From contig OZ076409.1 of assembly GCA_964187785.1 (NCBI GenBank), forward strand, positions 11,224,001 to 11,288,000: a stretch of DNA of 64,000 bases, in the 5' to 3' direction. The notes beneath the pieces were generated by a model. That model searched no databases. It had not been told where the DNA came from and worked only from the letters and a program-made list of their open reading frames with translations. This document shows, piece by piece, positions 1-64,000 of the stretch (within the stretch, counting starts at the first letter, position 1; each line of letters starts with the position of its first letter). Made by a program: the position numbers and the translations under genes. The DNA is from Amphiscolops sp. MND2022. Taxonomy: Eukaryota.

Positions 1-1121
1 GCTCATTTTCAATTGATGTAATATGTTCAGGGCTTTTTTTACGGAAAATCTCTTAGATATGAGAGCCGAGACTATCTAAAGGAAAATGTTTTTCTCCAAG
101 TGAAAACGTCAAATAAAAACCAAATTGGTAAAAAACGCAACATATCATGATTCCCCCCATTCGCAAATAAATTTGTGGGGGCGGAAAATAAAAACCCAAA
201 AGGGAGTTTTAGACTCCTTGGGAACCCTTTGAAACTTAGGAGTAAGTGGACCATTCAGTATGAGGTCTGTGGTCTGACGAAAAAAATGTTGCAACTGTGA
301 TAGTCGGTCACTGCTACAAAAAGCGCCGACTGAAAAGTGGCTATTACAGTGACAGTTGGGGAAAAATCTTACCACTGCCAAAGTCTTCGGAAACGTCGTT
401 TCGAGTTTTTGGTTTATATAAGCATGCCGTCTAATAAAATGTGCGACATGCAATGGAATTCGTATGATTTTGTTGGTTGTGTGAAATGAAAATCTTTGAA
501 ATGAAAAAAGTCCAACTCTAATGAAAGTGAACTTGAACTTTCCTATGTTTGGCATTATGAGTTGATGTAAACCACCGATCGAGCAGTTGAAAGTCTCCGG
601 TGTCGACACTAATTCACTAAAATCACTGATTATCGGTGTCAAAATTTTACTTTGGGCTACTAGTTGTAGGGGTTTTGAATCAGAACTTCTGATTGTATGA
701 TCTAAGGCAAACTTCTGGCGTGTTTCTGAAGTAGACTTCTATGTTTCTGCAATGCGGCTTGTTCGATTTATTCAGGGATCCATGAATTTCAATGCGAGAA
801 AAACCAAACCCTTGCAAATAGGGATACCATGATAACGAGATTTTCGAAACTAGTTTAGAAAGATGCTCTATCCATGTTTGGCTAATTGGACGTTTGTTTC
901 GGCAGGAATAAGGCAGTACATGTAATTTTGCTAATTTTCTCTGTGAACTCTAGAGACTAAAATTTTTCTTAACCGCTCCTTAGAAATTTGGCAAATTTGC
1001 GCCCGTTTGAAAAAAAAAAACGTGCAAGAAAAACATGCAAAAAGAACTGAAACATGAACAGTAGAATGTAGAATACAAACACCGGGTAAGTAGGACAGAC
1101 GAGCTGAGAAAAACGGTGTCC

Positions 1122-1372
1122 GGACATTACGCCCAGTAATTATAGGGACGGTAAATGACGTGCAAAAGTTGTTAAAGTAAATAACGTCCAAAAAAGGTAG
1201 TGATCTGCCACTGTCACATACCTCTGATGCTCTAAACGCAGGAGCGAAGCGGAGCGACGTGCCGTTACCGATATAGCGGCTGATTTTCGCGAGGGCCGAC
1301 CTCGAGGGGTGCGAAGCGCCCTGAACGAGAATGGCCGAACAATTTTTTCACAAATTATTGGGCGTAATTTCC
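1122..1372. mobile_element. MITE-like element (~250 bp) with ~20-bp TIRs GGACATTACGCCCA(A/G)TAATT
   Basis: GGACATTACGCCCAGTAATT at 1122 and AATTATTGGGCGTAATTTCC ending 1372. The internal GCAGGAGCGAAGCGGAGCGACGTG motif is shared with an inverted copy at ~42115-42537 and partial copies near 30588 and 46408. Confidence 0.6.
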
Positions 1373-3656
1373 TCTTCCCCGAGTTGGGATCCCAGGGCAG
1401 CCCATCGATGGACCATCGCATTCCCATCGATGGTCCGCCGACCTTTTTGCCATGGCCCATCGATGCTGAGCTCCCATCGATGGGCCCTCGCAATTTTTGC
1501 CGGGGTATAAAAAAACACCTTTCTAAGGGACTTCTATGAAAAAAGATTGGAAATAAATAATAAGAAAATAAAAGATCTGAAATATGCAAAAATTTGACCT
1601 TCAAAATACGGAAATCTGGTCAAAAATACAGTATTTTTCCACAGCAAAATTTAAAAAACCTGGTATAACTGCAAAAATACGCGTCAAAATACGACGGAAT
1701 AGAGCTTTAATAGCTGGGAAAACCATCTGCTTATAAGGAAAAAACTGAAATTAGACCTAAAATTATCCCTTTTTCTGACCGTAAATTAATCCAGCTACCC
1801 CGAAAATACCTGAAAATCTTACCCATCAAACGGCTTCAGGAAACGCGGTGCCGAAAAGCGTCATTAACGCTACCCGGGTCATTAAGGTAACCCAAACAAC
1901 CAAAAAATATGGAAGAGACACGATTATAGAAAATCAACCAAGCTTCCGGCGCAATTCGAATTTTTCAGACATGTCAGTTTTTCTCCTCCATCGATGAGCC
2001 GTCCATGGAAAAGCTTTTTTTGGATCCAAACTTTACCCATGGGTGGACCATGCATGGGAGTCCATGGGATCTCAGTACGTGTCCCCTTCGGCGTAATGTC
2101 CGTGGGATTATTGTCCGCTTTGAGCGTAATGTCCTGTAACCGAGAAAAATAAGTTCTATAGATGTGTGATAATATTTTGTTGCTAAATTCGAATGATTCA
2201 TTTGATTTTTCTGTTTCTATTCTTCCATTTAATTGAAATCGCGTCCAATAGAATTTAAAGCAATTGTGCAGTTTATGTAAATTAACTGGTGTTTGATCAA
2301 AGAAAGGTACCTTTATGTCGAATTAAATAATGGTACATCTAAACATCTAATGTAATGGAATTCCACAGTTAAAGGGTGTGAATGTAAACCTAGCAAAGTC
2401 TGCTTGCAAAGTTTGAGCAAAATTATACCAAAAGTGAGAAAAATCTTTTTTGAACTAGATTTGGCTAAAAATGGCCTATCGCAACTTTTACAATTTTCAT
2501 TGCATGTTTTTCAAACAAACAATCGTAGACTACATAACAATCTGGGAGACTTTTAATTTTACCATTTTTCAAAAGTCTTCGTTTTCGAGATTATAGATTT
2601 TATTTGATTTATGCTGCTTTTTCTAAAATCACTATTGTAGACAAAAGTGCTTCAAACTTTACAATCCAAATATTTGCTAGTTTCTTATCATCAACTGAAT
2701 AAACTTATCAGCTTTAATTTTGGTTTTTATTCACAGTTCTATGGAAAATGGACATTTTACATCCAAACTGATAGTTACGTGTATAAAGATTGCTTATAAT
2801 TTTTTTGTGAACAGCTAATAATAAACCCCAGGCCAAGAAGTATAATTGGTAAGTGACAGAGATCTAGCAATGATTTGGATTGTAAAATTCGAAGCTTTTT
2901 GTGTCTGCAAAATTAGCTGAATTCAAGTTTAGCTTACATCATAATCAGTGTATTGTAGTATACTGAGTTCCTCTTATAACGCGTAATCGTATAATCGGAC
3001 GTTTCGTATTTTCGTACAATTGGCTTCTTGTATCGTATAAAGGCATGGAGCATAATTTTTGGATCATTTTTGATCGAAAAGTGTCAATTGCTTCAAAAAG
3101 GGGATGCCAATAGCCCCCTTTTTGAATCCCATATAGCCTATTACCATTTTAGGATGGCCATTTCATTTGAAATTCATCACAAAATTTCATAAGTTCCAAA
3201 AACTTCTCAAGTCCGTTATGGGAAAATCGACGCAAAATGGCTGAAAAGCGATTCTCCGTATAACTCGTATGATAATGGCATCTTCGTATAACGTGTAATT
3301 CGTATAACAAATTGTGTATTTCGTATAATTTTTCGAATAATCGTATATCGTGTACAATACACTGATCATAATACCATTCTTGATTCATCGACGTAAAGGT
3401 ACTGTTCTTTTAACATACTACTGTGGTAATAATGCATGCTCTCTCCAATGGAATCTTGCCACGTTCTCACGTGTAGTAAGTGTAGTAGCATGGAGCTAAC
3501 ATATTGCTTCCCCTGTTATGCCTTTTCCACGCACGGCACTGTAGGCCTGTGTCCATGTATTTCGAATAATACACAAAGTGCTTTAATAACTGTAGCTAGC
3601 ACCAATGGATGTTCGTTCGTCCTACTACAGCCGAGACGTGCATTTCTTGTCAGTCG

Positions 3657-6600
3657 CCGTCTTACCGCGTTTGCGGTATAGAATTAACAAGCCGAGAACG
3701 GCTCAAAAAGTGCAAAGAAGCACTTTTGAAAAGGCTTCCGTTCTACCAAATGTTTCTCTTTAATTGGAAACTACAAAAATCAAAAAGGTACCCTCTTGTG
3801 AAATGAAAACAAGTGGCACAGAGGACCCATTGCTATTGTCTAGCATTGTAATATGGCGCTAGATGTATCTAAGACTCCTCAACGACGATATGGCCCACTG
3901 AAGAAGTTCAACAAAATGATAAAAAAGTGGACTCTACAAATGAAAAATATACAAATGAAAAAACAAGACTCAAAAACCGCTTTTTTCCTAACTTGAAACA
4001 TCAAAAAACCCAATTCATTTTCGATTTTTTTTCGAAAGTTTCATAGTTCTGAAAAAGGAGCTTTCAGCTTGCAAAATTATTGTTCCGCCTATAGGCTTGG
4101 GAAACATTTTTTTGCAGGAAACCTTTAGACAAAAAAAATGTGAAAAGAAGTTATTCGAAATTTTTCAAAATTATTATACTTCGGTAAGTCGCGTAGTGAA
4201 AAAACATAAAGTGGCCATCTATTCTCGCAAAACGCTTTGTTTCTACCAAAAATTGGATGGAGTTCCGGTTTTTAAAACAGTCAGAAAAGCTGCACGGTGC
4301 CGAATCACCTCTGTCGAAAACACCACGAACCCTTTGGTCTCCCTCTATTTTTGCAAGCTATAAAAAATTCGGTTTAGTGCGAGACTCGAACCCACGCACT
4401 CCTGTTTCTTAGACCTCAAGAAATCCGTGTTAACCTCTGGGACAAGTGGCAGTTGGAAGTTACAACTTAGTAGTAGTTGCTTATACGTATAGAATGCTTA
4501 TAGAAAACTGCCAGTTTGCTGGCCTCAGAAAAAGTCATGCTATAGCAGGTTCTTTTCGAAAAGCGCCGACTAAAAAATTGTTACAGCGCGTAACTGTAAT
4601 AATCTCCCCTTTCAAAAGGCGTCTGAGAAAAACGATCATGGGGTTAATACATTTGGAAATATGTTATGATCAAAAATGATTCATTGTGAAAGATGTGATT
4701 GATAGAAATCATTTAAATAATAGGTGAAATGACCGAGTACTAAAAGGGCTGAGTATTCATCACTTTTTATCAGATTAGTTTCGGGAGCAAAAAGCCAGCG
4801 TTTCAAATACTGCTTAGTTTCAATTCATAGTCGGAGCTGTCGTTAGATAACACAGACTTTAGTAGTCGTATTTTTCAATACCAGCGAACTGGCAGGTTTC
4901 AATAAATACTTCTATTACTTCATTTTGTTTTATGCCATTTGGTCCAGTGGAGGGGCGAGTGGCAGTCAGAAGCAAATGTATGTGAGTTCGAGTACCATGG
5001 TGGACGTTTTTAGGCAAAGGAAAGGCTGTTTCCATTCGACATTGACCAACTTTTTCAACTTTGGGCCCTCGTTTCTCGTCCTCTGTGATGGGTACACATT
5101 TCGTTTTTAAAGAAAATTCAACACGACTCTGGACTACTTTCCAGTAGAAATAGTTTTGTCGACATACGTTTCAACATTTTCCTTTTTCCGTTAGAAAACT
5201 TCATTCGGCTTACCGTCTTACCGGGTTTGCGGTATAGAATTAACAAGCCGAGAACGGCTCAAAAAGTGCAAAGAAGCCGTTTTGAAAAGGCTTCCGTTCT
5301 ACCAAATGTTTCTCTTTAATTGGAAACTACAAAAATCAAAAAGGTACCCTCTTGTGAAATGAAAACAAGTGGCACAGAGGACCCATTGCTATTGTCTAAC
5401 ATTGTAATATGGCGCTAGATGTATCTAAGGCTCCTCAACGACGATATGGCCCACTGAAGAAGTTCAACAAAATGATAAAAAAGTGGACTCTACAAATGAA
5501 AAATATACAAATGAAAAAACAAGACTCAAAAACCGCTTTTTTCCTAACTTGAAACATCAAAAAACCCAATTCATTTTCGATTTTTTTTCGAAAGTTTCAT
5601 AGTTCTGAAAAAGGAGCTTTCAGCTTGCAAAGTTGTTGTTCCGCCTAAAGGCTTGGGAAACAATTTTTTTGCAGAAAACCTTTAGACAAAAAAATGTGAA
5701 AAGAAGTTATTCGAAATTTTTCAAAATTATACTTCGGTAAGTCGCGTAGTGAAAAAACAAAGTGGCCATCTATTCTCGCAAAACGCTTTGTTTCTACCAA
5801 AAATTGGATGGAGTTCCGGTTTTTAAAACAGTCAGAAAAGCTGCACGGTGCCGAATCACCTCTGTCGAAAACACCACGAACCCTTTGGTCTCCCTCTATT
5901 TTTGCAAGCTATAAAAAATTCGGTTTAGTGCGAGACTCGAACCCACGCACTCCTGTTTCTTAGACCTCAAGAAATCCGTGTTAACCTCTGGGACAAGTGG
6001 CAGTTAGAAGTTACAACTTAGTAGTAGTTGCTTATACGTATAGAGAATGCTTATAGAAAACTGCCAGTTTGCTGGCCTAAGAAAAAGTCATGCTATAGCA
6101 GGTTCTTTTCGAAAAGCGCCGACTAAAAAATTGTTACAGCGCGTAACTGTAATAATCTCCCCTTTCAAAAGGCGTTTGAGAAAAACGATCATGGGGTTAA
6201 TACACTTGGAAATATGTTATGATCAAAAATGATTCATTGTGAAAGATGTGATTGATAGAAATCATTTAAATAATAGGTGAAATGACCGAGTACTAAAAGG
6301 GCTGAGTATTCATCACTTTTTATCAGATTAGTTTCGGGAGCTAAAAGCCAGCGGTTCAAATACTGCTTAGTTTCAATTCATAGTCGGAGCTGTCGTTAGA
6401 TAACACAGACTTTAGTAGTCGTATTTTTCAATACCAGCGAACTGGCAGGTTTCAATAAATACTTCTATTACTTCACTTTGTTTTATGCCATTTGGTCCAG
6501 TGGAAGGGCGAGTGGCAGTCAGAAGCAAATGTATGTGAGTTCGAGTACCATGGTGGACGTTTTTAGGCAAAGGAAAGGCTGTTTCCATTCGACATTGACC

Positions 6601-6763
6601 AACTTTTTCAACTTTGGGCCCTCGTTTCTCGTCCTCTGTGATGGGTACACATTTCGTTTTTAAAGAAAATTCAACACGACTCTGGACTACTTTCCAGTAG
6701 AAATATCTTTGTCGACATATGTTTCAACATTTTCCTTTTTCCGTTAGAAACTTCATTCGGCTT
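3657..6763 (+). repeat. Tandem duplication of a ~1.55-kb unit (3657-5211 and 5213-6763)
   Basis: Both units begin CCGTCTTACCG(C/G)GTTTGCGGTATAGAATTAACAAGCC and end CTTCATTCGGCTT, with only scattered substitutions and small indels. The ORF track shows the same spurious ORFs twice. Confidence 0.95.
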
Positions 6764-7700
6764 TCTGGTCGAACTTGGACACCAGTTCGAGCTACTGGCA
6801 TGATGGGTAAATGCCTTTTCACGGTGCACTCCTAACTTTAAGTCTCTTGGAAAAACTTTCATCCCGCTGACGTAGCTCCTTGGTGCAATTTTGCACGAGG
6901 AAATGTTCCTTGATCAAATGCGACGTTTTAGCCTATTTGGTTTTCAAGACCTATAACTTTGTAATGCAGTATTCTCCCTCTCAAAGATACTCGAGACCAT
7001 TGTCCATGTTCTAGTGCTCGTGTTCAACCAGACCAGGTGCAATCACAGTCGTATTTCGTGAGGAATTCGGTCGGTGGAGTTTGAAATGCCATTTCCAACC
7101 AGAAGACCATTGATAACTCCGGAACCATTCGAGATACTGGCATGATCCTTTGCTACTTTTTTATGGTCCACTACTGGGGCCTTCTCATGAAACTAGTTTC
7201 ATCTCGCTAAAGTAACTACTTAGTTCATTTTTTTAAACAAAAAAGTTCATTGATCAAATGCGTCTTTTTTAGCCTCTTCAGTTGCCTGTGGCCGATGTCT
7301 TCGAAACTATTTGCGAAGCAGATGATTTATATCCTGGATTTATTTGTGTCAAACGTGTATTCTTCGCAAGCCTTGTGCTAGGCACCTTAGCGTCTATGTT
7401 TTGATTTTGAAAATCATTTAATAAATGGGTACCCCCTTCATTTTTAAAATGTTTTCGGTTGCAAAGAGTATTTGTTGCAAAACTAATTTAAATTAGGTTT
7501 TTTGATGTTCCCAGTTACGAAAAAGCTGTTTTCGAGTCCCACTGTTACTTTTATTCATGTTTATTTATGTATATATTCTTCAAGTATTTATTATTTATGT
7601 ATTTGTTACTATTTCGGCATAATACCCGTGCTTTCGGGTATTTTTGGCACTGTTTTCCATCTTAAGTCTGCATCCGACGATTTTACAGTTACTAGTTTTT

Positions 7701-8104
7701 AGTCGGCGCTTCATGAAGTGAAACGCTTCTATTATAGTGACTCTTTTTTTTCAATCCAAACGGTCTGACCAAAATAGTTCCTAAAAGTTCTACGAAATTT
7801 TATGGTTCCAAATTGAAACAATAAACTGAACCAAAAAGTTTTATGTTTTTCCGCGAAACATACAATACCAGGAAATACTAAAGGGTCCCCCTTTCAGATT
7901 TTTTTCGGCATTGTGAGACTTTTTTCGAGAAAAAATTTTCCCAAAGGGTCCCCCTTCAATTTTTTGATGTTCTGCGACAGAATGGTTGTTGTTTCAGTTT
8001 TTTCGGCATTGAGAGATCGGCAAAGTAAGGAATACTTGACAGTTTGAAGTCCTTTTGCTATTTCTGAGCCTTATGGCGCCTACTTATGCCGTTCCCGGCT
8101 TGTT
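7701..8104 (+). mobile_element. Non-autonomous Helentron/HINE (DINE-1-like) family A, representative copy
   Basis: Starts (T)nAGTCGGCGC and ends GGCGCC(G/T)ACTT + hairpin GCCGTTCCCGGC + TTGTT; internal AAGGGTCCCCC..TTTTTCGGCATTGTG repeats. Other copies: ~3687-4575(-), 5242-6128(-), 9882-10346, 37550-38173, 48246-48803(-); further 3' ends near 32190, 32485, 38545, 39104. Confidence 0.6.
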
Positions 8105-8561
8105 TGCTTTCTTTCTGAGCAGACAACAGAGCTGAATTGTCCTTTTTTACAAACTTTACGCCGATTTAAAGTGTAACCGAAAAGGTCAATGGGTACTCCC
8201 TTTCAGTATTTCAGTTTTACCGTCTCCTCAAAACTATATGGGGACCGAAGGATCCCCTTTCGGTTTTTGCAGCGCTTACTACTTACTTAAAAATTTATCA
8301 CCAAAGGGGGGTCCCCTTCCGTTTTTTAATGTTCTCAGTTACTGCAATACGTTCCAAGAGCTCAAAGGGGCCCCCTTCAAACTTTTCGGCATTGTGCGAC
8401 TTTCTTGACTTTCGGAATAGTCTCTTGACGTTCTGAAAAGAAGGAAGTGTATTTTCTTTGCTAATATAAAAATAGCTTCCAAAATATATCTTTGTTTTGT
8501 TCATGTTTTTAAATGGTCGTTTACAAGAATGTGGCAAAATGTGTGTTTTCTAGATAGATGA

Positions 8562-9179
8562 ATGGGAACAAGGCAGAGTACACAGGCATCCTCAGCAGCC
8601 TATAACAGTAGACATGGTGCCCAACCCAGTCACAGATCAGTTGTTGCCTCGTCGAACGGAGCCCCCCACTCGCACACCCGCGGTTTGAGGACGACGGCGG
8701 GTCATGGGAGTCAACATGGAGCGCCTTCAAGCACTTCTGTGCAAGCACCTGGTCATACAAGTTCCATGTGGCGACCTTTCAACCCAACTAGTTCCTCAAA
8801 CCCCACTTCTCGTCACGGTCCCGGCCACAGTAGTAACAGAGGTAGTGGGGCCGCCGGGGGCCAGGGTATCACCATTTCGCACGGGGGTCAAAGGTTGATT
8901 AGCTTATCAGACATCAAATGCCCAGTATGCAACAAGACGGTGCGATGCATCGACGACTTTGAAGTGCATGTTGTTATGTGTTTGACCAGACCAAAGTTGA
9001 CTTACAACGAAGAGACGGTGGAAGAAGAAAGAGAGGAAGAGTGCATTATTTGTTTGGAAGATTTCGTAGTTGGTGAAACAATCGCCAGATTACCTTGTTT
9101 ATGTGTCTATCATAAACACTGTTTAGATGAATGGTTTAAAGTTAACAATGTTTGTCCACAGCACCCGCCCGATGATTGA
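8562..9179 (+). CDS. ZNRF: ZNRF1/2-type RING-H2 E3 ubiquitin ligase (single coding exon)
   Basis: N-myristoylation-type start MGTRQS, low-complexity linker, Zn finger CPVCNK...HVVMC, LTRPKLTYNE, and C-terminal RING-H2 CIICLEDF...IARLPCLCVYHKHCLDEWFKVNNVCPQHP. Splice acceptor TTTTCTAG lies just before the ATG. Confidence 0.93.
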   Translation: MGTRQSTQASSAAYNSRHGAQPSHRSVVASSNGAPHSHTRGLRTTAGHGSQHGAPSSTSVQAPGHTSSMWRPFNPTSSSNPTSRHGPGHSSNRGSGAAGGQGITISHGGQRLISLSDIKCPVCNKTVRCIDDFEVHVVMCLTRPKLTYNEETVEEEREEECIICLEDFVVGETIARLPCLCVYHKHCLDEWFKVNNVCPQHPPDD

Positions 9180-11045
9180 CTACAAATCCCACTTTTTACA
9201 TTTGATTATGATGGGAACCAGCGACCACAGAACAGACAGAAACCGCCGCCATTGCCACCGTCTATGTATGTCCCTCATAGTTTGGTTGTTTTTCTCCTCT
9301 TTTTCCTCCCGTGATAGGAGGATACCTCACGTCTTCATCTTCATACCCCATCCATCTAGTCCTAGTCGTCCCTTCGTTGTCGCCCATTTCACCCCACTCT
9401 AGGGAAAAGCTCTTCATCATCGGAAGTGCCAGCGAATTTCGCTGCAGTACTCACTACATGCTGTGCTGTTCAGCTGCTTTAGAATATTGTTAGCAACTTG
9501 AAGATTAATTTGTCATGTCATTGGAAGGAACTACAGGAGGAATATTACAAGGACAACGCATACGACAACGAACGACGACGTCTCGATAGACGACGATTCG
9601 TTTTAGATTTAATTTAGTTTATATACCTGTACCAATACTTTTATTTTCTAGCTCGGCTCTAGCTATATTAGCAGCTGATCATAATTATGTCTTCCTCATC
9701 TTGCTCCTAATGTCAGTCAGGTTTCTGCTACAGCCGTCGACCGCTGCTCGGGGCCGATGAACGAAGATTATTTTAGTATAAGAATTTAGATTCAGCTTCT
9801 ATTTTTTTATACATTCCACAAGCTAGCATCAGGTCCAGATCCGAGATCATAAAATTAGATTCGCAAGCATTGCCTTCCTTTTTAAGCGGCGCTTTTCTTG
9901 AGAAGAGTCGACTATAGTCATGGCTTTTCGTCAGTGTTTTTTTTTGATACACCTCAAAGACCAAAATAGTTCTACCAAAAGTTCTACAAAATTTTATATT
10001 GTACTTGTTGGACCAGGGAATAACCAAAAAGGTTTTTCCTTTTTTCCGCGTATCATGCAATATCGGGCGACACTGAAGGGTCCCCCATTTCAGTTTTTTT
10101 GGCATTGTGCGACTTTTTTTGGAATTTTTTTCATTCAAAGGGTCCCCCTTAATTTTTTTGGAATTTTGGAACAGAATGGATGTTGAAAAATCCCAAAGGA
10201 TCCGTCCCCCTTTCAGTTTTTTTCGGCATTGTGAGACTTTTTTCAAAAAAATTGGGTGCTGTGGAAAAGAATACTTTGACACTTTAAAGTCATTTAGCTA
10301 TTTTTCAGCCTTAGATATGGCGAACTTGGGTCGGTCCCGGCTTGTTTTTCTGCGTTGCGAAACTACTCACGTTGACGATGGTTCTCTTTAGTTTGATTTT
10401 TACTGCGTAATTCCTGGTTACGAAGACCTCTTTAGTGGCAGAAATGGGAAGATTCATTATTGATCTGATGTCGAAAAATTTCAAAGCGTTATTTTTTCTC
10501 GTGTATGCGTTTGAAAAAAGTTTCAGAAGCAACATTGTTTTCCGAACTACAATAGACAGGTTTTGCTTTTGCTAAGTACTTGCATTTTAATTTGCAGAAC
10601 CCTAATTCTCAGTTTGGAATTAATTACTTTGTGAAAGCTCTACACATACGGATTTCCAAGTTTGATGCCAAATTATTCATATTTCCGTGCAACTTGTAAA
10701 AGCATTGTAACGGACAAGCCTATGTTAGTGTAAGAAAGAGAAATTTGTAAGCAATAACTTGGTTTACATTACATGTAAACAAAGCTAGCATTTTGCGTGG
10801 TACAACCTTTTCGAAATTTGTTTCTCTTTATATAGTTCTCCCAGTGTTCAAAATTCAACTCGAATTGAGATAAAACTTGTTTTGGATAGTTATTTCGATG
10901 AAGGTAGCGCTATATCCGAATTGTATACGTTATCCCTAGTTTATTTCGTCTTGATAGGAGTAAATTAGGGTTCGAATTTATCAATCCCAAACTTTTGTTT
11001 GTTTCCAAGTTTAACTCAATTTTTTTAACAAGGCATATAATCCAG

Positions 11046-12124
11046 TATAGTTCCAAAATGTTGGGTATGGCTTTTGTTGCTAAAGAAATTTTGTTTGCTA
11101 ACAAAATCTAATGATCGTGAAATCATTTCACTTGTTCCAACGTTTAAACAATCAGAACTCAGAAATGCTAGCACCGTTAAATTCTGGCATGTCGAATTGT
11201 TACTTTTCTGGCTTTTATGAAAAAATCGCCAACGAGCTTGGCTTAAAAGCCATATTGACTGCTCAATGAGGGTTTAATCGTTAGCATCGGAACTACGGGT
11301 ATTTGCCCAAAAAATCAACTGGTCGACCACCAAAATTATCAGAGAAAAATTGGTGAAAGATCCCAAGACACGTCTTTAGGGAGAAATTCGCGTCAAATGC
11401 AATGGTTTTCCCACCAAACAATCAATATCTAGCACAACTAAGAAATTTGAAAAACGTTGTTTTCAGCAGAATGGCGACCAAATACATCATCAAAAAGCCC
11501 TGCACATTTTCGAAAAAAGTAACTAAAAATGATGGAAAAAGTCTGTGTTTTAGTATTGGTTTTCACTAACGAAACTCTTGTAAAGCTCACTAGTGACGGA
11601 AAAAAATGTCAGGAATGTATCAACTGACCGACGATCTCATGTTTTGGGGCGCAATTCGATCAGATGGCCGAAAATGCTTGTAAAAAGTCCGAGTACCCTA
11701 AAGAGCACCAGTTATCGTGATATTCTGAAACGTAACGACAAAAAATGCATCCTCGAAGTTTGGCGTTGCAATAAGAGAACGCACCGGTTCATACGGCAGA
11801 AAATATGAAGAAAGTCCTCAATTGACCTCTTTACAGCCCTGATTTGAATATTATTCGGAACCTTTGGGCTATTGTTAAGAGAAGGCTTGCAGAACAAACA
11901 GTTTTGTGGGAGAATTTAGAAAAAAAGTTCAAGAAATTTGGAATTCAATTGATCTAGAGGCCATTCAAAAACTATATGATAGCATTTCAGACCGACTAAA
12001 CGCAGTTATTGGTACTAATAGACTCATTTCCCGATTCTGAAAAAATGCTGCTGTTTCAAAGCAATTGCTATCTTCTATTTTGAGAATTTTGGATTCATAG
12101 TGTTTAAAAACATTTGGGACTGTA
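11046..12124 (+). mobile_element. Decayed Tc1/mariner DNA transposon
   Basis: Broken frames give GRPPKLS (~11321) and PDLNIIRNLWAIVKRRL (~11838, cf. SPDLNPIENLW). Degenerate TIRs TA|TAGTTCCAAAATGTT and AACATTTGGGACTG|TA with TA flanks. Confidence 0.75.
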
Positions 12125-12507
12125 ATGTAACAAAATCGTGTCTATCCAAATTAACAACTTTCCGAACTAAGACATGTGACGGATGAAAGGTTAAGCGGAA
12201 GTTCAACTTAAACGATTCCCTTTTTTAAGACCCTTCAGAACCATTTATACAAATTAGCGTGAACCTATTTTGTTGCTTTTTCATTTTCAAACAATGAAAT
12301 GAGGTTTGTGAGTATCGTCCAAAGGTCTCATAAAACAGTATACAAAAATCGCAGTCTCACTGTCTCTTTTAGTGTCATAGGTTTAGAAAAACTATTGTTG
12401 AAATGAAGATGATATGCAATTAAATTTGAAAAGTCTTTCAATGAATTTATTTTGAAGTTGCAAGTTTGAGGACAAGCAAGGTGGCAGTACACAAAGGTGA
12501 TCATCAT

Positions 12508-15500
12508 TCAGTCTTCGCTACTGTTTTTTGATGTGTTTTGTTTACTGCAGAAAAGTGAGAAGGCAAATTTCAAGTAATCAAGCAATTCTTTGGGTCCGCC
12601 AAATGAGTATTCTACCTTTTCTTTATCCTTCTCGAAAAACTCCACCAGGGGTCTCCAAAATACAGGAAACCATTCGTCCGACTTGATTTCCTGAAATGAA
12701 TCTTAAATCAAGTGACACCAGGTTTAAAAAGTATTCAGATCGCTTCACGATCAAAAATTTTTCGGTTTCTCACTATTTTCTCAAATCTAGTATCTGAATG
12801 AAAGAGTTTCCAATTTATCAAATGACGCTCTTGCATGTTCTAGTGAATATGGAGCGCTGATTACATGAGAATGTCCATTTATTTCTTCACACGCTATGAA
12901 TGGATACAAACAGGAGGTATGACAATCAGCTGTTACAGGGTGCGACTGTTACAATGGCCTTAGTTTTACACTTTTCCTCCCCCTTAATGGTTCACTTTTT
13001 GCAGACGTATACTGGTTTCTGCGCAATACCTAAAGAACATCTATAGTTCACTTTTAGTATACCGAGTCCTTTTTTTACGAAAGTGTTTCATACTTCTTAT
13101 GTGTATTTTATACCGAAGTCTTTTTTTACGAAAGTAGAGACAACAGGGTCGCCGTTTGGTTTCATTTCCATTGTGAGATCATTTCAAAAATTTGTCCTGA
13201 AAAGGTTCTGCTTGAGTATATATTTTTCGATATTTTGCAACCACGTGACGAATATCTTGCTACTCACTTAGAAACCTATGATCGGAAGTAGTATACGTTG
13301 GTAGGGGTATTCGCACACTTTCGTTTCTCCCTACAGTTTAACATGGAGTTTTTGCAATTTTCTGCAAAAGGTAACCATATAAGGTAACAATTCTCAGCTA
13401 GGGCCACCTCTAAGTTGTGCGGGAGCGGGTAGAATCATTTAGATTAACAATTTGAACTGTATTCGCAATCTGATGATGTCTTTTTACACTCTTAAAACTT
13501 ATAACTGAACAGGCAGTGTAGCTCTAGTGCTTAAAACCGCTGCAGCGGGCTCGATGGTACCGTGATCGAGCCGCACCCTAAGCACTAGTCCTGCACTACC
13601 ATTTTGATGGAAATCAACAATAAAATTGAGCCTGAAAATTAAACACGCAGAGGTTAAAATACCATATTTATTTTGACACTTCGCCACGCTAGTCAATAAA
13701 TTTTCCAGTCAAATCAGTTGTGCGTACCAAAAATATCGTGAGAGAGTTGCAATCAAGCCGGTGATTAATCTTTTCCAATTCAGACGCTAATATGACTTTT
13801 TGATTTTTTCCCACCAAAAAGATGACATATCACAAGTCGATTGAAAATAAAAACCGAGTCCAGAAGTTGCATTTCATTTCAACTGAAAACCTCGTCAGTA
13901 CATCATGACTTCCACTACAAAAGAATTTTCCACTGAACGTATGAGATACCTTCTATACGAGACAAACGAAGTCTTCACACAAAAAACCTGGGACTCTTCT
14001 GATCAAGACGACAGTGTGACAGAACCCATACCCAGAAAAGAATACAATCCATTGAGAAACACAAACCATTTGGTCGAAAGTCTCAAAAAATTCCTCGAAT
14101 GGGTTATAGATTACTCCAACTTGGAATTTTGCGTGGCTCTGCATGCGAAGGAAGACGACGCAAACGAAATGGATATTTGCCAGAGTTATGGAAGACTGCA
14201 CTATCACGTGATACTCTATAGTGTGAAATTTCCCAAAACCTTGGATAAAATTATCAAAAAGAACTTTACCACTACCCTCGAGGAAACCATGAACTCGCAG
14301 AACAACTACAGAATTGAAATGTTCAACACAAATAGTTCATCTTTTCGAAGAGAATTTTTGAGAAACACAAAAACTTTGGTGACACATGGGCCATCTATTC
14401 AACAGCACTTGAAGGGATTGAATCATACAAGCAGCCGCAATCACGTTGACTGTATCTGGGACAAATGTCAAAAAAGTGGGCGGTATGAAGCAAGCCGCGA
14501 CACAATCATCGATCGAACCAAAATTCTAGACAACGTTGAAGAGTTGGAAAAATCCGCCAGTCAGTTCAAACATGTGATACCCGATATCGTCAACTTTCTC
14601 ACCCAAAACAGCTATGGATCCTTCACCAACTCCCAACACAGTTCGGTTTTAAAAGTATCACTCGACCTGACCGACGCTCAATGTTGCTGCCACGACTGCT
14701 GCTTTCCCGAAACACAAACCCCGGAGAGCAGAAACTATCAATTCATTGACGAAGGAACTGTCCTGTTTGAACAATCATTTGATTGTATATTCAGCTAGAT
14801 TTCAGTTGCTAAAAATTTGCTTTCAATCATGTTGTTTTCTGAGTATCTTGATATACAACAAGTAATAAAAAACTTTGATGAACTAGTAATTATTTTCCCA
14901 CAAAATAAGGTCAGCAAAAATGCTTTTCTCGCAGTTTGTCAGGGTATTGACCCAACACGGGACCTGGCAGCAATAAATGTAGAATGTGAGTACGGAGGCT
15001 TGATAGGGCCAGGCAACAGTTTCCTACATCCTTTGCTTCAGAAATTTAAACTTTTCCGTGTTCACGCGGTCTTTCATGATGCATTTGGTTTCATGAAAGA
15101 AAAGTATAATTTGGGACCAGGATATGTTTACACATTGGGTGAGGAACCATTATTCAAGAACAGCTGCCTGTTGGGTCATTTCACCGGCTTGTTTCTTTGG
15201 ATGTATCTAAAACTGACACAATCACAGATTTATTCCGAGTTGCCATTTTGACTAGTAAGCATTCCAAATGTCAGCTGCTAGCTCCAAGCTACCAAACACA
15301 TCACTGCAGCTTTCATTGAATTCGAAAGTTTTCATACAATATAATCATCAGAATCATTTTTGCATTTACCTCGAAAAGATTGATTCTGGTGTCTGTCCGC
15401 TAAACAAATACAGGTTGAGACACCTAGTTCCACTCACTTTGGAAGAACTTCTCCAACTATCGGAAGCATCGAAAATTCTTTGTTCAACCCTAGAATACAA

Positions 15501-18500
15501 CTATAATCTTTCTAAAAAGCGAGAATACCCAGATGCCAAACCATCTCGCAAATAAAAAAGCTAAGGATCAACCAGACACACCAATATCTGTTACTGGAGG
15601 CAGTCTGATTTTTGACAACGACGAAAACGAGAGGCCTCCTTGGAAACTTCAATGCTGTTGTATTAGAAAAGAATGTGAGCGATCGCTCCAAGTCTTATTA
15701 CTGCATTATTTTATCGTCTTTTTGGTTGTGGCAGCAAGTATAGGGTTCTTATTCCTCAAGCAGAGCGAAAACAAGGGCAGCATAGGAGTGGTTGCCATCA
15801 TATCAGCGTACTTAGGCTATATAATTCCGTCACCGAGACAATGAACAAAATAATCAGCACAGATCCCACTGTTTTCTCATGGTAGTTGGACCCAGTGGCT
15901 CGGGAAAAACTTACTTAGTCTCGCAGCTTCTGAAACAGCATCACCAAATTTTCAAACCGAACTTCCAACAATTTCTGTACTTTTATAATCATTTTCAACC
16001 CATTTATCAAGAACTGCAAGTGTTACTGGGACCAAAAACTTTTCATCTTTGTCAAGGTGTTGACTGGTCTCTACTGGACAAGGCATCGGCGTCAAACCGA
16101 CACACTCTCGTCATTTTCGACGATGTCTATCAAGAAGTAGCTGCCGCGAAAGAGTTTTTGAACCTCGTGATTTCCGGCCGACATCAGAAACTACATCTGC
16201 TGGTCCTGAAGCACAATTTGTACCAGCAGTCAACAAACTCCAAAACGATTGATCTGAATGTTACACAATTGTTGTTGCTGAGGAACCCACGAGACACAAA
16301 TCAAATTGACTACTTGGGACGACAACTTGGTTGTCGAGAACTTTTACTCAATTCGTATAAAAGAGCAACGCAAGATGAGTTTGGTCATTTGCTCATCGAT
16401 CTGGATCCCCGGCTGAATGAAAACTTGAGTTTTTCTTCAAACATAGTTTCTAAACCAGCCATTTATTACTGTAACACTTCAAACTCGACAGCAATAAACA
16501 TTGATGATTCCTTCACAACATCTTTATACAATTGAGTTGTTCTCATCTTTCAAACCAATACTAAAAAGACATTTCATCTTACATTGTAGTGACGATATAA
16601 AACTTTTCTGCAATTGCCTTTTCAACATCAAGGAAGGAGCGATAGAGCTCAAAAATGTGAAACCTAGTACTCTCAAGAAAAATAAACTGCTCATTCAACA
16701 GCTCTGTTCACCTAAGATCAGGTTGGCTGTGAAAAGAGAACTACTGGCGTCCAAGCAAGGACAAACTCTTTTACGCCTGCTAAAAACTTCAATATTAAGA
16801 TATCTGAAGCTACAGTGCTATGAGCAAGCCAACAAAGCGGTTTGTACTTGTGCCAGCTGATGTGTACTTCAACAAAGGAGAGGAGAAGGCCATTAACGGC
16901 GGCTTAATTGCTCAACCATCAGTAGCAACATCTGAATCGAAAAGGGCCAAGTTTTCCGAACAAGACCTGAAACAAGAACTTATCAAGGAAGAAACACATT
17001 GCGAATCACCTTTGGAGGTGACCACGAAAGCGAGTCAACTCGATGTTCTAGATCGACTTGCGCCGTCGAATCGTAAAGAAGCAATCGATCAGAATAAATT
17101 GTGGAACATAAATAACAAAATACAAACAATCATTAGTAAATTGATCGAGCTCGGCTTTAGCAGCAGCAAGTTGGAAAGATCACGAATTATATTACAATCA
17201 TTTTTCAAAAATTCGCGACTGTCTCAACGAATTGCTGGAAATACAACTGGACGGCAGTCCAACACAGGTAAACCTCCTAGCATTTCTGAGTGACCTTCAA
17301 GTAGCCAACAAAAAACTGGGTGAAGCATCACTGAATGTGCTGCGTATACTTAAAATCACATATAAACACATCATAGCAAATGTCAAGGCAAAAGAGGTGG
17401 TGTCGTCAGCGGGACAAAACGATTCGACATCGAGTTCACTTTCTTCTTCGACCTTGTGGGTCGAGCGCTTCTGATGACGGGCAATTAGCAGCAGAACTCA
17501 TCAATCAACTCTTGATTCGAGCAGGAATTGAATTAAATCCCGGACCTCTCAAATGTAATTGCTGTAAAAAGCTTTTGGGCAAAAGTACGAAAAAGGCACC
17601 AACTGTTTGGTGTCACGTTTGCGGATGGGTACACTTCAAGTGCAGTGGCTTAAACACACCATTGGATTATCAAAAGACTACCAATTTTCGGTGCCCGTGG
17701 TGTGCCACCAACACTAGATTCGCAGACGAAAGTTCAGACCCGGCACTTTTAACATTGCACAAACTGTACACTTCAACAAGCAGTCACGCCGCTTTCGGCT
17801 CGAGCGAGGTTTTGAGGAAGGCAGCAGCAACAAAAAGAATCAAGAGAAAACAAGTTGACAAATTCCTTTCACAGAGCGAAACGTACACCAAGTTCCGCGC
17901 TGGTATACACAAGTTCACCCGGCTTAAAGTGCAATCTTACCGAATCAATGAAATTTGGTCTGGTGACTTGGCAGATGTGCATCAATTAGCAAAAAACAAC
18001 GACGGCAAGAAATTTCTCTTGGTTTTTGTGGATTGTTTGAGCCGATTCCTCCGCCTGGAAGCAATTGAAATCAAGTCAGCAACGCAAACAAGGACTGCAC
18101 TACAGCGTTTGATACGGAAGCAAAAACCAGAAAAGATTTGGGTGGACAAAGGAAAAGAATTTAAGGGCGAATTTGCCAAGCTATGTGCAGAGAAAAACAT
18201 TACAGTATATAGCACCCACAGTGAGATGAAATCATGTTTGGCCGAGCGCTACATTCGAACTCTCAAGTCAATTTTATTTAAATATTTGCATGAACACCAG
18301 TCGATACATTGATCAACTCCAAAACTTTGTTAACCTCATCAATTCTCGACCTAACAAGACCACAAAGATTGCTCCGAAAAAAGTGACAGAAAGATGTACC
18401 GTACCTCGTTTCGTTATCAGCCAATGCCAACCCAGTGAAAAAACCACGGTATAAGATTGGTGATACAGTAAGGATTCGATTGAAAATCCCCTTTCCACAA

Positions 18501-21500
18501 GGGCTATAAAATTCAGTTTACAGAAGAAATATTTGAAATTGTAGCCAATCCGACACTGAACCCCCCGACGTACACAATAAAAGACAAGGACGGCCAAGTC
18601 ATCGAAGGAAAATTCTACGAGGCAGAATTAGTTTTATTTCGTTACAGTTGAGTAGGTAGCTAGATGACCTTGTACCTGCAATGGAACAAACTTTTACAAT
18701 CAATTTAATTTCCAATGCTTCAATGCAAGTGTTTCCTGCAAACACTATGGCTCAATTCACAACATTATTACCCCATAGAATTGAACTAGCTGGAGACTGG
18801 GAAGTTGCCATTCTAGAGGCATCTTGGCCGGCCAAAGTTAAAAACATTACAAGCGCCGCATTTACGTTGATTTGCTTCGACAAAAAGTCAAAGAGACCAA
18901 CAAGACCGAAACATAATGGAACGATACCAGACGTCTATTATCCAAACGTCGACATTCTGATGACTAAACTGATACAATCAGTGTATCAAAGAAACGACAC
19001 AAACTTCCCAGTTAGTTGGAAAGTTGATCCAGTCAGCGGGAAAATTGAAGTTTTTTTCCACAGTCAAGAGTTGGAAGATCAATTTTGGCTCCTGTTCAAG
19101 TCAAGCGATCTGTCAAACACACTCGGAATCACCGACACGATTTGTTGCACAATTCAAAGCCAACTTGGAAAAGGTTACGCCGTGCAAGGCACTTACCCGG
19201 TCGATCTACAGGGTGGTCGGCATACAATGTTTTTATACTGCGATTTGATTCAAAACGAAGTCTTGGGTGACGCTCAAACAGCTCTTTTGAGGGTCATACC
19301 GTTGAACCAAAGAGATGCTGTTTCCAATGCAACATGCTACAGAAACTTTCAAAAATTGCAGTGGAAAAAACTGACAAGGTCAAATTTTCAATCAATAACG
19401 ATAAGACTCTACGATGAAAGCGGCCAGCTGATGCCTTTCGTCAGTGTTGGACGAACCAATCTCACGCTAGCTTTCCGTCGCCGCAGCGGCCACTCGTCTT
19501 CATTCAACTAAAATCAACAATTCTGAACAGTTGCTAACTAAAAGACCAAAACACAATCCATGGATGCTTACTATGCTTCGCAGAGGACATTCCACGGACC
19601 AGCAAGGCAATTCGGTTCCGGTGCAGGTCTGGGAGCCTTTGCAGTTCGCGTGGGACGGACTGCCATGCCGCTTTTAAAAAAATACGTCGCCCCAATAGTC
19701 AAACAAGTAGGCCAAAATGTGCTAGAAGCCGCTCTACCCGAAGTGGCCAGTCTCATTTCAGGCAAAAAGAAGACAAGAGGGCGATCAAGGATGTCGCCAA
19801 ACGGGTGATAGCAAAAACTATTGAGCCGAGTGCCGCGGCGGTCGGGCGGGCGGCGGCGGCGGCGGCGGCGCAGCCAGAAAACGAAAGCATGCTGAGTTGT
19901 TGAAAGCTCCTTCAACAAAAACAATCATTTCGAACAAAAAGACCCCCAAGAGAAGTCGGGCAGACATTTTGACCAAAGTGAGATTTGCCAATTCTTCCAA
20001 CAGTTGAAGGGAATGAGTGCCAGCACAACCAATTCAATACAATTTCATAGCCGAGCAAGCGATGTAGCTCAACCAGTAACACACAGTGCACTAGACTTTT
20101 GAAAAACCTTCAGTTTTGATCAATTACGAAGGGTCCCACGACCAAGAAGTTTTTCCACAAATGGGGTGTCGAGGACCACAATTGGATTTTATAGTTACCT
20201 CCGACAATAGAAACCTGGTTGATTTGAACAAAATAGTCTTGGACATCGACTGTGCCATCTATAAAGCCGATGGGAAAACGCCTGCCGAAGAAGTTCTTCC
20301 TGTATGTTTTGCAAACACGCTACATAGTTTGTTCTCTCACGCCGAGGTTTTTATTGACGGCATATTGGTTTCATCGAGCAACAATGCATACCACCACGCA
20401 GCATTCATCGAGACGGAAATGACGACCGACCTTGATGCGAAAGCAACTTGGGCTCGATGTCAAGGCTACGAGTACCAGGCAGACAAAACATCAGAGGAAG
20501 AGTTAGCCAAGTGGAAAAATGAAAAATACGAGCAGGCAAAAATCTCGAAAAACAAAATTACGACTGGTTGGAGCGCCCCATATTGACTTTTTCGAATGTG
20601 AAAAAATTCTTTTGCCAGGAATTACACTTCACATACGCCTCCACAGATCAAGCAACGACTTTGTACTAACATCTCTAGACAGCAGCAGTGATGATGAAAA
20701 GTTTGTTGCAATTATTGAAAGGGCATCACTGTTCGTCACCAAAATGGTCGTGAAGGACACTGTGCGAATGTCCATAGAAAAGGCGTTGGTATGTGGTCCT
20801 GCCCATTATCCCTACATTGAGACATTAAATAAAAGTTTCATCATTCAAGCAGGACAAAACAGCTTTGTGAAAGAAAATATTTTTGGAACGGAACCAGCCA
20901 GACGTCTCACTTTGTGCATGACAACAAACGAACAATTCCGAGGAACTAGGAATGCAGATGCCTTCCATTATAAACCCTTTGGCTTGCAGAGACTAGAAAT
21001 TACTCGTGGAAATGGGGTCCCAGTCCCAGGTAGTCCGCTGGACATGAGGAATGGAAAAATGCGAGCCTATTACAACACAATATGTTCACTTGGCTTTGCT
21101 GCGGGTAAAGGAGGAAACGGAATCGCTTACAAAAATTTTGACGATCATTTCGTTTTGGTATTCGATCTGACCTCTAGCAGAGAAGCTTCCAAAAGTCTCA
21201 CCTTATTTCCTGAACTAACAGGAGGTAGTCTCACGTTGAAGTTAACTTTTGAGCAACAATTGGAACAAACAATTGAGCTCTTCCTCATTGCGGAAAAATT
21301 TTGTCAAATTTTCATTACATCCGAAAGAACAGTTCTCAAAAACACGGTATTGTAGCTGTATCAAGTCACACTAATGGACACTTGGGCTCTACAAAAACTG
21401 GCACTCAAATGTAGTCATTTGATAGAAACATTTCGGGGAGTTTGGAGTGCAGACAACTTTCCTCTGATGAACGAGGACGATGCATCACCGTCATTTCAAA

Positions 21501-24500
21501 TTGTCAACACTGAAGCTAGCAACAAACCCGGAAAACACTGGATTCTACTATGCAAAAGAACTAAATCAGGTATAGGTGCTATCATATTTTGGGATAGCTT
21601 GGGAAAAAGGCCGAGAAAATACAAGGTATTGTTCGAACGATTGAATGAAATTTATAAAACAATTGTTGTATTCAACCATCCTCTTCAGAGCAACTATTCA
21701 AATTGCTGTGGTTTGTATTGTATACTTGTTGCACATTATTTACCATTATCGGATAATAACAAAGCAGCTGCACAAATGCTCCCAAAGAAGATGGTTGATG
21801 AGTGTTCATTAATTCGTTTTATAAATTACCATTATAATACTGCTTTCACATTTGTAGTCATTTGATTAATTGATCATTATTAACCACAATCACTTTCTTC
21901 GGCTTCACTAAGTATGAAGGGACACTTTCGTTTTGGTTCTCTGTCATCATCATCATCTCCACAGTAGTCAGACAGTTCATCGAAATTGACAATGTTTGAA
22001 GAATGCTCATCAGCATCGTCATCATAGGGTCGAGACGAGAAACCAGGATCAATAGGACCTGATAAGGAAAGAAAATAAAGTACTCGGTGCTTTAGTTGAC
22101 AGAAATTCGAATACTTAGAGTGATATACATACTGAAGATGGAGGAGGCCAACGAGCGCACAGAGGCGTCGTCACTTTGAGGAAAAACAGACGACGAAGCC
22201 CCATCATCATCATTATCATCATCATCTAACTCAGTGTCATCTTCGGCGGATGAGGATGAGACTGAGTAGGAGCGGGTTGAGTCAGAGAAGTCTGAAAAAA
22301 AGAACGAATAAAATTAACCATTCACACCTTTATGCATAAGATTGAAAATAGGTGAAAGTATTACTTGACTGTTTAAGTGAATGATGTCCGTAGGCCAAAG
22401 ATTTAACACCACAATCCAAGAGAAATCGTTTATCATCAAAGGCGCTTAGGGCGGTTTTGTTCACTGGAACCACGACTAGTTGATGTTGCTGCGATCGAAT
22501 TTGGGTGTTGACCCTGCAAATGTTCACTTTCGATTCTATAATGCTGGTGAACAGATCGTGATTCAACGTTTTTTTCACGCATTTTTGAACTCCTTTGGCA
22601 CTCTGCTTTACGCCACTGTCAAATTTTATACTGTAGAGTTTAGATCTCAAGCAAGTACATTCCAGTAGAATTTGACCATTCAATTCGTCCTTCATGGTTA
22701 GCGGCTTCTTCTTGTTAGTTGCGTCGTACAATTTCTGATTCTGAGGGTAGTCAGACAAATCCAAGAGATTTTTGAAAGATTCCATGTCTGAGTATAGATC
22801 ATCTGTTTCGATTCGATATAAAAGAGAATCAGTATCCTTGTAGACGACAGTTACTTTTTCTCCATAACGTGGCTTCATTTCGTTATAGTGGAAATTATAC
22901 AGCACAATTTTCGATAAGTCCAAAATGGCGGCTCCAACAGGCGTTGGTTTATTCCAGAAAGTTGAGGTTTTCGAAAAATTCAGTGAAACTAGATTGCTGT
23001 GGATTATTTGAAAAGTCAAAAAATTAGGCTTCAGGGTGTAACGTTTGGCCTCGGTAGTATTTGCAACAAACTTAGTATCCCTTCTATGACGTAGATTCTC
23101 CATCGTTTTGCCGAAACAGGCATTAGAAAGGAGCTTGAAAAAATTCTCGAAATCTGTTGTCGCATTTTTTCGCATTTGGGTGTTTTTGGATATGTAGTTT
23201 CCAAGCCAGCAGCTTTGATCGAACTGCAGAACACGATGGAGTTTCTTGACCTTGAGACCTTGCTCCAAATAAAATTTAAGGTTTCTAAAGTGGCATATAT
23301 AAAACTGTTTATCAAATAGCGTTTCAATAAGCTTGGCCACTGGTGAAACTGGAAGATTGAAGGAATTGGCGTAATCCGACAGCCATTCCTTCTTGATTGC
23401 GAGTTTTTCCGGAGCAAGAGGTAGGTCGTTGTGAGATGCATGCAAATGTGCTGGATATTCCAGGTCCACCTCAACGAAAAAACCAACGGGCCCGAAAGAG
23501 TCAGTTTGTAGGATATCCTCTAAAGTCAAATCTTCTCTCCATTTGTAGTTGCCGACAGGAAGAGGTTGCTGCATTGTTCCAGCATATAATGAAGTGACAT
23601 CAAAAAATGCTCCAAACACTGAAGGCTGGGAGGGATCGAAATCTTGCATGTATTGATTGTTAGCTTTGAAGTGTCGCAGGGCGCCGGTTCCATTGATACC
23701 GCCGCGAATAGCCCGCTCACAAAACAGTAACATATCAATATCCGTCAAAACTCCAAGCTCAACTTTGGTGGTGATCAGCATCGCTTCCCAGCTCAAGTTG
23801 GGAGCTGAAAAAAAAATGAGCAGGATCTAGTTGATACTCTTTCACACCCACGTCACGGAAAGCCTGAAAGATGTCTGCGAGGAGATACACATCAAGGGTT
23901 AAATATAGGTCATGATAATCGCCAAAGTCTTTGCACTGCATCAAATTGAACATATCCTTTGCTGTTTGGTACTGATCCTCGGTTATATCAATTTTACCAG
24001 TAAGACTATTTCTCCAAGCATCACCGTATGCTGGAAAAGGATCCGAAAACCTTTCGAAGCTGTTCAAGAAACTGTAGGGAAAATACCCTTTACCGCGAAC
24101 TTTTCGAAAGTCAGCATCGTTCAGATGCGAAAATTTCCTCCTTAAAAGTATGAGCGATGAAGTCTCCATTGTTCTGGCCAAGCTGTCGAGAGATTGGGAC
24201 ATGAATTGAAAACTGTCTAAGAAGCGAATTTCACTGTAAAGCGCAACAACTTTACCGTCCTTGCGTTTGTATTCAGAGACCTTGATGCGAAGGCTAAAAG
24301 AGATATAAATTTCGTCAGTACGCGAGATGGCTGAAAATTTTTCACCAGGGAGAACATTGATATTTTTCAGAATGTGGTGGGAATCATACCTGGAGAGATT
24401 GTGAAAGAACACAGGCAAGAAACGCTTGATCTGAGCCTTCAAATTACACATGGAATGAGCAATCCCAAAAATCATGCCCGATGAGTGGCAGTGATGAATC

Positions 24501-27500
24501 ACCGGGTCATCTTGTATGACGCTTTTGCAAATACAACACTTTTCACCTCTAGTTGAGGCCAGGAATTGCTCTTGTTGAGTTTTAGTGAGCACATCACTTA
24601 GAAATCTGTACCTTTGTCTCTCTGAGTCACACCAGGCATTCCACTTGCGAAGGCAGTTCATCAACTTTTCGATGCAATCTTCTCCGCGGTAAAAAGATTC
24701 ATCGACAACTTTGTTGCTTTGAGAATCAACCAAAACAGCTCCATAGCTCGCAGGTAGCTGTTTCTCAATCAGAACAGTTTTGCTGCCGCTCTGAATAAAC
24801 ATCGGAACGTTGAGAGCTTCTAAATCTGCATAAACGACAAAATGACACTTCTGAGTTATTTCCCAGTTTGAGAAAGTCAGTTTCAGATGCTCACTGGGCA
24901 TCACAATCCTCAAAGGTTGATTGTCATCACAAAGTCGAGCATGTTCCATGAATTTTTGCTTCCCAATAGACTGCATGCAGTTCACGCAAAACTTCGTTTT
25001 GGGACCCTTGGCAGCTCGTTTTGGAGATCTGCATACTTTATGCATGAAAGCTTGAAAATTAGTTATCAGACAATAGTGCGAATTGAAGCCATCCAAAAGT
25101 AAAAGCAAAAAAATCTTTGGATATTTCCCTCTGTTTCTACTTCGATGACAACAGATGAGTCCTCCCTGCTCATCGAAATTAAACACTGTTATGGAGAGAT
25201 TATTGTCGCTTTCAAATCTTGCGATATCCTTAAGTTTCATAGGCATCATTGACTCGCTGAATTTGAGACGATTAAATTTGTCACGGTATTGAGAAGGCCT
25301 TTCGCGATTTTTGGACCGAGGATAAAGGTACGCGAGAATACAATATATGAAGCAGAAATTGTCAAACAAGTTTTTGATATTAAGCAGACATTTACGCATG
25401 CCCTCAAGTTTTGCTGGGGTTGGCAGAAAAGAAGTTCCAGCAAGTGATCTTGTATGACAAATTTTGATATCTAAAGATGAAAGCTGTTTAAGAATCCAAC
25501 CTGAACCACCGGAGCAGAAGACGTTGAGTTGTCTCAAAACTTGGTCAATCAACTCATCAAAGTCTGCGTTGTCGATCGACTCAACAGCTCGCACCAAACG
25601 TGATGAGAAGTGGGGAGATATAGTTTCTTCGGTACATGGTTTTGATAATACAACTTGCAAACACAGACCAACGCGGGATATTCCTTGGTTGGTTATTTCC
25701 TGGTCAATCAAAAGTCCGATATTGGCTCGATTACTCCATATAAAGGCCAATGGATCAACACTTTCAGTTTGAACATCTAGTCGCAAAATTTTGAAGTGAG
25801 AATTCAAGGCTAACACTGTTTTAGAAACCTGCGGAATCGAGGCCCAATTGACTTCTGTTGTAGTTGTCATTGTGGACGAAGATACAACAGGGTGCTCCCT
25901 GCTCTTGTGCGCGTGGAGATAGGACTCGTTTCCAAAAATTTTTGGGCAAGCATTACATTGAATGCTTTTATTGAATTTGTGAATATTCCTCAGATGGCGG
26001 ATCAAATTCTTCGAAGAAGTACATGTTACTTCACAATGTCCACAACTGAAAGACCATAGAGAGGGCTCTTTTTTGTGAACAGCTCTGATATGTTTGAAAA
26101 GAAGTCGTTTGGTTTGGAAGTTGTCTCGGCAGTCTGGGCAAGGAAACATTCTGGCAGTGGGTCAATCAAAAACTGAACGTTAAATGATGGGTGAAAATTT
26201 GAAAAAGTATTCCATAAACCAAAAAAGAACAAAAGAAGTACTTTTCGAAACATGCCAGATCAAATTTAATTTTCACCCATCATTAGAGTAGATGTTAGAG
26301 AAGTAGGTTATTCAAATGCATGTCTATCATTCAGTAGCTAAACTTTAAAGGATTCTCAGTTGTGTTAATTATATACCAAGAAGAATACTTAGGTTCACCA
26401 AAGTTGAACGAAAGTCGAGTTATCAAGGTTCATCGACAAATATAGACAACTGAGAAGAAAATTTGAAGTCCAACATTATCGAAATCAATTCAATTGACAT
26501 TGCATAATTAATTACTTCTAGGCAGACTCGTAAATGACCAGATTCTCAGTTATGTTTATTCGATAGAGAAAAGATCGTTTAGGTTCATTATTAAAGTTGA
26601 GCTGAAGTCAGCTTATCAGGGTTCATTAGCTTATTTGGACAATGTGTGAAACAGTTTTGACATTATCAAAATGAACTCGGAAAAACTTCGGGCCCTTTGA
26701 AAAACAAAGGTGTCAAAAAATTTGAAAAGTGACAAAAGATGAGATAAAAGTCGGCTGGAAAGGAGTATAAAAGGTGCACACTTGGAATATATCTTGATTG
26801 AAGTTCCTGTTGAAAAACGCTCAATATTGGTTTTTAAAACTCTGCATCGTTGAAATTTCCAAATCATCAACCATGAACAACTTCTTTTCAATATTGATTC
26901 ATGAATCAAGAGAGGTCACGGTTCGCGAAACACGAAAACCCGGACAAGAGAGCAGCATCGAAATAAAGGTTCTCAAGAAGCGAGTTGACGAATTTGGCGA
27001 AGCTGGCGGGGTGATCGGCACCGAGGCTTCCTTCCCTGAGAAGGCCTTCACGAAACTGATGAGAATCAACTGGACATTAATTTTCTTCGGGATGCTGGGC
27101 AACGGTGAATTGCCTCAGGAGATGCTGGTGCCGACCCCCGCCGACGAGGACGCAGGGCTCCGTATGGAATCCCGTTTCACGTCAATAATTTTCTCTGAAG
27201 TCGGTAAGCATGAACATATTAAATAGGATTACTGTTGGTCAAAGAGAGAGGGACTCAGGCAAATTAGTCTTGAATCGAGCTTGAAAGATCACTAACATAT
27301 TCAGTGCAACCCTTTTCTTTGGGCGCTTGTGCCTCACAAGACGATGAATTTATCAAGATGACTTAGGTTGTATTGAAGTGCTTTGTTTCAATTCGATAAC
27401 ACTGTTCTCATTTCATGTTTAGGAGAGAAGACAGCATTCAGGGCGTCAGTGAACATATACAACTCGAACATACATACAAAGAAGAGTGTGTATGTTACAA

Positions 27501-30500
27501 TGAAGGCCTTCCGTTGGGAGCCCGAATGGTCACAATTCAATCGAGTTGGGCAAGTAATTACGCTGCATCATTGTGAGATGATGCGGCTGATTACGGAATA
27601 TAACGCCTATCTGGATAGAATTGTCGCTCCTTCTGGTAAGCCAACGGGAGATAGCACTTGCGAGGAGGAAGACCGACCCTTGTCACTACTGAAAGCTGGG
27701 ACGTCAAAGCGCACTAAAAAGACAGGATCTTCCTCCTCGCAAGTGCAAAAGAAAATACCAAAAAAGACGGCCCTTGCGGAAGGGACTTCAACGACGCCCG
27801 CAGTTGATGCCCCAAAGGAGACCACTAGCGAAGAAATCACTATCGAAGATAGTGAGGATGAAAACTAATTGTATAGATACAATTGATTTGTATTATTTTA
27901 TTCAGTACCTAATTGTATATTGTTATATTACCTTAAAGTTTTGCTGCTAGTTAGCAAATGACGCATCAAGTTTGAAAAATACATCAAGTATTTCGAGTAA
28001 AAACAGTGAAAAAAGAAAGTCATCATGAGAGCGGTTTTCAAAGTGACTGCGATCAGATTCGATCCGCGTTCAAAATACATTTCAAATTTTCAAATTGATC
28101 TAAAGATGAAAATTGAAGTAGGGAAATGTCCGAAAGTAGAAATTCATTTTAATTCCAAAATTGGTTTGAGCAAAACCCCTTGCTCCAATGCTTACTAAAC
28201 GCGCCGTGCCGGCGCGCTGTTCCTTGCGGCCCAGTATTACGAATTACATGAATTCCATCGTGGTCTACACCACTAGGCTACAGGCGCACTGATTTAGAAT
28301 GAAATTGGAAGACTGTAATTAGCAGCGAGAAGAATTGATAAAAGCGATGAAAGCAGTATTGGGAATGAGAAACATCAAATAGAATTAAATTGAGAATACA
28401 GCTATTCGGTGTGGTGGCCGTTCAAACTTCGATGACATTGAATAACTCTAGGGTTGAATTGAAACAGCATTGCAATTCAATCATTCCAAAACACATAGCA
28501 TTGAATAAAATCAAACATTGGAAAGAATGATTAGCAGTAACACTTACATCGATAGTTCGAGTTTGTATAAATCGAATAAGTTCAAGGTTAAACAGAAATT
28601 TGCGAAAAATGCAGAATTTTGTGGAAAAACAATAGGGAGAAACGAAAGTGTGCGAATACCCCTACCAACGTATACTACTATCGGACATTTTGAAAAGAGA
28701 TCAAAAACGTTTTTGAGAACGGGATTTCAGGGATAACTTCAGTGTCGGTGTAAAATGAGAAATGACACAATTCAATAAAACTTCCTAGTCAGATTTTTGA
28801 CACCGCTAGTCAGCCAATTAGCGCCCGCACATGAATTTTCTTCAGTGATTTCATTTGCGATTCAAATTGGCGGTAACAGATAGAATGTCCAAAATCAGAA
28901 TTTCCTTAAAATCTTGCATGAGGTTTCAAGATGCATATCAAAAATTTGCAACTGTTTCCCTTGTAAACCTCACACAGTACAAAAAATTCCAGTCTTGTTT
29001 TTCTTGCGAAACTAAATCAGGTTATGATTCAAAGATAGCTGAAGTCAAACATTTAATATTTTGGAGAAATTTTTTTTTCAGCGAAACAGCTATTTTATTT
29101 CTGCGATAGCAGGAATATAGAAATCTCAACGACGCAACTCTTTTTTCAGCCGAGTTTTCGTTCGTGATTCCGAGTACCTACTGAAAAATTCAGATGGTTT
29201 GTTCGGTAGTGATTATAACTGTGAGATTTAAATTTCTCAAGCTGCCGACAACAATTCGTTTCTCGTGCGATGAAACGAGCGAGTGTTAATTATGCATTCG
29301 TACCCCGAGTTATTGAAATGAAGCGAACGAGTGTTAACTGGTAGTTCGCCGAGAGCTTCATCTGCATTCAAATGTGAATGCGAAACTTCGTCCACGCTTA
29401 ATAGTTATATTTTCTTTAGTCCGAGAAGAATTAAAAGCGGTGTAAACTAGTACAGTGATTAATTGCGCGCTATATAATGATTAAACAGGATTTTTTGGTT
29501 ATTCCAGATATGTTTTATTAATGAACATGAAAGCCTAAAAAGCAAATAATACTGTGCCCCAGAGGGGCCTATTTGTAATTAGCGATTAGCAGAAACATTA
29601 GTGGTGTCAAAACCCCATTCTTAGTACACCAAAATGAGTAGTGGTGCCTATTCGCGGTTACAACGCAGCTGCTGTAATTGGAGATATTGATTACTTTTGT
29701 CTCTGCTATGAATGTGTAGAGCTTGAAGACCCAGCTACCCACGATTACGGAGCCCAGAATGTCTAGTGTGTAGTGATTGTGGGCCAGCAAGATGAGCGTC
29801 GAGATTGCCAGGGCTGTGAGGCCGTTGATTTTGCGCGCCAGACACCATTTGGGTGGCATGTAGTGGGAAAGCTAATGGCCAACAGAAATGTCAGTAATTA
29901 ATCAATTCATTATGTAACCAGAAGCTGCTTTCCTTTTTACATGTGAAAATATCCTCGTTTTCTATGATCCCCAAATCTCATTTTCTTCTTTCCTAATTCT
30001 CTTGTTAGTAAATGCAATAGCGTGAGCAAAAACAACAGAAGTACAAGAATCGTATTTTAAAGTGTCTATTTTAAGACTATTTTTTCTTTGGATATTTTTA
30101 TCCTGTTGAAATCAAGGCGCGACATACCCTTTGGGTTCTTTTCTGTTTTCTCCCCCACCACCAAAATTTTTGAAAATAACTTTCCTTAAAAATTTTAGAC
30201 TATCCTAATTAAAAGTAAAACCTTCTTTCATAACAGGAAGTTAACTACTATTAGAGTAGTTTTCCGCTTGAACAAAACATTGTTCACGCATTTTGACTAT
30301 AATTATGTTCGTCTTAAGTGTCTGTTGATGACTCAAAACAGGAAGCTGTTGATTTTTTCATCAAAAAAGCGTGACTGCATGTGGAAAAAGTGTGAACAAA
30401 GTTTGTATCTGAATCCTAAACTATCACCTTGAGAATAAGTTTAAAACAGAAGCTTTCTGGTTTGTATTCAAATCTATTTGTTATAATATTTTCACTAATT

Positions 30501-32879
30501 TTCCAAAAAAAATTTGGTGGTGGAGGGGGGGAACAGAAAAGAGCCGAATCGTGATTAGCTACGTCACATACCGATAGCGCCCTGACTGCAGGAGCAAAGC
30601 CAAGCGGAGCGACGTGCCACTACTGGTCCAGTGGCTGGTTTTGACGATGGCCGAGTCATAAAACCAATGTTTTGACTCCATTTTATTTAGGAGATTCCAA
30701 CCTAGGAGATTTTGACATGTAACCAGTCAAAATCATGCACAGCATCTTGGTGGCCTGTCAAAACTCGATTACATAATGCATGCTGCATAATTACATAATT
30801 GTGACATGCCTGATAATAAATGATGACTGCCATGAGAGCGTGTCCGCTGAAGAAGTAGTTTCCACACATGTGGCCCCCGAATATGGAGAGTCCCGCTGCG
30901 CTCCACAGGAGTAGCACCCGCTGCATCACTTCCGGGAACCCGGTCGCCTTGGGGGCACACTCCATCGTGTACTGGGAGCGGGGCAGCACGTCGGCCCAGA
31001 TACAGATGATGCGCAGCATGAAACAGATCGACTGAACCACCAGACATCGTCGGGCCAGCACGAAACGTCTTCTGTGGAGAACCACGAAAATTATTAACCT
31101 GTAGCAAAAATGTATCTTTTTTTCAAAAAACCAACATTCGTTGATATTCTAATTTCTTGCTCCGGCGAAGATTTTAGTTCAGTGTAATAATTTAAAAAAG
31201 CTTTGATAATTTCCAAATGACAAAATTTATGCTTCCGAAGGTACAGGAAAGACCAAAAGGTCCCATATTTAGTGTTTTTTTCGGCACTATGCTACTTTTT
31301 GCACATGACGAAGTCAATGTGCATTGCAGTCCAGCTAAGTAAGTTTTTTTTCCACTATAGTCAATTTCATAATGAGCGCTTTTTAGATAAAAGCCAAAAC
31401 CCCAGAGAGATTCGAACCTGCAGCCTCCCGATTGCACGGCATGTGTTGACCACTGTGCCATAGGGACGTTATTGAACAAAGTTGAACTGTTGAATATATA
31501 CGCATGCGATTAAAATAATATGTACGCATATTAAAATAATCGATGTCTTCGTCATGTGTTGCGAAGCACCGCTTCGCCTCTGTGTTGATGTTTTAAACCC
31601 GAAGTGTCCCCTTTGATTTTAGCAGGAACAAACTGTTTTTGAGGAGAATAGGGATCCCCTTAGGAGTTCTTGGACACTGTGTGACTTATCGAAGTCCGCA
31701 CCGACTTCGGCACAAATTTCGGGTTCTTGGGACCGATGAGACTTTTCTCAATAATTGCGGAAAAGACTTCGGCTCGGTGCGACTTTTTACAATTGTGTTT
31801 TAACTAAACGTTTGTTGCTTCGGTTTTCTAATGTTTTCAGTTTATAAAACATGTTTTGAGACTAAAGGGTCTTATCCTTTCTTACCCTTTCGGTAATTTC
31901 GGCACAGACTTTTTCGAACAAAATTTTCAGAGAAGACAAATTCGGCTCTTTGCCAGGAAGACAAATTCTTGAATTTTGTCAAAGGGTACCCCTTTGAGTT
32001 ATTTGAAGTTTTCGGTTTGTAAAAAACGTTTAATGAGCCTAAAGTGTCTCTTGGGTTTTTCGGCATTATGCGACTTTTTTACCAAATACTTTTTTTTAAA
32101 AAAAATTATTCCCAAATGTTTCCAAAAGTTGTTCCTTGAATATTTTTGAGCCTTAGATATGGCGCCGACTTGGGCCGTTCCCGGCTTGTTTTTTTTAAGA
32201 CCAACGAAGTGACAGATTTTATAAGCTTTATAAGCTGACTTGAACTAACACTAAATGCCACACTATTTCTACTAACACTTGAGATAGAGGTTAATTAGGC
32301 TGTTTTTAGGTCCCCTTTTACGTTTTTCGGCACTATGCGACTTCCCGGGGACCAAAAAAAATTTCGAATTTTTCATTTTTTTCCTCATGCGGGTACTGTA
32401 GAAGAGAATACTTGACACTTTGAAGTCCTTTTGCTATTTTTGAGCCTTAGATATGGCGCCGACTTGGGCCGTTCCCGGCTTGTTTGATATTTTCAGTTGC
32501 TATTTCAGTTTGATATTTTCTAATATAGCCATGTTCATTGAATGTACAAAAGTTGTGACACAAACCCAACTTGATACGAGAATAATAGAAATTCCGATAA
32601 AGGAGCCGCTACGTGCTCTATTGGACGAAGATCCAAAATGGAGTCCCTCAAAACAGGAGCTTCGATGTTGAGTCTTTCGTTGGACATGGTGATGGTAAAC
32701 ATAACGAAGAGTTCAACTAGCTGGAAAAGTAAAAAGCTGCATGTAACCAGACGTATTTCACCAGCTACATGTTTTCCTTTGTACTTCCTCGGTTTTTCAG
32801 GCTCAATTTCACCAAGTTTGTCCGAATTATCCGCGCATGGAGTGTCAAGAAGGGCTTTTATCTCTTCTGAGTCCGCCAT
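12508..32879 (-). CDS. Sphingomyelin synthase family (SMS/SGMS-like) gene, 4 coding exons, ~320 aa: 32879-32566, 31098-30810, 29871-29695, 12690-12508
   Basis: Motifs ERL..PVLRD (D1), RRCLVVQSICFMLR..LP (D2), CGNYFFSGH (D3), HYTLD (D4), and C-terminal FWRPLVEFFEKD. Exon lengths 314+289+177+183=963 nt join in frame. Intron 2 needs a GC donor (CAG|GCATGT); intron 3 contains the Polinton. Confidence 0.85.
13287..13333 (+). repeat. Polinton left terminal inverted repeat (47 bp)
   Basis: AGTAGTATACGTTGGTAGGGGTATTCGCACACTTTCGTTTCTCCCTA, the exact reverse complement of 28633-28679. Confidence 0.97.
13905..14798 (+). CDS. Polinton accessory protein with HUH-like motif and Cys-rich C-terminus
   Basis: 297-aa ATG ORF; FCVALH...GRLHYHVILY resembles the HUH motif II of rolling-circle Rep/NS1 proteins; CCCHDCC near the C-terminus. 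Function is inferred only. Confidence 0.7.
   Translation: MTSTTKEFSTERMRYLLYETNEVFTQKTWDSSDQDDSVTEPIPRKEYNPLRNTNHLVESLKKFLEWVIDYSNLEFCVALHAKEDDANEMDICQSYGRLHYHVILYSVKFPKTLDKIIKKNFTTTLEETMNSQNNYRIEMFNTNSSSFRREFLRNTKTLVTHGPSIQQHLKGLNHTSSRNHVDCIWDKCQKSGRYEASRDTIIDRTKILDNVEELEKSASQFKHVIPDIVNFLTQNSYGSFTNSQHSSVLKVSLDLTDAQCCCHDCCFPETQTPESRNYQFIDEGTVLFEQSFDCIFS
14829..15251 (+). CDS. Parvovirus/adintovirus-type phospholipase A2-like protein
   Basis: YGGLIGPGNS (cf. Ca-binding loop YLGPGN) followed by HAVFHDAFG (cf. catalytic AxxHDxxY); first ATG at 14829. Confidence 0.7.
   Translation: MLFSEYLDIQQVIKNFDELVIIFPQNKVSKNAFLAVCQGIDPTRDLAAINVECEYGGLIGPGNSFLHPLLQKFKLFRVHAVFHDAFGFMKEKYNLGPGYVYTLGEEPLFKNSCLLGHFTGLFLWMYLKLTQSQIYSELPF
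15268..15555 (+). CDS. Small Polinton protein, possibly PC4-like
   Basis: 95-aa ATG ORF in the tightly packed cluster; beta-rich pattern ending VPLTLEELLQL. Confidence 0.55.
   Translation: MSAASSKLPNTSLQLSLNSKVFIQYNHQNHFCIYLEKIDSGVCPLNKYRLRHLVPLTLEELLQLSEASKILCSTLEYNYNLSKKREYPDAKPSRK
15533..15844 (+). CDS. Small Polinton membrane protein (two predicted TM segments)
   Basis: Hydrophobic stretches VLLLHYFIVFLVVAASIGFLFL and IGVVAIISAYLGYII; the stop overlaps the ATPase ATG (ATGA at 15841). Confidence 0.65.
   Translation: MPNHLANKKAKDQPDTPISVTGGSLIFDNDENERPPWKLQCCCIRKECERSLQVLLLHYFIVFLVVAASIGFLFLKQSENKGSIGVVAIISAYLGYIIPSPRQ
15841..16535 (+). CDS. A32/FtsK-like genome packaging ATPase
   Basis: Walker A GPSGSGKT, Walker B LVIFDD, GRH motif. 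The likely start ATG 15841 (MNKIIST) is 1 nt out of frame with ORF 15879-16535. Confidence 0.93.
16501..16860 (+). CDS. Conserved basic Polinton protein
   Basis: FCNCLFNIKEG...LKKNKLLIQQL...KRELL pattern resembles the small basic protein found near the ATPase/integrase in Mavericks. Confidence 0.6.
   Translation: MMIPSQHLYTIELFSSFKPILKRHFILHCSDDIKLFCNCLFNIKEGAIELKNVKPSTLKKNKLLIQQLCSPKIRLAVKRELLASKQGQTLLRLLKTSILRYLKLQCYEQANKAVCTCAS
16820..17474 (+). CDS. Polinton protein of unknown function (one frameshift near 17225)
   Basis: ORF 16820-17293 (MSKPTKRFVLVP...) continues in the frame of 17232-17474 (...LWVERF*). Confidence 0.55.
17474..18651 (+). CDS. Retroviral-type (rve) integrase with N-terminal 2A-like peptide and PHD finger; several frameshifts
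   Basis: LIRAGIELNPGP; PHD C..C...CHVCGWVHFKC...CPWC; DDE motifs WSGDLAD, WVDKGKEF, AERYIRTLK. After a shift near 18300 it continues RYIDQLQNFV...IGDTVR...FTEEIFEI...EGKFYEAEL..., ending at TGA 18651. Confidence 0.92.
18681..19511 (+). CDS. Minor capsid protein (penton)
   Basis: FTINLISNASMQVFPANTMAQFTTLLP...GDWEVAI; MFLYCDLIQNEVLGDAQTALLRVIP; ITIRLYDESGQLMPF, typical of Polinton penton. Confidence 0.88.
   Translation: MEQTFTINLISNASMQVFPANTMAQFTTLLPHRIELAGDWEVAILEASWPAKVKNITSAAFTLICFDKKSKRPTRPKHNGTIPDVYYPNVDILMTKLIQSVYQRNDTNFPVSWKVDPVSGKIEVFFHSQELEDQFWLLFKSSDLSNTLGITDTICCTIQSQLGKGYAVQGTYPVDLQGGRHTMFLYCDLIQNEVLGDAQTALLRVIPLNQRDAVSNATCYRNFQKLQWKKLTRSNFQSITIRLYDESGQLMPFVSVGRTNLTLAFRRRSGHSSSFN
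19560..20007 (+). CDS. Gly/basic-rich core (protein VII/PZ-like) virion protein, frameshifted
   Basis: MDAYYASQ...FHG..RQFGSGAGLG...AMPLLK start; across shifts near 19780 and 19850 it continues to a basic tail ending RSRADILTKVRFANSSNS*. Contains a (CGG)n run at ~19850-19870. Confidence 0.7.
20013..21355 (+). CDS. Major capsid protein (double jelly-roll, hexon-like), two frameshifts
   Basis: ATG 20013 (..HSALDF), then NTLHSLFSHAEVFIDG...NNAYHHAAFIET, ILLPGITLHIRLHRS and FVLVFDLT motifs in ORFs 20116-20586 and 20519-21355. Confidence 0.88.
21374..21865 (+). CDS. Adenain-like cysteine (maturation) protease
   Basis: IVNT...PGKHW (His), FWDSLG (Asp), LQSNYSNCCGLYC (Gln, Cys). Confidence 0.93.
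   Translation: MDTWALQKLALKCSHLIETFRGVWSADNFPLMNEDDASPSFQIVNTEASNKPGKHWILLCKRTKSGIGAIIFWDSLGKRPRKYKVLFERLNEIYKTIVVFNHPLQSNYSNCCGLYCILVAHYLPLSDNNKAAAQMLPKKMVDECSLIRFINYHYNTAFTFVVI
21880..26149 (-). CDS. polB: Protein-primed family B DNA polymerase with N-terminal C2H2 fingers; one frameshift at the T9 run (23808-23816); predicted spliced C-terminal exons 22291-22133 and 22058-21880
   Basis: Three C2H2 fingers; GSGW region; DNFCF..HYCLI (OTU-like Cys/His); ExoI YADLE; HHCH..G..AH..CNL (endonuclease VII-like); HNLSRYD; FLDS; KGYFPY; DVTSLY; KLLSNACFGK; YKDTDS. The unspliced stop is at 22330. Confidence 0.93.
26766..26772 (+). promoter_or_regulatory. Candidate TATA box of the right-hand Polinton gene
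   Basis: TATAAAA about 100 nt upstream of ATG 26873. Confidence 0.4.
26873..27868 (+). CDS. Spliced Polinton gene (26873-27203 + 27423-27868, 258 aa), probable PC4-like ssDNA-binding protein
   Basis: Donor G|GTAAGC at 27204 and acceptor TTTAG|GA at 27422 join the two ORFs in frame. RASVNIY...VYVTMKAF...VITLHHCEMMRL follows the PC4 pattern; basic then acidic low-complexity tail. Confidence 0.65.
28633..28679 (-). repeat. Polinton right terminal inverted repeat (47 bp)
   Basis: ...CCCCTACCAACGTATACTACT followed by the TSD ATCGGA. Confidence 0.97.
30132..30546. mobile_element. MITE-like element (~410 bp); related copies at ~35230-35632 and ~39903-40640
   Basis: Inverted ends TCTTTTCTGT..CCACCACCAAAATTTTTG / AAATTTGGTGGTGG..ACAGAAAAGA; interior clearly similar to 35230-35632. 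Confidence 0.65.
31301..31582 (+). mobile_element. HINE-like family B with an internal tRNA-like module; second copy at 47558-47840
   Basis: Sub-terminal IR CACATGACGAAG / CTTCGTCATGTG; 3' hairpin GCGAAGCACCGCTTCGC; minus-strand A box TGGCACAGTGG and B box GGTTCGAATC. Confidence 0.7.
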
Positions 32880-35800
32880 GTGAAGACTTCGAAAATGCGT
32901 ATATTATGTCTAAAGGGTCATATTAATCTATATGACAAACAAGTATAGATTAATGAACTGAACATTCTCTCTGGTTGAAACTTTTCTCGTTTTTGTTCTC
33001 ATTCTATGTGGTTCTAAAATATCTGTGTAGCATCTAAATGGTCAAGGTTTGTACAAACGTAAACGTGTATCTGCATACAAATGAAACGTGTAGCTAATTT
33101 TGCATGCATTTGCTGTGAAGTTCGTAAATGTACGTTTTGTTTAATAATTAATGAATATATAATTTGAAAATTCAGTTGTATTTGTTGTTTGTTCAAGTGT
33201 CAAAACTTCAATCGGATTGTCGGCCTTCAAGCAAAACTGAGAACATATTCAAGAAACTTCACTTATTTTCAGTTTTATAGAAGGGTTTAACAACAAAGTA
33301 TGAAAAATTCCTGATTGAAGTATCGCTTTCATTTTTCTGGAGTGGCATTAAGCTTTTAGAGAATCAATTTGAAACTTCTGGCGCGCTGTAAACGCTTTCA
33401 GCATTTTTGAAGGAGCTCGAATGATTTTCTCGTCATTAAACTTCTCGTGGTAGAGTGAATGGAGTTGCAAAACTAAGCCCTAAATTGAAGCTCCTATTCG
33501 AAGTTTCATAGAATTTGGGTTTTCAAACTCATTTGGGTTTCATAGAGTTTATTTTCTAGTTAGGAGTCCGAAAAACTTGTCGACTACTTATGCAATCGTA
33601 CCTTTTTTTCTCCCGACCTTTCAATGAAAACTTCAAATTACTATAAAAAAACTCCATACGATTTCCATAAAATTTTTCTCAGTCATTCTACACCCAAAAG
33701 TGCTCCTGCGTGGGCAATGGCATCAAAATCGTATGACTGGGATTTTAGAGAGTCAGAAGGAAAAATACCTAATCCGATTCATTTACCGCACATGCGGCTC
33801 GTTCTTAACCCTAAATGGATGGGGAACTTTCCGAAGCTCTCCAAAATCTCGTGCTTAAACTTTAAACCGCAAAATCTTTTAACTAATAGAGTCCGACAAA
33901 CAATTTATAGCGCGTTCGGTCCGCTGGCTCCAGACTTTGCGCCCAAAAGCTTGCACGCCTCGTGTCTCTGATTGCATTTCAAATCTTGCTAGGATTGCTC
34001 TGACCCAGTGGGATAAAGTACGGAAACTGGAAAAACTGAAAATCCGCTGTTTCTTTTCGATTTTTCGGTCCCGTTTTCTTGATTTCAGATTACAGACATC
34101 TAGCCAATATCTGAAAATGCGTGCAATACTATGTAATATTGTCTAAAAATGTTATTCAAGAGTTTTTCCATACGTTCAGCTAGTGCTTTCAGAAGTTTGC
34201 AGAAACCATTAGGTACGAAATTATTCCATCGTCCATTTAGGGTTAGGTACGTTCTTCCCACCATGTACGAATTAGCGGGGAAGACGATTATGTGGTGTTT
34301 ACACAGGCTAAAAGCCCGTATTTACTATTTCTCGGAACTTTTTCAAGAGACTTTATTTGTCGCATGTTTTGATTGGAAAGCGCGCTTTGAGCCGGTTTTT
34401 AAGCCTTATTTACCGCATGTTTCTCCGTATTTAAGGAAAACGTTCTCCATATAGTCGGCTTCCCTGATGTTTTATTACCGTGTGGTTATGCAGTTAAATC
34501 CGGTTAATTCGTATCTTCGTTTAATTCGTATGTATCGAAGACCCCCATTTCGCGACGACCAAAGAAGTAGTATCATCCTGTTAATTCGTATTTCCCAGTA
34601 TTCTTACTATTTCATTCGGTCTATAATGATACGAATTAAGTGGATTGAACTGTACAATGATATCTTGAAAGAATGCGAATTAAGTTCGTAGAAAAATTAA
34701 CTGCATAGTTTCGTATTGTACTGACTTTTTACAACGGATAAACTTAATCGCACTGTTGCAGTTTTTGACGGGATGTGAATGTCGCAGAAACCTGACAAAA
34801 ATCATTCCTTATTTTGTTGAGTTTCGGTGATATTCATCTCCCAAATTGAAACTAAAACCTCGTGTTCACCCATTGGGATACTTACCACTGGTCCCGAAGA
34901 TTCAAATAAGAGCGTTAAACTTGTTGACTGAACAATTTGCGACGACACAAAAGTTAACGGATTTTTCGGATGATCGGATAAGTTTTAAAGTGGCTGCAAG
35001 ACTTTTTAATTATTCAATGAATTTTTCACAAGAACGAATGAAACAACCTATTACAGTGGAAGTGGAATTTGGAAACTGCTAAAAGTTCACATTTTTGTTA
35101 AACCCTAATTGACATACCTGAGCGACCCATTTTTGAAAATTTTCGAAAAAATTGAATAAAAATTTTCAATAATTAGTATCTCCAATTACGCGTACCAGGA
35201 AAACGAACTATGGCGCGTTGGAAAGGTCGGGGCTCTTTTCTGTCGCCACCACCACAATTTTTGAAAATAACTTTCCTTAAAAACATTAAACTAGCCTAAT
35301 TAAAAATAAAACCTTTCATAACAGGAAGTTAACTTTTATTAGAGTAGTTTTCCGCTTGAACAAAACATTGTTCACACATTTTCACTGTGATTATGCTCGT
35401 ATTAAGTGTTTATTGATGACTCAATACAGGAAGCTGTTGATTTCTTCATCAAAAATGCGTAACATACATAGGGAAAAAGTGTGAACAAAGTTTGTATCTG
35501 AATCCTAAACTATTACCCTGAGAATAAATTTGAAACTGAAGCTTTCTGGTTTGGATTCAAGTCTATTTGCTATAAGATTTTCACTAATTCTCCAAAACAA
35601 TTTTGGTGGTGGGGGAAAACAGAAAAGAACCAAGGTCTGGTATTGGGCTTTCATTTTGCTTAGGTGAGCCTTTGTGGCCCTTTGCGCCCCATTCTTTAGA
35701 ATTTTTTTGCGGTATCGAGGGGGGGGGCTTGTTGTAACGACAGGATATTATTGGGGTTTGTTGCATGAGGACTTGTTTTGGAAGGGTATGGGGTTGCTTC

Positions 35801-36168
35801 TTTCTATTGGTCAAAGACTTTTGAGAAAACTAGATTTCGCCAAAAACAGAATTTTTGAAAAGTAGAACTATTTTTTGTGGAAAGAAAAACATTTTCATCA
35901 GCTTTGGAGACATTCATTTTTCTAATGCTTGTGCCATTCAAATCAATCTAGGTACCAATGAATTGTTGAAAAAAAAACTTTTATAGAATATGAGCTACTG
36001 GCAAAAGGAATTAGAAATTGAAAAAAGGTAGGCTTCTTTAAAGTGCCGCTTGTTCATGTTTCATGAAATTAACCTATGTTTTATTTTGATGGCTCACAAA
36101 CATTTACAAATTCTTAATTACTTCTTTGAACTAGGAAAAAATTTTCTGATATGAAATAAAGAACTCAC

Positions 36169-36479
36169 CAAACTTGATATCCAAATAGTATAATTTCAGA
36201 TAACTCAGTCGCTAACCAGCTCCTTGGAATCAACGTTAGCACGCTGTCGTATAAAACGGGAGCATCTAAATTCAATCTTTCGTTGGACATGGTGACAGTA
36301 AACATGACAAGAAATTCGACCAGTTGAAATAGTAACAAACTGAGGATGAAAGAAAACACCTCATTTCGCACTTGAGTTGGCTTGTAAGAATGCTGGGGTA
36401 CTTTTGATTTATCTGTCTTCTGGTAACTTTCCGGGCTTAATTCTGCCTTGCCAGCAGTAAGTTTGACTTCTTTGTCCAT
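36169..36479 (-). CDS. Duplicated (alternative) first coding exon of the SMS-family gene
   Basis: MDKEVK...LLFQLVEFLVMFTVTMSNERLNLDAPVLYDSVL...GYQV, homologous to exon 32879-32566; donor TG|GTGAGT in the same phase (2). Confidence 0.8.
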
Positions 36480-39400
36480 CACAATTTGAATTGAAGCACC
36501 AAATTTCAACAGCTATATTAGAAAATTTTGAAGGAGCCGTTGCTTTGTTCGAAGAACATTTGAAATATGAACATTCTCAATGATCTAATCCAGTTTAGCT
36601 GCTGATCGAAAAATGTGGCGTGATCATTTGACATTGACGTAACAGTTCACACCGTTCTTCAACAGTCAGTTATGTAAGCATGGTTAATTTTTTTCTCAAA
36701 AAGTTTTCCTATACGATTTTTTCAAGTGTTGTACCACTAGTTCAATTCGTTGCCACTAGCTCAATTCAATGAAAATTTGAACGTACAAAGTATAAATGTT
36801 TGCATGCTTAAATTCCCATGCAAAATTTAAAATGGTGGTAATTTTAAAGCGGCAATGTGGTGCACACTGGCTAATAGATTTATCCAAAATTCTTCGTCCA
36901 AACAAGCGCTCTCCCGTGAAAAATGGAGCCACGTTAAATAATATTCTTGGTTTTTTTCTGCAAACGTCGATTGAGTAGTTGCAGTACAGCAAAGCGTTGT
37001 AAAACACGCTTTACTTGGAAAAGCAAAACAACTAATTTTTACTGTTTATTCTTGAGCTAAGCTGATTATTTTGACGTATGTTGCGTTTTGAAGGTCTTTT
37101 GGAAACTGGCGATGGCAATATTTAACATCAGTCTTAGAATACACGGAATTTTTGAGTAGGAAAATTTTTCTATCGTAGCGTTAGCTTTATAGAAGTAGAA
37201 AACTCGTTTTTCATAGTAGAAAAAAAAACGTTTCCATTTTCAATCATTATTCAATTCTAGTTTCTTCGGAAGATTGTAGTTTCTCTCTTCCTCTTCGATT
37301 TCAGGTTCAAAACCATGAACTTTGAAGCATAGGGGCTTCCCGGTCATAAAACTAATTTACCGAAAAATGGCTGAAGTTCAGGTCATCAGGTGGCAAAATG
37401 TATAGTTTTACTACACACCAGTCGTTCATTTTTAGGAGTCGGAGAAATTTTCGAATACTTATGCAATTGTACCTCTTTTTCTCCCGACCATTCAATAAAA
37501 CTTCAAATTTTGCAAAAAACTGTCCATGCGATTCGAACGAAATGTTTTTAGTCGGCGCATTTTCCTTTAAGGAAAAAAGCCCGACTATTACAGTGGCTAG
37601 TTTTTTTTTTCGTCAGACCACAGAGCTCATCGCGTATGTACCACTTTTTACAGAAACTGATAAGTTCACTCAGGCCAAGTTCCACCAATGCAAACTTACT
37701 GCAAAGGGTCCCCCTTTCGTTTTTTACCTTTTTTACGTAACCTACAAAACCGGAAGACTCCAAAGGGTCCCCCCTTTCAATTTTTTTTCGGCACTGTGCG
37801 AATTTTTTTTTCGAAAATTTTTAGTTTTTCAAAAGAGTCCCCCCTTCGGATTTTTTGATATTTTGCAACAGAAAGTATGTTAATGAATCCCAAACAAAGG
37901 GTCCCCCCTTTTCATTTTTCGGCACTATGCGACGTTTTCGAAGTTTTTTTCAAAAAAAAATTTTTCAAAAAAATTTTTCAAAAAAATTTTCAAAAATTTT
38001 TTTGTTTCCAGTCGAGAAAAGTGGTTTTCCAGTCATATCGAGCATGAAAGGCACACTTTGGGTGTCTCGAAAGTGTTTTCAAAGCTTTTCATGAATACAT
38101 CCTGGGCATATTTAGAAAACTGAGCTTTTTGAGCCTTAGATATAGCGCCGACTTTAGACGTTCCCGTCTTGTTTTTTCTTTTTCTCCGTCAGACTACAAT
38201 CCTCACCCTGATTGGTCCACTTTTCTTACAAAAAACTACTAAAACTACTAAAGCCATAAGGCCAAGTCCGGTCAGCGGAAATTACTGCAAAAAGGTCCCC
38301 CTTTCATTTTTTCAACTTTTTTAACGTAACCTACAAAACTGGACGAGACTAAAGGGTTCCCCTTTCGAGTTTTTTGATATTTTGCAACAGAACATATGTT
38401 ATCAAAGCCCAAAGGGTCCCCCCTTATACATTTTTCGGCACTATGCGTCATTTTCCGAAAGAAAAAAATTCAAAAATTTAATTCAAGTTTTTTTCAAAGG
38501 CTTGAGCCTTAGATATAGCGCCGACTTTAGACGTTCCCGTCTTGTTAGTCTAGTGAAAAGAGCCCGACTATTACAGTGGCTAGTTTTTTTTCGTCAGACC
38601 ACAGACCTCATCGTGTATGTACCACTTTTTTGTACAGACTATACTCGATTTACGGTGAACCCAGCGGTCATGGGTTCGAGTCCTTGCTTTAGCCAGAAAC
38701 TTTTTCGAGCATTTGCGAAAGCGGACGAGACTGAAGGGTCCCCTCTTTCAATTTTTTTCGGCACTGTGCGACTTTTTTTCCGAGTTTTTTTGCCTTCAAA
38801 GGGTCCCACCTTCAAGTTTTTTTGATATTTTGTAGCAAACTAAAGTGCCAAAAAGCCCAAAGGGTCTCCCTTTTTATGTATTTCGGCACTATGAGACTGT
38901 TCAAATTCGTTTTTTTTTCGACAATTAAAAATCGATTTTTTTTAAATTCGATTTTTTTTTGTCTCTAAAGGGTCCCCCCTTCAATTTATTTGATATTTTG
39001 CAACAAACTGGATTTTCAAAAAGCCCGAAGGGTCCCCCTTTTACAGGGTTAAGGCTTTTCGAGCCTTAGATATAGCACCGACTTTAGACGTTCCCGTCTT
39101 GTTTACTTAATATTAGGGTCCTATGTGTGCAATGACATCAGAGTTGTATGACCTGGATCTGAGAAACACGCCCAAAAATGTCCAACTGACAATAAAGTAG
39201 GTAATTTGTTTATTATTTCTGCGATAGCAGGAATAATATAGAAATCTGAAAAAATGTAACTTTTTTCAGAACGACATTTGTTCGTGATTCCGTGTACCTT
39301 CTGAAAAAATCAGATATTTTGTTTGGCGTAAGAGTATAAGCGTAAGATTAAACAGGAGTGTTGGTTATTCCAGATATGCTTCTATTATTGAACATGAATG

Positions 39401-41803
39401 CCTGATTTCATGGAAATTGAATGTATGGATCGTTTTAAGAAATCAAATACGAATCAGTAGAAATAGTTGAAGCTCTGGCCAGAATTGTTAGCTCCAGCTT
39501 CCGGTTTTGATTTTTAAACATCGAATAATTTATCTTCAAATTTTACAGACAGTCAAAAGATTCTTTTTGAGATTTGACTAATGAGGTTTTGTAGATCAAA
39601 TGATATTATTGTGAAGTTATTAGGGATGTTTGAATCTGGCTGTTGCGAAATTTACCTGTTGGTGCAAACCACATTTGAAATGCTGACGTAATTTGATGTG
39701 TGACAAAATTTCAAGAGTTTAATGAGTTTGAATGAATTGAATGCTTGATTTTAAACTTCAGTCAAGAAGTAGGACGAAGATAATTTTTTTCAAAAGTATT
39801 CAGATGAAAAATGAGTCATCGGGATTTTTAGTTTAGTCTTACAAACTTCACAGCAAAAGAAATCTAGCAACCAAACGGTGTTAGTAATCTTGATTCGGAA
39901 CTTGGCTCTTTTCTGTCCCCCATCAGCAAAATTTTTTGAGGGAAATTTACAAAAAAAAATTCAAACTGGTTGAATCGAAGTGAAATTTTTCCCGTAAAAG
40001 AAAGTAAACTTCTATTGAAAGAGTTCTCCGTTTGAACAAAACATTTTTCACACATTTTGATTGTAGTTGTGTTGAAAATTAACTTTTTTTGGTCAAAAGC
40101 TGTCAACAATGCGTGATTTCGTTAAGAGAAAAAGTGTGAACAAAGTTTACATCTGGAACATAAACTGTCACCTTGAAACTAAATTCAAAATTTTCAGTTT
40201 TGCTGTTTTTTAAGTAGTAAAGTAGAATTTTGTCCAGGTGTCTTTGGTTTTATCAAAGTCCAAATATTCTTTGCTCTTTTCTATCCCCCAACCATCAAAT
40301 TTTTTTGGGGGAAAATTTTAAAAAAATTCAAACTGGTTGAATTCGAAGTGAAGTTTTTCCCATAACATAACTTCTATTGGAATAGTTTTTCGTTTGAGCA
40401 AAACATTTTTTACATTTTAACTGTGAATATGTTGAAAATTAACTGTTTTTGGGACTCAAAACAGGAAGCTATTGAGTTGTTCACCAAGAATACGTGACTT
40501 CATACGGAAAAATAGCGTGAACAAAGTTTCTATCTGAATTCTAAACTGCCATTCTGAAAACAAATTAAAGTAAAGATTCTTAATTTAGTTCTGTCTTTAT
40601 TTTAATATTTTCACAATTTTCAAAAAAGTTGTGGGTGGGAATTTGAATAACTGCAATTTTATTACAAAGTAGGAGTAGAATGATTAAAGAAATTGATGCT
40701 GAGAATCTTCACGCGCGCCGTATTATTTGATTAGAATATTCTTCATCTGATCACATTATCCTGAAAATTATCGAGACCCAATTAACCTAGCGATGCTTTG
40801 ATTTTTTTTCGGTTTCCGGGAAGTGTCTGATGGTGCCGAAAAACCCGAAGAGAGACCCTCTGAATTTTTGAAAACGCTTTTTCCAAACCAAAAAAAAATT
40901 AAAAAGTGTTTATTTTGACCAAATGATTTTTTTTGAAACGCCGCATAGTGCCGAAAAGCCGTAGGCCTTTTCCACAGTTATTGAAAAAATTTGCATCAGT
41001 CGCACATGATCAAAACATAACTAAAAAGATACCCTTAAGGCCCGGGAAACGGTTTTCTTCGACAGCGAATCGCAAAAAATTGGTTTTTCCATTTTTCTCG
41101 AATTTTTTGTTTCAATTTTTTAAATATAAATTTTTCGGTAAGTCGCATTGTACCGGAAGAACTTAAGGTGGCGCTCTATGCTCGCCAAACGCTTTGTTTC
41201 GGCTTAAAAACAAGGGAGCGCTTCGGTTTAGAAAACTTCGCGGAAAAGGTCGCATAGTGGCGAAAAAAACAAATGGGGGACCCTTTGGTCTCCCCCTACT
41301 TTTGCGAACATAAAAAGTTTTTGGTTTAGTTCGAGACTCAAACTGAACCCAAACAGAAAATCCGTGTTAACCACTGAGCCAAGTGGCGGTGAGACTAACA
41401 AACTTGAATACTAACTCATAAAATTGCTTATAGAAATCTGTCAGTTAGCCGGTCTTAAGCCAGTGCTATAATCGGTTCTTTTCTTCCAAATGCGCCGACT
41501 AAGAAGTGGATTAGCTTCTTTTCGGGAGAAAATGATTAGATTTTCCGAAAACACGACGCATATAAAACTGCAATACTGTACCCTCACACAACAAGGCCTT
41601 GTGCAACAAAACCGCAATATTCTATTGCTACTGCAAGCACCACGCAATCGGCTGTCCGAAGTTCATTTCTCTGACATGCCTAGTTGTGGATACATTGATC
41701 AAAGTTTTCGAAATTTTGCAAAAATGCCCTGATTCATTGGGGGTTTCAGAAGTCTACTGACTCAATTGTTCAATCTGATTTCTTTTCTTTCAGAAGTTTG
41801 CAA

Positions 41804-44800
41804 ATGCTTCAGCGCGGTGTTCACGGGGGTTTGTGTTTATGCAGCACAATTCGCTTCAGTAGGAGTTTTGAAAGATTTTGTTCCGAATCATCAAATGTCG
41901 AGCTGAAAACTCCCAAAGTCAGTAATGTATTCTACAATCGAAACCCGAGGAATTTGGAGTTGATGGGCCTAGCCCGCAAAACAACTGGTTTAAGCTGCTC
42001 TTACCCCAATAAGGAATATTACAACACATTGAAGATAGAAGAGACCAAGTAAGTGAATTTAGCATTTCTCCAATACTTTCTCGATTAGAGGTTTCTAGAG
42101 CATTATGCCCAAAGCGGACATTACGCCCAATAATTTTGAAAATTTGTTATATGACCCGGCCTTTCGCCTTCCTGGGCGTTTTGCGCCCCTCCAGTTTGGT
42201 CCTCATCAAAACCAACCACTGGACCTGTAATTCCACGTCGCTCCGCTTCGCTTCGCTCCTGCACATAGTGCGCTAGAGGTAGAGTCGAACTCGGATAAAA
42301 GAAACATTTGGATATAAGAAACATTTTCACTCGAAACGTTTTCAATCCTTCGCTTTTATGCATGACAAACCTTCTATGTTAATAGGACAATTGATTTTAA
42401 AAACTGGATAAAAGAAACTCTTTTGTTACTGTCCTCTGAGTTCTAATCCGAGTTTCACTGTATGTGACAGTGACATGTCACGATGCTTTTTTAAGACGTT
42501 ATTTACCGTCCCCATAATTATTTGGGTGTCATGTCCGGACTCTAGATTAGAGGGAGTATAGTTCAACTACCTGCTGTGAAAGTGCTTCTCTTGTGGTATG
42601 AATAATCATTGAGCCATTGCTTTTCACCTTCTGCGACAATACAGGATGAACTTACTTCGGTTACACCTTGAGAGCTTGTTTCTCCAATTTGCTAATCAAC
42701 ATAGTAAGGCCAGATAGGCTCTGTCTCAAACGAGTATTTTATCCATCGGAGAATTTTCAAAAGTGTCTTCTGTCTCTTGGAACGGATATGAAAAACAACA
42801 ACCCCAGTCAGTTAGCGAATTAGCGGCTGAGCAGATTTTTCAGCGATTCAAATTAGCGTCAACTAATAGATTTTACAAATTCAAAATTTGTTCGGGGCAT
42901 ACACGGTGATTTAAAATGGATTTCGAATTGAATTCAACTTTCACCCTTGTAAAACCCACACAGTATAAAAGTTTCGTTTCTTGCAAAAACTGAATCAAGT
43001 TATCATTTAATTTTGAAACATCGTACTTGAAGTCAAACATCTTATCCCTAATCAACGCAGCGTCACCATATGGCAACATAACTTTTTTCAAATTCTAATG
43101 CTTTGCCAGTAGCCCATATTCTCTAGCGCAGTTTTTTCTCAAAAAATTCCTTGGTACTTAGATTGGTTTGAATGGCACAAACATTAGGAAAAATGAATAT
43201 GTCCCCAAAATTGAGAAAAATGACTTTTTTTGCACAAAATTGGTCCTTTTTTTCCTAAATTTCCGTTTTCGGCGAAATCCAGTTTTCTCAAAAAATCTGA
43301 CCCATAACAAAAACCAACCCCATACACTTGCACAACCAATTCCTATGCAAAAGATCCCAATAATATTCTGTTGTTGCTACAAGCCCCCGCGCAGCGGGCC
43401 GCACGAAGTGGGGAACGGCCGCGAAGCGGCGGTGCCGGAAAAAGAAACTGAAATTCTGAAGGAGGGGGGCGCGCGGCGACAGGGGCTCACCTGGCCAAAA
43501 TGAAAGCCCAATACCAGACCTTTCAAACGCGCTTTAGTTCATTTCTCTGGTACCCGTAGTTGTGGAGATATTGATGATTTAAAATTTTTTTCCAATTTTT
43601 TGAAAATTTGCAAAAAAACTTGGGTCAAAGAGGGTTATAGTTTCAAGAAAAAATTTTCAGCGAAATAGCGATTTCGAAATTAGCGGTTTAGCGATTAGCG
43701 AAAAAGTTTTGCGATGTCAAAACCATTGGTATAACCCGATTAGCATCGAAAATTAAATGAAAAGGTTTTGAAAGTTACTCGGATGCAATCAGATATGCAA
43801 GAACCAAGGTAAGCTTTGCGCTTTTCTGAAGCTCAGTCCTCTAGCTAAGGGGCTGTAGATAGTCCAGCGTTAACTAGCAACGGTAGAGTCCCCTATAAGT
43901 GCCATAGTTCATGAAGGAGGGGTATCATGACCTTGACAAACCTTCGGATGAAACTAGTTTTGTAGCCCAACCATTTATGTGATTCCACTCAGTAGTAATC
44001 CGGATGGCTTGGGCGGAACCTTCTAATGTCCTGAATTTATTCTCACTATTTATTATTCAGATGTTGAGACGAAGAAGTTTTCGGATGTTGCTAGCTTGCA
44101 TATCTCATGTCAATAAAATCAAACGAATTACACCTAGTTTTTATGATAGGTTCTTCTTGGGTCAAAATGTTCTATCATGATATGCATCGCCGAAAGTCGC
44201 TGGTCTGGTTTTTCGTTCCGACGACCTCGAATGGTTAATTAAAATGACCGTTTCCACGTTCAGTGAAGCATATCACATGTTAAGTGAACCGTCTCGGCTA
44301 TTGTTCTAAAATTTGAGATTATCACAGGCCTTCAAATTGAAAGCGCTTTACAATCTACAGTAAATGTGCAGTTTACAGCAGCGATTTTTGGTAAATGATA
44401 AAAGTGAAAGTTTCTTCGATTTTTATCTAGTTTACAAATATGTTTCTTTGAAGGTTATGCGATGAAAATTGTAGAAATTAAAATGGGCCATTTTTAACCA
44501 AATTTTGGTTGAAATTGAGGTTTCCCTAAGTTACAAAAATCACAACTCTTGCAAAATTCTTACAAGAATTCTTGTAAGATCTTGTAAGAAAATGCATTTT
44601 TAGAATCTAACTCTTGCAAAAATCTTGCAAGATTTGCATTTTTCTGCTCAGAATGTTCCAAAAAAGCATAAATCCGACCATTGTTTGCATTTCCTGCCTC
44701 AAAAAAAATTGAACGGCAGCAAAAGAAAACTATCTGTACGCGAAAAATGACACAATTGCCCATATTAGAGCATCTAGATTTTATATTATCGGAATGCCTT

Positions 44801-47140
44801 ATTTGCATCATGAGCATTGTTTGATGTTATATTGTTGTAAAGCTTTCGCTCACAACATTAAAGCCCTGCGTGGGGTCAGTGCCTCTGAGAGAGCAATGTC
44901 CTCCATTCTCAGCAGTCTCATGACTAGTTGAAATGGGCTGGAGAAGAAATGAAACCGATGGTTGAATTTTGCTAGAATTTTCAGGGTTTTTATAGTTTTC
45001 AATATGACATTGCACAGGTGGTTTTGTAGTATTTTTACTGATTTTCTCCATCACAGTAGCTGACAGCAGGTTCGGGTTAGAACCGTTAGAAAGCCCTTGA
45101 AATGTTTTTTCAATTGGTATCATGTTCATATTCCTATCATCATTAGCTGAAGAGTTCTCGGAGTTTTTGTCCGGAGTTTCATAGCTGGAATACGTTATAG
45201 TAATTTCTGGGGTAAAATTGCATGTAAAATCTTTTTGCTCAAAATTAACAATTTGGAGCCTTTTGCTGGGATCCTGGGACAGTTTGTGCATTGTAAACGG
45301 CAACTGTGGCTGTTGTTGCTGGTAGTTTGATGATTTTTGAAGTTTTGGTCGAACATTTTTTGTAAGAATTTGTTACCAAAAAATGCATTTTTTGCAAAAA
45401 TGTTATCAGAATCTTGTAAGAAATGTTCGACATTGTATCAAATTTGCAAAATTTGCGATTCTTGTAGAAACTTGTACAATTCTTGCAAGAAATGCAAAGC
45501 TGACGAGAATTTCGGAAGAATTTTGCAAGATTTGTGATTCTTGTAACCTAGGGTTTTCTCACTTTAAGTCAACTTTTGCTTGAAATTTTAGAGAAGTTTT
45601 ATGTGCAATCGACTCCCCTGATTTAACTGAAGCCCTTGATATGTTTTGATTTAGAAATCATCCTAAAATGGTAGAAAAAATACGCTGTAAAATTAGACTT
45701 TTTCAAAAATACATGTATTAAGATATGATTTTGAACTTTATCAACTTAAAACAAGCTCATACTAATACAATTTAAAATAATTTCGAGAAAAAATTATAGT
45801 GTCAGATTCGAAATGTCAAAAAACTGTAAGTGGGTCAAAAATTCGAAAAACTAAAAAATGATGTTTTGGAAATCGCTCTCGACCAATGAAATGAGCACGT
45901 GAGGCCTTGATCAGCCAGTGATATTTGTTTATTTGCCTTCTTTCCGTGCTATGTTGCTTCTAGAATCACTACTGTACAGTACAGTCACAATCTATGTGAA
46001 CCATATTAGCTGTCAAGTGAAGCAAAGTATTGAAAAGGGCTAAGATTTCATTCTTTTGGCTCAGTTTTTGAGCATCGATGAAACTACTGCCCGTACTATT
46101 CTGTTTTGATCTTTGAGCAAATAAAGTTTTCATTCAAGCTGCCATTTCGTTCACTTTGGTTGACATTTCTGTAGCCAGCTCATCAATTTCTGTCAGTTGT
46201 TCATTTAACATCTGATTTGATTCACTGAACGCGGAAACGAGTGTAATATCATCATGCAGGCGGATGATTCGTTGGTTGATTTGGGAACCTTTATTTAGAC
46301 CCGAAAAACCGAGGCCCGATAATGACATGTTATCTGAGGCCCTGAAATTTGTTCATCGAAGTTATAACGTAGTCAGCTATATTCACATACCCCTAGTGCC
46401 CTAAATGCAGGAGCGAAGCGGAGCGACGTGCCATAATGGCCATGCCTCAATGTTGCTACTTGGCGAAGGGAGCGAAGCGACCGAGCCATTCAACAAATAT
46501 GCTAACCTCTTCAAATAAATCAAGTTAAATACATATTGGCTGATATAATATCTGACGCTAATAGTCACTGAATTGATCGGGCCACTAGCTTCAAATTACA
46601 CTAGCTTCGGGCCTCAATCGTTTGGGCCTGAAATATGTTACCCGTTGATGTCAAGCTTGTTTTTCTGTTTTCAGTGTGCACGTCACTTTGCGAGTGGTGA
46701 GCCACAGTGGCCAAGAAGTGTTCGAAGTCTCTACTCACTCGCCTCATATCAAACAGTATCTTTACAAAACAAACGCAATTTCGACGTACAAGATCCTCGG
46801 TACTATTCTAGGCGACCGCATGATGAAATGTGGCTTCGAGTGTGTCAACGTGCAAACATTTGCGCCCACGGATCGTAAAAAGCCCAAAATAGCGGCTCTT
46901 TTGGAAGCTCTCACAGAACAGGGAGTCAGATTGGAAGAACCGGAGCCGGTGCATATACATAATTGGCCACAGCCCCTAAACTATGAACCCTTTGAGTTGA
47001 AAGAACAGCCCAATTCACCTTACGAGATGTTGGGGTCAAAGCATGAACATCATTACATGAAGCTGAAAAGGTATAGGAAGCAGATAGAAGATCGAAATAA
47101 AATTATCAATAAAACTGATGAAGAAACTCTTGTTGAATAA
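41804..47140 (+). CDS. MRPL18: Mitochondrial ribosomal protein uL18m, 2 coding exons (41804-42048, 46675-47140), 236 aa
   Basis: FYNRNPRNLELMGLARK in exon 1; HSGQEVFEVST..IKQYLY...LGTILGDRMMKCG and LTEQGVRLEEP in exon 2. Donor AA|GTAAGT and acceptor TTTCAG|T are in matching phase 2. Confidence 0.9.
44524..45553. mobile_element. Non-autonomous TIR element (CCC-ended, repetitive subterminal arms) with a coding-like interior
   Basis: Left end CCCTAAGTTACAAAAATCACAACTCTTGCAAAATTCTT versus reverse complement of the right end CCCTAGGTTACAAGAATCACAAATCTTGCAAAATTCTT; TCTTG(C/T)AAG repeats in both arms; TTT on both flanks. Confidence 0.65.
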
Positions 47141-50100
47141 AATTGGTTATTGAAATATATTTTTCTTTTCTATTCCAGGCTGTTGTGTTGCCAAATTTTG
47201 CCCAAGCTTGGATTTTTTGGTTGAATTTAATCATGTTTAAAGTTTTCATAGATCGCTTTTACACTTGGTTCAATATATTTGCTCACAATTTTTGTGTCAT
47301 GTATCTAATGAATGTTTGGAAAGCTTTATGGAAATAACGACCGATACAGTATTGTACTTGAAGAAAGGAGTTAAGCTGCATACAACTACCAACTTTGACG
47401 TCTATTATCTCAAAACACACGGTTCGGTAAAAAAATCAAGATTCTGTGAAAATTATGTTTTAAACGTTTTATTTAAACATAAAAATCGCTTGTCCAAAAC
47501 ATGTCGAAAACTCGAAATCTCAATTTGAATTCATAAACACAAAATCTAAAACATATTGCACATGACGAAGTCAATGTGCATTGCAGTCCAGCTAAGAAAG
47601 TTTTTTCCACTGTAGTCAACTTCATAATGAGCGCTTTTTAGAATAAAGCCAAAACCCCAGAGATTCGAACCTGCAGCCTCCCGATTGCACGGCATAAGTG
47701 TTGACCACTGTGCCATAGTGACGTTATTGAACAAAGTTGAACTGTTGAATATATACGCATGCGATTAAAATAATATATATACGCATATTAAAATAATCGA
47801 TGTCTTCGTCATGTGTTGCGAAGCACCGCTTCGCCTCTGTCTAAATTTTAAAACTCTAAACTGAAAATCACTGCGAAAGTATGAGTCAAAATGCCAATTT
47901 GTTTGCTTTTTCTATTGATAGGTGGTTGCGTGTTTCATCAAGGGACAACGTTTGCATTTGGCTCTTTTACCATTTTCTGATCGTTCAAATTCGAGTCAAA
48001 TTGCATCTCGTTTTCTTCCAGTATTAACAATTGGAGATTCCATTCATATGTGAAAAAGACAAAAGTTAAATTTAAGCTGTTCAAAACGTGTTTAAAACAA
48101 CCTCTGTTTTAAACATGCGAACCCTGTCAAAACATGATAATTGGCAGTTGCATCAGGGGGAATTGAATCTAGCTTACAAATGTCTTTTGCTTGAAATTTC
48201 TCCGACAATTACTACCGAATATAAAAGGTGACAATGACTAGATTTAACAAGACGGAACGTCGAAAGTCGGCGCTATATCTAAGGCTCAAAAAGATCGACC
48301 ATACGCCTCCTCCCAGTAAAACGCAGATTACTTCGGATATAATGTCAAAAGTTCGGATATAGCGCTTTACTCCAGATATTACGTCAAAATTTCGGAAAGT
48401 GAGAAAAATATTATTGTGGGTATATATTGAGAAAACTTAATTCCAGACTTAAATTGTTGAAACATTCTCAAAGTTCCGAAACCCTTTGGATTTTTTGAAA
48501 CTACAGTTTGTTGCGAAATGTCAAAAAATTGAAGGGGGCGCCGTTTGGAGGCAAATTCGAAAAAAAACGCACAGTGTCAAAAAATTGAAAGGAACCCTAC
48601 AGTCTCGGCCGGATTTGTATCTTACGATTAAAATGGAATAAATGAAAGGGGGACCCTTTGCACTAACTTAGATGCGTTTCCGCTTGCCGGTCCAGTAGTT
48701 TAGTAGTTCTGTAAAAAATGTCGACTACGCATGCTGTTATCCGACAAAAATGCCACTGTATTAGTCGGGCGTTTCTCCTTAAACGAAAACGCGCCGACTA
48801 AAAATAAATTATTGAGACCTTTGATTGTGGCATTGAATGGTTTTCGATGAGTTTTGTGTTCAACGAAACATGGATCTCCTGATACCATTTGGTTACACTT
48901 GCGATAAGCTAGTGTTATGGGAAAGTGCGGGTGCTTTTTTTCCGCGCGACAACTCTCGTTTCGGCCCGCAAGTCGTATAGTTCAGGCAATCGTGGTTTAG
49001 TGGTAAGATGCTTGCTTTTCAAACCAGAGGGTTCGTGTTCGAACCCGTGAGTATGCGCTAATTTTTTTACAAGTATTCCGAAGCAGAAGGTTCTCACTTT
49101 TTCCGCACTATGAGAATACTCCCTTTTTTCGGCTTTGCGAGACTTTTTTTCGAAAATTTTTCAAAGACTCCAATGGGTTCCCCTTCAATTTTTTGAAATT
49201 TTGCAACAGAATGGTTGTTAAAAAAACCTCAAAGGGCCCCCTTTTACAGTTTTCGGCATTGTGAGAAATTTCAAAATGAATAATTTTTGTCTTAAAATTA
49301 GGTTTTCTGAGGCCCAGCACGCTATATCCGAATTTTGTTTTTTTTTTAAAGACCGGCGTTTTTTCTATGCTACTTTTTTCTACTTTGTTTTCATCGAAGC
49401 CTCCCCCCCCTCAATTTTTACTTAGAATGAAACGTTTTGCGAGCATAAAGGTTTTCGGCGCTATGCGACTTACTGGAGACCTTTTTCAAAAAAAAATTTC
49501 GGGAAAATTCGAATTTTTTCATTTCTCTGTTTTTTTTTCAAATGTTTCCAGTTGATAGAGATGGTTTTTTGCTGTTACCAGTTGGGGAACAATGGTTTGG
49601 AGATTTATGCGTATCCCTTCGAGTATATTTTGGCGCTGTAAAATTGATGAAATTTTATCAATGTCATTTTACTTTTGGTTCTCCGTATGATTTATTTTGC
49701 TTATTTGGTTTCTTCAAAAGTTCGCGAAGCACGGCTTGGCCTCTGTTTAATGTTTGAAAAGAATTATGCCTTTCACTATCATGAAAATTGAATTAACCAC
49801 TAGGTTTGAAGTTTCCATTGAAGGTAACCAGAAGTTTCTATATTCTCAGGGCCAGTTTGCCTAAAGGTTAACTCGGATTTAAGGGCGGAGAGGTCTGGGA
49901 AGCATGAGTGCGTGGGTTCGAGTCGCGCACTGAACTAAATTTTTTCATGCTTGCAAAAGTAAAAGGGACCAAAGACTATGATACTTTTTTCCCCAATTTT
50001 TTGGAATCGGAGTTCCCTCTCTTGATTTTTAGCGGAAACAAAACGTTTTGCGAGCATAGAGGGCCACTGTAGGTTTTTCCGGCACAATGCGATTAACCGA

Positions 50101-53100
50101 AGACTTAAAAAAAATCAAACTTTGGAACAATTTTTGGGTTTTGGGTTTTCTGTGAGGTTTTCTTTCTTTGAATCCCAAGGGTAACCCCTTTGCTCATTTT
50201 TTGGTCCAGCGAGACTGATGAGATTTCTCAATAATTGCGGAACAGACCTATGTTTTTTTTGGAACCATGCGACTTTTCGGAAAACTTCATTTGGTAGTTA
50301 TTCTTTCACTTTTTAAAATGTTTTCGGCCTAAAAAACGTTTGGCAAGTCTAAAGCTCCTTTTCGACACTTAAACATTTTTTCCGGAAAAATTTCGATGAA
50401 ATAAGTTCCGATTTTTAGGACTCGGAGAAATGTTCGACTACTTATTCCTTTTTTCTCCCGACCTTCCAATGAAAATTTCATATTTCTCGAAAAGTGTTCA
50501 TACTGTTTTCATAAACTTTGGCACAGTCGTTCCACATCCAAATGTGCTCCTGCGCGCGCTCTGACATCGAAATAAAATTACTGGGATGTGAGAAACAGCG
50601 AAAATTAGCCCAAAAATGACGAAAAACGTTTTGTTTTGGACTTTTTGTTACTTCACTCAAAAACTGCACATACGATTGAAAGGAAATTATCTACAGTCAT
50701 TCTTCACCGTATTAGTGTCCTAAATATGCAATGGCAATGAAATCGTATGACTGGGATTCTTGCGAGTCGGAAGGAGATAGACATAATCCGACTCCTTTAC
50801 CGCATATGCGGCTCTGGATGATGTTTGCAGCTGGGAAGGAGCGTTTTTAATCTCTCGGGGTGTCCTTTTGGGTACTTTCCAGTACTGGAAACCAGATAAA
50901 TATCTCAATAGTGTTTCTGCATGATTAAATTTCTGTGAACCTTGTGCGGAGCGCCGATTCGGGCCGTTCTCGGCTTGTTAAAATTTGTTTTAAATTTTTT
51001 CATAATCGTAAAATAGTGCTTTCAAGCGCAGTTTGATCGCTACTGAATTTCGAAACAGTGCTCTGAAAATGTTATTACCGGTATCGTTTCAGCCAATAGC
51101 AATTTTCTGTCCACATATAATAGGGGAGGAAAATCATAATCTGTGTTGCGTTTTTTTCCAAACCGCCAAGATCTCCAAACACTGTTTGACCATTTTAATT
51201 CCAAGAAACTAAACTAGTCAAGTAGTTCTTAGTTTGTAGTTGCTCTCTCAGTTACCAGCATGCGTATTAGCAAGTTATTAGCAATCAAGCAGCTAGTCAG
51301 CAAACAGTTAGTTAGCAAGCAAGAATGCTATTTGAGTTATGATGGCTCAGTTGGAAGTACATCAGCCTATCAATCGGTAGATAGTGGGTTCATATCTTAC
51401 CTTCGCCTGATTTTTTTGACAAGGCGCAAAATATCCCGGTGTTTAGCAGGCGTCTTATTAGCAAATAGAGCGTTATCTCTGACTGAGAAGCTTTTCCCAG
51501 CGCTCTTTTGCTTCATTTTAGTCAGTTTCGTTATAGAACGCAGACTGTAATAGTTGCTCTTGTTTTTTGAGAACAACTGACTGACAGATTTTTCAGATAA
51601 TTTTTCTGCGATAGCCGGAATAATATAGAAATCTGAAATATGCAACTTTATTTCAGCCGACTTTTGTTAGCGATCCGAGTACCTACTAATAAAATTCAGA
51701 TATTTTGTTCGGCAGTGTAAGCGTGGGATTTGGAATTCTCAAGCTGCTGCAGACAATCCATTTCTCGTGCGACGACACGAGGGGTGGTAATTGTGCCTTC
51801 GTACGCCGAATTCAGTGAGACGAAGCGAGCAAATGTTTGTAATTATACTTTCGTACGCCGAGTTATTGAGATGAAGGGAACGAGTGCTAAATATTCGTTC
51901 GCCGAGAGCTTCGACGGCATTAAAATGCGAATGTAAAACTTCGTATACGCTCAGTAGTTATATTTTCTTTAGTCCAAGAACAATTTATTACTGTGTAAAC
52001 TGGTACAGTGAATAATTGTGCGCTATAAAATGATTAAACAGGGGTATTCAGTTATTCCAGATATGCTTGTTATTAAACATGAAAACCTAAAAGCAGAAAT
52101 AGTACTGTGGACCACTGAGGTCTGTTTTTGGTAAAACGCGATATAGTTCGGATATTACGTCAAAAGTTAGGGTAGCGTATTATTTCTCCACCTCCTTATT
52201 AGTGAAACGCAACGTACTTCGAATGTAACGTCAACAATTCCACTATAGCGTGCTTGCTAGGCCAAATATATTTTACCGTAAGAAGAATATTTGCTACATC
52301 TGTTCTCTGTATAACTGGAGGGAACCGAGGTACTGGGGATAAAACTAGCTACTATGTGAAGAATCGTGCGTTTTTCTCCGAGTTTTCGATTTTTTAAAAA
52401 AACGGTTCATACGATTCGAACTAGTTTCTTACAGTCATTCTATATATTAGGGTCCTATGTTTCATGCCGAATAGCATGAAGGAATTTAACGACGACGCAT
52501 CCCGGTTGTCAAAAACTTTAATTTCATTTCCATGTAACCTAGTTTTTCATGATTTATACTAACGAAAGAACGACTGGACTATCCAGTCGTCATTCATTCG
52601 ACATTTACATACAACTCAGTATATTTTAACCTTTTTCAACGTAGTTATTAGAGCATCGATTAGTACATTTAACATCCATTCATCGTCCGCAAAAAATAGT
52701 AAAACAATCATGAGTATCAGTAGTCATTAGTATATGGTGCGTCTATTTATACATTCAGAGAACTTTATGCTAACAACCACGAGCTTCAGTCGTCATCAGT
52801 ATTCGTGCATCAATTTTTACACTTGGAAAAAATTACCAAGAACTATGTAAAAGTCTTCTAACCACGGTTACCACTTAATCATTAGTCGTAAGTTAGTCCG
52901 TGCTATGAAGTCGTAACATCAATGATATAGGGCGGTGCGATAACAGGTGCTAAAGTGCTATGATGGTAATTAACGACGATTGAAGTAACCAATCGTACAA
53001 CGCATCATGAAGGGTTAGCTTAACCAGTAAATTTGACCAAATATACGCACTCAACCAAGCATTGCTAACGCGCAATTGAGGATTTTGAAGGTGCTATTGC

Positions 53101-53264
53101 GCTGTAGAGACCAACCAGTAGATTTATTGTAACCGTGATATTCAGACGTACTGATTATACTTGCTATTTGAATTCTGATTGTACCAATTTATAAAAAACT
53201 AAGCCTCCTTACCTTTCAAACCCTAAAATAACTCACACTAAAACAAAATCAGTTCTTTTACCCA

Positions 53265-53580
53265 ATGGTAACTACCTGATTACAATCTAACAGAAGTAAC
53301 AGAATCGATCAAACAGAAATGGATACATTCAGTGATGATGATGATAACGCTAGTGTAGCCGATCTTTACTCGAGAAATTACACAAGAAAAACAACGAAGC
53401 AACTATGTGATCTCAGGAAAGAGATGACGAAAGGCATAGAATAGAACAAAGGTTCTATGACATGAACAGACAAATTGGGGAATTAACCAGCATGGTGAGA
53501 GCCCTTACCTAAAAGATCAAATGGTAGGGAAAAGAACGGCCAAAACATCCGAAACATTGAGACGTCGCTACGTTCTGACA
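53265..53580 (+). pseudogene. Degenerate coding fragment, possibly retroelement gag-like
   Basis: MVTT..QSNRSNR...IEQRFYDMNRQIGELTSMVRAL coiled-coil-like segment interrupted by stops and shifts; no RT motifs seen. Confidence 0.25.
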
Positions 53581-56500
53581 CTATAAGTGCAATGATATCA
53601 AAATAGTATAACTGGGATCTGAGAAACAGCCAAAATTAGTCCAAATATGACCAAATGACAAAGTACGTCATTTGTTTTTCAGTATTTTCATCCGTTTCCA
53701 ATTCTTTACCGCACATGCGGCTCTGTTTTCGAAACATGTTTAATTTATCTACAGGTCATCTCTTCGCTTTTTTCTGTTGGAGGAACCGTTTTGCGAGTGT
53801 AAAAGATCTCTGTTCGGATTTTCCAGCAATATGTGACTTGAAAACTTCTATTACACCTATCTATTGAGACCGGAATCTTCGTAGATTGTAATTCCTGACC
53901 GTTTCCAAAAATGTCGCTTTGAACTGTCAGAAAACTCAGTAGGGTTGAAAACAATAGTTTTTCATCATGTATAGAAATTTGAAGTAAAACAACTTCGTTT
54001 AATTTATCGTCATTCAGCTTTTCAACTGTTCTTTCAACTGAATGGTCAATCTTTTAATTTTTCATAAGGGCTTTGATTGATTTTTAACCGAGGAGGGCTA
54101 AACGTTAAAAAAGCAAAATTTCGGTTCCCAACGAGATTGGAACCCATTCACGGTTGCTTCGAAACAACAAATCCCTGCAACTTGGCCAAATGATGGGAGT
54201 TGACTGTAGACTTCTACTTTAAATTAGTTTAGTGGTTTCTTGCAGATTTGTTGAAAACTTTTTTAAAAACCGCTGCAGATAAAATGTTTTTTTTTGTCTT
54301 GAATTGAGAAATGCCAACACTCGATTGATCTTCGTGTAACTCTGTCCAACACTTTTATTTGCTATCTCTTCGCCTGTACGGCCATGCTACTATATGCTCA
54401 TTGGAATTTCAAAATGATCCAGCAACGAAATAAGCTGAGAACGGCCCAAGTCGGCGCCCCGCTGCAGACTAAAAAGCATGGTCTTTTGAAAATGCTCAAG
54501 ACTAAAGGTGTGAAGAACTCTCAAATTGCCGAAAAACAATCCAACAGGGGCTCCTTATGCTCTGAAAAGGCATCACCTTTTTATGTCTTTTTCGTGAGTT
54601 TTGATGGAATTTGATAACAAGGCACGCAGATCTTCATGAGAGATCATTATGAATTGTCTTGTCTGCTAAGCACCGGGATACTTTCCGCTAAAAATGTAAC
54701 GCATCAGCACGGGTTCGAACCCACGACCTCGTGTCTGCCACGCAGACTCTCTACCAACTGCGCTGCCAAGTAACTAAAATAGTCGAGTAACTAACTTGTA
54801 AACAGCTGCACCATCGTCACTACTAAATGGAGTAAGTGGAGTTTTGCCAGAATTTGTAAAAATAACGCAACACAGATTATGTTCCAAAAATAATAAGAGT
54901 CAACTGATTAGAAACTCAGATTCGATCTATCATGTTTTTAAACGGGAAAATTTCTTGTTGGATAATCCGTAAAAACATTTTTACTGGAACGTAGTCTAGA
55001 GTCGTGTCGAATTTGAAGATATTAAACTCATCATAGAGGTTGAGAAATAGAGGGCCCAAATTGAAAACGTTGGTCAATGTCACACTTTTGACAGAAAAAA
55101 AGTGAAATTTGCCTCTGAAAATCGAATTGCAATGGGCTTCGCTTCGTTTCGTTTCGCCCAAATTCTTCCCCTGGATACTTCTTGTTAGCAAATTCTATGT
55201 ACAAAATTTGTGTCAGAGCAAAATACATTTACTACGCTCTTGCTGCAGTTCCTGAACATCAGTGTTGCTACAGCCAAACATTTTGTCTATTTGATTTCAA
55301 CGATATTTGACCACGTCTTAGGAAGTGGAAAAACGTTTTTTCATTGCTCGTGTTACAAAAACTTCATTTCAATTTTCCGCCCACGTTTCTACTTGGGAAA
55401 AAATTGCTAAGCTCTCTATGCCGTGTTTTTCCCTAATTTTGCCATTTTCCACATTGTACACAAGTCGAACATGTTCTTCCACAAAAATCAACTGACATAA
55501 AAACAGATTCGTAACCTGTAATTCTAGAGTTATTATAACTTTTTGGAATTGACCAAAACGACTGAAAACTTCGGGGTGGGGGGGGGGGGGGTTTGGGTGC
55601 GTTTGTACTTTTTTTTGAACACCTGAAAGGTTTACCACGAAGTTCAACAACGAGCCAACTACCTATTCTGTGTGCTCTTACAAAGTGTTTTTTGTTGCGT
55701 TGCGAAAAGCCTCATATTACCCAAAAAAGTCCAAATTTTTCGCGGAACACGTATTTTGGCCATTTATGAGCGCTTTTTGCGGCATTTCCAAACTTTTCGA
55801 GAAATTAGAACATACTCAGAGTTCAAACACGAGCAAATAAGCTATTAACCATACGATTTTAAGAAGAACAATCCGGTGCTTGGAATCTTTTAAAGGTCTC
55901 GAAGTTGGCATAAAAAGGTAAAATTTCCATAATTTGACTAATTTTAGACATTTTTGCGAACTATTCAAACGTTTCAAAATGAACCATCCACAGAGTAGAA
56001 TAGCGAATCAAATGTCCATGCCGTACCTTTTCAAGAAAATCAATCCTGTGTTTTTCTTACAAAAAGTGCCCCGAAATTACCCACAAAAATTTTTAGTGAC
56101 TTTTAGATGTGGGTGCGGAAAAAGACCCATGTGCTTCTTCAATATCAACCCAAAAAGTAATTTTATCTTTACTACATTTTTTCGTAGAAAAAGAACCCAC
56201 GTTGAAGGAACCGACTATTCTGTAATTCTTGAGTTATTTGTTTTTAGTCAAGGTCCGAAACCATCATAAAAAAGGAATTTTTCAGTAATTTCAATTGTTT
56301 CAAGTAGAATTTGTTCTCGATTAGAACTTTTCGTTGGGCATGAGCAATCACAGCGTTCTGAGAGGAAACCGATATTTTTTAACAGACTTCTGAAAACGAG
56401 AAAACGGATATCATTTTCCGTTAAAAACGGACAAAATGCCATTAAGGAGCAAAAAAAAAGCATTTTCCGGGACGGAAAAAATCTCGTTGCTCAGCGGGCG

Positions 56501-56802
56501 TCTTGCAACTACAAAATTTGTGGGCCTTCCAAAACGCGGATAGTCAACAATTTCCTCAAGGTATTGAATTGCGCAAAAACAGCTGTATTTCAAGTATTTA
56601 CTAATTATATCTCGCATTATTACGTGGAAAAAGGTCACCCATTTTTTGTACCAGGCTAACTGATACAGTACCAGGCTAACTGATAAGTGGTATTGAGAAA
56701 TTAATTTCTGCAAATTGAGTTTGAACAAAAACATGACTGCAGTCGGTCTAGCTTCTGCAGAATACTTCGTGTTTCATGTCTGGGTGCAGTCAAGTTGCAT
56801 AG

Positions 56803-59211
56803 TTACATCATGTCGCATACGGATGCGAGAGAATCTGAAGCTGGGAAGTCGGCCAACCCGATATCTGCCGGTGCGTACCATTCATAATGGCGGTTTGATA
56901 CATAGAACTGATTTCCTCCGAAGTTGTAGGGCTGCCTATATTGCCATTCCAACAATCCATTATCAATCACTTGCCCATCAACTGTTTTCCAATCCTCGTG
57001 ATTTTCCGTGTAGATTCCCAACCAATGAGGTTCATTGTTCATCTTTGCCATGAGAAAGAGAATTTGATCACAAGTTCCGTTCATGTTGTGGAACAACTTA
57101 CCGCCAAGTTCTTCGCAATGGGCTCTCGCGTCATGCCATGATTTTTTTTCGTGCACAAGTTTGATCCAAGTTACCGTTTCCTCAGAATTGCCATCAACCT
57201 GTTGGAATTTTTAAAAAAGGTAATTTACCTTAAAGTTAGATATTTAGGAGCGGTATATACAGAGTCTTTCTGAAATTATGTGTCAAAACTATTTTCAAAT
57301 TGTTGGAAATTGGTCAAATTTAACAAGATAGGAAGTTTTGATTGATGTTTTTCGTTTTGCTCAATTTTGTTGAGCGGAAACTTCAGTTTTTCACACTTCC
57401 TCTTTCCGTCATGAACCAACATATCAATATTCGGAAGCGATTACCGCTTTGTGAAGATCAGAAACGAGGTCAATTCCAGCACCTAATGTAGATGAATTAA
57501 CTTTTAATGTATCAAGAACAAAAGTTCCAAATTTTGTTGAAATAATAATAATTTTAATTGCCATCGATGTAGGAATTTTTTGGAGAAAAAATGAAGAGTG
57601 TAGTGTATTCACTATTTGGCTGACGGAAATTTTGAATGCGCGAAATTCTTTAAATATTTTGATTTTTTCGAAAAAGTCTCAAAAGCAAATGTCACTCAAA
57701 TTTTGATCAGCAATACAAGGGTCTTTTTCAAGTGGAACCAATATTGAAAAAGCTATATCATATTGTATTTCGAGAAATTTTGGAAATTTTTGAACTTTAT
57801 TAAGCAATGTCTCAGAAACTACTGGTCAGAAAAAAACCTCCTTCGATGATTTTTTTAACCGTGACATCGTTCTTTAACGTGTTTACTAATTATTCTGAAA
57901 ATGCTTTCTTAAAAATTGAACACCCAAAAAACACCTAAAATTAAGTCGAAAGAACATTTTTACTGAGTAAAAACTGAAGATTTCGATTGTTGTGATCATT
58001 CGGTGTAAATTCTTAAGGAGGGCTTTTTCAGAAAATGCGTTAAATTCAAAAGTTAGAGATCTGAATCAAAGGAACAAAGTACGTTTCAAGCACTTTTTGC
58101 TAAGAAGAGCGGTTCGGTTCTCGACATATTACATGATAAAATTCGGAAAAAAAACAAGTCAAAAATTAGCGAAGCCTTGTGGTAGCTACCGACTTTTTTG
58201 GTTTTTGTGTGAGATGAAAACAAAAAATACCACTGTAATTCTGACTGAAATTTGAGAAGATTTTGCTCCAATGACTTTTGTGTCTATTGATTATGTACAA
58301 ATGCATTACGATTTGAGATTTTAAATCGAGTGTCTTCAGCTTTTCGGTTCCTTAGTGTATTTGCGCAGCAGTGAAAAGAGAGCCCTGACTTCGATTTAAC
58401 CCAAATAAGAGCTTCAAATAATTCAATGAAGATTTTCACAGTTTTCACTGAAATGTGACATTTTAGAACATTATAGGGTAGATTCATATAGTTTTTCAAT
58501 TCGCAAAGGTTAAAAAGTTCTGCAGAAAGAAAAATTTTGATGTTTTCCTACGTTATTTGAAAGCCAGGAGTAGCAAACTGTTCGGACCTAAATTCTTAGT
58601 GCTCAATTAATTATCCTATCCAATTATTGTTGGTCTATTTGAAGTATCAATTAAATATTTTGATTTTGATTGAATGAAAAAATCCATGCCTGGGTTCCTC
58701 CATGAGCTACGTGGACTGAAATATCTCTGTGATTTGTGATTTTCCACTGCACTCCATCGTCAATTTTCGTGTTCACCCAAGGACCCCATCCTTCGTCAAC
58801 TCGTTTCCCAGCTATTTGGCACCTCTCGTCATTATCATTCTTCTGTATATCTGCAAACACACCATCTTGCTGGCATACTGGTTTCGATTCCTTCTTCATT
58901 CCAAAATATTTGCAGTTTGCATCTTCTTCTAAAATGTTCTCACCAAGCTCTGTTGAAAAAATATCTTCGTTGTACAACTCACAAGAAGTTTCTCCACAAA
59001 AACCGAACGAAAGGCAGTCATCGTTTTTAGAACAAGCGAGGGCACATTTTGTACGCGATGCTTCTTGTCGTGTTTCAATAACTTTTCCTGCGTCCAAACG
59101 TTTCCCATTTATTGGGTCTTCGAATGCCGTGGAACGAAATGTATTGGGATCTCCGGTCGCTGTTTCTGCAACAAGAGTAAATGCTGCATAAACGATGAGA
59201 ATCCCAACCAT
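56803..59211 (-). CDS. Secreted PAN/Apple + C-type lectin domain protein, 2 exons (59211-58690, 57198-56803), ~305 aa
   Basis: Signal peptide MVGILIVYAAFTLVAETATG; PAN CALACSKNDDCLSFGFCGETSCELY; WGPW; CTLD KSWHDARAHCEELGGKL...WLGI...W..RQP...SVCD. The in-frame join needs a GC donor (CAG|GCATGG). Confidence 0.82.
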
Positions 59212-62200
59212 AACTCTTGCTTTTTTAAGAAAGTTTCCCAGATTCTGTAATTTTAGTGCCTCTTTGATAGTAACAATGGAAATAATGGGGGAAGAAAGAG
59301 AAACAAAAAGAAGTAACAATTGAATTGTTTGTAAAGTTTGCGGCTGAATGAACTGAGAATTTCGGACAGTTGCCGAAACAAAAGCTCTTTGTCTGTACAG
59401 CACTGCACATTCAATTACCAGCAGCTAATTTCATGGAAGTTGAAGAGGTAAGAAAAAACTGGTGCCATGGTGTCTATTAACCAGGTGTGCCACAAGACGA
59501 CTATAATAAGGGTTGTTATAATTTGAACAACTTGGACTTCTGTTTTTTACAAACCAATAGATTGAGCTTCGGAGCACAAGAAAAAGGACGGAACAAAAGC
59601 AAAATTGAAATTGAATTCTAAGTAATTAATCAATCATTTATAAACGACGCAGCGAATTTTGCTCAAGTGCTTCACCCACTGTTTCCATCGATGCATGAAT
59701 TAGCTTTTATAGTCTGTTCCATAATTTAATTTTGGTCTTGTGAGGTCCATGTAACAAACAACGTCAGAATGAGAAAGATTTTTCCTAAAAGGAGAGCAGT
59801 CGTAGCTCTTTGTTTCGGCGACTGATGTTTCCAGCACTACAAGAATCTAGCGTAAAATAGGCTAACAAGTGGGACTGATGCTTCTTCAATTTTAGGCGAG
59901 ACCAAGATGCTACAGAAAATGTGCGATTCATAGTTAAAAAGCTCGAAAAGTACCACCCGGAACTGAATTCATAAGGCTTCCATGCAATTCCATACATGGA
60001 ACTATATGATCAACACAATTTCAAGAGATTCTATGCATAGAAGTATGACATTCATGCGTTTCCATGCATGAAATCATATGGTTCCATGCATGGAAACGCA
60101 TGGAACCAAATGGTAGTTCGTATGGAATAAAAAGTGAGCCTAAGGCAATCTTCGGATAATAACGCAGTTGGAAGCAACATCCTTTGTAAAAGAAAAACGA
60201 TTTTCCAAGTTTTTTTGGACCAGTTTGCAAAACGAAGTATGAGTGTGATCAATTCCTTTTTAAACATCTCAATTCCAAATTTTTATTCATGTACATCAGA
60301 GCTGTCTTCACTTATAAAAAGCATGAGCTACATGTATTAAAAGCATGGCAACATTATTAATCGGCTTCACTAAAATCACACATCTAGAGAAAATGTCCGT
60401 TGTGGAGTTTAGTCAACAGGGTTCTTCAGAGTTCAATAGAGACACTGCATGTATCTAGCCGTCGCTATTAAGTCATTATTTAATTGAGGTGACTAACAAG
60501 ATGTTTGATCTGGAGCATCATACCAAATATTGTATGATTGTACGATACATCGAAGTAGGAAAAATGAGTCCAATCACGTTACAGTGATTCTGTCGAGTCG
60601 AAACGAAATGACTTTGAGTCTCCTTTGAAAAGTTGCCCAGTAAACCTACTCGAAAATGAAACATCAATAAATTTAATTGCTCCTTTTGTTCCTTTCATTA
60701 TTTGTTCCTCACCTGAAAAATTCTAGGTATCCTAAAAACTGGTTTGTTCACTTAAAAACCTAGTTGATTCATATCATTAAAGTCCCGCGTCCTAAAATCA
60801 GGTATCGAAATTCCATGTTACGTCAATTATGCGTCACTTTTGTTGACATCAGTTGACTAAAACGGAAAGAAAAAATGCTTCCAAAAGTACGTTTTAGAAA
60901 TGATGCTGAAAAGTCACTAATGAGCGCTTCATTACAGACAACGTAAGTTATGTGATCATTAATCCAACGTTTTCTGAGCACTGAGCATAGCGTAAACCGG
61001 ACGTATATTTGAACATCATCAATGAAAGCATTGTTTCAAAATAGCTAATTGGTATTACTGCAAAGATTCAACAATAACAAGACGCCCGCTAAGCACCGGA
61101 ATATTTTCCGCGACACTCTTTTTGCAAAAAAGTATGGCGAAGGAGAGGATCGAACCCACGACCTACTGGCTGGGAAACACGAAAAAATTTCAAGCACCAG
61201 CCAGGGATCGAACCCACGACATACTGGCTGGGAAAGTAATAAATGAAGAGCACTCGCTCGATGGAGCGGAGATAAAGTAGAGTTTTGGCAGAATTTGTAA
61301 AAACGCGTCACAGATCATGATTTTTCCTCCCCCATTTATGTGGGCGAAAATAAATAGAATTCATAAAACAAATAAACAATAGCAACTTTGCAGTTGTTAC
61401 ATTTCTGAGTTTGAAAACATATTTAGGTAGCTCATTTAATTTAGAATAATGTTGACCTTGCGTCACACGAAATATCTTTGGAATAAGATTGAAATGGCAA
61501 TGTTAAAACGTTCATTTATAGTTCAAAGGTAAGACTCATTGGTATAGTTAGTGTATTCTCTTGGTTAATCCTGACGTACAAAGTAGAAAAAATGGAAAGT
61601 CCTAATTCTAAGATGTCATTTCTTGGAATGTATAAACAGTTTCATCCCTTATCTTGCAACACAGCTTTTTGTTAATTAAGATCCTTTTCCAAACTTATGA
61701 ACTTCCTTATTTCCTGTAAAAATTTCTCTCCATATTGTGTTTAGGGCTCTGACTAAAAAAAAACAATTTTACATTTGCAACGTAGTGTCGCCGTGTGTAC
61801 TAAGATTAGCTATAGCTGACCAACGGTTGACGGAGGGATTACGGCGAGCTTAAAAAATCGTCTCAATTCGCTAACTAGGGACGTCACAAGATCATTTATA
61901 TTAGCTCGAGCGCAAACATCATCCAATTACGATGTAAACCTTTGCTTAAATTACCTTTGCTGGCAATCTCAGTAGATTCTGACAACTAGTACGAACCACA
62001 TGTGTTTCACTATGTGGGGTGTTTGTTTTCATTTCAGGTTGTATGTTATCCGTTGGGACTACGGATCTGAATGTTGTTTTCAGTTTTCTCTATTAGGTTG
62101 AAGATGAACTAATTTTTTTTGAATTTCATTATCTCATTGTGATATTTGATTGGCATGGAGATTATCCAGAAAATAAAACCCTGAATGAAAATGACCGTGC

Positions 62201-63025
62201 GCGAATTGTTAATCAGGCAAGTTTTAGTTTGAAAACTCCCTCAGTTCAAATTCTGCGTTGCGCGAACGTTAACTTTCGTATTCCAAAGTCTCCTACAAAT
62301 TATTTAGTTGTTCTGTAAGTAAAGTTTAGAATAACTCAAAGGTCTTTGATTCTTCCGTGTCCCAGTCCTCGGTTGATCTATTTATTCATCACTTTGTTTA
62401 CAGTTGTTTTAATATACTTGTAATTAGCCGGAGTAGACGAGTAAAGTCACGCGGCCTAATTGGTTCAAATCTAAAATCAGTTGGTGTAATTTTTATGATT
62501 ATTGATAAAAGCAAATGTTTAAGTATTGTGTGTATTTAAATAAAAACCTTACCTGAAAGAATGTACCACTTGATGATACAATAAATCGTGACTGATAATA
62601 CTACCACATATCAACCCCTGTTGCTAATACCCAAAAAAACCCAAGAGGCCGTTGGCCGTACATGTCAACCATTATTATGAAATGTCATGTAAACTTACTG
62701 ATGCATTTAATTCTATACGTATGTTGTTCTAGTTTAGTCAGCACGCCCCCGGACTTTTATTAGGTGCTTTGATCTTGCCGTACTCATAAAAAACGGTGAT
62801 GTGATTAAACTTTTTATAGAATTGATGGTTCCATACTTATGTCTGGAGCTATTTTCAGACTACATTTTCCTGAGTGTCATGCCCTGCTGGGTATTTGAAG
62901 ACAATCAGAAGACACAATTGTTATAAGATTCATACAATAAAAGGTACTTTTGTCAAAGGTGATACTTCAAAGTTGGAAATTTGAATTACAGAAAAAATTT
63001 AAATATTCCTCTTGTACTCTCACTA

Positions 63026-63410
63026 ATGCCTTCCGCCAGAAGACAGAACGCTAAAGCTAAAAAATCTAGAGAAATGGATATTTTATCTAATTATGGCAAC
63101 ATGCACATAGTGCTAGGAGAGGGAAATGCAAACTCCATTGAAAGAGATCTTGATAATGTTATAAATGGCCCAGAAAGGCACCAGGACTTCAATACCTTAC
63201 CTATTAGAAGAAGATCATCTCAGGAAAATGAGATCAGGAATTTAGATAAAAGAAATGGCCCTGATAGCCAAGACGGAAGTGAAGATTCCATTGAAATTTT
63301 ATGAAATGAATTTATTGCTAGACTGTCCCAAAAGATGAATTCACAGCTAGTGCAGACACAGATCAATAGGGCCATTTGTTCAGCCATAAATGATAGAGTA
63401 ATACTTGCTG
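63026..63410 (+). pseudogene. Degenerate coding fragment, possibly retroelement gag-like
   Basis: MPSARRQNAKAKKSREMDILS... continues past the stop at 63304 as NEFIARLSQKMNS..QINRAICSAINDRVI, then repeat sequence; identity not established. Confidence 0.3.
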
Positions 63411-64000
63411 GGACAAGCAAGTCCCAGAGGGTGTCTTTCGTGCTCTGAAAACGCTTCAAAAGTTCGGATATAGCGTGCTGGGCCACATGGGAGCACTTTA
63501 TCAGAACTTCGGCCTCCTCCTTAGTAAAGGGCAACTTATTTCGGACATAAGGTCAAAGATTAGATATAGCGCAATAATTTCGATTCTTCGCTTCCTCCTT
63601 AGTAAAAAGCAATATAGTTCGGACATAACGGCGAAAATGCGGATATAGCGCAAAATTCTCGAATTTCACTTTGGATACAATATCAAAAATTCAAATAGTA
63701 TTAAGTAAAATTATCGCTGAAAACATATTGAGAAAATCTAATATCAGATGAAAAATGAAAAATTTGCACCGTCTCGTTGTGCCAAAAAATGAAGAGGGGA
63801 CCTTTTGAGATTTTTAAACATCGTTTCAGTTGCAAAATATCAAAAAAATTGAAGAAGGATGTCGATACGCTCCTGATTGTGAGAACTTGATGTTCTCAGA
63901 GCGTTTTCTCCCTCGAGGCGAAAGGTAAACTGTTGGATTAGTGTCGATAATAACCCTTTAATCTCGTTCATTTCGGGTTTTAATTTCGCCATTTGGCCAT

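Follow-up and report, generated by a model that had tools for sequence, protein, structure and literature searches.

A damaged Polinton/Maverick copy in the last intron of an open sphingomyelin-synthase family gene of the acoel Amphiscolops sp.

Results

Host gene

The window analysed here comprises 64,000 nt of Amphiscolops sp. MND2022 (assembly GCA_964187785.1, contig OZ076409.1, positions 11,224,001 to 11,288,000); all coordinates below refer to it. Its reverse strand carries a gene of the sphingomyelin-synthase (SMS) family, the four exons of which join into a continuous reading frame (320 codons and a stop), and the last intron of this gene contains a Polinton/Maverick element. The parts of the host gene are:

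36169..36479, reverse strand: exon 1B, alternative or duplicated first coding exon, with a phase-2 GT donor
32566..32879, reverse strand: exon 1A, first coding exon
30810..31098, reverse strand: exon 2, with motif D3 (CGNYFFSGH) and a GC donor at its end
29695..29871, reverse strand: exon 3, with motif D4 (HYTLD); PF14360 (PAP2_C), E 2.7e-8
12691..29694, reverse strand: intron 3, 17,004 nt, GT-AG, phase 0, containing the element
12508..12690, reverse strand: exon 4, last coding exon with the C-terminal tail, starting after TTTCAG

A preceding sequence-only reading had proposed 12690-12508 as the last SMS exon, and orthology bears this out: the orthologs P0002, P0078 and P0003 continue directly from exon 3 into exon 4. 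The latter is 61.5% identical to P0002 from Convolutriloba macropyga (tblastn, E 2e-17) and shares 32 of 50 residues with P0078; it has one match only in the genome, and its WRP..FFE tail aligns with human SMSr. Exon 3 is identical to P0078 at 41 of 59 residues. Exon 2 is 74% identical to P0002, which is SMS2-like, and its junction agrees with P0001. As in SMS1, SMS2 and SMSr, in the account of these families given in PMC11663969, and in the C. macropyga SMS2-like protein XP_075245449.1, we found both motifs D3 and D4, the His-His-Asp triad of the PAP2_C domain that they define, and the W..P...FFE tail. The host protein differs from SMS1, SMS2 and SMSr in that D3 has Asn instead of the usual Asp, D4 lacks the final His and the first exon is duplicated; the Asn and the missing His recur in all aligned acoel-like homologs except the C1 paralog.

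Introns 1 and 2 measure 1,467 and 938 nt, and intron 3 would be 1,605 nt without the element and one copy of the target site duplication (TSD); these lengths and the phase-0 junction agree with the earlier reading. Its description of the host gene stands for the open four-exon frame and has to be amended in two places, as the donor of intron 2 is GC, not GT, and a second copy of exon 1 lies at 36479-36169. This exon 1B shares 45-49% identity with exon 1A, can be joined in frame to exon 2 and is slightly closer to the orthologs (53-56% vs 49-51% identity for exon 1A), so that the length of "intron 1" may be 5,070 rather than 1,467 nt. There are three SMS-like paralog loci in the genome, among which C2 lacks an intron where intron 3 lies and is thus uninformative about it. 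Flank searches of the assembly found no second version of the locus: exons 2-4 and the left flank of the element gave single matches. On the left the flanking sequence is unique; on the right a common repeat begins about 110 nt outside the element. Judged by its sequence, the host gene is unbroken and likely still works.

Structure and gene content of the element

The element lies 1,015 nt from the host donor and 596 nt from the host acceptor of intron 3, and consists of:

13281..13286: left TSD copy, ATCGGA
13287..28679: Polinton/Maverick element, 15,393 nt
13287..13333, forward strand: left terminal inverted repeat (TIR), 47 nt, starting with AGTAGT
13905..14798, forward strand: ORF1, 297 aa, open; predicted HUH/Rep-like fold with H-x-H and a C-terminal CxCxxC, without conserved catalytic Tyr
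14829..15251, forward strand: conserved 140-aa gene
15825..16535, forward strand: A32-like packaging ATPase (PF04665, E 6.7e-6, above cut-off), with a frame break close to its start
17380..18451, forward strand: rve integrase (PF00665, E 4.6e-11), frame broken in the 3' part
18681..19511, forward strand: likely minor capsid protein, open; Atlas score 0.97-0.98 to viral clusters
20095..21355, forward strand: double jelly-roll major capsid gene, frame broken
21374..21865, forward strand: probable adenovirus-like maturation protease, open (PF00770, E 0.0012)
22330..26149, reverse strand: pPolB, frame broken (N-terminal piece PF03175, E 6.5e-8, above cut-off; PF00096, PF02945)
26873..27868, forward strand: two small ORFs near the right end
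28633..28679, reverse strand: right TIR, 47 nt, identical to the left TIR
28680..28685: right TSD copy, ATCGGA

The (AGT)2-type TIR ends, the 6-bp TSD, pPolB, rve integrase, A32-like ATPase and both capsid genes identify the element as a Polinton/Maverick. That it carries capsid genes had been suggested before, and Pfam, Atlas and capsid-fold matches agree. The major capsid protein has a natural homolog, P0083 (93% identical), the model of which resembles iridovirus, PBCV-1 and mavirus capsids (E 7.5e-16). Among the Atlas matches of the minor capsid protein is a Sputnik V18/19-like cluster, with PF21507 on 26% of its members, this being a match of features only. The protease scored 19 bits against a curated PF00770 cut-off of 21.3, and its position and motif fit. 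The C-terminal piece of pPolB matched nothing in Pfam or PDB. An N-terminal Cys/His pattern in the integrase presumably represents a PHD-like finger. Homologs of the 140-aa gene, 39-50% identical, occur in 9/9 distant elements of the genome; it found no match in Pfam, and a motif resemblance makes it a candidate PLA2X-like gene. For the two small ORFs there was neither a Pfam match nor a homolog in the nine distant loci, some of which perhaps end short of the right end.

Its pfam03175-type pPolB is a trait of the alpha adintoviruses or group 2 Polintons as PMC8502044 defines them, to which the element may belong. Animal Polintons/Mavericks, equated with adintoviruses, are given there and in PMC8097293 as 12.7-24.6 kb long with TIRs of 46-1,447 bp. 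The window copy lies in the same size and TIR ranges, and shares with the animal Polintons of Barreat and Katzourakis (PMC8097293) and Starrett et al. (PMC8502044) the (AGT)2 ends, the 6-bp TSD, genes for pPolB, rve integrase, ATPase, both capsid proteins and probably the protease, and the erosion of most copies by host mutation.

Predicted introns in the pPolB tail

pPolB lies on the host strand and the capsid, ATPase, integrase and protease genes on the opposite one, which corresponds to the earlier statement that the capsid cluster would be read antisense to the host gene. At the 3' end of pPolB we predict two short introns:

22292..22364, reverse strand: predicted intron, 73 nt, phase 1, donor within the last pPolB codons
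22133..22291, reverse strand: predicted acidic exon 1 of the tail
22059..22132, reverse strand: predicted second tail intron, 74 nt, phase 1
21880..22058, reverse strand: predicted last exon of the tail, with DPGF and CPFI motifs common to distant elements

The 73-nt intron is poorer in GC than the exon that follows (27% vs 50%), and its splice sites are kept in 19 of 21 copies of the family; those of the 74-nt intron are kept in all 21. A pair of short phase-1 introns through which pPolB would gain an acidic tail was predicted in eight of nine elements of the genome, distant Polintons included (no two-intron model of the distant element L067 was in frame; L079 was left out). The acceptors at 22291 and 22058 are on the host strand, out of frame with the host gene. 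Acceptors in host-sense polB had been anticipated, and by sequence these two look real, strong and conserved. This arrangement contrasts with vertebrate Polintons, which are described as intronless in the available accounts.

ORF1 and its predicted Rep-like fold

The nine distant elements had been chosen by the presence of ORF1; in all of them it occupies the same position, and they have a common gene order. Searched by sequence, ORF1 gave nothing significant in Pfam or PDB. Its Atlas score to Rep_OBD clusters was 0.93, with low recognition. The ORF1 model best matched parvoviral NS proteins in BFVD (E 1e-4) and RepB in PDB (E 0.04), and its alignment to AAV5 Rep (VIA; Z 6.9, rmsd 4.4, 138 aligned) tied with unrelated ferredoxin-like chains. 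H-x-H is present in most rows of a 20-sequence alignment and is located on a strand in the predicted structure. In HUH/Rep proteins the catalytic Tyr is expected on the helix that follows the fourth strand. No conserved Tyr was found in the invariant or near-invariant columns of the 20 sequences, and the window protein has none on this helix. Searches returned 37 and 26 homologs, none with a protein name; six clusters that we looked up were likewise without names.

The main accounts of PMC8097293 and PMC8502044 name no Rep-fold gene for animal Polintons. Our search, which was thin on subscription literature and on the supplements of PMC8502044 ("Adintoc" genes), found no report of an HUH-fold gene or a spliced pPolB tail in animal Polintons. 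Mriyaviruses and the Zora/VC218 Polinton-like viruses (10.64898/2026.06.19.733378, the Figure 2 of which covers HUH shares per group, Mavericks included) likewise combine an HUH-type gene, predicted in our case, with a small integrating dsDNA virus-like element. However, as outlined there they are protist-type and NCLDV-related, and HUH is taken as a rolling-circle initiator, whereas ORF1 stands beside pPolB in an animal Polinton and lacks the conserved catalytic Tyr.

Sister copies and decay

A genome search returned, among the matches listed, at least 34 pairs of ends within 50 kb, at least 24 of them 15-16 kb apart. The 20 sisters sampled have 20 different flanks, a perfect TSD in 19 cases and identical TIRs in 14. 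The median pairwise distance among copies is 0.95%, and the window copy differs from the others by 1.0-1.5%. Perfect TIRs and TSD had been read as a sign of recent insertion; they are the norm of the family, and the window copy carries 93 private substitutions, among the highest numbers of the 21 copies, as well as 17 private indels.

Rarity of the setting is not supported either. Two of the 20 sisters lie in in-frame introns, one per orientation; this is a minimum and mute on orientation bias, since the screen reaches about 12 kb per side and Pfam-detectable exons only. It started from 598 candidate frames, the top 290 of which were chosen and 261 scanned against Pfam, 29 frames of the second batch having been dropped by eye for overlap with other frames. 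The intronic sisters are:

CstF-77 intron of 19,815 nt: sister copy with pPolB sense
GNE intron of 22,558 nt: sister copy with pPolB antisense

Exons of Argonaute, DEAH-helicase-like, cyclin and MFS genes were seen on one side only of other copies and were not counted. For a comparator acoel genome, 29,351 genes with 3.2 introns of 2.5 kb, figures drawn from the account in PMC9911081, amount to 235 Mb of 1,103 Mb, or about 21% intronic sequence. With about one fifth of such a genome in introns and sisters likewise intronic, large mobile elements in introns are to be expected, and the insertion site is likely an ordinary one. Fourteen IMG/VR stretches fitted the capsid patterns in a search for relatives among free viruses; none of them was confirmed.

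The sequence-only reading had called the element an entire endogenous virus. It is full length, but as a virus it is not intact: four of the eight core frames are open, and those of ATPase, integrase, major capsid and pPolB are interrupted. The copy therefore falls outside the intact, potentially active Mavericks, defined in the relevant part of PMC8097293 by all core ORFs being uninterrupted. None of the 21 sampled copies has all eight core frames open. Private coding changes in the window copy (14 synonymous, 39 non-synonymous; pN/pS 0.90) appear neutral from their sequence pattern; for changes common to at least two copies pN/pS is 0.31. Six of 11 small indels touch base runs of three or more (28% background), and part of them may be assembly errors. 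No CpG-type excess as in methylation-type decay was found (C>T 1.2-fold at CpG).

Discussion

The ends, the duplication, the gene content, the open host exons, the sister copies and the decay are directly visible. We consider it probable that this damaged member of a multi-copy Polinton/Maverick family, which entered the final intron of an unbroken SMS-family gene and is flanked by a 6-nt TSD, is spliced out with the whole 17-kb intron and that the gene still works. The integrase of the element would have placed the copy with little site preference; the insertion would have survived because both host splice sites were left intact, and the copy may since have drifted as dead DNA. Some transcripts may be lost at the host-sense acceptors or poly(A) signals of the element, probably to a minor extent. 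On its host-sense strand AATAAA occurs 0.65 times per kb vs 1.9 in native intron 3, and acceptor-like words 1.8 times vs 2.5. The intact exon 4 is weak evidence for function, since at about 0.6% private divergence only about one change is expected in 183 nt even if the exon were unused.

A larger effect, with much of the host transcript spliced to 22291 or 22058 or ending at poly(A) signals in the element and yielding a truncated enzyme or decaying RNA, is in our view unlikely. It would draw on the conservation of both acceptors across distant elements, on their host-strand position and on 10 AATAAA words on the host-sense strand, and the three SMS-like paralog loci could cover the loss, so that a weakened allele could be tolerated. 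There is also a precedent in C. elegans eri-6/7, where, according to the summary in 10.1101/2024.01.15.575659, a 5-kb Polinton remnant within an intron is associated with reduced expression of the exons downstream. In both cases Polinton DNA separates host exons, but eri-6/7 involves remnants only (about 5 kb) with measured expression effects, whereas the element described here is full length. Against such trapping, the acceptors are in phase 1 and exon 3 ends in phase 0, so that trapped transcripts would meet a stop after 21 or 66 codons, and for each acceptor the element provides a donor 73-74 nt upstream. Furthermore, the exons flanking the same-orientation sister in CstF-77 are in frame, and CstF-77 is regarded as essential in animals.

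Compatible with the intron-removal reading, though itself improbable, would be a rare or heterozygous insertion allele kept by the assembly while an empty allele supplies the function. The single version of the locus in the assembly and the youth of the copies, about 1% apart, would suit it; the private substitutions and indels need time in the lineage. It is very doubtful that the host retains the copy because transcription from the host promoter supplies antisense or small RNA directed at the capsid module. About 8.5 kb of genes from ORF1 to the protease would indeed be antisense in the host pre-mRNA, but any intronic copy yields such RNA by default, sisters occur in both orientations, and neither special conservation of this copy nor a CpG-type mutation excess was seen. 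Hardly credible, finally, are the readings that the gene runs through the exon 3 donor and closes at the stop at 29569, or that exon 12690-12508 is part of another gene. A further 41 open codons follow the donor, with AATAAA about 50 nt after the stop, but the read-through had no match in P0002, P0078, P0003 or P0001 (that of P0001 differs), it scored 19-26 vs 127-190 for exon 4 against P0078 and P0003, and the uninterrupted passage from exon 3 to exon 4 in the orthologs comes close to refuting both readings.

The intronic location itself carries little weight; the new aspects are the predicted pPolB tail introns and the likewise predicted Rep-fold gene. Tentatively, and with a little less than even confidence, we suggest that acoel Polintons form a distinct lineage with a Rep/parvovirus-NS-like HUH-fold first gene, which may act as a tyrosine-disarmed DNA-binding regulator of ends or promoters, and with two host-type introns that would switch an acidic tail onto the polymerase. 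In half of all intronic insertions the tail acceptors point toward the host gene, so that the many young copies in introns would make a natural experiment on splicing around 15-kb inserts. A spliced pPolB tail would depart from Maverick genes described as intronless, and ORF-based annotation would overlook it. The Rep-fold gene, if true, would link Polintons to parvovirus/CRESS-type replication proteins. With a full-length element, known flanks, conserved host genes and insertions in both orientations, there is a clean case for asking if whole Polintons are spliced out in an animal.

Polinton insertion in the last SMS intron

The element is a Polinton, and its insertion into the host SMS gene is clean, of integrase type and clear of both splice sites. 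Recomputing its ends, the target duplication and the host exons upheld the coordinates of the sequence-only reading:

13287-28679: Polinton element, 15,393 nt
32879-32566, 31098-30810, 29871-29695 and 12690-12508, minus strand: host SMS exons 1 to 4
36479-36169, minus strand: second first coding exon of SMS, same phase, in-frame join to exon 2
13905-14798, plus strand: ORF1, first gene of the element cluster

The inverted repeats are identical over 47 nt, begin with AGTAGT and have ATCGGA, the 6-nt duplication, at either side. Intron 3 measures 17,004 nt, or 1,605 nt once the element and one duplication copy are subtracted, and the other introns 1,467 and 938 nt, all as originally stated; 1,015 nt of intron separate the donor from the element, and 596 nt the element from the acceptor.

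Joined, the four host exons form a single open frame of 320 codons, with the His-His-Asp triad of the SMS family (as defined in the accessible part of PMC11663969) complete in exons 2 and 3. Intron 2 (938 nt) has a GC donor at 30809 (minus strand; CAG followed by GCATGT), with the same junction in the homolog P0001. The host animal is likely an acoel, because the closest named protein, with 74% identity across exon 2, is SMS2-like from Convolutriloba macropyga. The assignment of 12690-12508 as the SMS C-terminus was confirmed: in the orthologs P0002/P0078 (C. macropyga) and P0003, exon-3 sequence passes directly into exon-4 sequence, and exon 4 matches the C. macropyga ortholog with E 2e-17 and 61.5% identity, its tail being alignable also with human SMSr. 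Read-through past exon 3 was rejected, scoring 19 and 23 against P0078 and P0003 vs 190 and 127 for exon 4. P0001, a close relative, reads through into unrelated sequence at the point where exon 3 ends, which would fit an intron at the same position in its gene too. Three weaker SMS-like loci occur elsewhere in the genome. The two first exons are tandem duplicates, both open and in the same phase (dN 0.41, dS 1.5, dN/dS about 0.27 over 66 codons), and probably serve as alternative first exons, each with a promoter of its own.

The window further contains a tandem duplication (3657-4787 and 5213-6340; about 1.55 kb, 98-99% identity), a single-frame RING-H2 gene (8562-9179, plus strand) and a PAN-domain ORF (58651-59211, minus strand).

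Gene content and decay

Profile matches identify pPolB, an rve integrase and an A32-like ATPase, and more weakly a protease; a minor capsid gene is likely, and the double jelly-roll major capsid was demonstrated on a 93%-identical natural homolog (P0083). The virus had been called entire, which holds for its length but not for its ATPase, integrase, major capsid and pPolB frames, which are interrupted. By thresholds derived from frame lengths among the fetched copies, four of eight core frames are open in the window copy, and all eight in none of the 21 copies sampled.

Only two of the 21 copies have more private substitutions than this one (93), and none has more private indels (17). Its private coding changes (14 synonymous, 39 non-synonymous) have a pN/pS of 0.90 (all copies, 0.80) and look neutral, whereas changes common to several copies (0.31) show selection, a familiar pattern in which the source is active and its insertions are dead. 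Part of the small indels may be assembly errors: among the 11 that are 1-2 nt long, 6 touch base runs, against a background of 28%.

In 18 of 21 close copies, a 2A/StopGo-like stretch, GIELNPGP (about 17527-17547, plus strand), lies ahead of the integrase's PHD-like finger. None of nine distant elements has it, and their integrase apparently begins immediately before the finger; as the stretch lacks the usual Asp, it may be due to chance.

Sister copies and the intronic site

Searching the genome with both element ends gave at least 40 matches per end and at least 34 paired ends within 50 kb, at least 24 of them spaced 15-16 kb (window copy counted). We fetched 20 of the other 23 full-size copies among the matches listed. 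Divergence among copies has a median of 0.95%, and the window copy differs from the others by 1.0-1.5%. Flanks differ in all 20 sisters. Identical inverted repeats and a perfect duplication had been taken as marks of recency, a view we could not sustain: such ends are typical of the family (perfect duplication in 19 sisters, identical repeats in 14) and do not set the window copy apart. Distant Polintons often lie beside or within others (loci L069, L071, L077, L079, L121/L137), with second pPolB, ATPase or protease fragments less than 20 kb away.

Nor is the intronic location unusual. Screening roughly, over about 12 kb per side of the 20 sisters and 261 of 598 candidate frames, we found two further clear intronic copies, a count that is a floor:

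G000:C2:1889711-1905113: sister in a CstF-77/Suf intron of 19,815 nt, pPolB sense to host (L063-L064, L134, L135)
G000:C9:18997947-19013350: sister in a GNE intron of 22,558 nt, pPolB antisense (L051-L052, L122, L123)

Both introns are GT-AG, and their flanking exons join in frame. In a published acoel genome, used only as a comparator, about 21% of the assembly is intronic (accessible part of PMC9911081), which would predict about four intronic sisters in 20. Intronic Polinton DNA is already known from C. elegans eri-6/7, where the text available of 10.1101/2024.01.15.575659 describes a remnant of about 5 kb and less expressed downstream exons.

GNE encodes UDP-GlcNAc 2-epimerase/ManNAc kinase, and its presence in an acoel-like animal may bear on the distribution of the sialic-acid pathway. 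Argonaute exons (ArgoL1, PAZ; L104:2253-6253, minus strand, G000:C1 about 95.05-95.06 Mb) end about 6 kb from another sister, which may also lie inside that gene; its 5' exons were not found near the sister. About 2 kb from a further sister, an open frame of at least 1,735 codons (L127:1-5205, plus strand, G000:C4 about 66.93 Mb) combines a ZNFX1-like/UPF1-like helicase with a PARP catalytic domain.

Probable splicing around the element

The host frame is unbroken, and the insert decays neutrally. Host pre-mRNA would be read across the 17 kb and intron 3 then removed, and the gene probably functions normally. Intact exon 4 supports this weakly: after so recent an insertion, even an unused exon would not yet have decayed. 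Substantial trapping of host transcripts in the element seems unlikely, though the idea has a sound footing in the sequence. The element itself is predicted to use two acceptors on the host strand (22291 and 22058). As these are phase 1, splicing of host exon 3 to either would lead to a stop 21 or 66 codons further on. On that strand, pyrimidine-rich AG sites number 42 across the element and AATAAA words 10, neither being denser than in native introns.

A predicted Rep-like first gene and a predicted spliced pPolB tail

ORF1 has 137 matches across the genome, and the nine distant loci that were retrieved with it all resemble Polintons and have ORF1 at the head of the same gene cluster. It also occurs in short tandem arrays (G000:C7:65439854-65447283, C4:35000438-35004140, C12:37490786-37498892). 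Its structural model (mean pLDDT 66.6) places an H-x-H on a central strand, and language-model features point toward Rep_OBD (0.93, recognition low). Top matches are parvoviral NS proteins among viral structures (E 1e-4) and pMV158 RepB in the PDB (Foldseek, E 0.04); superposition on AAV5 Rep (VIA) gives Z 6.9 and rmsd 4.4 over 138 aligned residues, with which unrelated folds tie. The ORF1 alignment holds no conserved tyrosine. The best reading, with moderate support, is a predicted, disarmed Rep-fold DNA-binding protein. HUH genes are described in Mriyaviruses and related PLVs (10.64898/2026.06.19.733378, part available); in the main text of mostly open-access literature we found none for animal Polintons.

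Neither the fold of ORF1 nor a spliced pPolB tail figured in the sequence-only reading. In the predicted 3' end of pPolB the donor falls within the last codons; two introns of 73 and 74 nt enclose an acidic exon of 159 nt and are followed by a last exon. The introns are AT-rich (27% and 32% GC vs 50% and 43%). With the second acceptor fixed to just before DPG and phases left free, the best-scoring models of seven of eight distant elements show this arrangement, with two phase-1 introns of 58-85 nt; the eighth yielded no in-frame two-intron model. DPGF and CPFI motifs are common to these tails; the pPolB pieces are mostly 43-68% identical. Vertebrate Maverick genes, by contrast, are intronless according to the accessible text of PMC8097293. 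Available parts of other reports describe homing-endonuclease inserts in polinton pPolBs (PMC11161782) and an HNH insert in nematode pPolB2 (10.1101/2023.08.22.554363).

The intronic Polinton is real, well described and mostly ordinary. As a damaged copy with family-typical ends, and with sisters in introns of more constrained genes, it is less remarkable than first proposed; the predicted spliced pPolB tail and Rep-fold gene add a little to its interest.

Follow-up and report, generated by a model that had tools for sequence, protein, structure and literature searches.

Animal Polintons of the Alpha adintovirus group, with their PF03175-type pPolB, are the closest described relatives of the locus presented here, and, as far as the available text of PMC8097293 and PMC8502044 sets out, they share with it terminal repeats, a 6-bp duplication, pPolB, an rve integrase, an A32 gene, a protease-like gene and convergent modules. 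Within the accessible portions of the sources, intact vertebrate Mavericks are reported without introns (PMC8097293), polymerase introns are not mentioned (PMC8502044, PMC10748475), and the polinton pPolB domain order is given as TP-vOTU-EXO-PALM, with no tail (bioRxiv 10.1101/2024.03.18.585575). The present locus departs from these animal Polintons in carrying two conserved introns of predicted spliceosomal type and a predicted clade-specific acidic tail that extends past the last polymerase motif. Introns are known elsewhere as introners inside dinoflagellate Polinton-like elements (PMC11957031) and as group I introns in cryptophyte PLVs (PMC12220804); as those reports present them in the parts available, they are mostly recent mobile or self-splicing sequences, whereas the introns here are of GT-AG type and hold fixed positions over nine diverged families. 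The tail was not found described in the literature retrieved on Polinton, Maverick or adintovirus introns, splicing or tails, a search that left Repbase annotations, subscription journals and supplements outside its scope.

The window, the whole 64,000-nt stretch of DNA analysed, comes from the 1.07-Gb genome of Amphiscolops sp. MND2022, which its histone genes mark as that of an animal, and contains a 15.4-kb Polinton/Maverick element (positions 13287-28679; 15,393 bp). The element displays terminal inverted repeats, a 6-bp duplication, a protein-primed polymerase, an integrase and an A32-like ATPase. Its left terminal inverted repeat (53 bp, 13287..13339) starts with AGTAGT and is 96% identical to the 53-bp right copy (28627..28679), which ends in ACTACT, and both are flanked by the same six bases, ATCGGA, as target-site duplications at 13281..13286 and 28680..28685. 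On the plus strand, the A32-like packaging ATPase (15825..16535; Pox_A32 PF04665, E 6.7e-07, above the cut-off) is followed by a retroviral-type integrase with a truncated frame (17377..18312; rve PF00665, E 4.5e-11). The presumed minor and major capsid genes (18660..21355, plus strand; frames 18660-19511, 20095-20586 and 20507-21355) are assigned by position alone, as these frames gave no sequence match in Pfam, PHROGs or PDB sequences. An adenain-like protease (21356..21865, plus strand), recognised by a weak Peptidase_C5 match (PF00770; E 0.0013, 18.8 bits, below the 21.3 cut-off), converges with the polymerase, and its stop lies 14 nt from the stop of the polymerase tail. The polymerase itself occupies the minus strand in two parts: a 5′ part with C2H2 zinc fingers (23759..26161; zf-C2H2 and DNA_pol_B_2 PF03175, E 6.6e-08, above the cut-off) and a 3′ part of the protein-primed family B type that runs from the palm to the final DDKR...YGH motif (22365..23826) and finds 4578 homologues at E<=0.001 among 7990 candidates scored. 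The window copy is decayed, with the polymerase, integrase and presumed capsid frames all broken. Specifically, a frameshift divides the polymerase into two frames that overlap at 23759-23826, and a full-length protein would not be expected from this copy. Some sister copies retain polymerase frames of 1276-1277 codons, which makes the break specific to the window copy.

Downstream of the final polymerase motif, the minus strand presents a predicted arrangement of two short introns and two open exons, matching the GT-AG class, phase 1 and positions that the initial annotation had proposed. Predicted intron 1 (22364-22292; 73 nt, phase 1) reads GTAATA...TTTTTTTCAG with the acceptor TTTCAG, and is followed by predicted exon 2 (22291-22133; 159 nt), a Ser/Asp-rich linker of 52 open codons. 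Predicted intron 2 (22132-22059; 74 nt, phase 1) reads GTATGT...TTTCCTTATCAG with the acceptor TATCAG, and leads into the predicted last exon, exon 3 (21880..22058), which holds 58 open codons, 19 of them for D or E, and ends in TAA TAA TGA, the first of these stops being 21882-21880. Both junction codons are sense and in phase 1, and the added tail comes to 112 residues, correcting the earlier figure of about 113. Without splicing, the polymerase frame meets an in-frame stop at 22332-22330, inside intron 1, where that annotation had placed it. Both introns show U2-type features, namely a GT donor, a pyrimidine tract, an AG acceptor and a preserved frame, and the host spliceosome very probably removes both.

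The competing reading is that the exons are never spliced to the polymerase and represent chance sites or exons of another transcript. As a control for chance, two-intron paths were ranked with a simple splice-site score made for this analysis, and the best path from the polymerase end to the last exon scored 20.5, a value reached by none of 200 dinucleotide shuffles. Some two-intron path of any quality was permitted in 93 of 200 shuffles of the window sequence and in 31 to 107 of 200 across the families described below, and the intron-1 donor, CAA|GTAATA, is only moderate; both points favour chance sites. The scores themselves point the other way, since the path score of each of the other eight families is equalled by no more than 0 to 7 of its 200 shuffles.

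Close copies in the host genome keep the same arrangement. A DNA search gave 42 matches, with 40 of 49 candidates scored, and 37 of the 40 loci were aligned after three partial matches were left out. Over the 34 spanning copies, a set that leaves out the window's own copy and two broken-off ones, the two donor dinucleotides are kept in 34 and 33 copies and the two acceptor dinucleotides in 33 and 32. Of the 37 aligned copies, 25 retain the full set of four sites together with the frame of exon 2 and motif 3 of the tail; the remaining 12 have lost a site, the frame or the motif, which counts for the reading without splicing and also fits decay after insertion. Close copies are mostly 92-99% identical, so these counts show presence throughout the family more than selection. 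Of the 30 length changes seen in exon 2, 29 are divisible by three; they carry little weight because nearly all sit in a GAT repeat within that exon whose length varies among copies. Substitution rates among close copies gave no clear contrast between the introns and exon 2 (about 1.0-1.2%), with exon 3 at 0.5%, and codon-position bias is weak in seven diverged copies.

Diverged families of the same genome extend the comparison. A protein search, in which 150 of 2416 candidates were scored, supplied 21 loci chosen across the list at about 60% identity (L070-L090). All 21 possess a downstream exon with D-P-G-F/L and F/Y-I-x-x-E/K-A-x-E, and in 17 of them the top-scoring path has both introns in phase 1 and places the acceptor 8 nt ahead of the D of DPG. 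L080 becomes the eighteenth locus with the phase-1/phase-1 layout once its second DPG-like match is taken, and L074, L084 and L087 deviate. Grouped by eye, the material yields nine families, the window's included, each represented by one copy; over the last 140 polymerase residues, the window is 61-64% identical to the other eight. Across these families exon 3 retains an identity of 0.41, against 0.21 when shuffled, while the intron interiors stand at 0.51, against 0.485 and 0.494 when shuffled. Exon 2 is conserved in composition only (0.27, against 0.25 shuffled). Wherever the sites can be placed clearly, the introns measure 62-85 nt; in L083 there are three candidate acceptors for intron 1. 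Conserved sites and phases around intron sequence that has itself been erased are the mark of used introns. Introns at fixed positions with unrelated interiors also suggest that they have long been copied along with an active element, and the many similar intron copies that characterize introners were not found among the nine families, whose interiors lie at shuffle level. The expectation that splice sites, frame and motif would be conserved among family copies is borne out in most of the close copies and in the nine families.

The junction across intron 2 provides a further test. Motif 1 of the tail (aromatic-S-x-[PI]-D-P-G-F; 22039..22136, minus strand) is split by this intron, with its aromatic residue encoded by the last codon of exon 2. 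The motif straddles the intron and exists as a unit only when splicing uses precisely the predicted sites. Of 23 relatives in which polymerase and tail are contiguous, many of them from one family, 18 have an aromatic residue four positions ahead of the D of DPG. The same position in the host families is aromatic in 8/9 with intron 2 removed and in 0/9 without its removal. Moreover, the distance from YGH to the D of DPG is 62 residues in the spliced reading, within the 53-97 found in relatives. The straddling motif, the contiguous relatives, the phases shared over saturated introns and the shuffle scores all oppose the reading in which the exons are not joined to the polymerase, and leave it very improbable.

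Among relatives, the tail appears as an uninterrupted part of the polymerase. A set of 269 polymerase homologues was assembled, 120 from the homologue search and 149 from a whole-polymerase profile (1128 positions) run on 50% representatives, whose 150 hits served as a sample of homologues. The tail module follows the last polymerase motif in frame in eight of them, six of which had helped to build the profile and two of which (P0170 and P0069) had not. P0069 carries motif 1 only, and its cluster mate P0169 carries the whole module; module-bearing relatives keep motif 1 at 38-63% polymerase identity. A second profile, built for exon 3 from 13 last exons of the host genome alone, matched 18 proteins among 7993 candidates scored. 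Fourteen of these have the polymerase end in frame ahead of the tail, one is a tail-only fragment and three are last exons read back into the intron; none of the 18 contains any other domain. A search with the tail of P0003 alone recovered only itself among 66 candidates, and in viral contigs no tail relative was confirmed, three pattern matches having failed to hold up. Among metagenome loci the tail occurs in 1 of 80 (L104), where it is contiguous in sequence. Some of the contiguous forms, several in number, sit on contigs 100-700 kb long, which makes it likely that genomic versions without the introns exist. The tail is absent from 261/269 polymerase homologues and 79/80 metagenome loci, and as most Polinton polymerases manage without it, it is not required for nuclear replication in general.

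Phylogenetic placement gathers the tail-bearers into one group. In a midpoint-rooted FastTree phylogeny of 151 polymerase cores, thinned from 261 at 58% identity, the window and the eight tail-bearers fall in a single clade of 13 tips with SH-like support of 0.996. Four of the 13 tips (P0002, P0004, P0007 and P0180) lack the module in the called protein. P0002, the sister of the window, ends ten residues past the last motif, as an unspliced reading would. The tail is probably an old feature of this one polymerase clade, with the introns gained once in the lineage of the host's families; they are read as gains because contiguous forms lie both beside and below the host families in the midpoint-rooted tree. 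Fixed over nine diverged families, they would indicate that a core replication gene of Polintons can acquire introns of host type and retain them. Family conservation, contiguous relatives, the clade, the junction motif and the shuffles together give strong support to the earlier proposal that the two exons form a C-terminal tail of the polymerase. On these comparisons, the predicted tail is a genuine addition to a known enzyme, specific to one clade and concealed behind conserved introns. Annotation based on open reading frames misses it, and polymerases of the tail-bearing clade can accordingly be called short.

The tail opens with a Ser/Asp-rich linker whose length varies freely, after which come three short motifs. 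Besides motif 1, these comprise motif 2, V-N-F-D-E-L (21973..21990, minus strand), which takes the form [VI]-[DN]-[FW]-[DE]-x-L in relatives and is missing in P0019, P0034, P0055 and P0069, and motif 3, C-P-F-I-x-x-E-A-x-E-S (21892..21924, minus strand), in which F, I, E, A and E are invariant or nearly so and whose general form across tails is [CN]-P-F-I-x-x-E-A-x-E. Motifs 1 and 2 are conserved and had gone unremarked in the initial annotation. The pattern [FY][ILF]xxEAxE occurs eight times in 322,879 homologue residues, seven of these within tails; when exon-3 peptides are shuffled, 0.02% contain it. A basic cluster, PKRK (21925..21936, minus strand), is a candidate nuclear-import signal; such a cluster is found in the last exon of all nine families, where it floats before or after motif 3, and P0329 has the motifs and no cluster by the pattern used. 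The tail is strongly acidic, with 33 D/E among 110 exon residues. In database searches neither of the two exons in the window matched a Pfam family, the nine exon peptides gave no PF14632, PF11942 or PF09444 match at E<=10, and the tail had no meaningful PDB match (best E 0.3).

The preferred reading of this architecture, to which a probability of roughly 0.45 is assigned, is that the tail combines a nuclear-import signal with an arm that docks on host histones or histone chaperones. Under this proposal, two GT-AG introns part the polymerase gene from the tail exons, and the host spliceosome would join the 112-residue acidic tail to the enzyme. The basic cluster would then direct nuclear import of the polymerase, a step considered moderately probable in its own right. 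The acidic motifs would grip host histones or histone chaperones, and this docking would allow protein-primed strand-displacement synthesis to pass a nucleosome-covered template in the nucleus. Histone docking is proposed because a strand-displacing polymerase in the nucleus would meet nucleosomes; that histones are gripped by the acidic motifs, with host chromatin proteins as the main partner, is put forward tentatively, at slightly less than even chances. Docking segments are typically short, hydrophobic-anchored motifs set in an acidic, variable linker. Through its three conserved motifs, which can be mutated, the tail makes nuclear entry and chromatin handling by a protein-primed viral polymerase testable.

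The comparison with host chromatin factors centres on motif 3. Host Spt6 begins with YFETEAQES, which has the same spacing, and the acidic regions of Spt6, Spt5 and Mrc1/Claspin, as portrayed in the sections available of the works cited below, likewise form disordered acidic segments with aromatic-hydrophobic-x-x-E-A-x-E spacing on a machine that tracks along DNA. The acidic N-terminus of Spt5 (Spt5N) and the Mrc1-like domain are reported to bind H3-H4 (PMC8886531 and PMC11380579, in the parts available). The likeness is limited to the short motif, with no profile match: the tail profile scores only 0.9 bits on the host Spt6 motif, and the sequence retrieved around host Spt5 did not show motif 3. 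An Atlas match of the tail to SPT6_acidic (0.84; 125/256 features) falls under the tool's own threshold and serves as a lead only, and Atlas returned no such match for the P0003 tail. Judged by sequence, the aromatic-hydrophobic-x-x-E-A-x-E likeness to Spt6 is a resemblance and not homology. The suggested kinship of an FxxxEAxE element with replisome and chromatin factors accordingly holds in part: the element is conserved and has Spt6-like spacing, while it corresponds to no Pfam family, and the histone contacts described for Mrc1 are other residues (M755, F758, L774, E763, D767, RKRN and KAF, not FxxxEAE, in the available text of PMC11380579 and PMC11383432). A definition of an FxxxEAE motif was not found in the accessible parts of PMC13289920 or PMC10216454.

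A different partner would be the element's own machinery. In such a scheme the tail is spliced and acts as an acidic DNA mimic that holds the polymerase idle until a template is met, either by folding onto the DNA-binding cleft or the zinc fingers, or by binding the terminal-protein domain, the integrase or the packaging ATPase. Acidic tails link phage replication proteins, and a strongly acidic tail here belongs to a protein with basic DNA-binding parts. Additionally, motif 1 has no host look-alike in the Atlas, Pfam or PDB searches and persists over the range of polymerase identity noted above. The motifs are nevertheless kept across very distant elements in spite of divergence in their other proteins, a pattern that a conserved host partner would fit better, and motif 3 resembles the start of host Spt6; an internal partner is rated rather unlikely.

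Motif 2 invites a further alternative, in which the tail recruits the transcription or repair machinery, chiefly the PH domain of TFIIH p62, so that the polymerase opens DNA ends or activates element genes. Strings that bind this domain, as in XPC, Rad4 and TFIIE-alpha/Tfa1, follow a rule in which pocket 1 takes W/F and pocket 2 takes the V or L that stands three residues on; the viral users of the surface, EBNA2 and RVFV NSs, appear in the reference list of the same source (PMC10345426, in the part available). The motif-2 aromatic residue with L three places on, within an acidic string, is present in six of the nine families and most contiguous relatives, and the polymerase bears N-terminal C2H2 fingers. 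Against this, Y replaces V/L in three families, the four relatives named above lack motif 2 altogether, and a pattern this short is often met in acidic sequence. Recruitment of p62 is considered unlikely.

It may also be asked whether the tail does anything beyond import. A module of this kind would consist of a basic signal tuned by acidic, phosphorylatable neighbours, with the remainder a passive spacer; it would agree with the presence of the basic cluster in every family, with the S/T-x-x-D/E sites of the last exon, which number 1 to 7 in each of the nine families, and with the free variation of linker length. Conservation is stronger in the three hydrophobic-anchored motifs than in the floating cluster, and the motifs of P0329 stand without one; an import-only module is rated quite unlikely.

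The preferred combination of import and histone docking admits a bolder, doubtful extension, in which the polymerase of this clade possesses a histone-chaperone arm mimicking the Spt6/Spt5 motif, the helicase-less enzyme recycles nucleosomes as it copies chromatin, and host splicing of the two ancient introns ahead of the arm switches between a bare and a chromatin-competent form. A tail-less isoform arising by intron retention, as suggested earlier, is possible and finds no support here: the in-frame stop in intron 1 is present in eight of the nine families and absent in L070, and the intron-less relatives carry the tail in one frame.

A separate idea, that the introns are kept to provide poly(A) signals for the convergent protease gene, was rejected, as AATAAA is found in 5/9 families for each intron, against 3.6 and 2.7 expected. 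The window has AATAAA at plus-strand positions 22074 and 22307; the shuffle fractions for the nine families are 0.24 and 0.10.

The last exon of the polymerase tail, the predicted acidic C-terminal extension, is prolonged by an additional common ending in six other Polinton families of the host genome (L071, L073, L079, L080, L081, and L083), consisting of basic residues followed by the motif L/I-V-[SNG]-Y-S-[DSY]-S; this ending is not present in the family of the window. Tail-type last exons also occur in the database proteins P0319–P0321, which were matched by the last-exon profile and in which the reading is extended back into an intron, P0319 being near-identical to the L073 family. These proteins illustrate how frame-based gene calling misses the exon join. 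Within exon 2, a GAT repeat (window 22200–22230; loci L019–L025) varies in length, with about 4 Asp codons in the window copy and over 25 in L025, and offers a fast marker for ordering copies.

On the opposite strand, a protease-like frame converges on the polymerase gene, ending only 14 nt from the tail stop (window 21865–21880). Of the other eight families (L070–L083), seven carry a similar convergent frame, whose end lies 49–292 nt away. With ends this close together, the 3′ untranslated region of each gene must run into the other gene. Additionally, AATAAA occurs on the plus strand at window positions 22074 and 22307, placing one antisense copy in each predicted intron. These hexamers could serve the convergent protease transcript; across the nine families they show no enrichment relative to shuffles.

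Elsewhere in the element, the plus-strand integrase frame carries a Cys-rich stretch (CxxC...CxxC...HxxC...CxxC; 17377–17700), which lies upstream of the core in the same frame and which we take to be PHD-like. Four plus-strand frames lie near the element ends, at 13887–14798, 14799–15251, 26798–27226, and 27377–27868, the last with a C-terminal basic stretch and an acidic end; none has a match in Pfam or PHROGs.

Outside the Polinton, a segment of about 1.55 kb is duplicated in tandem at window 3657–6340, the copies being 98–99% identical. In addition, a dispersed repeat family occurs in both orientations at 7800–10300, 31200–32500, 37700–39100, and 49100–51000. Its cores are GGGTCCCC and TTTTCGGCA(C/T)T(A/G)TGCGACT, and it is probably a non-autonomous transposon family. 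The host histone genes form long tandem arrays (contigs C67, C4, and C33 of the host genome, G000, and others; loci L098 and L103), built from a 3.63-kb unit with H2B, H3, H2A, and a noticeably divergent H4.
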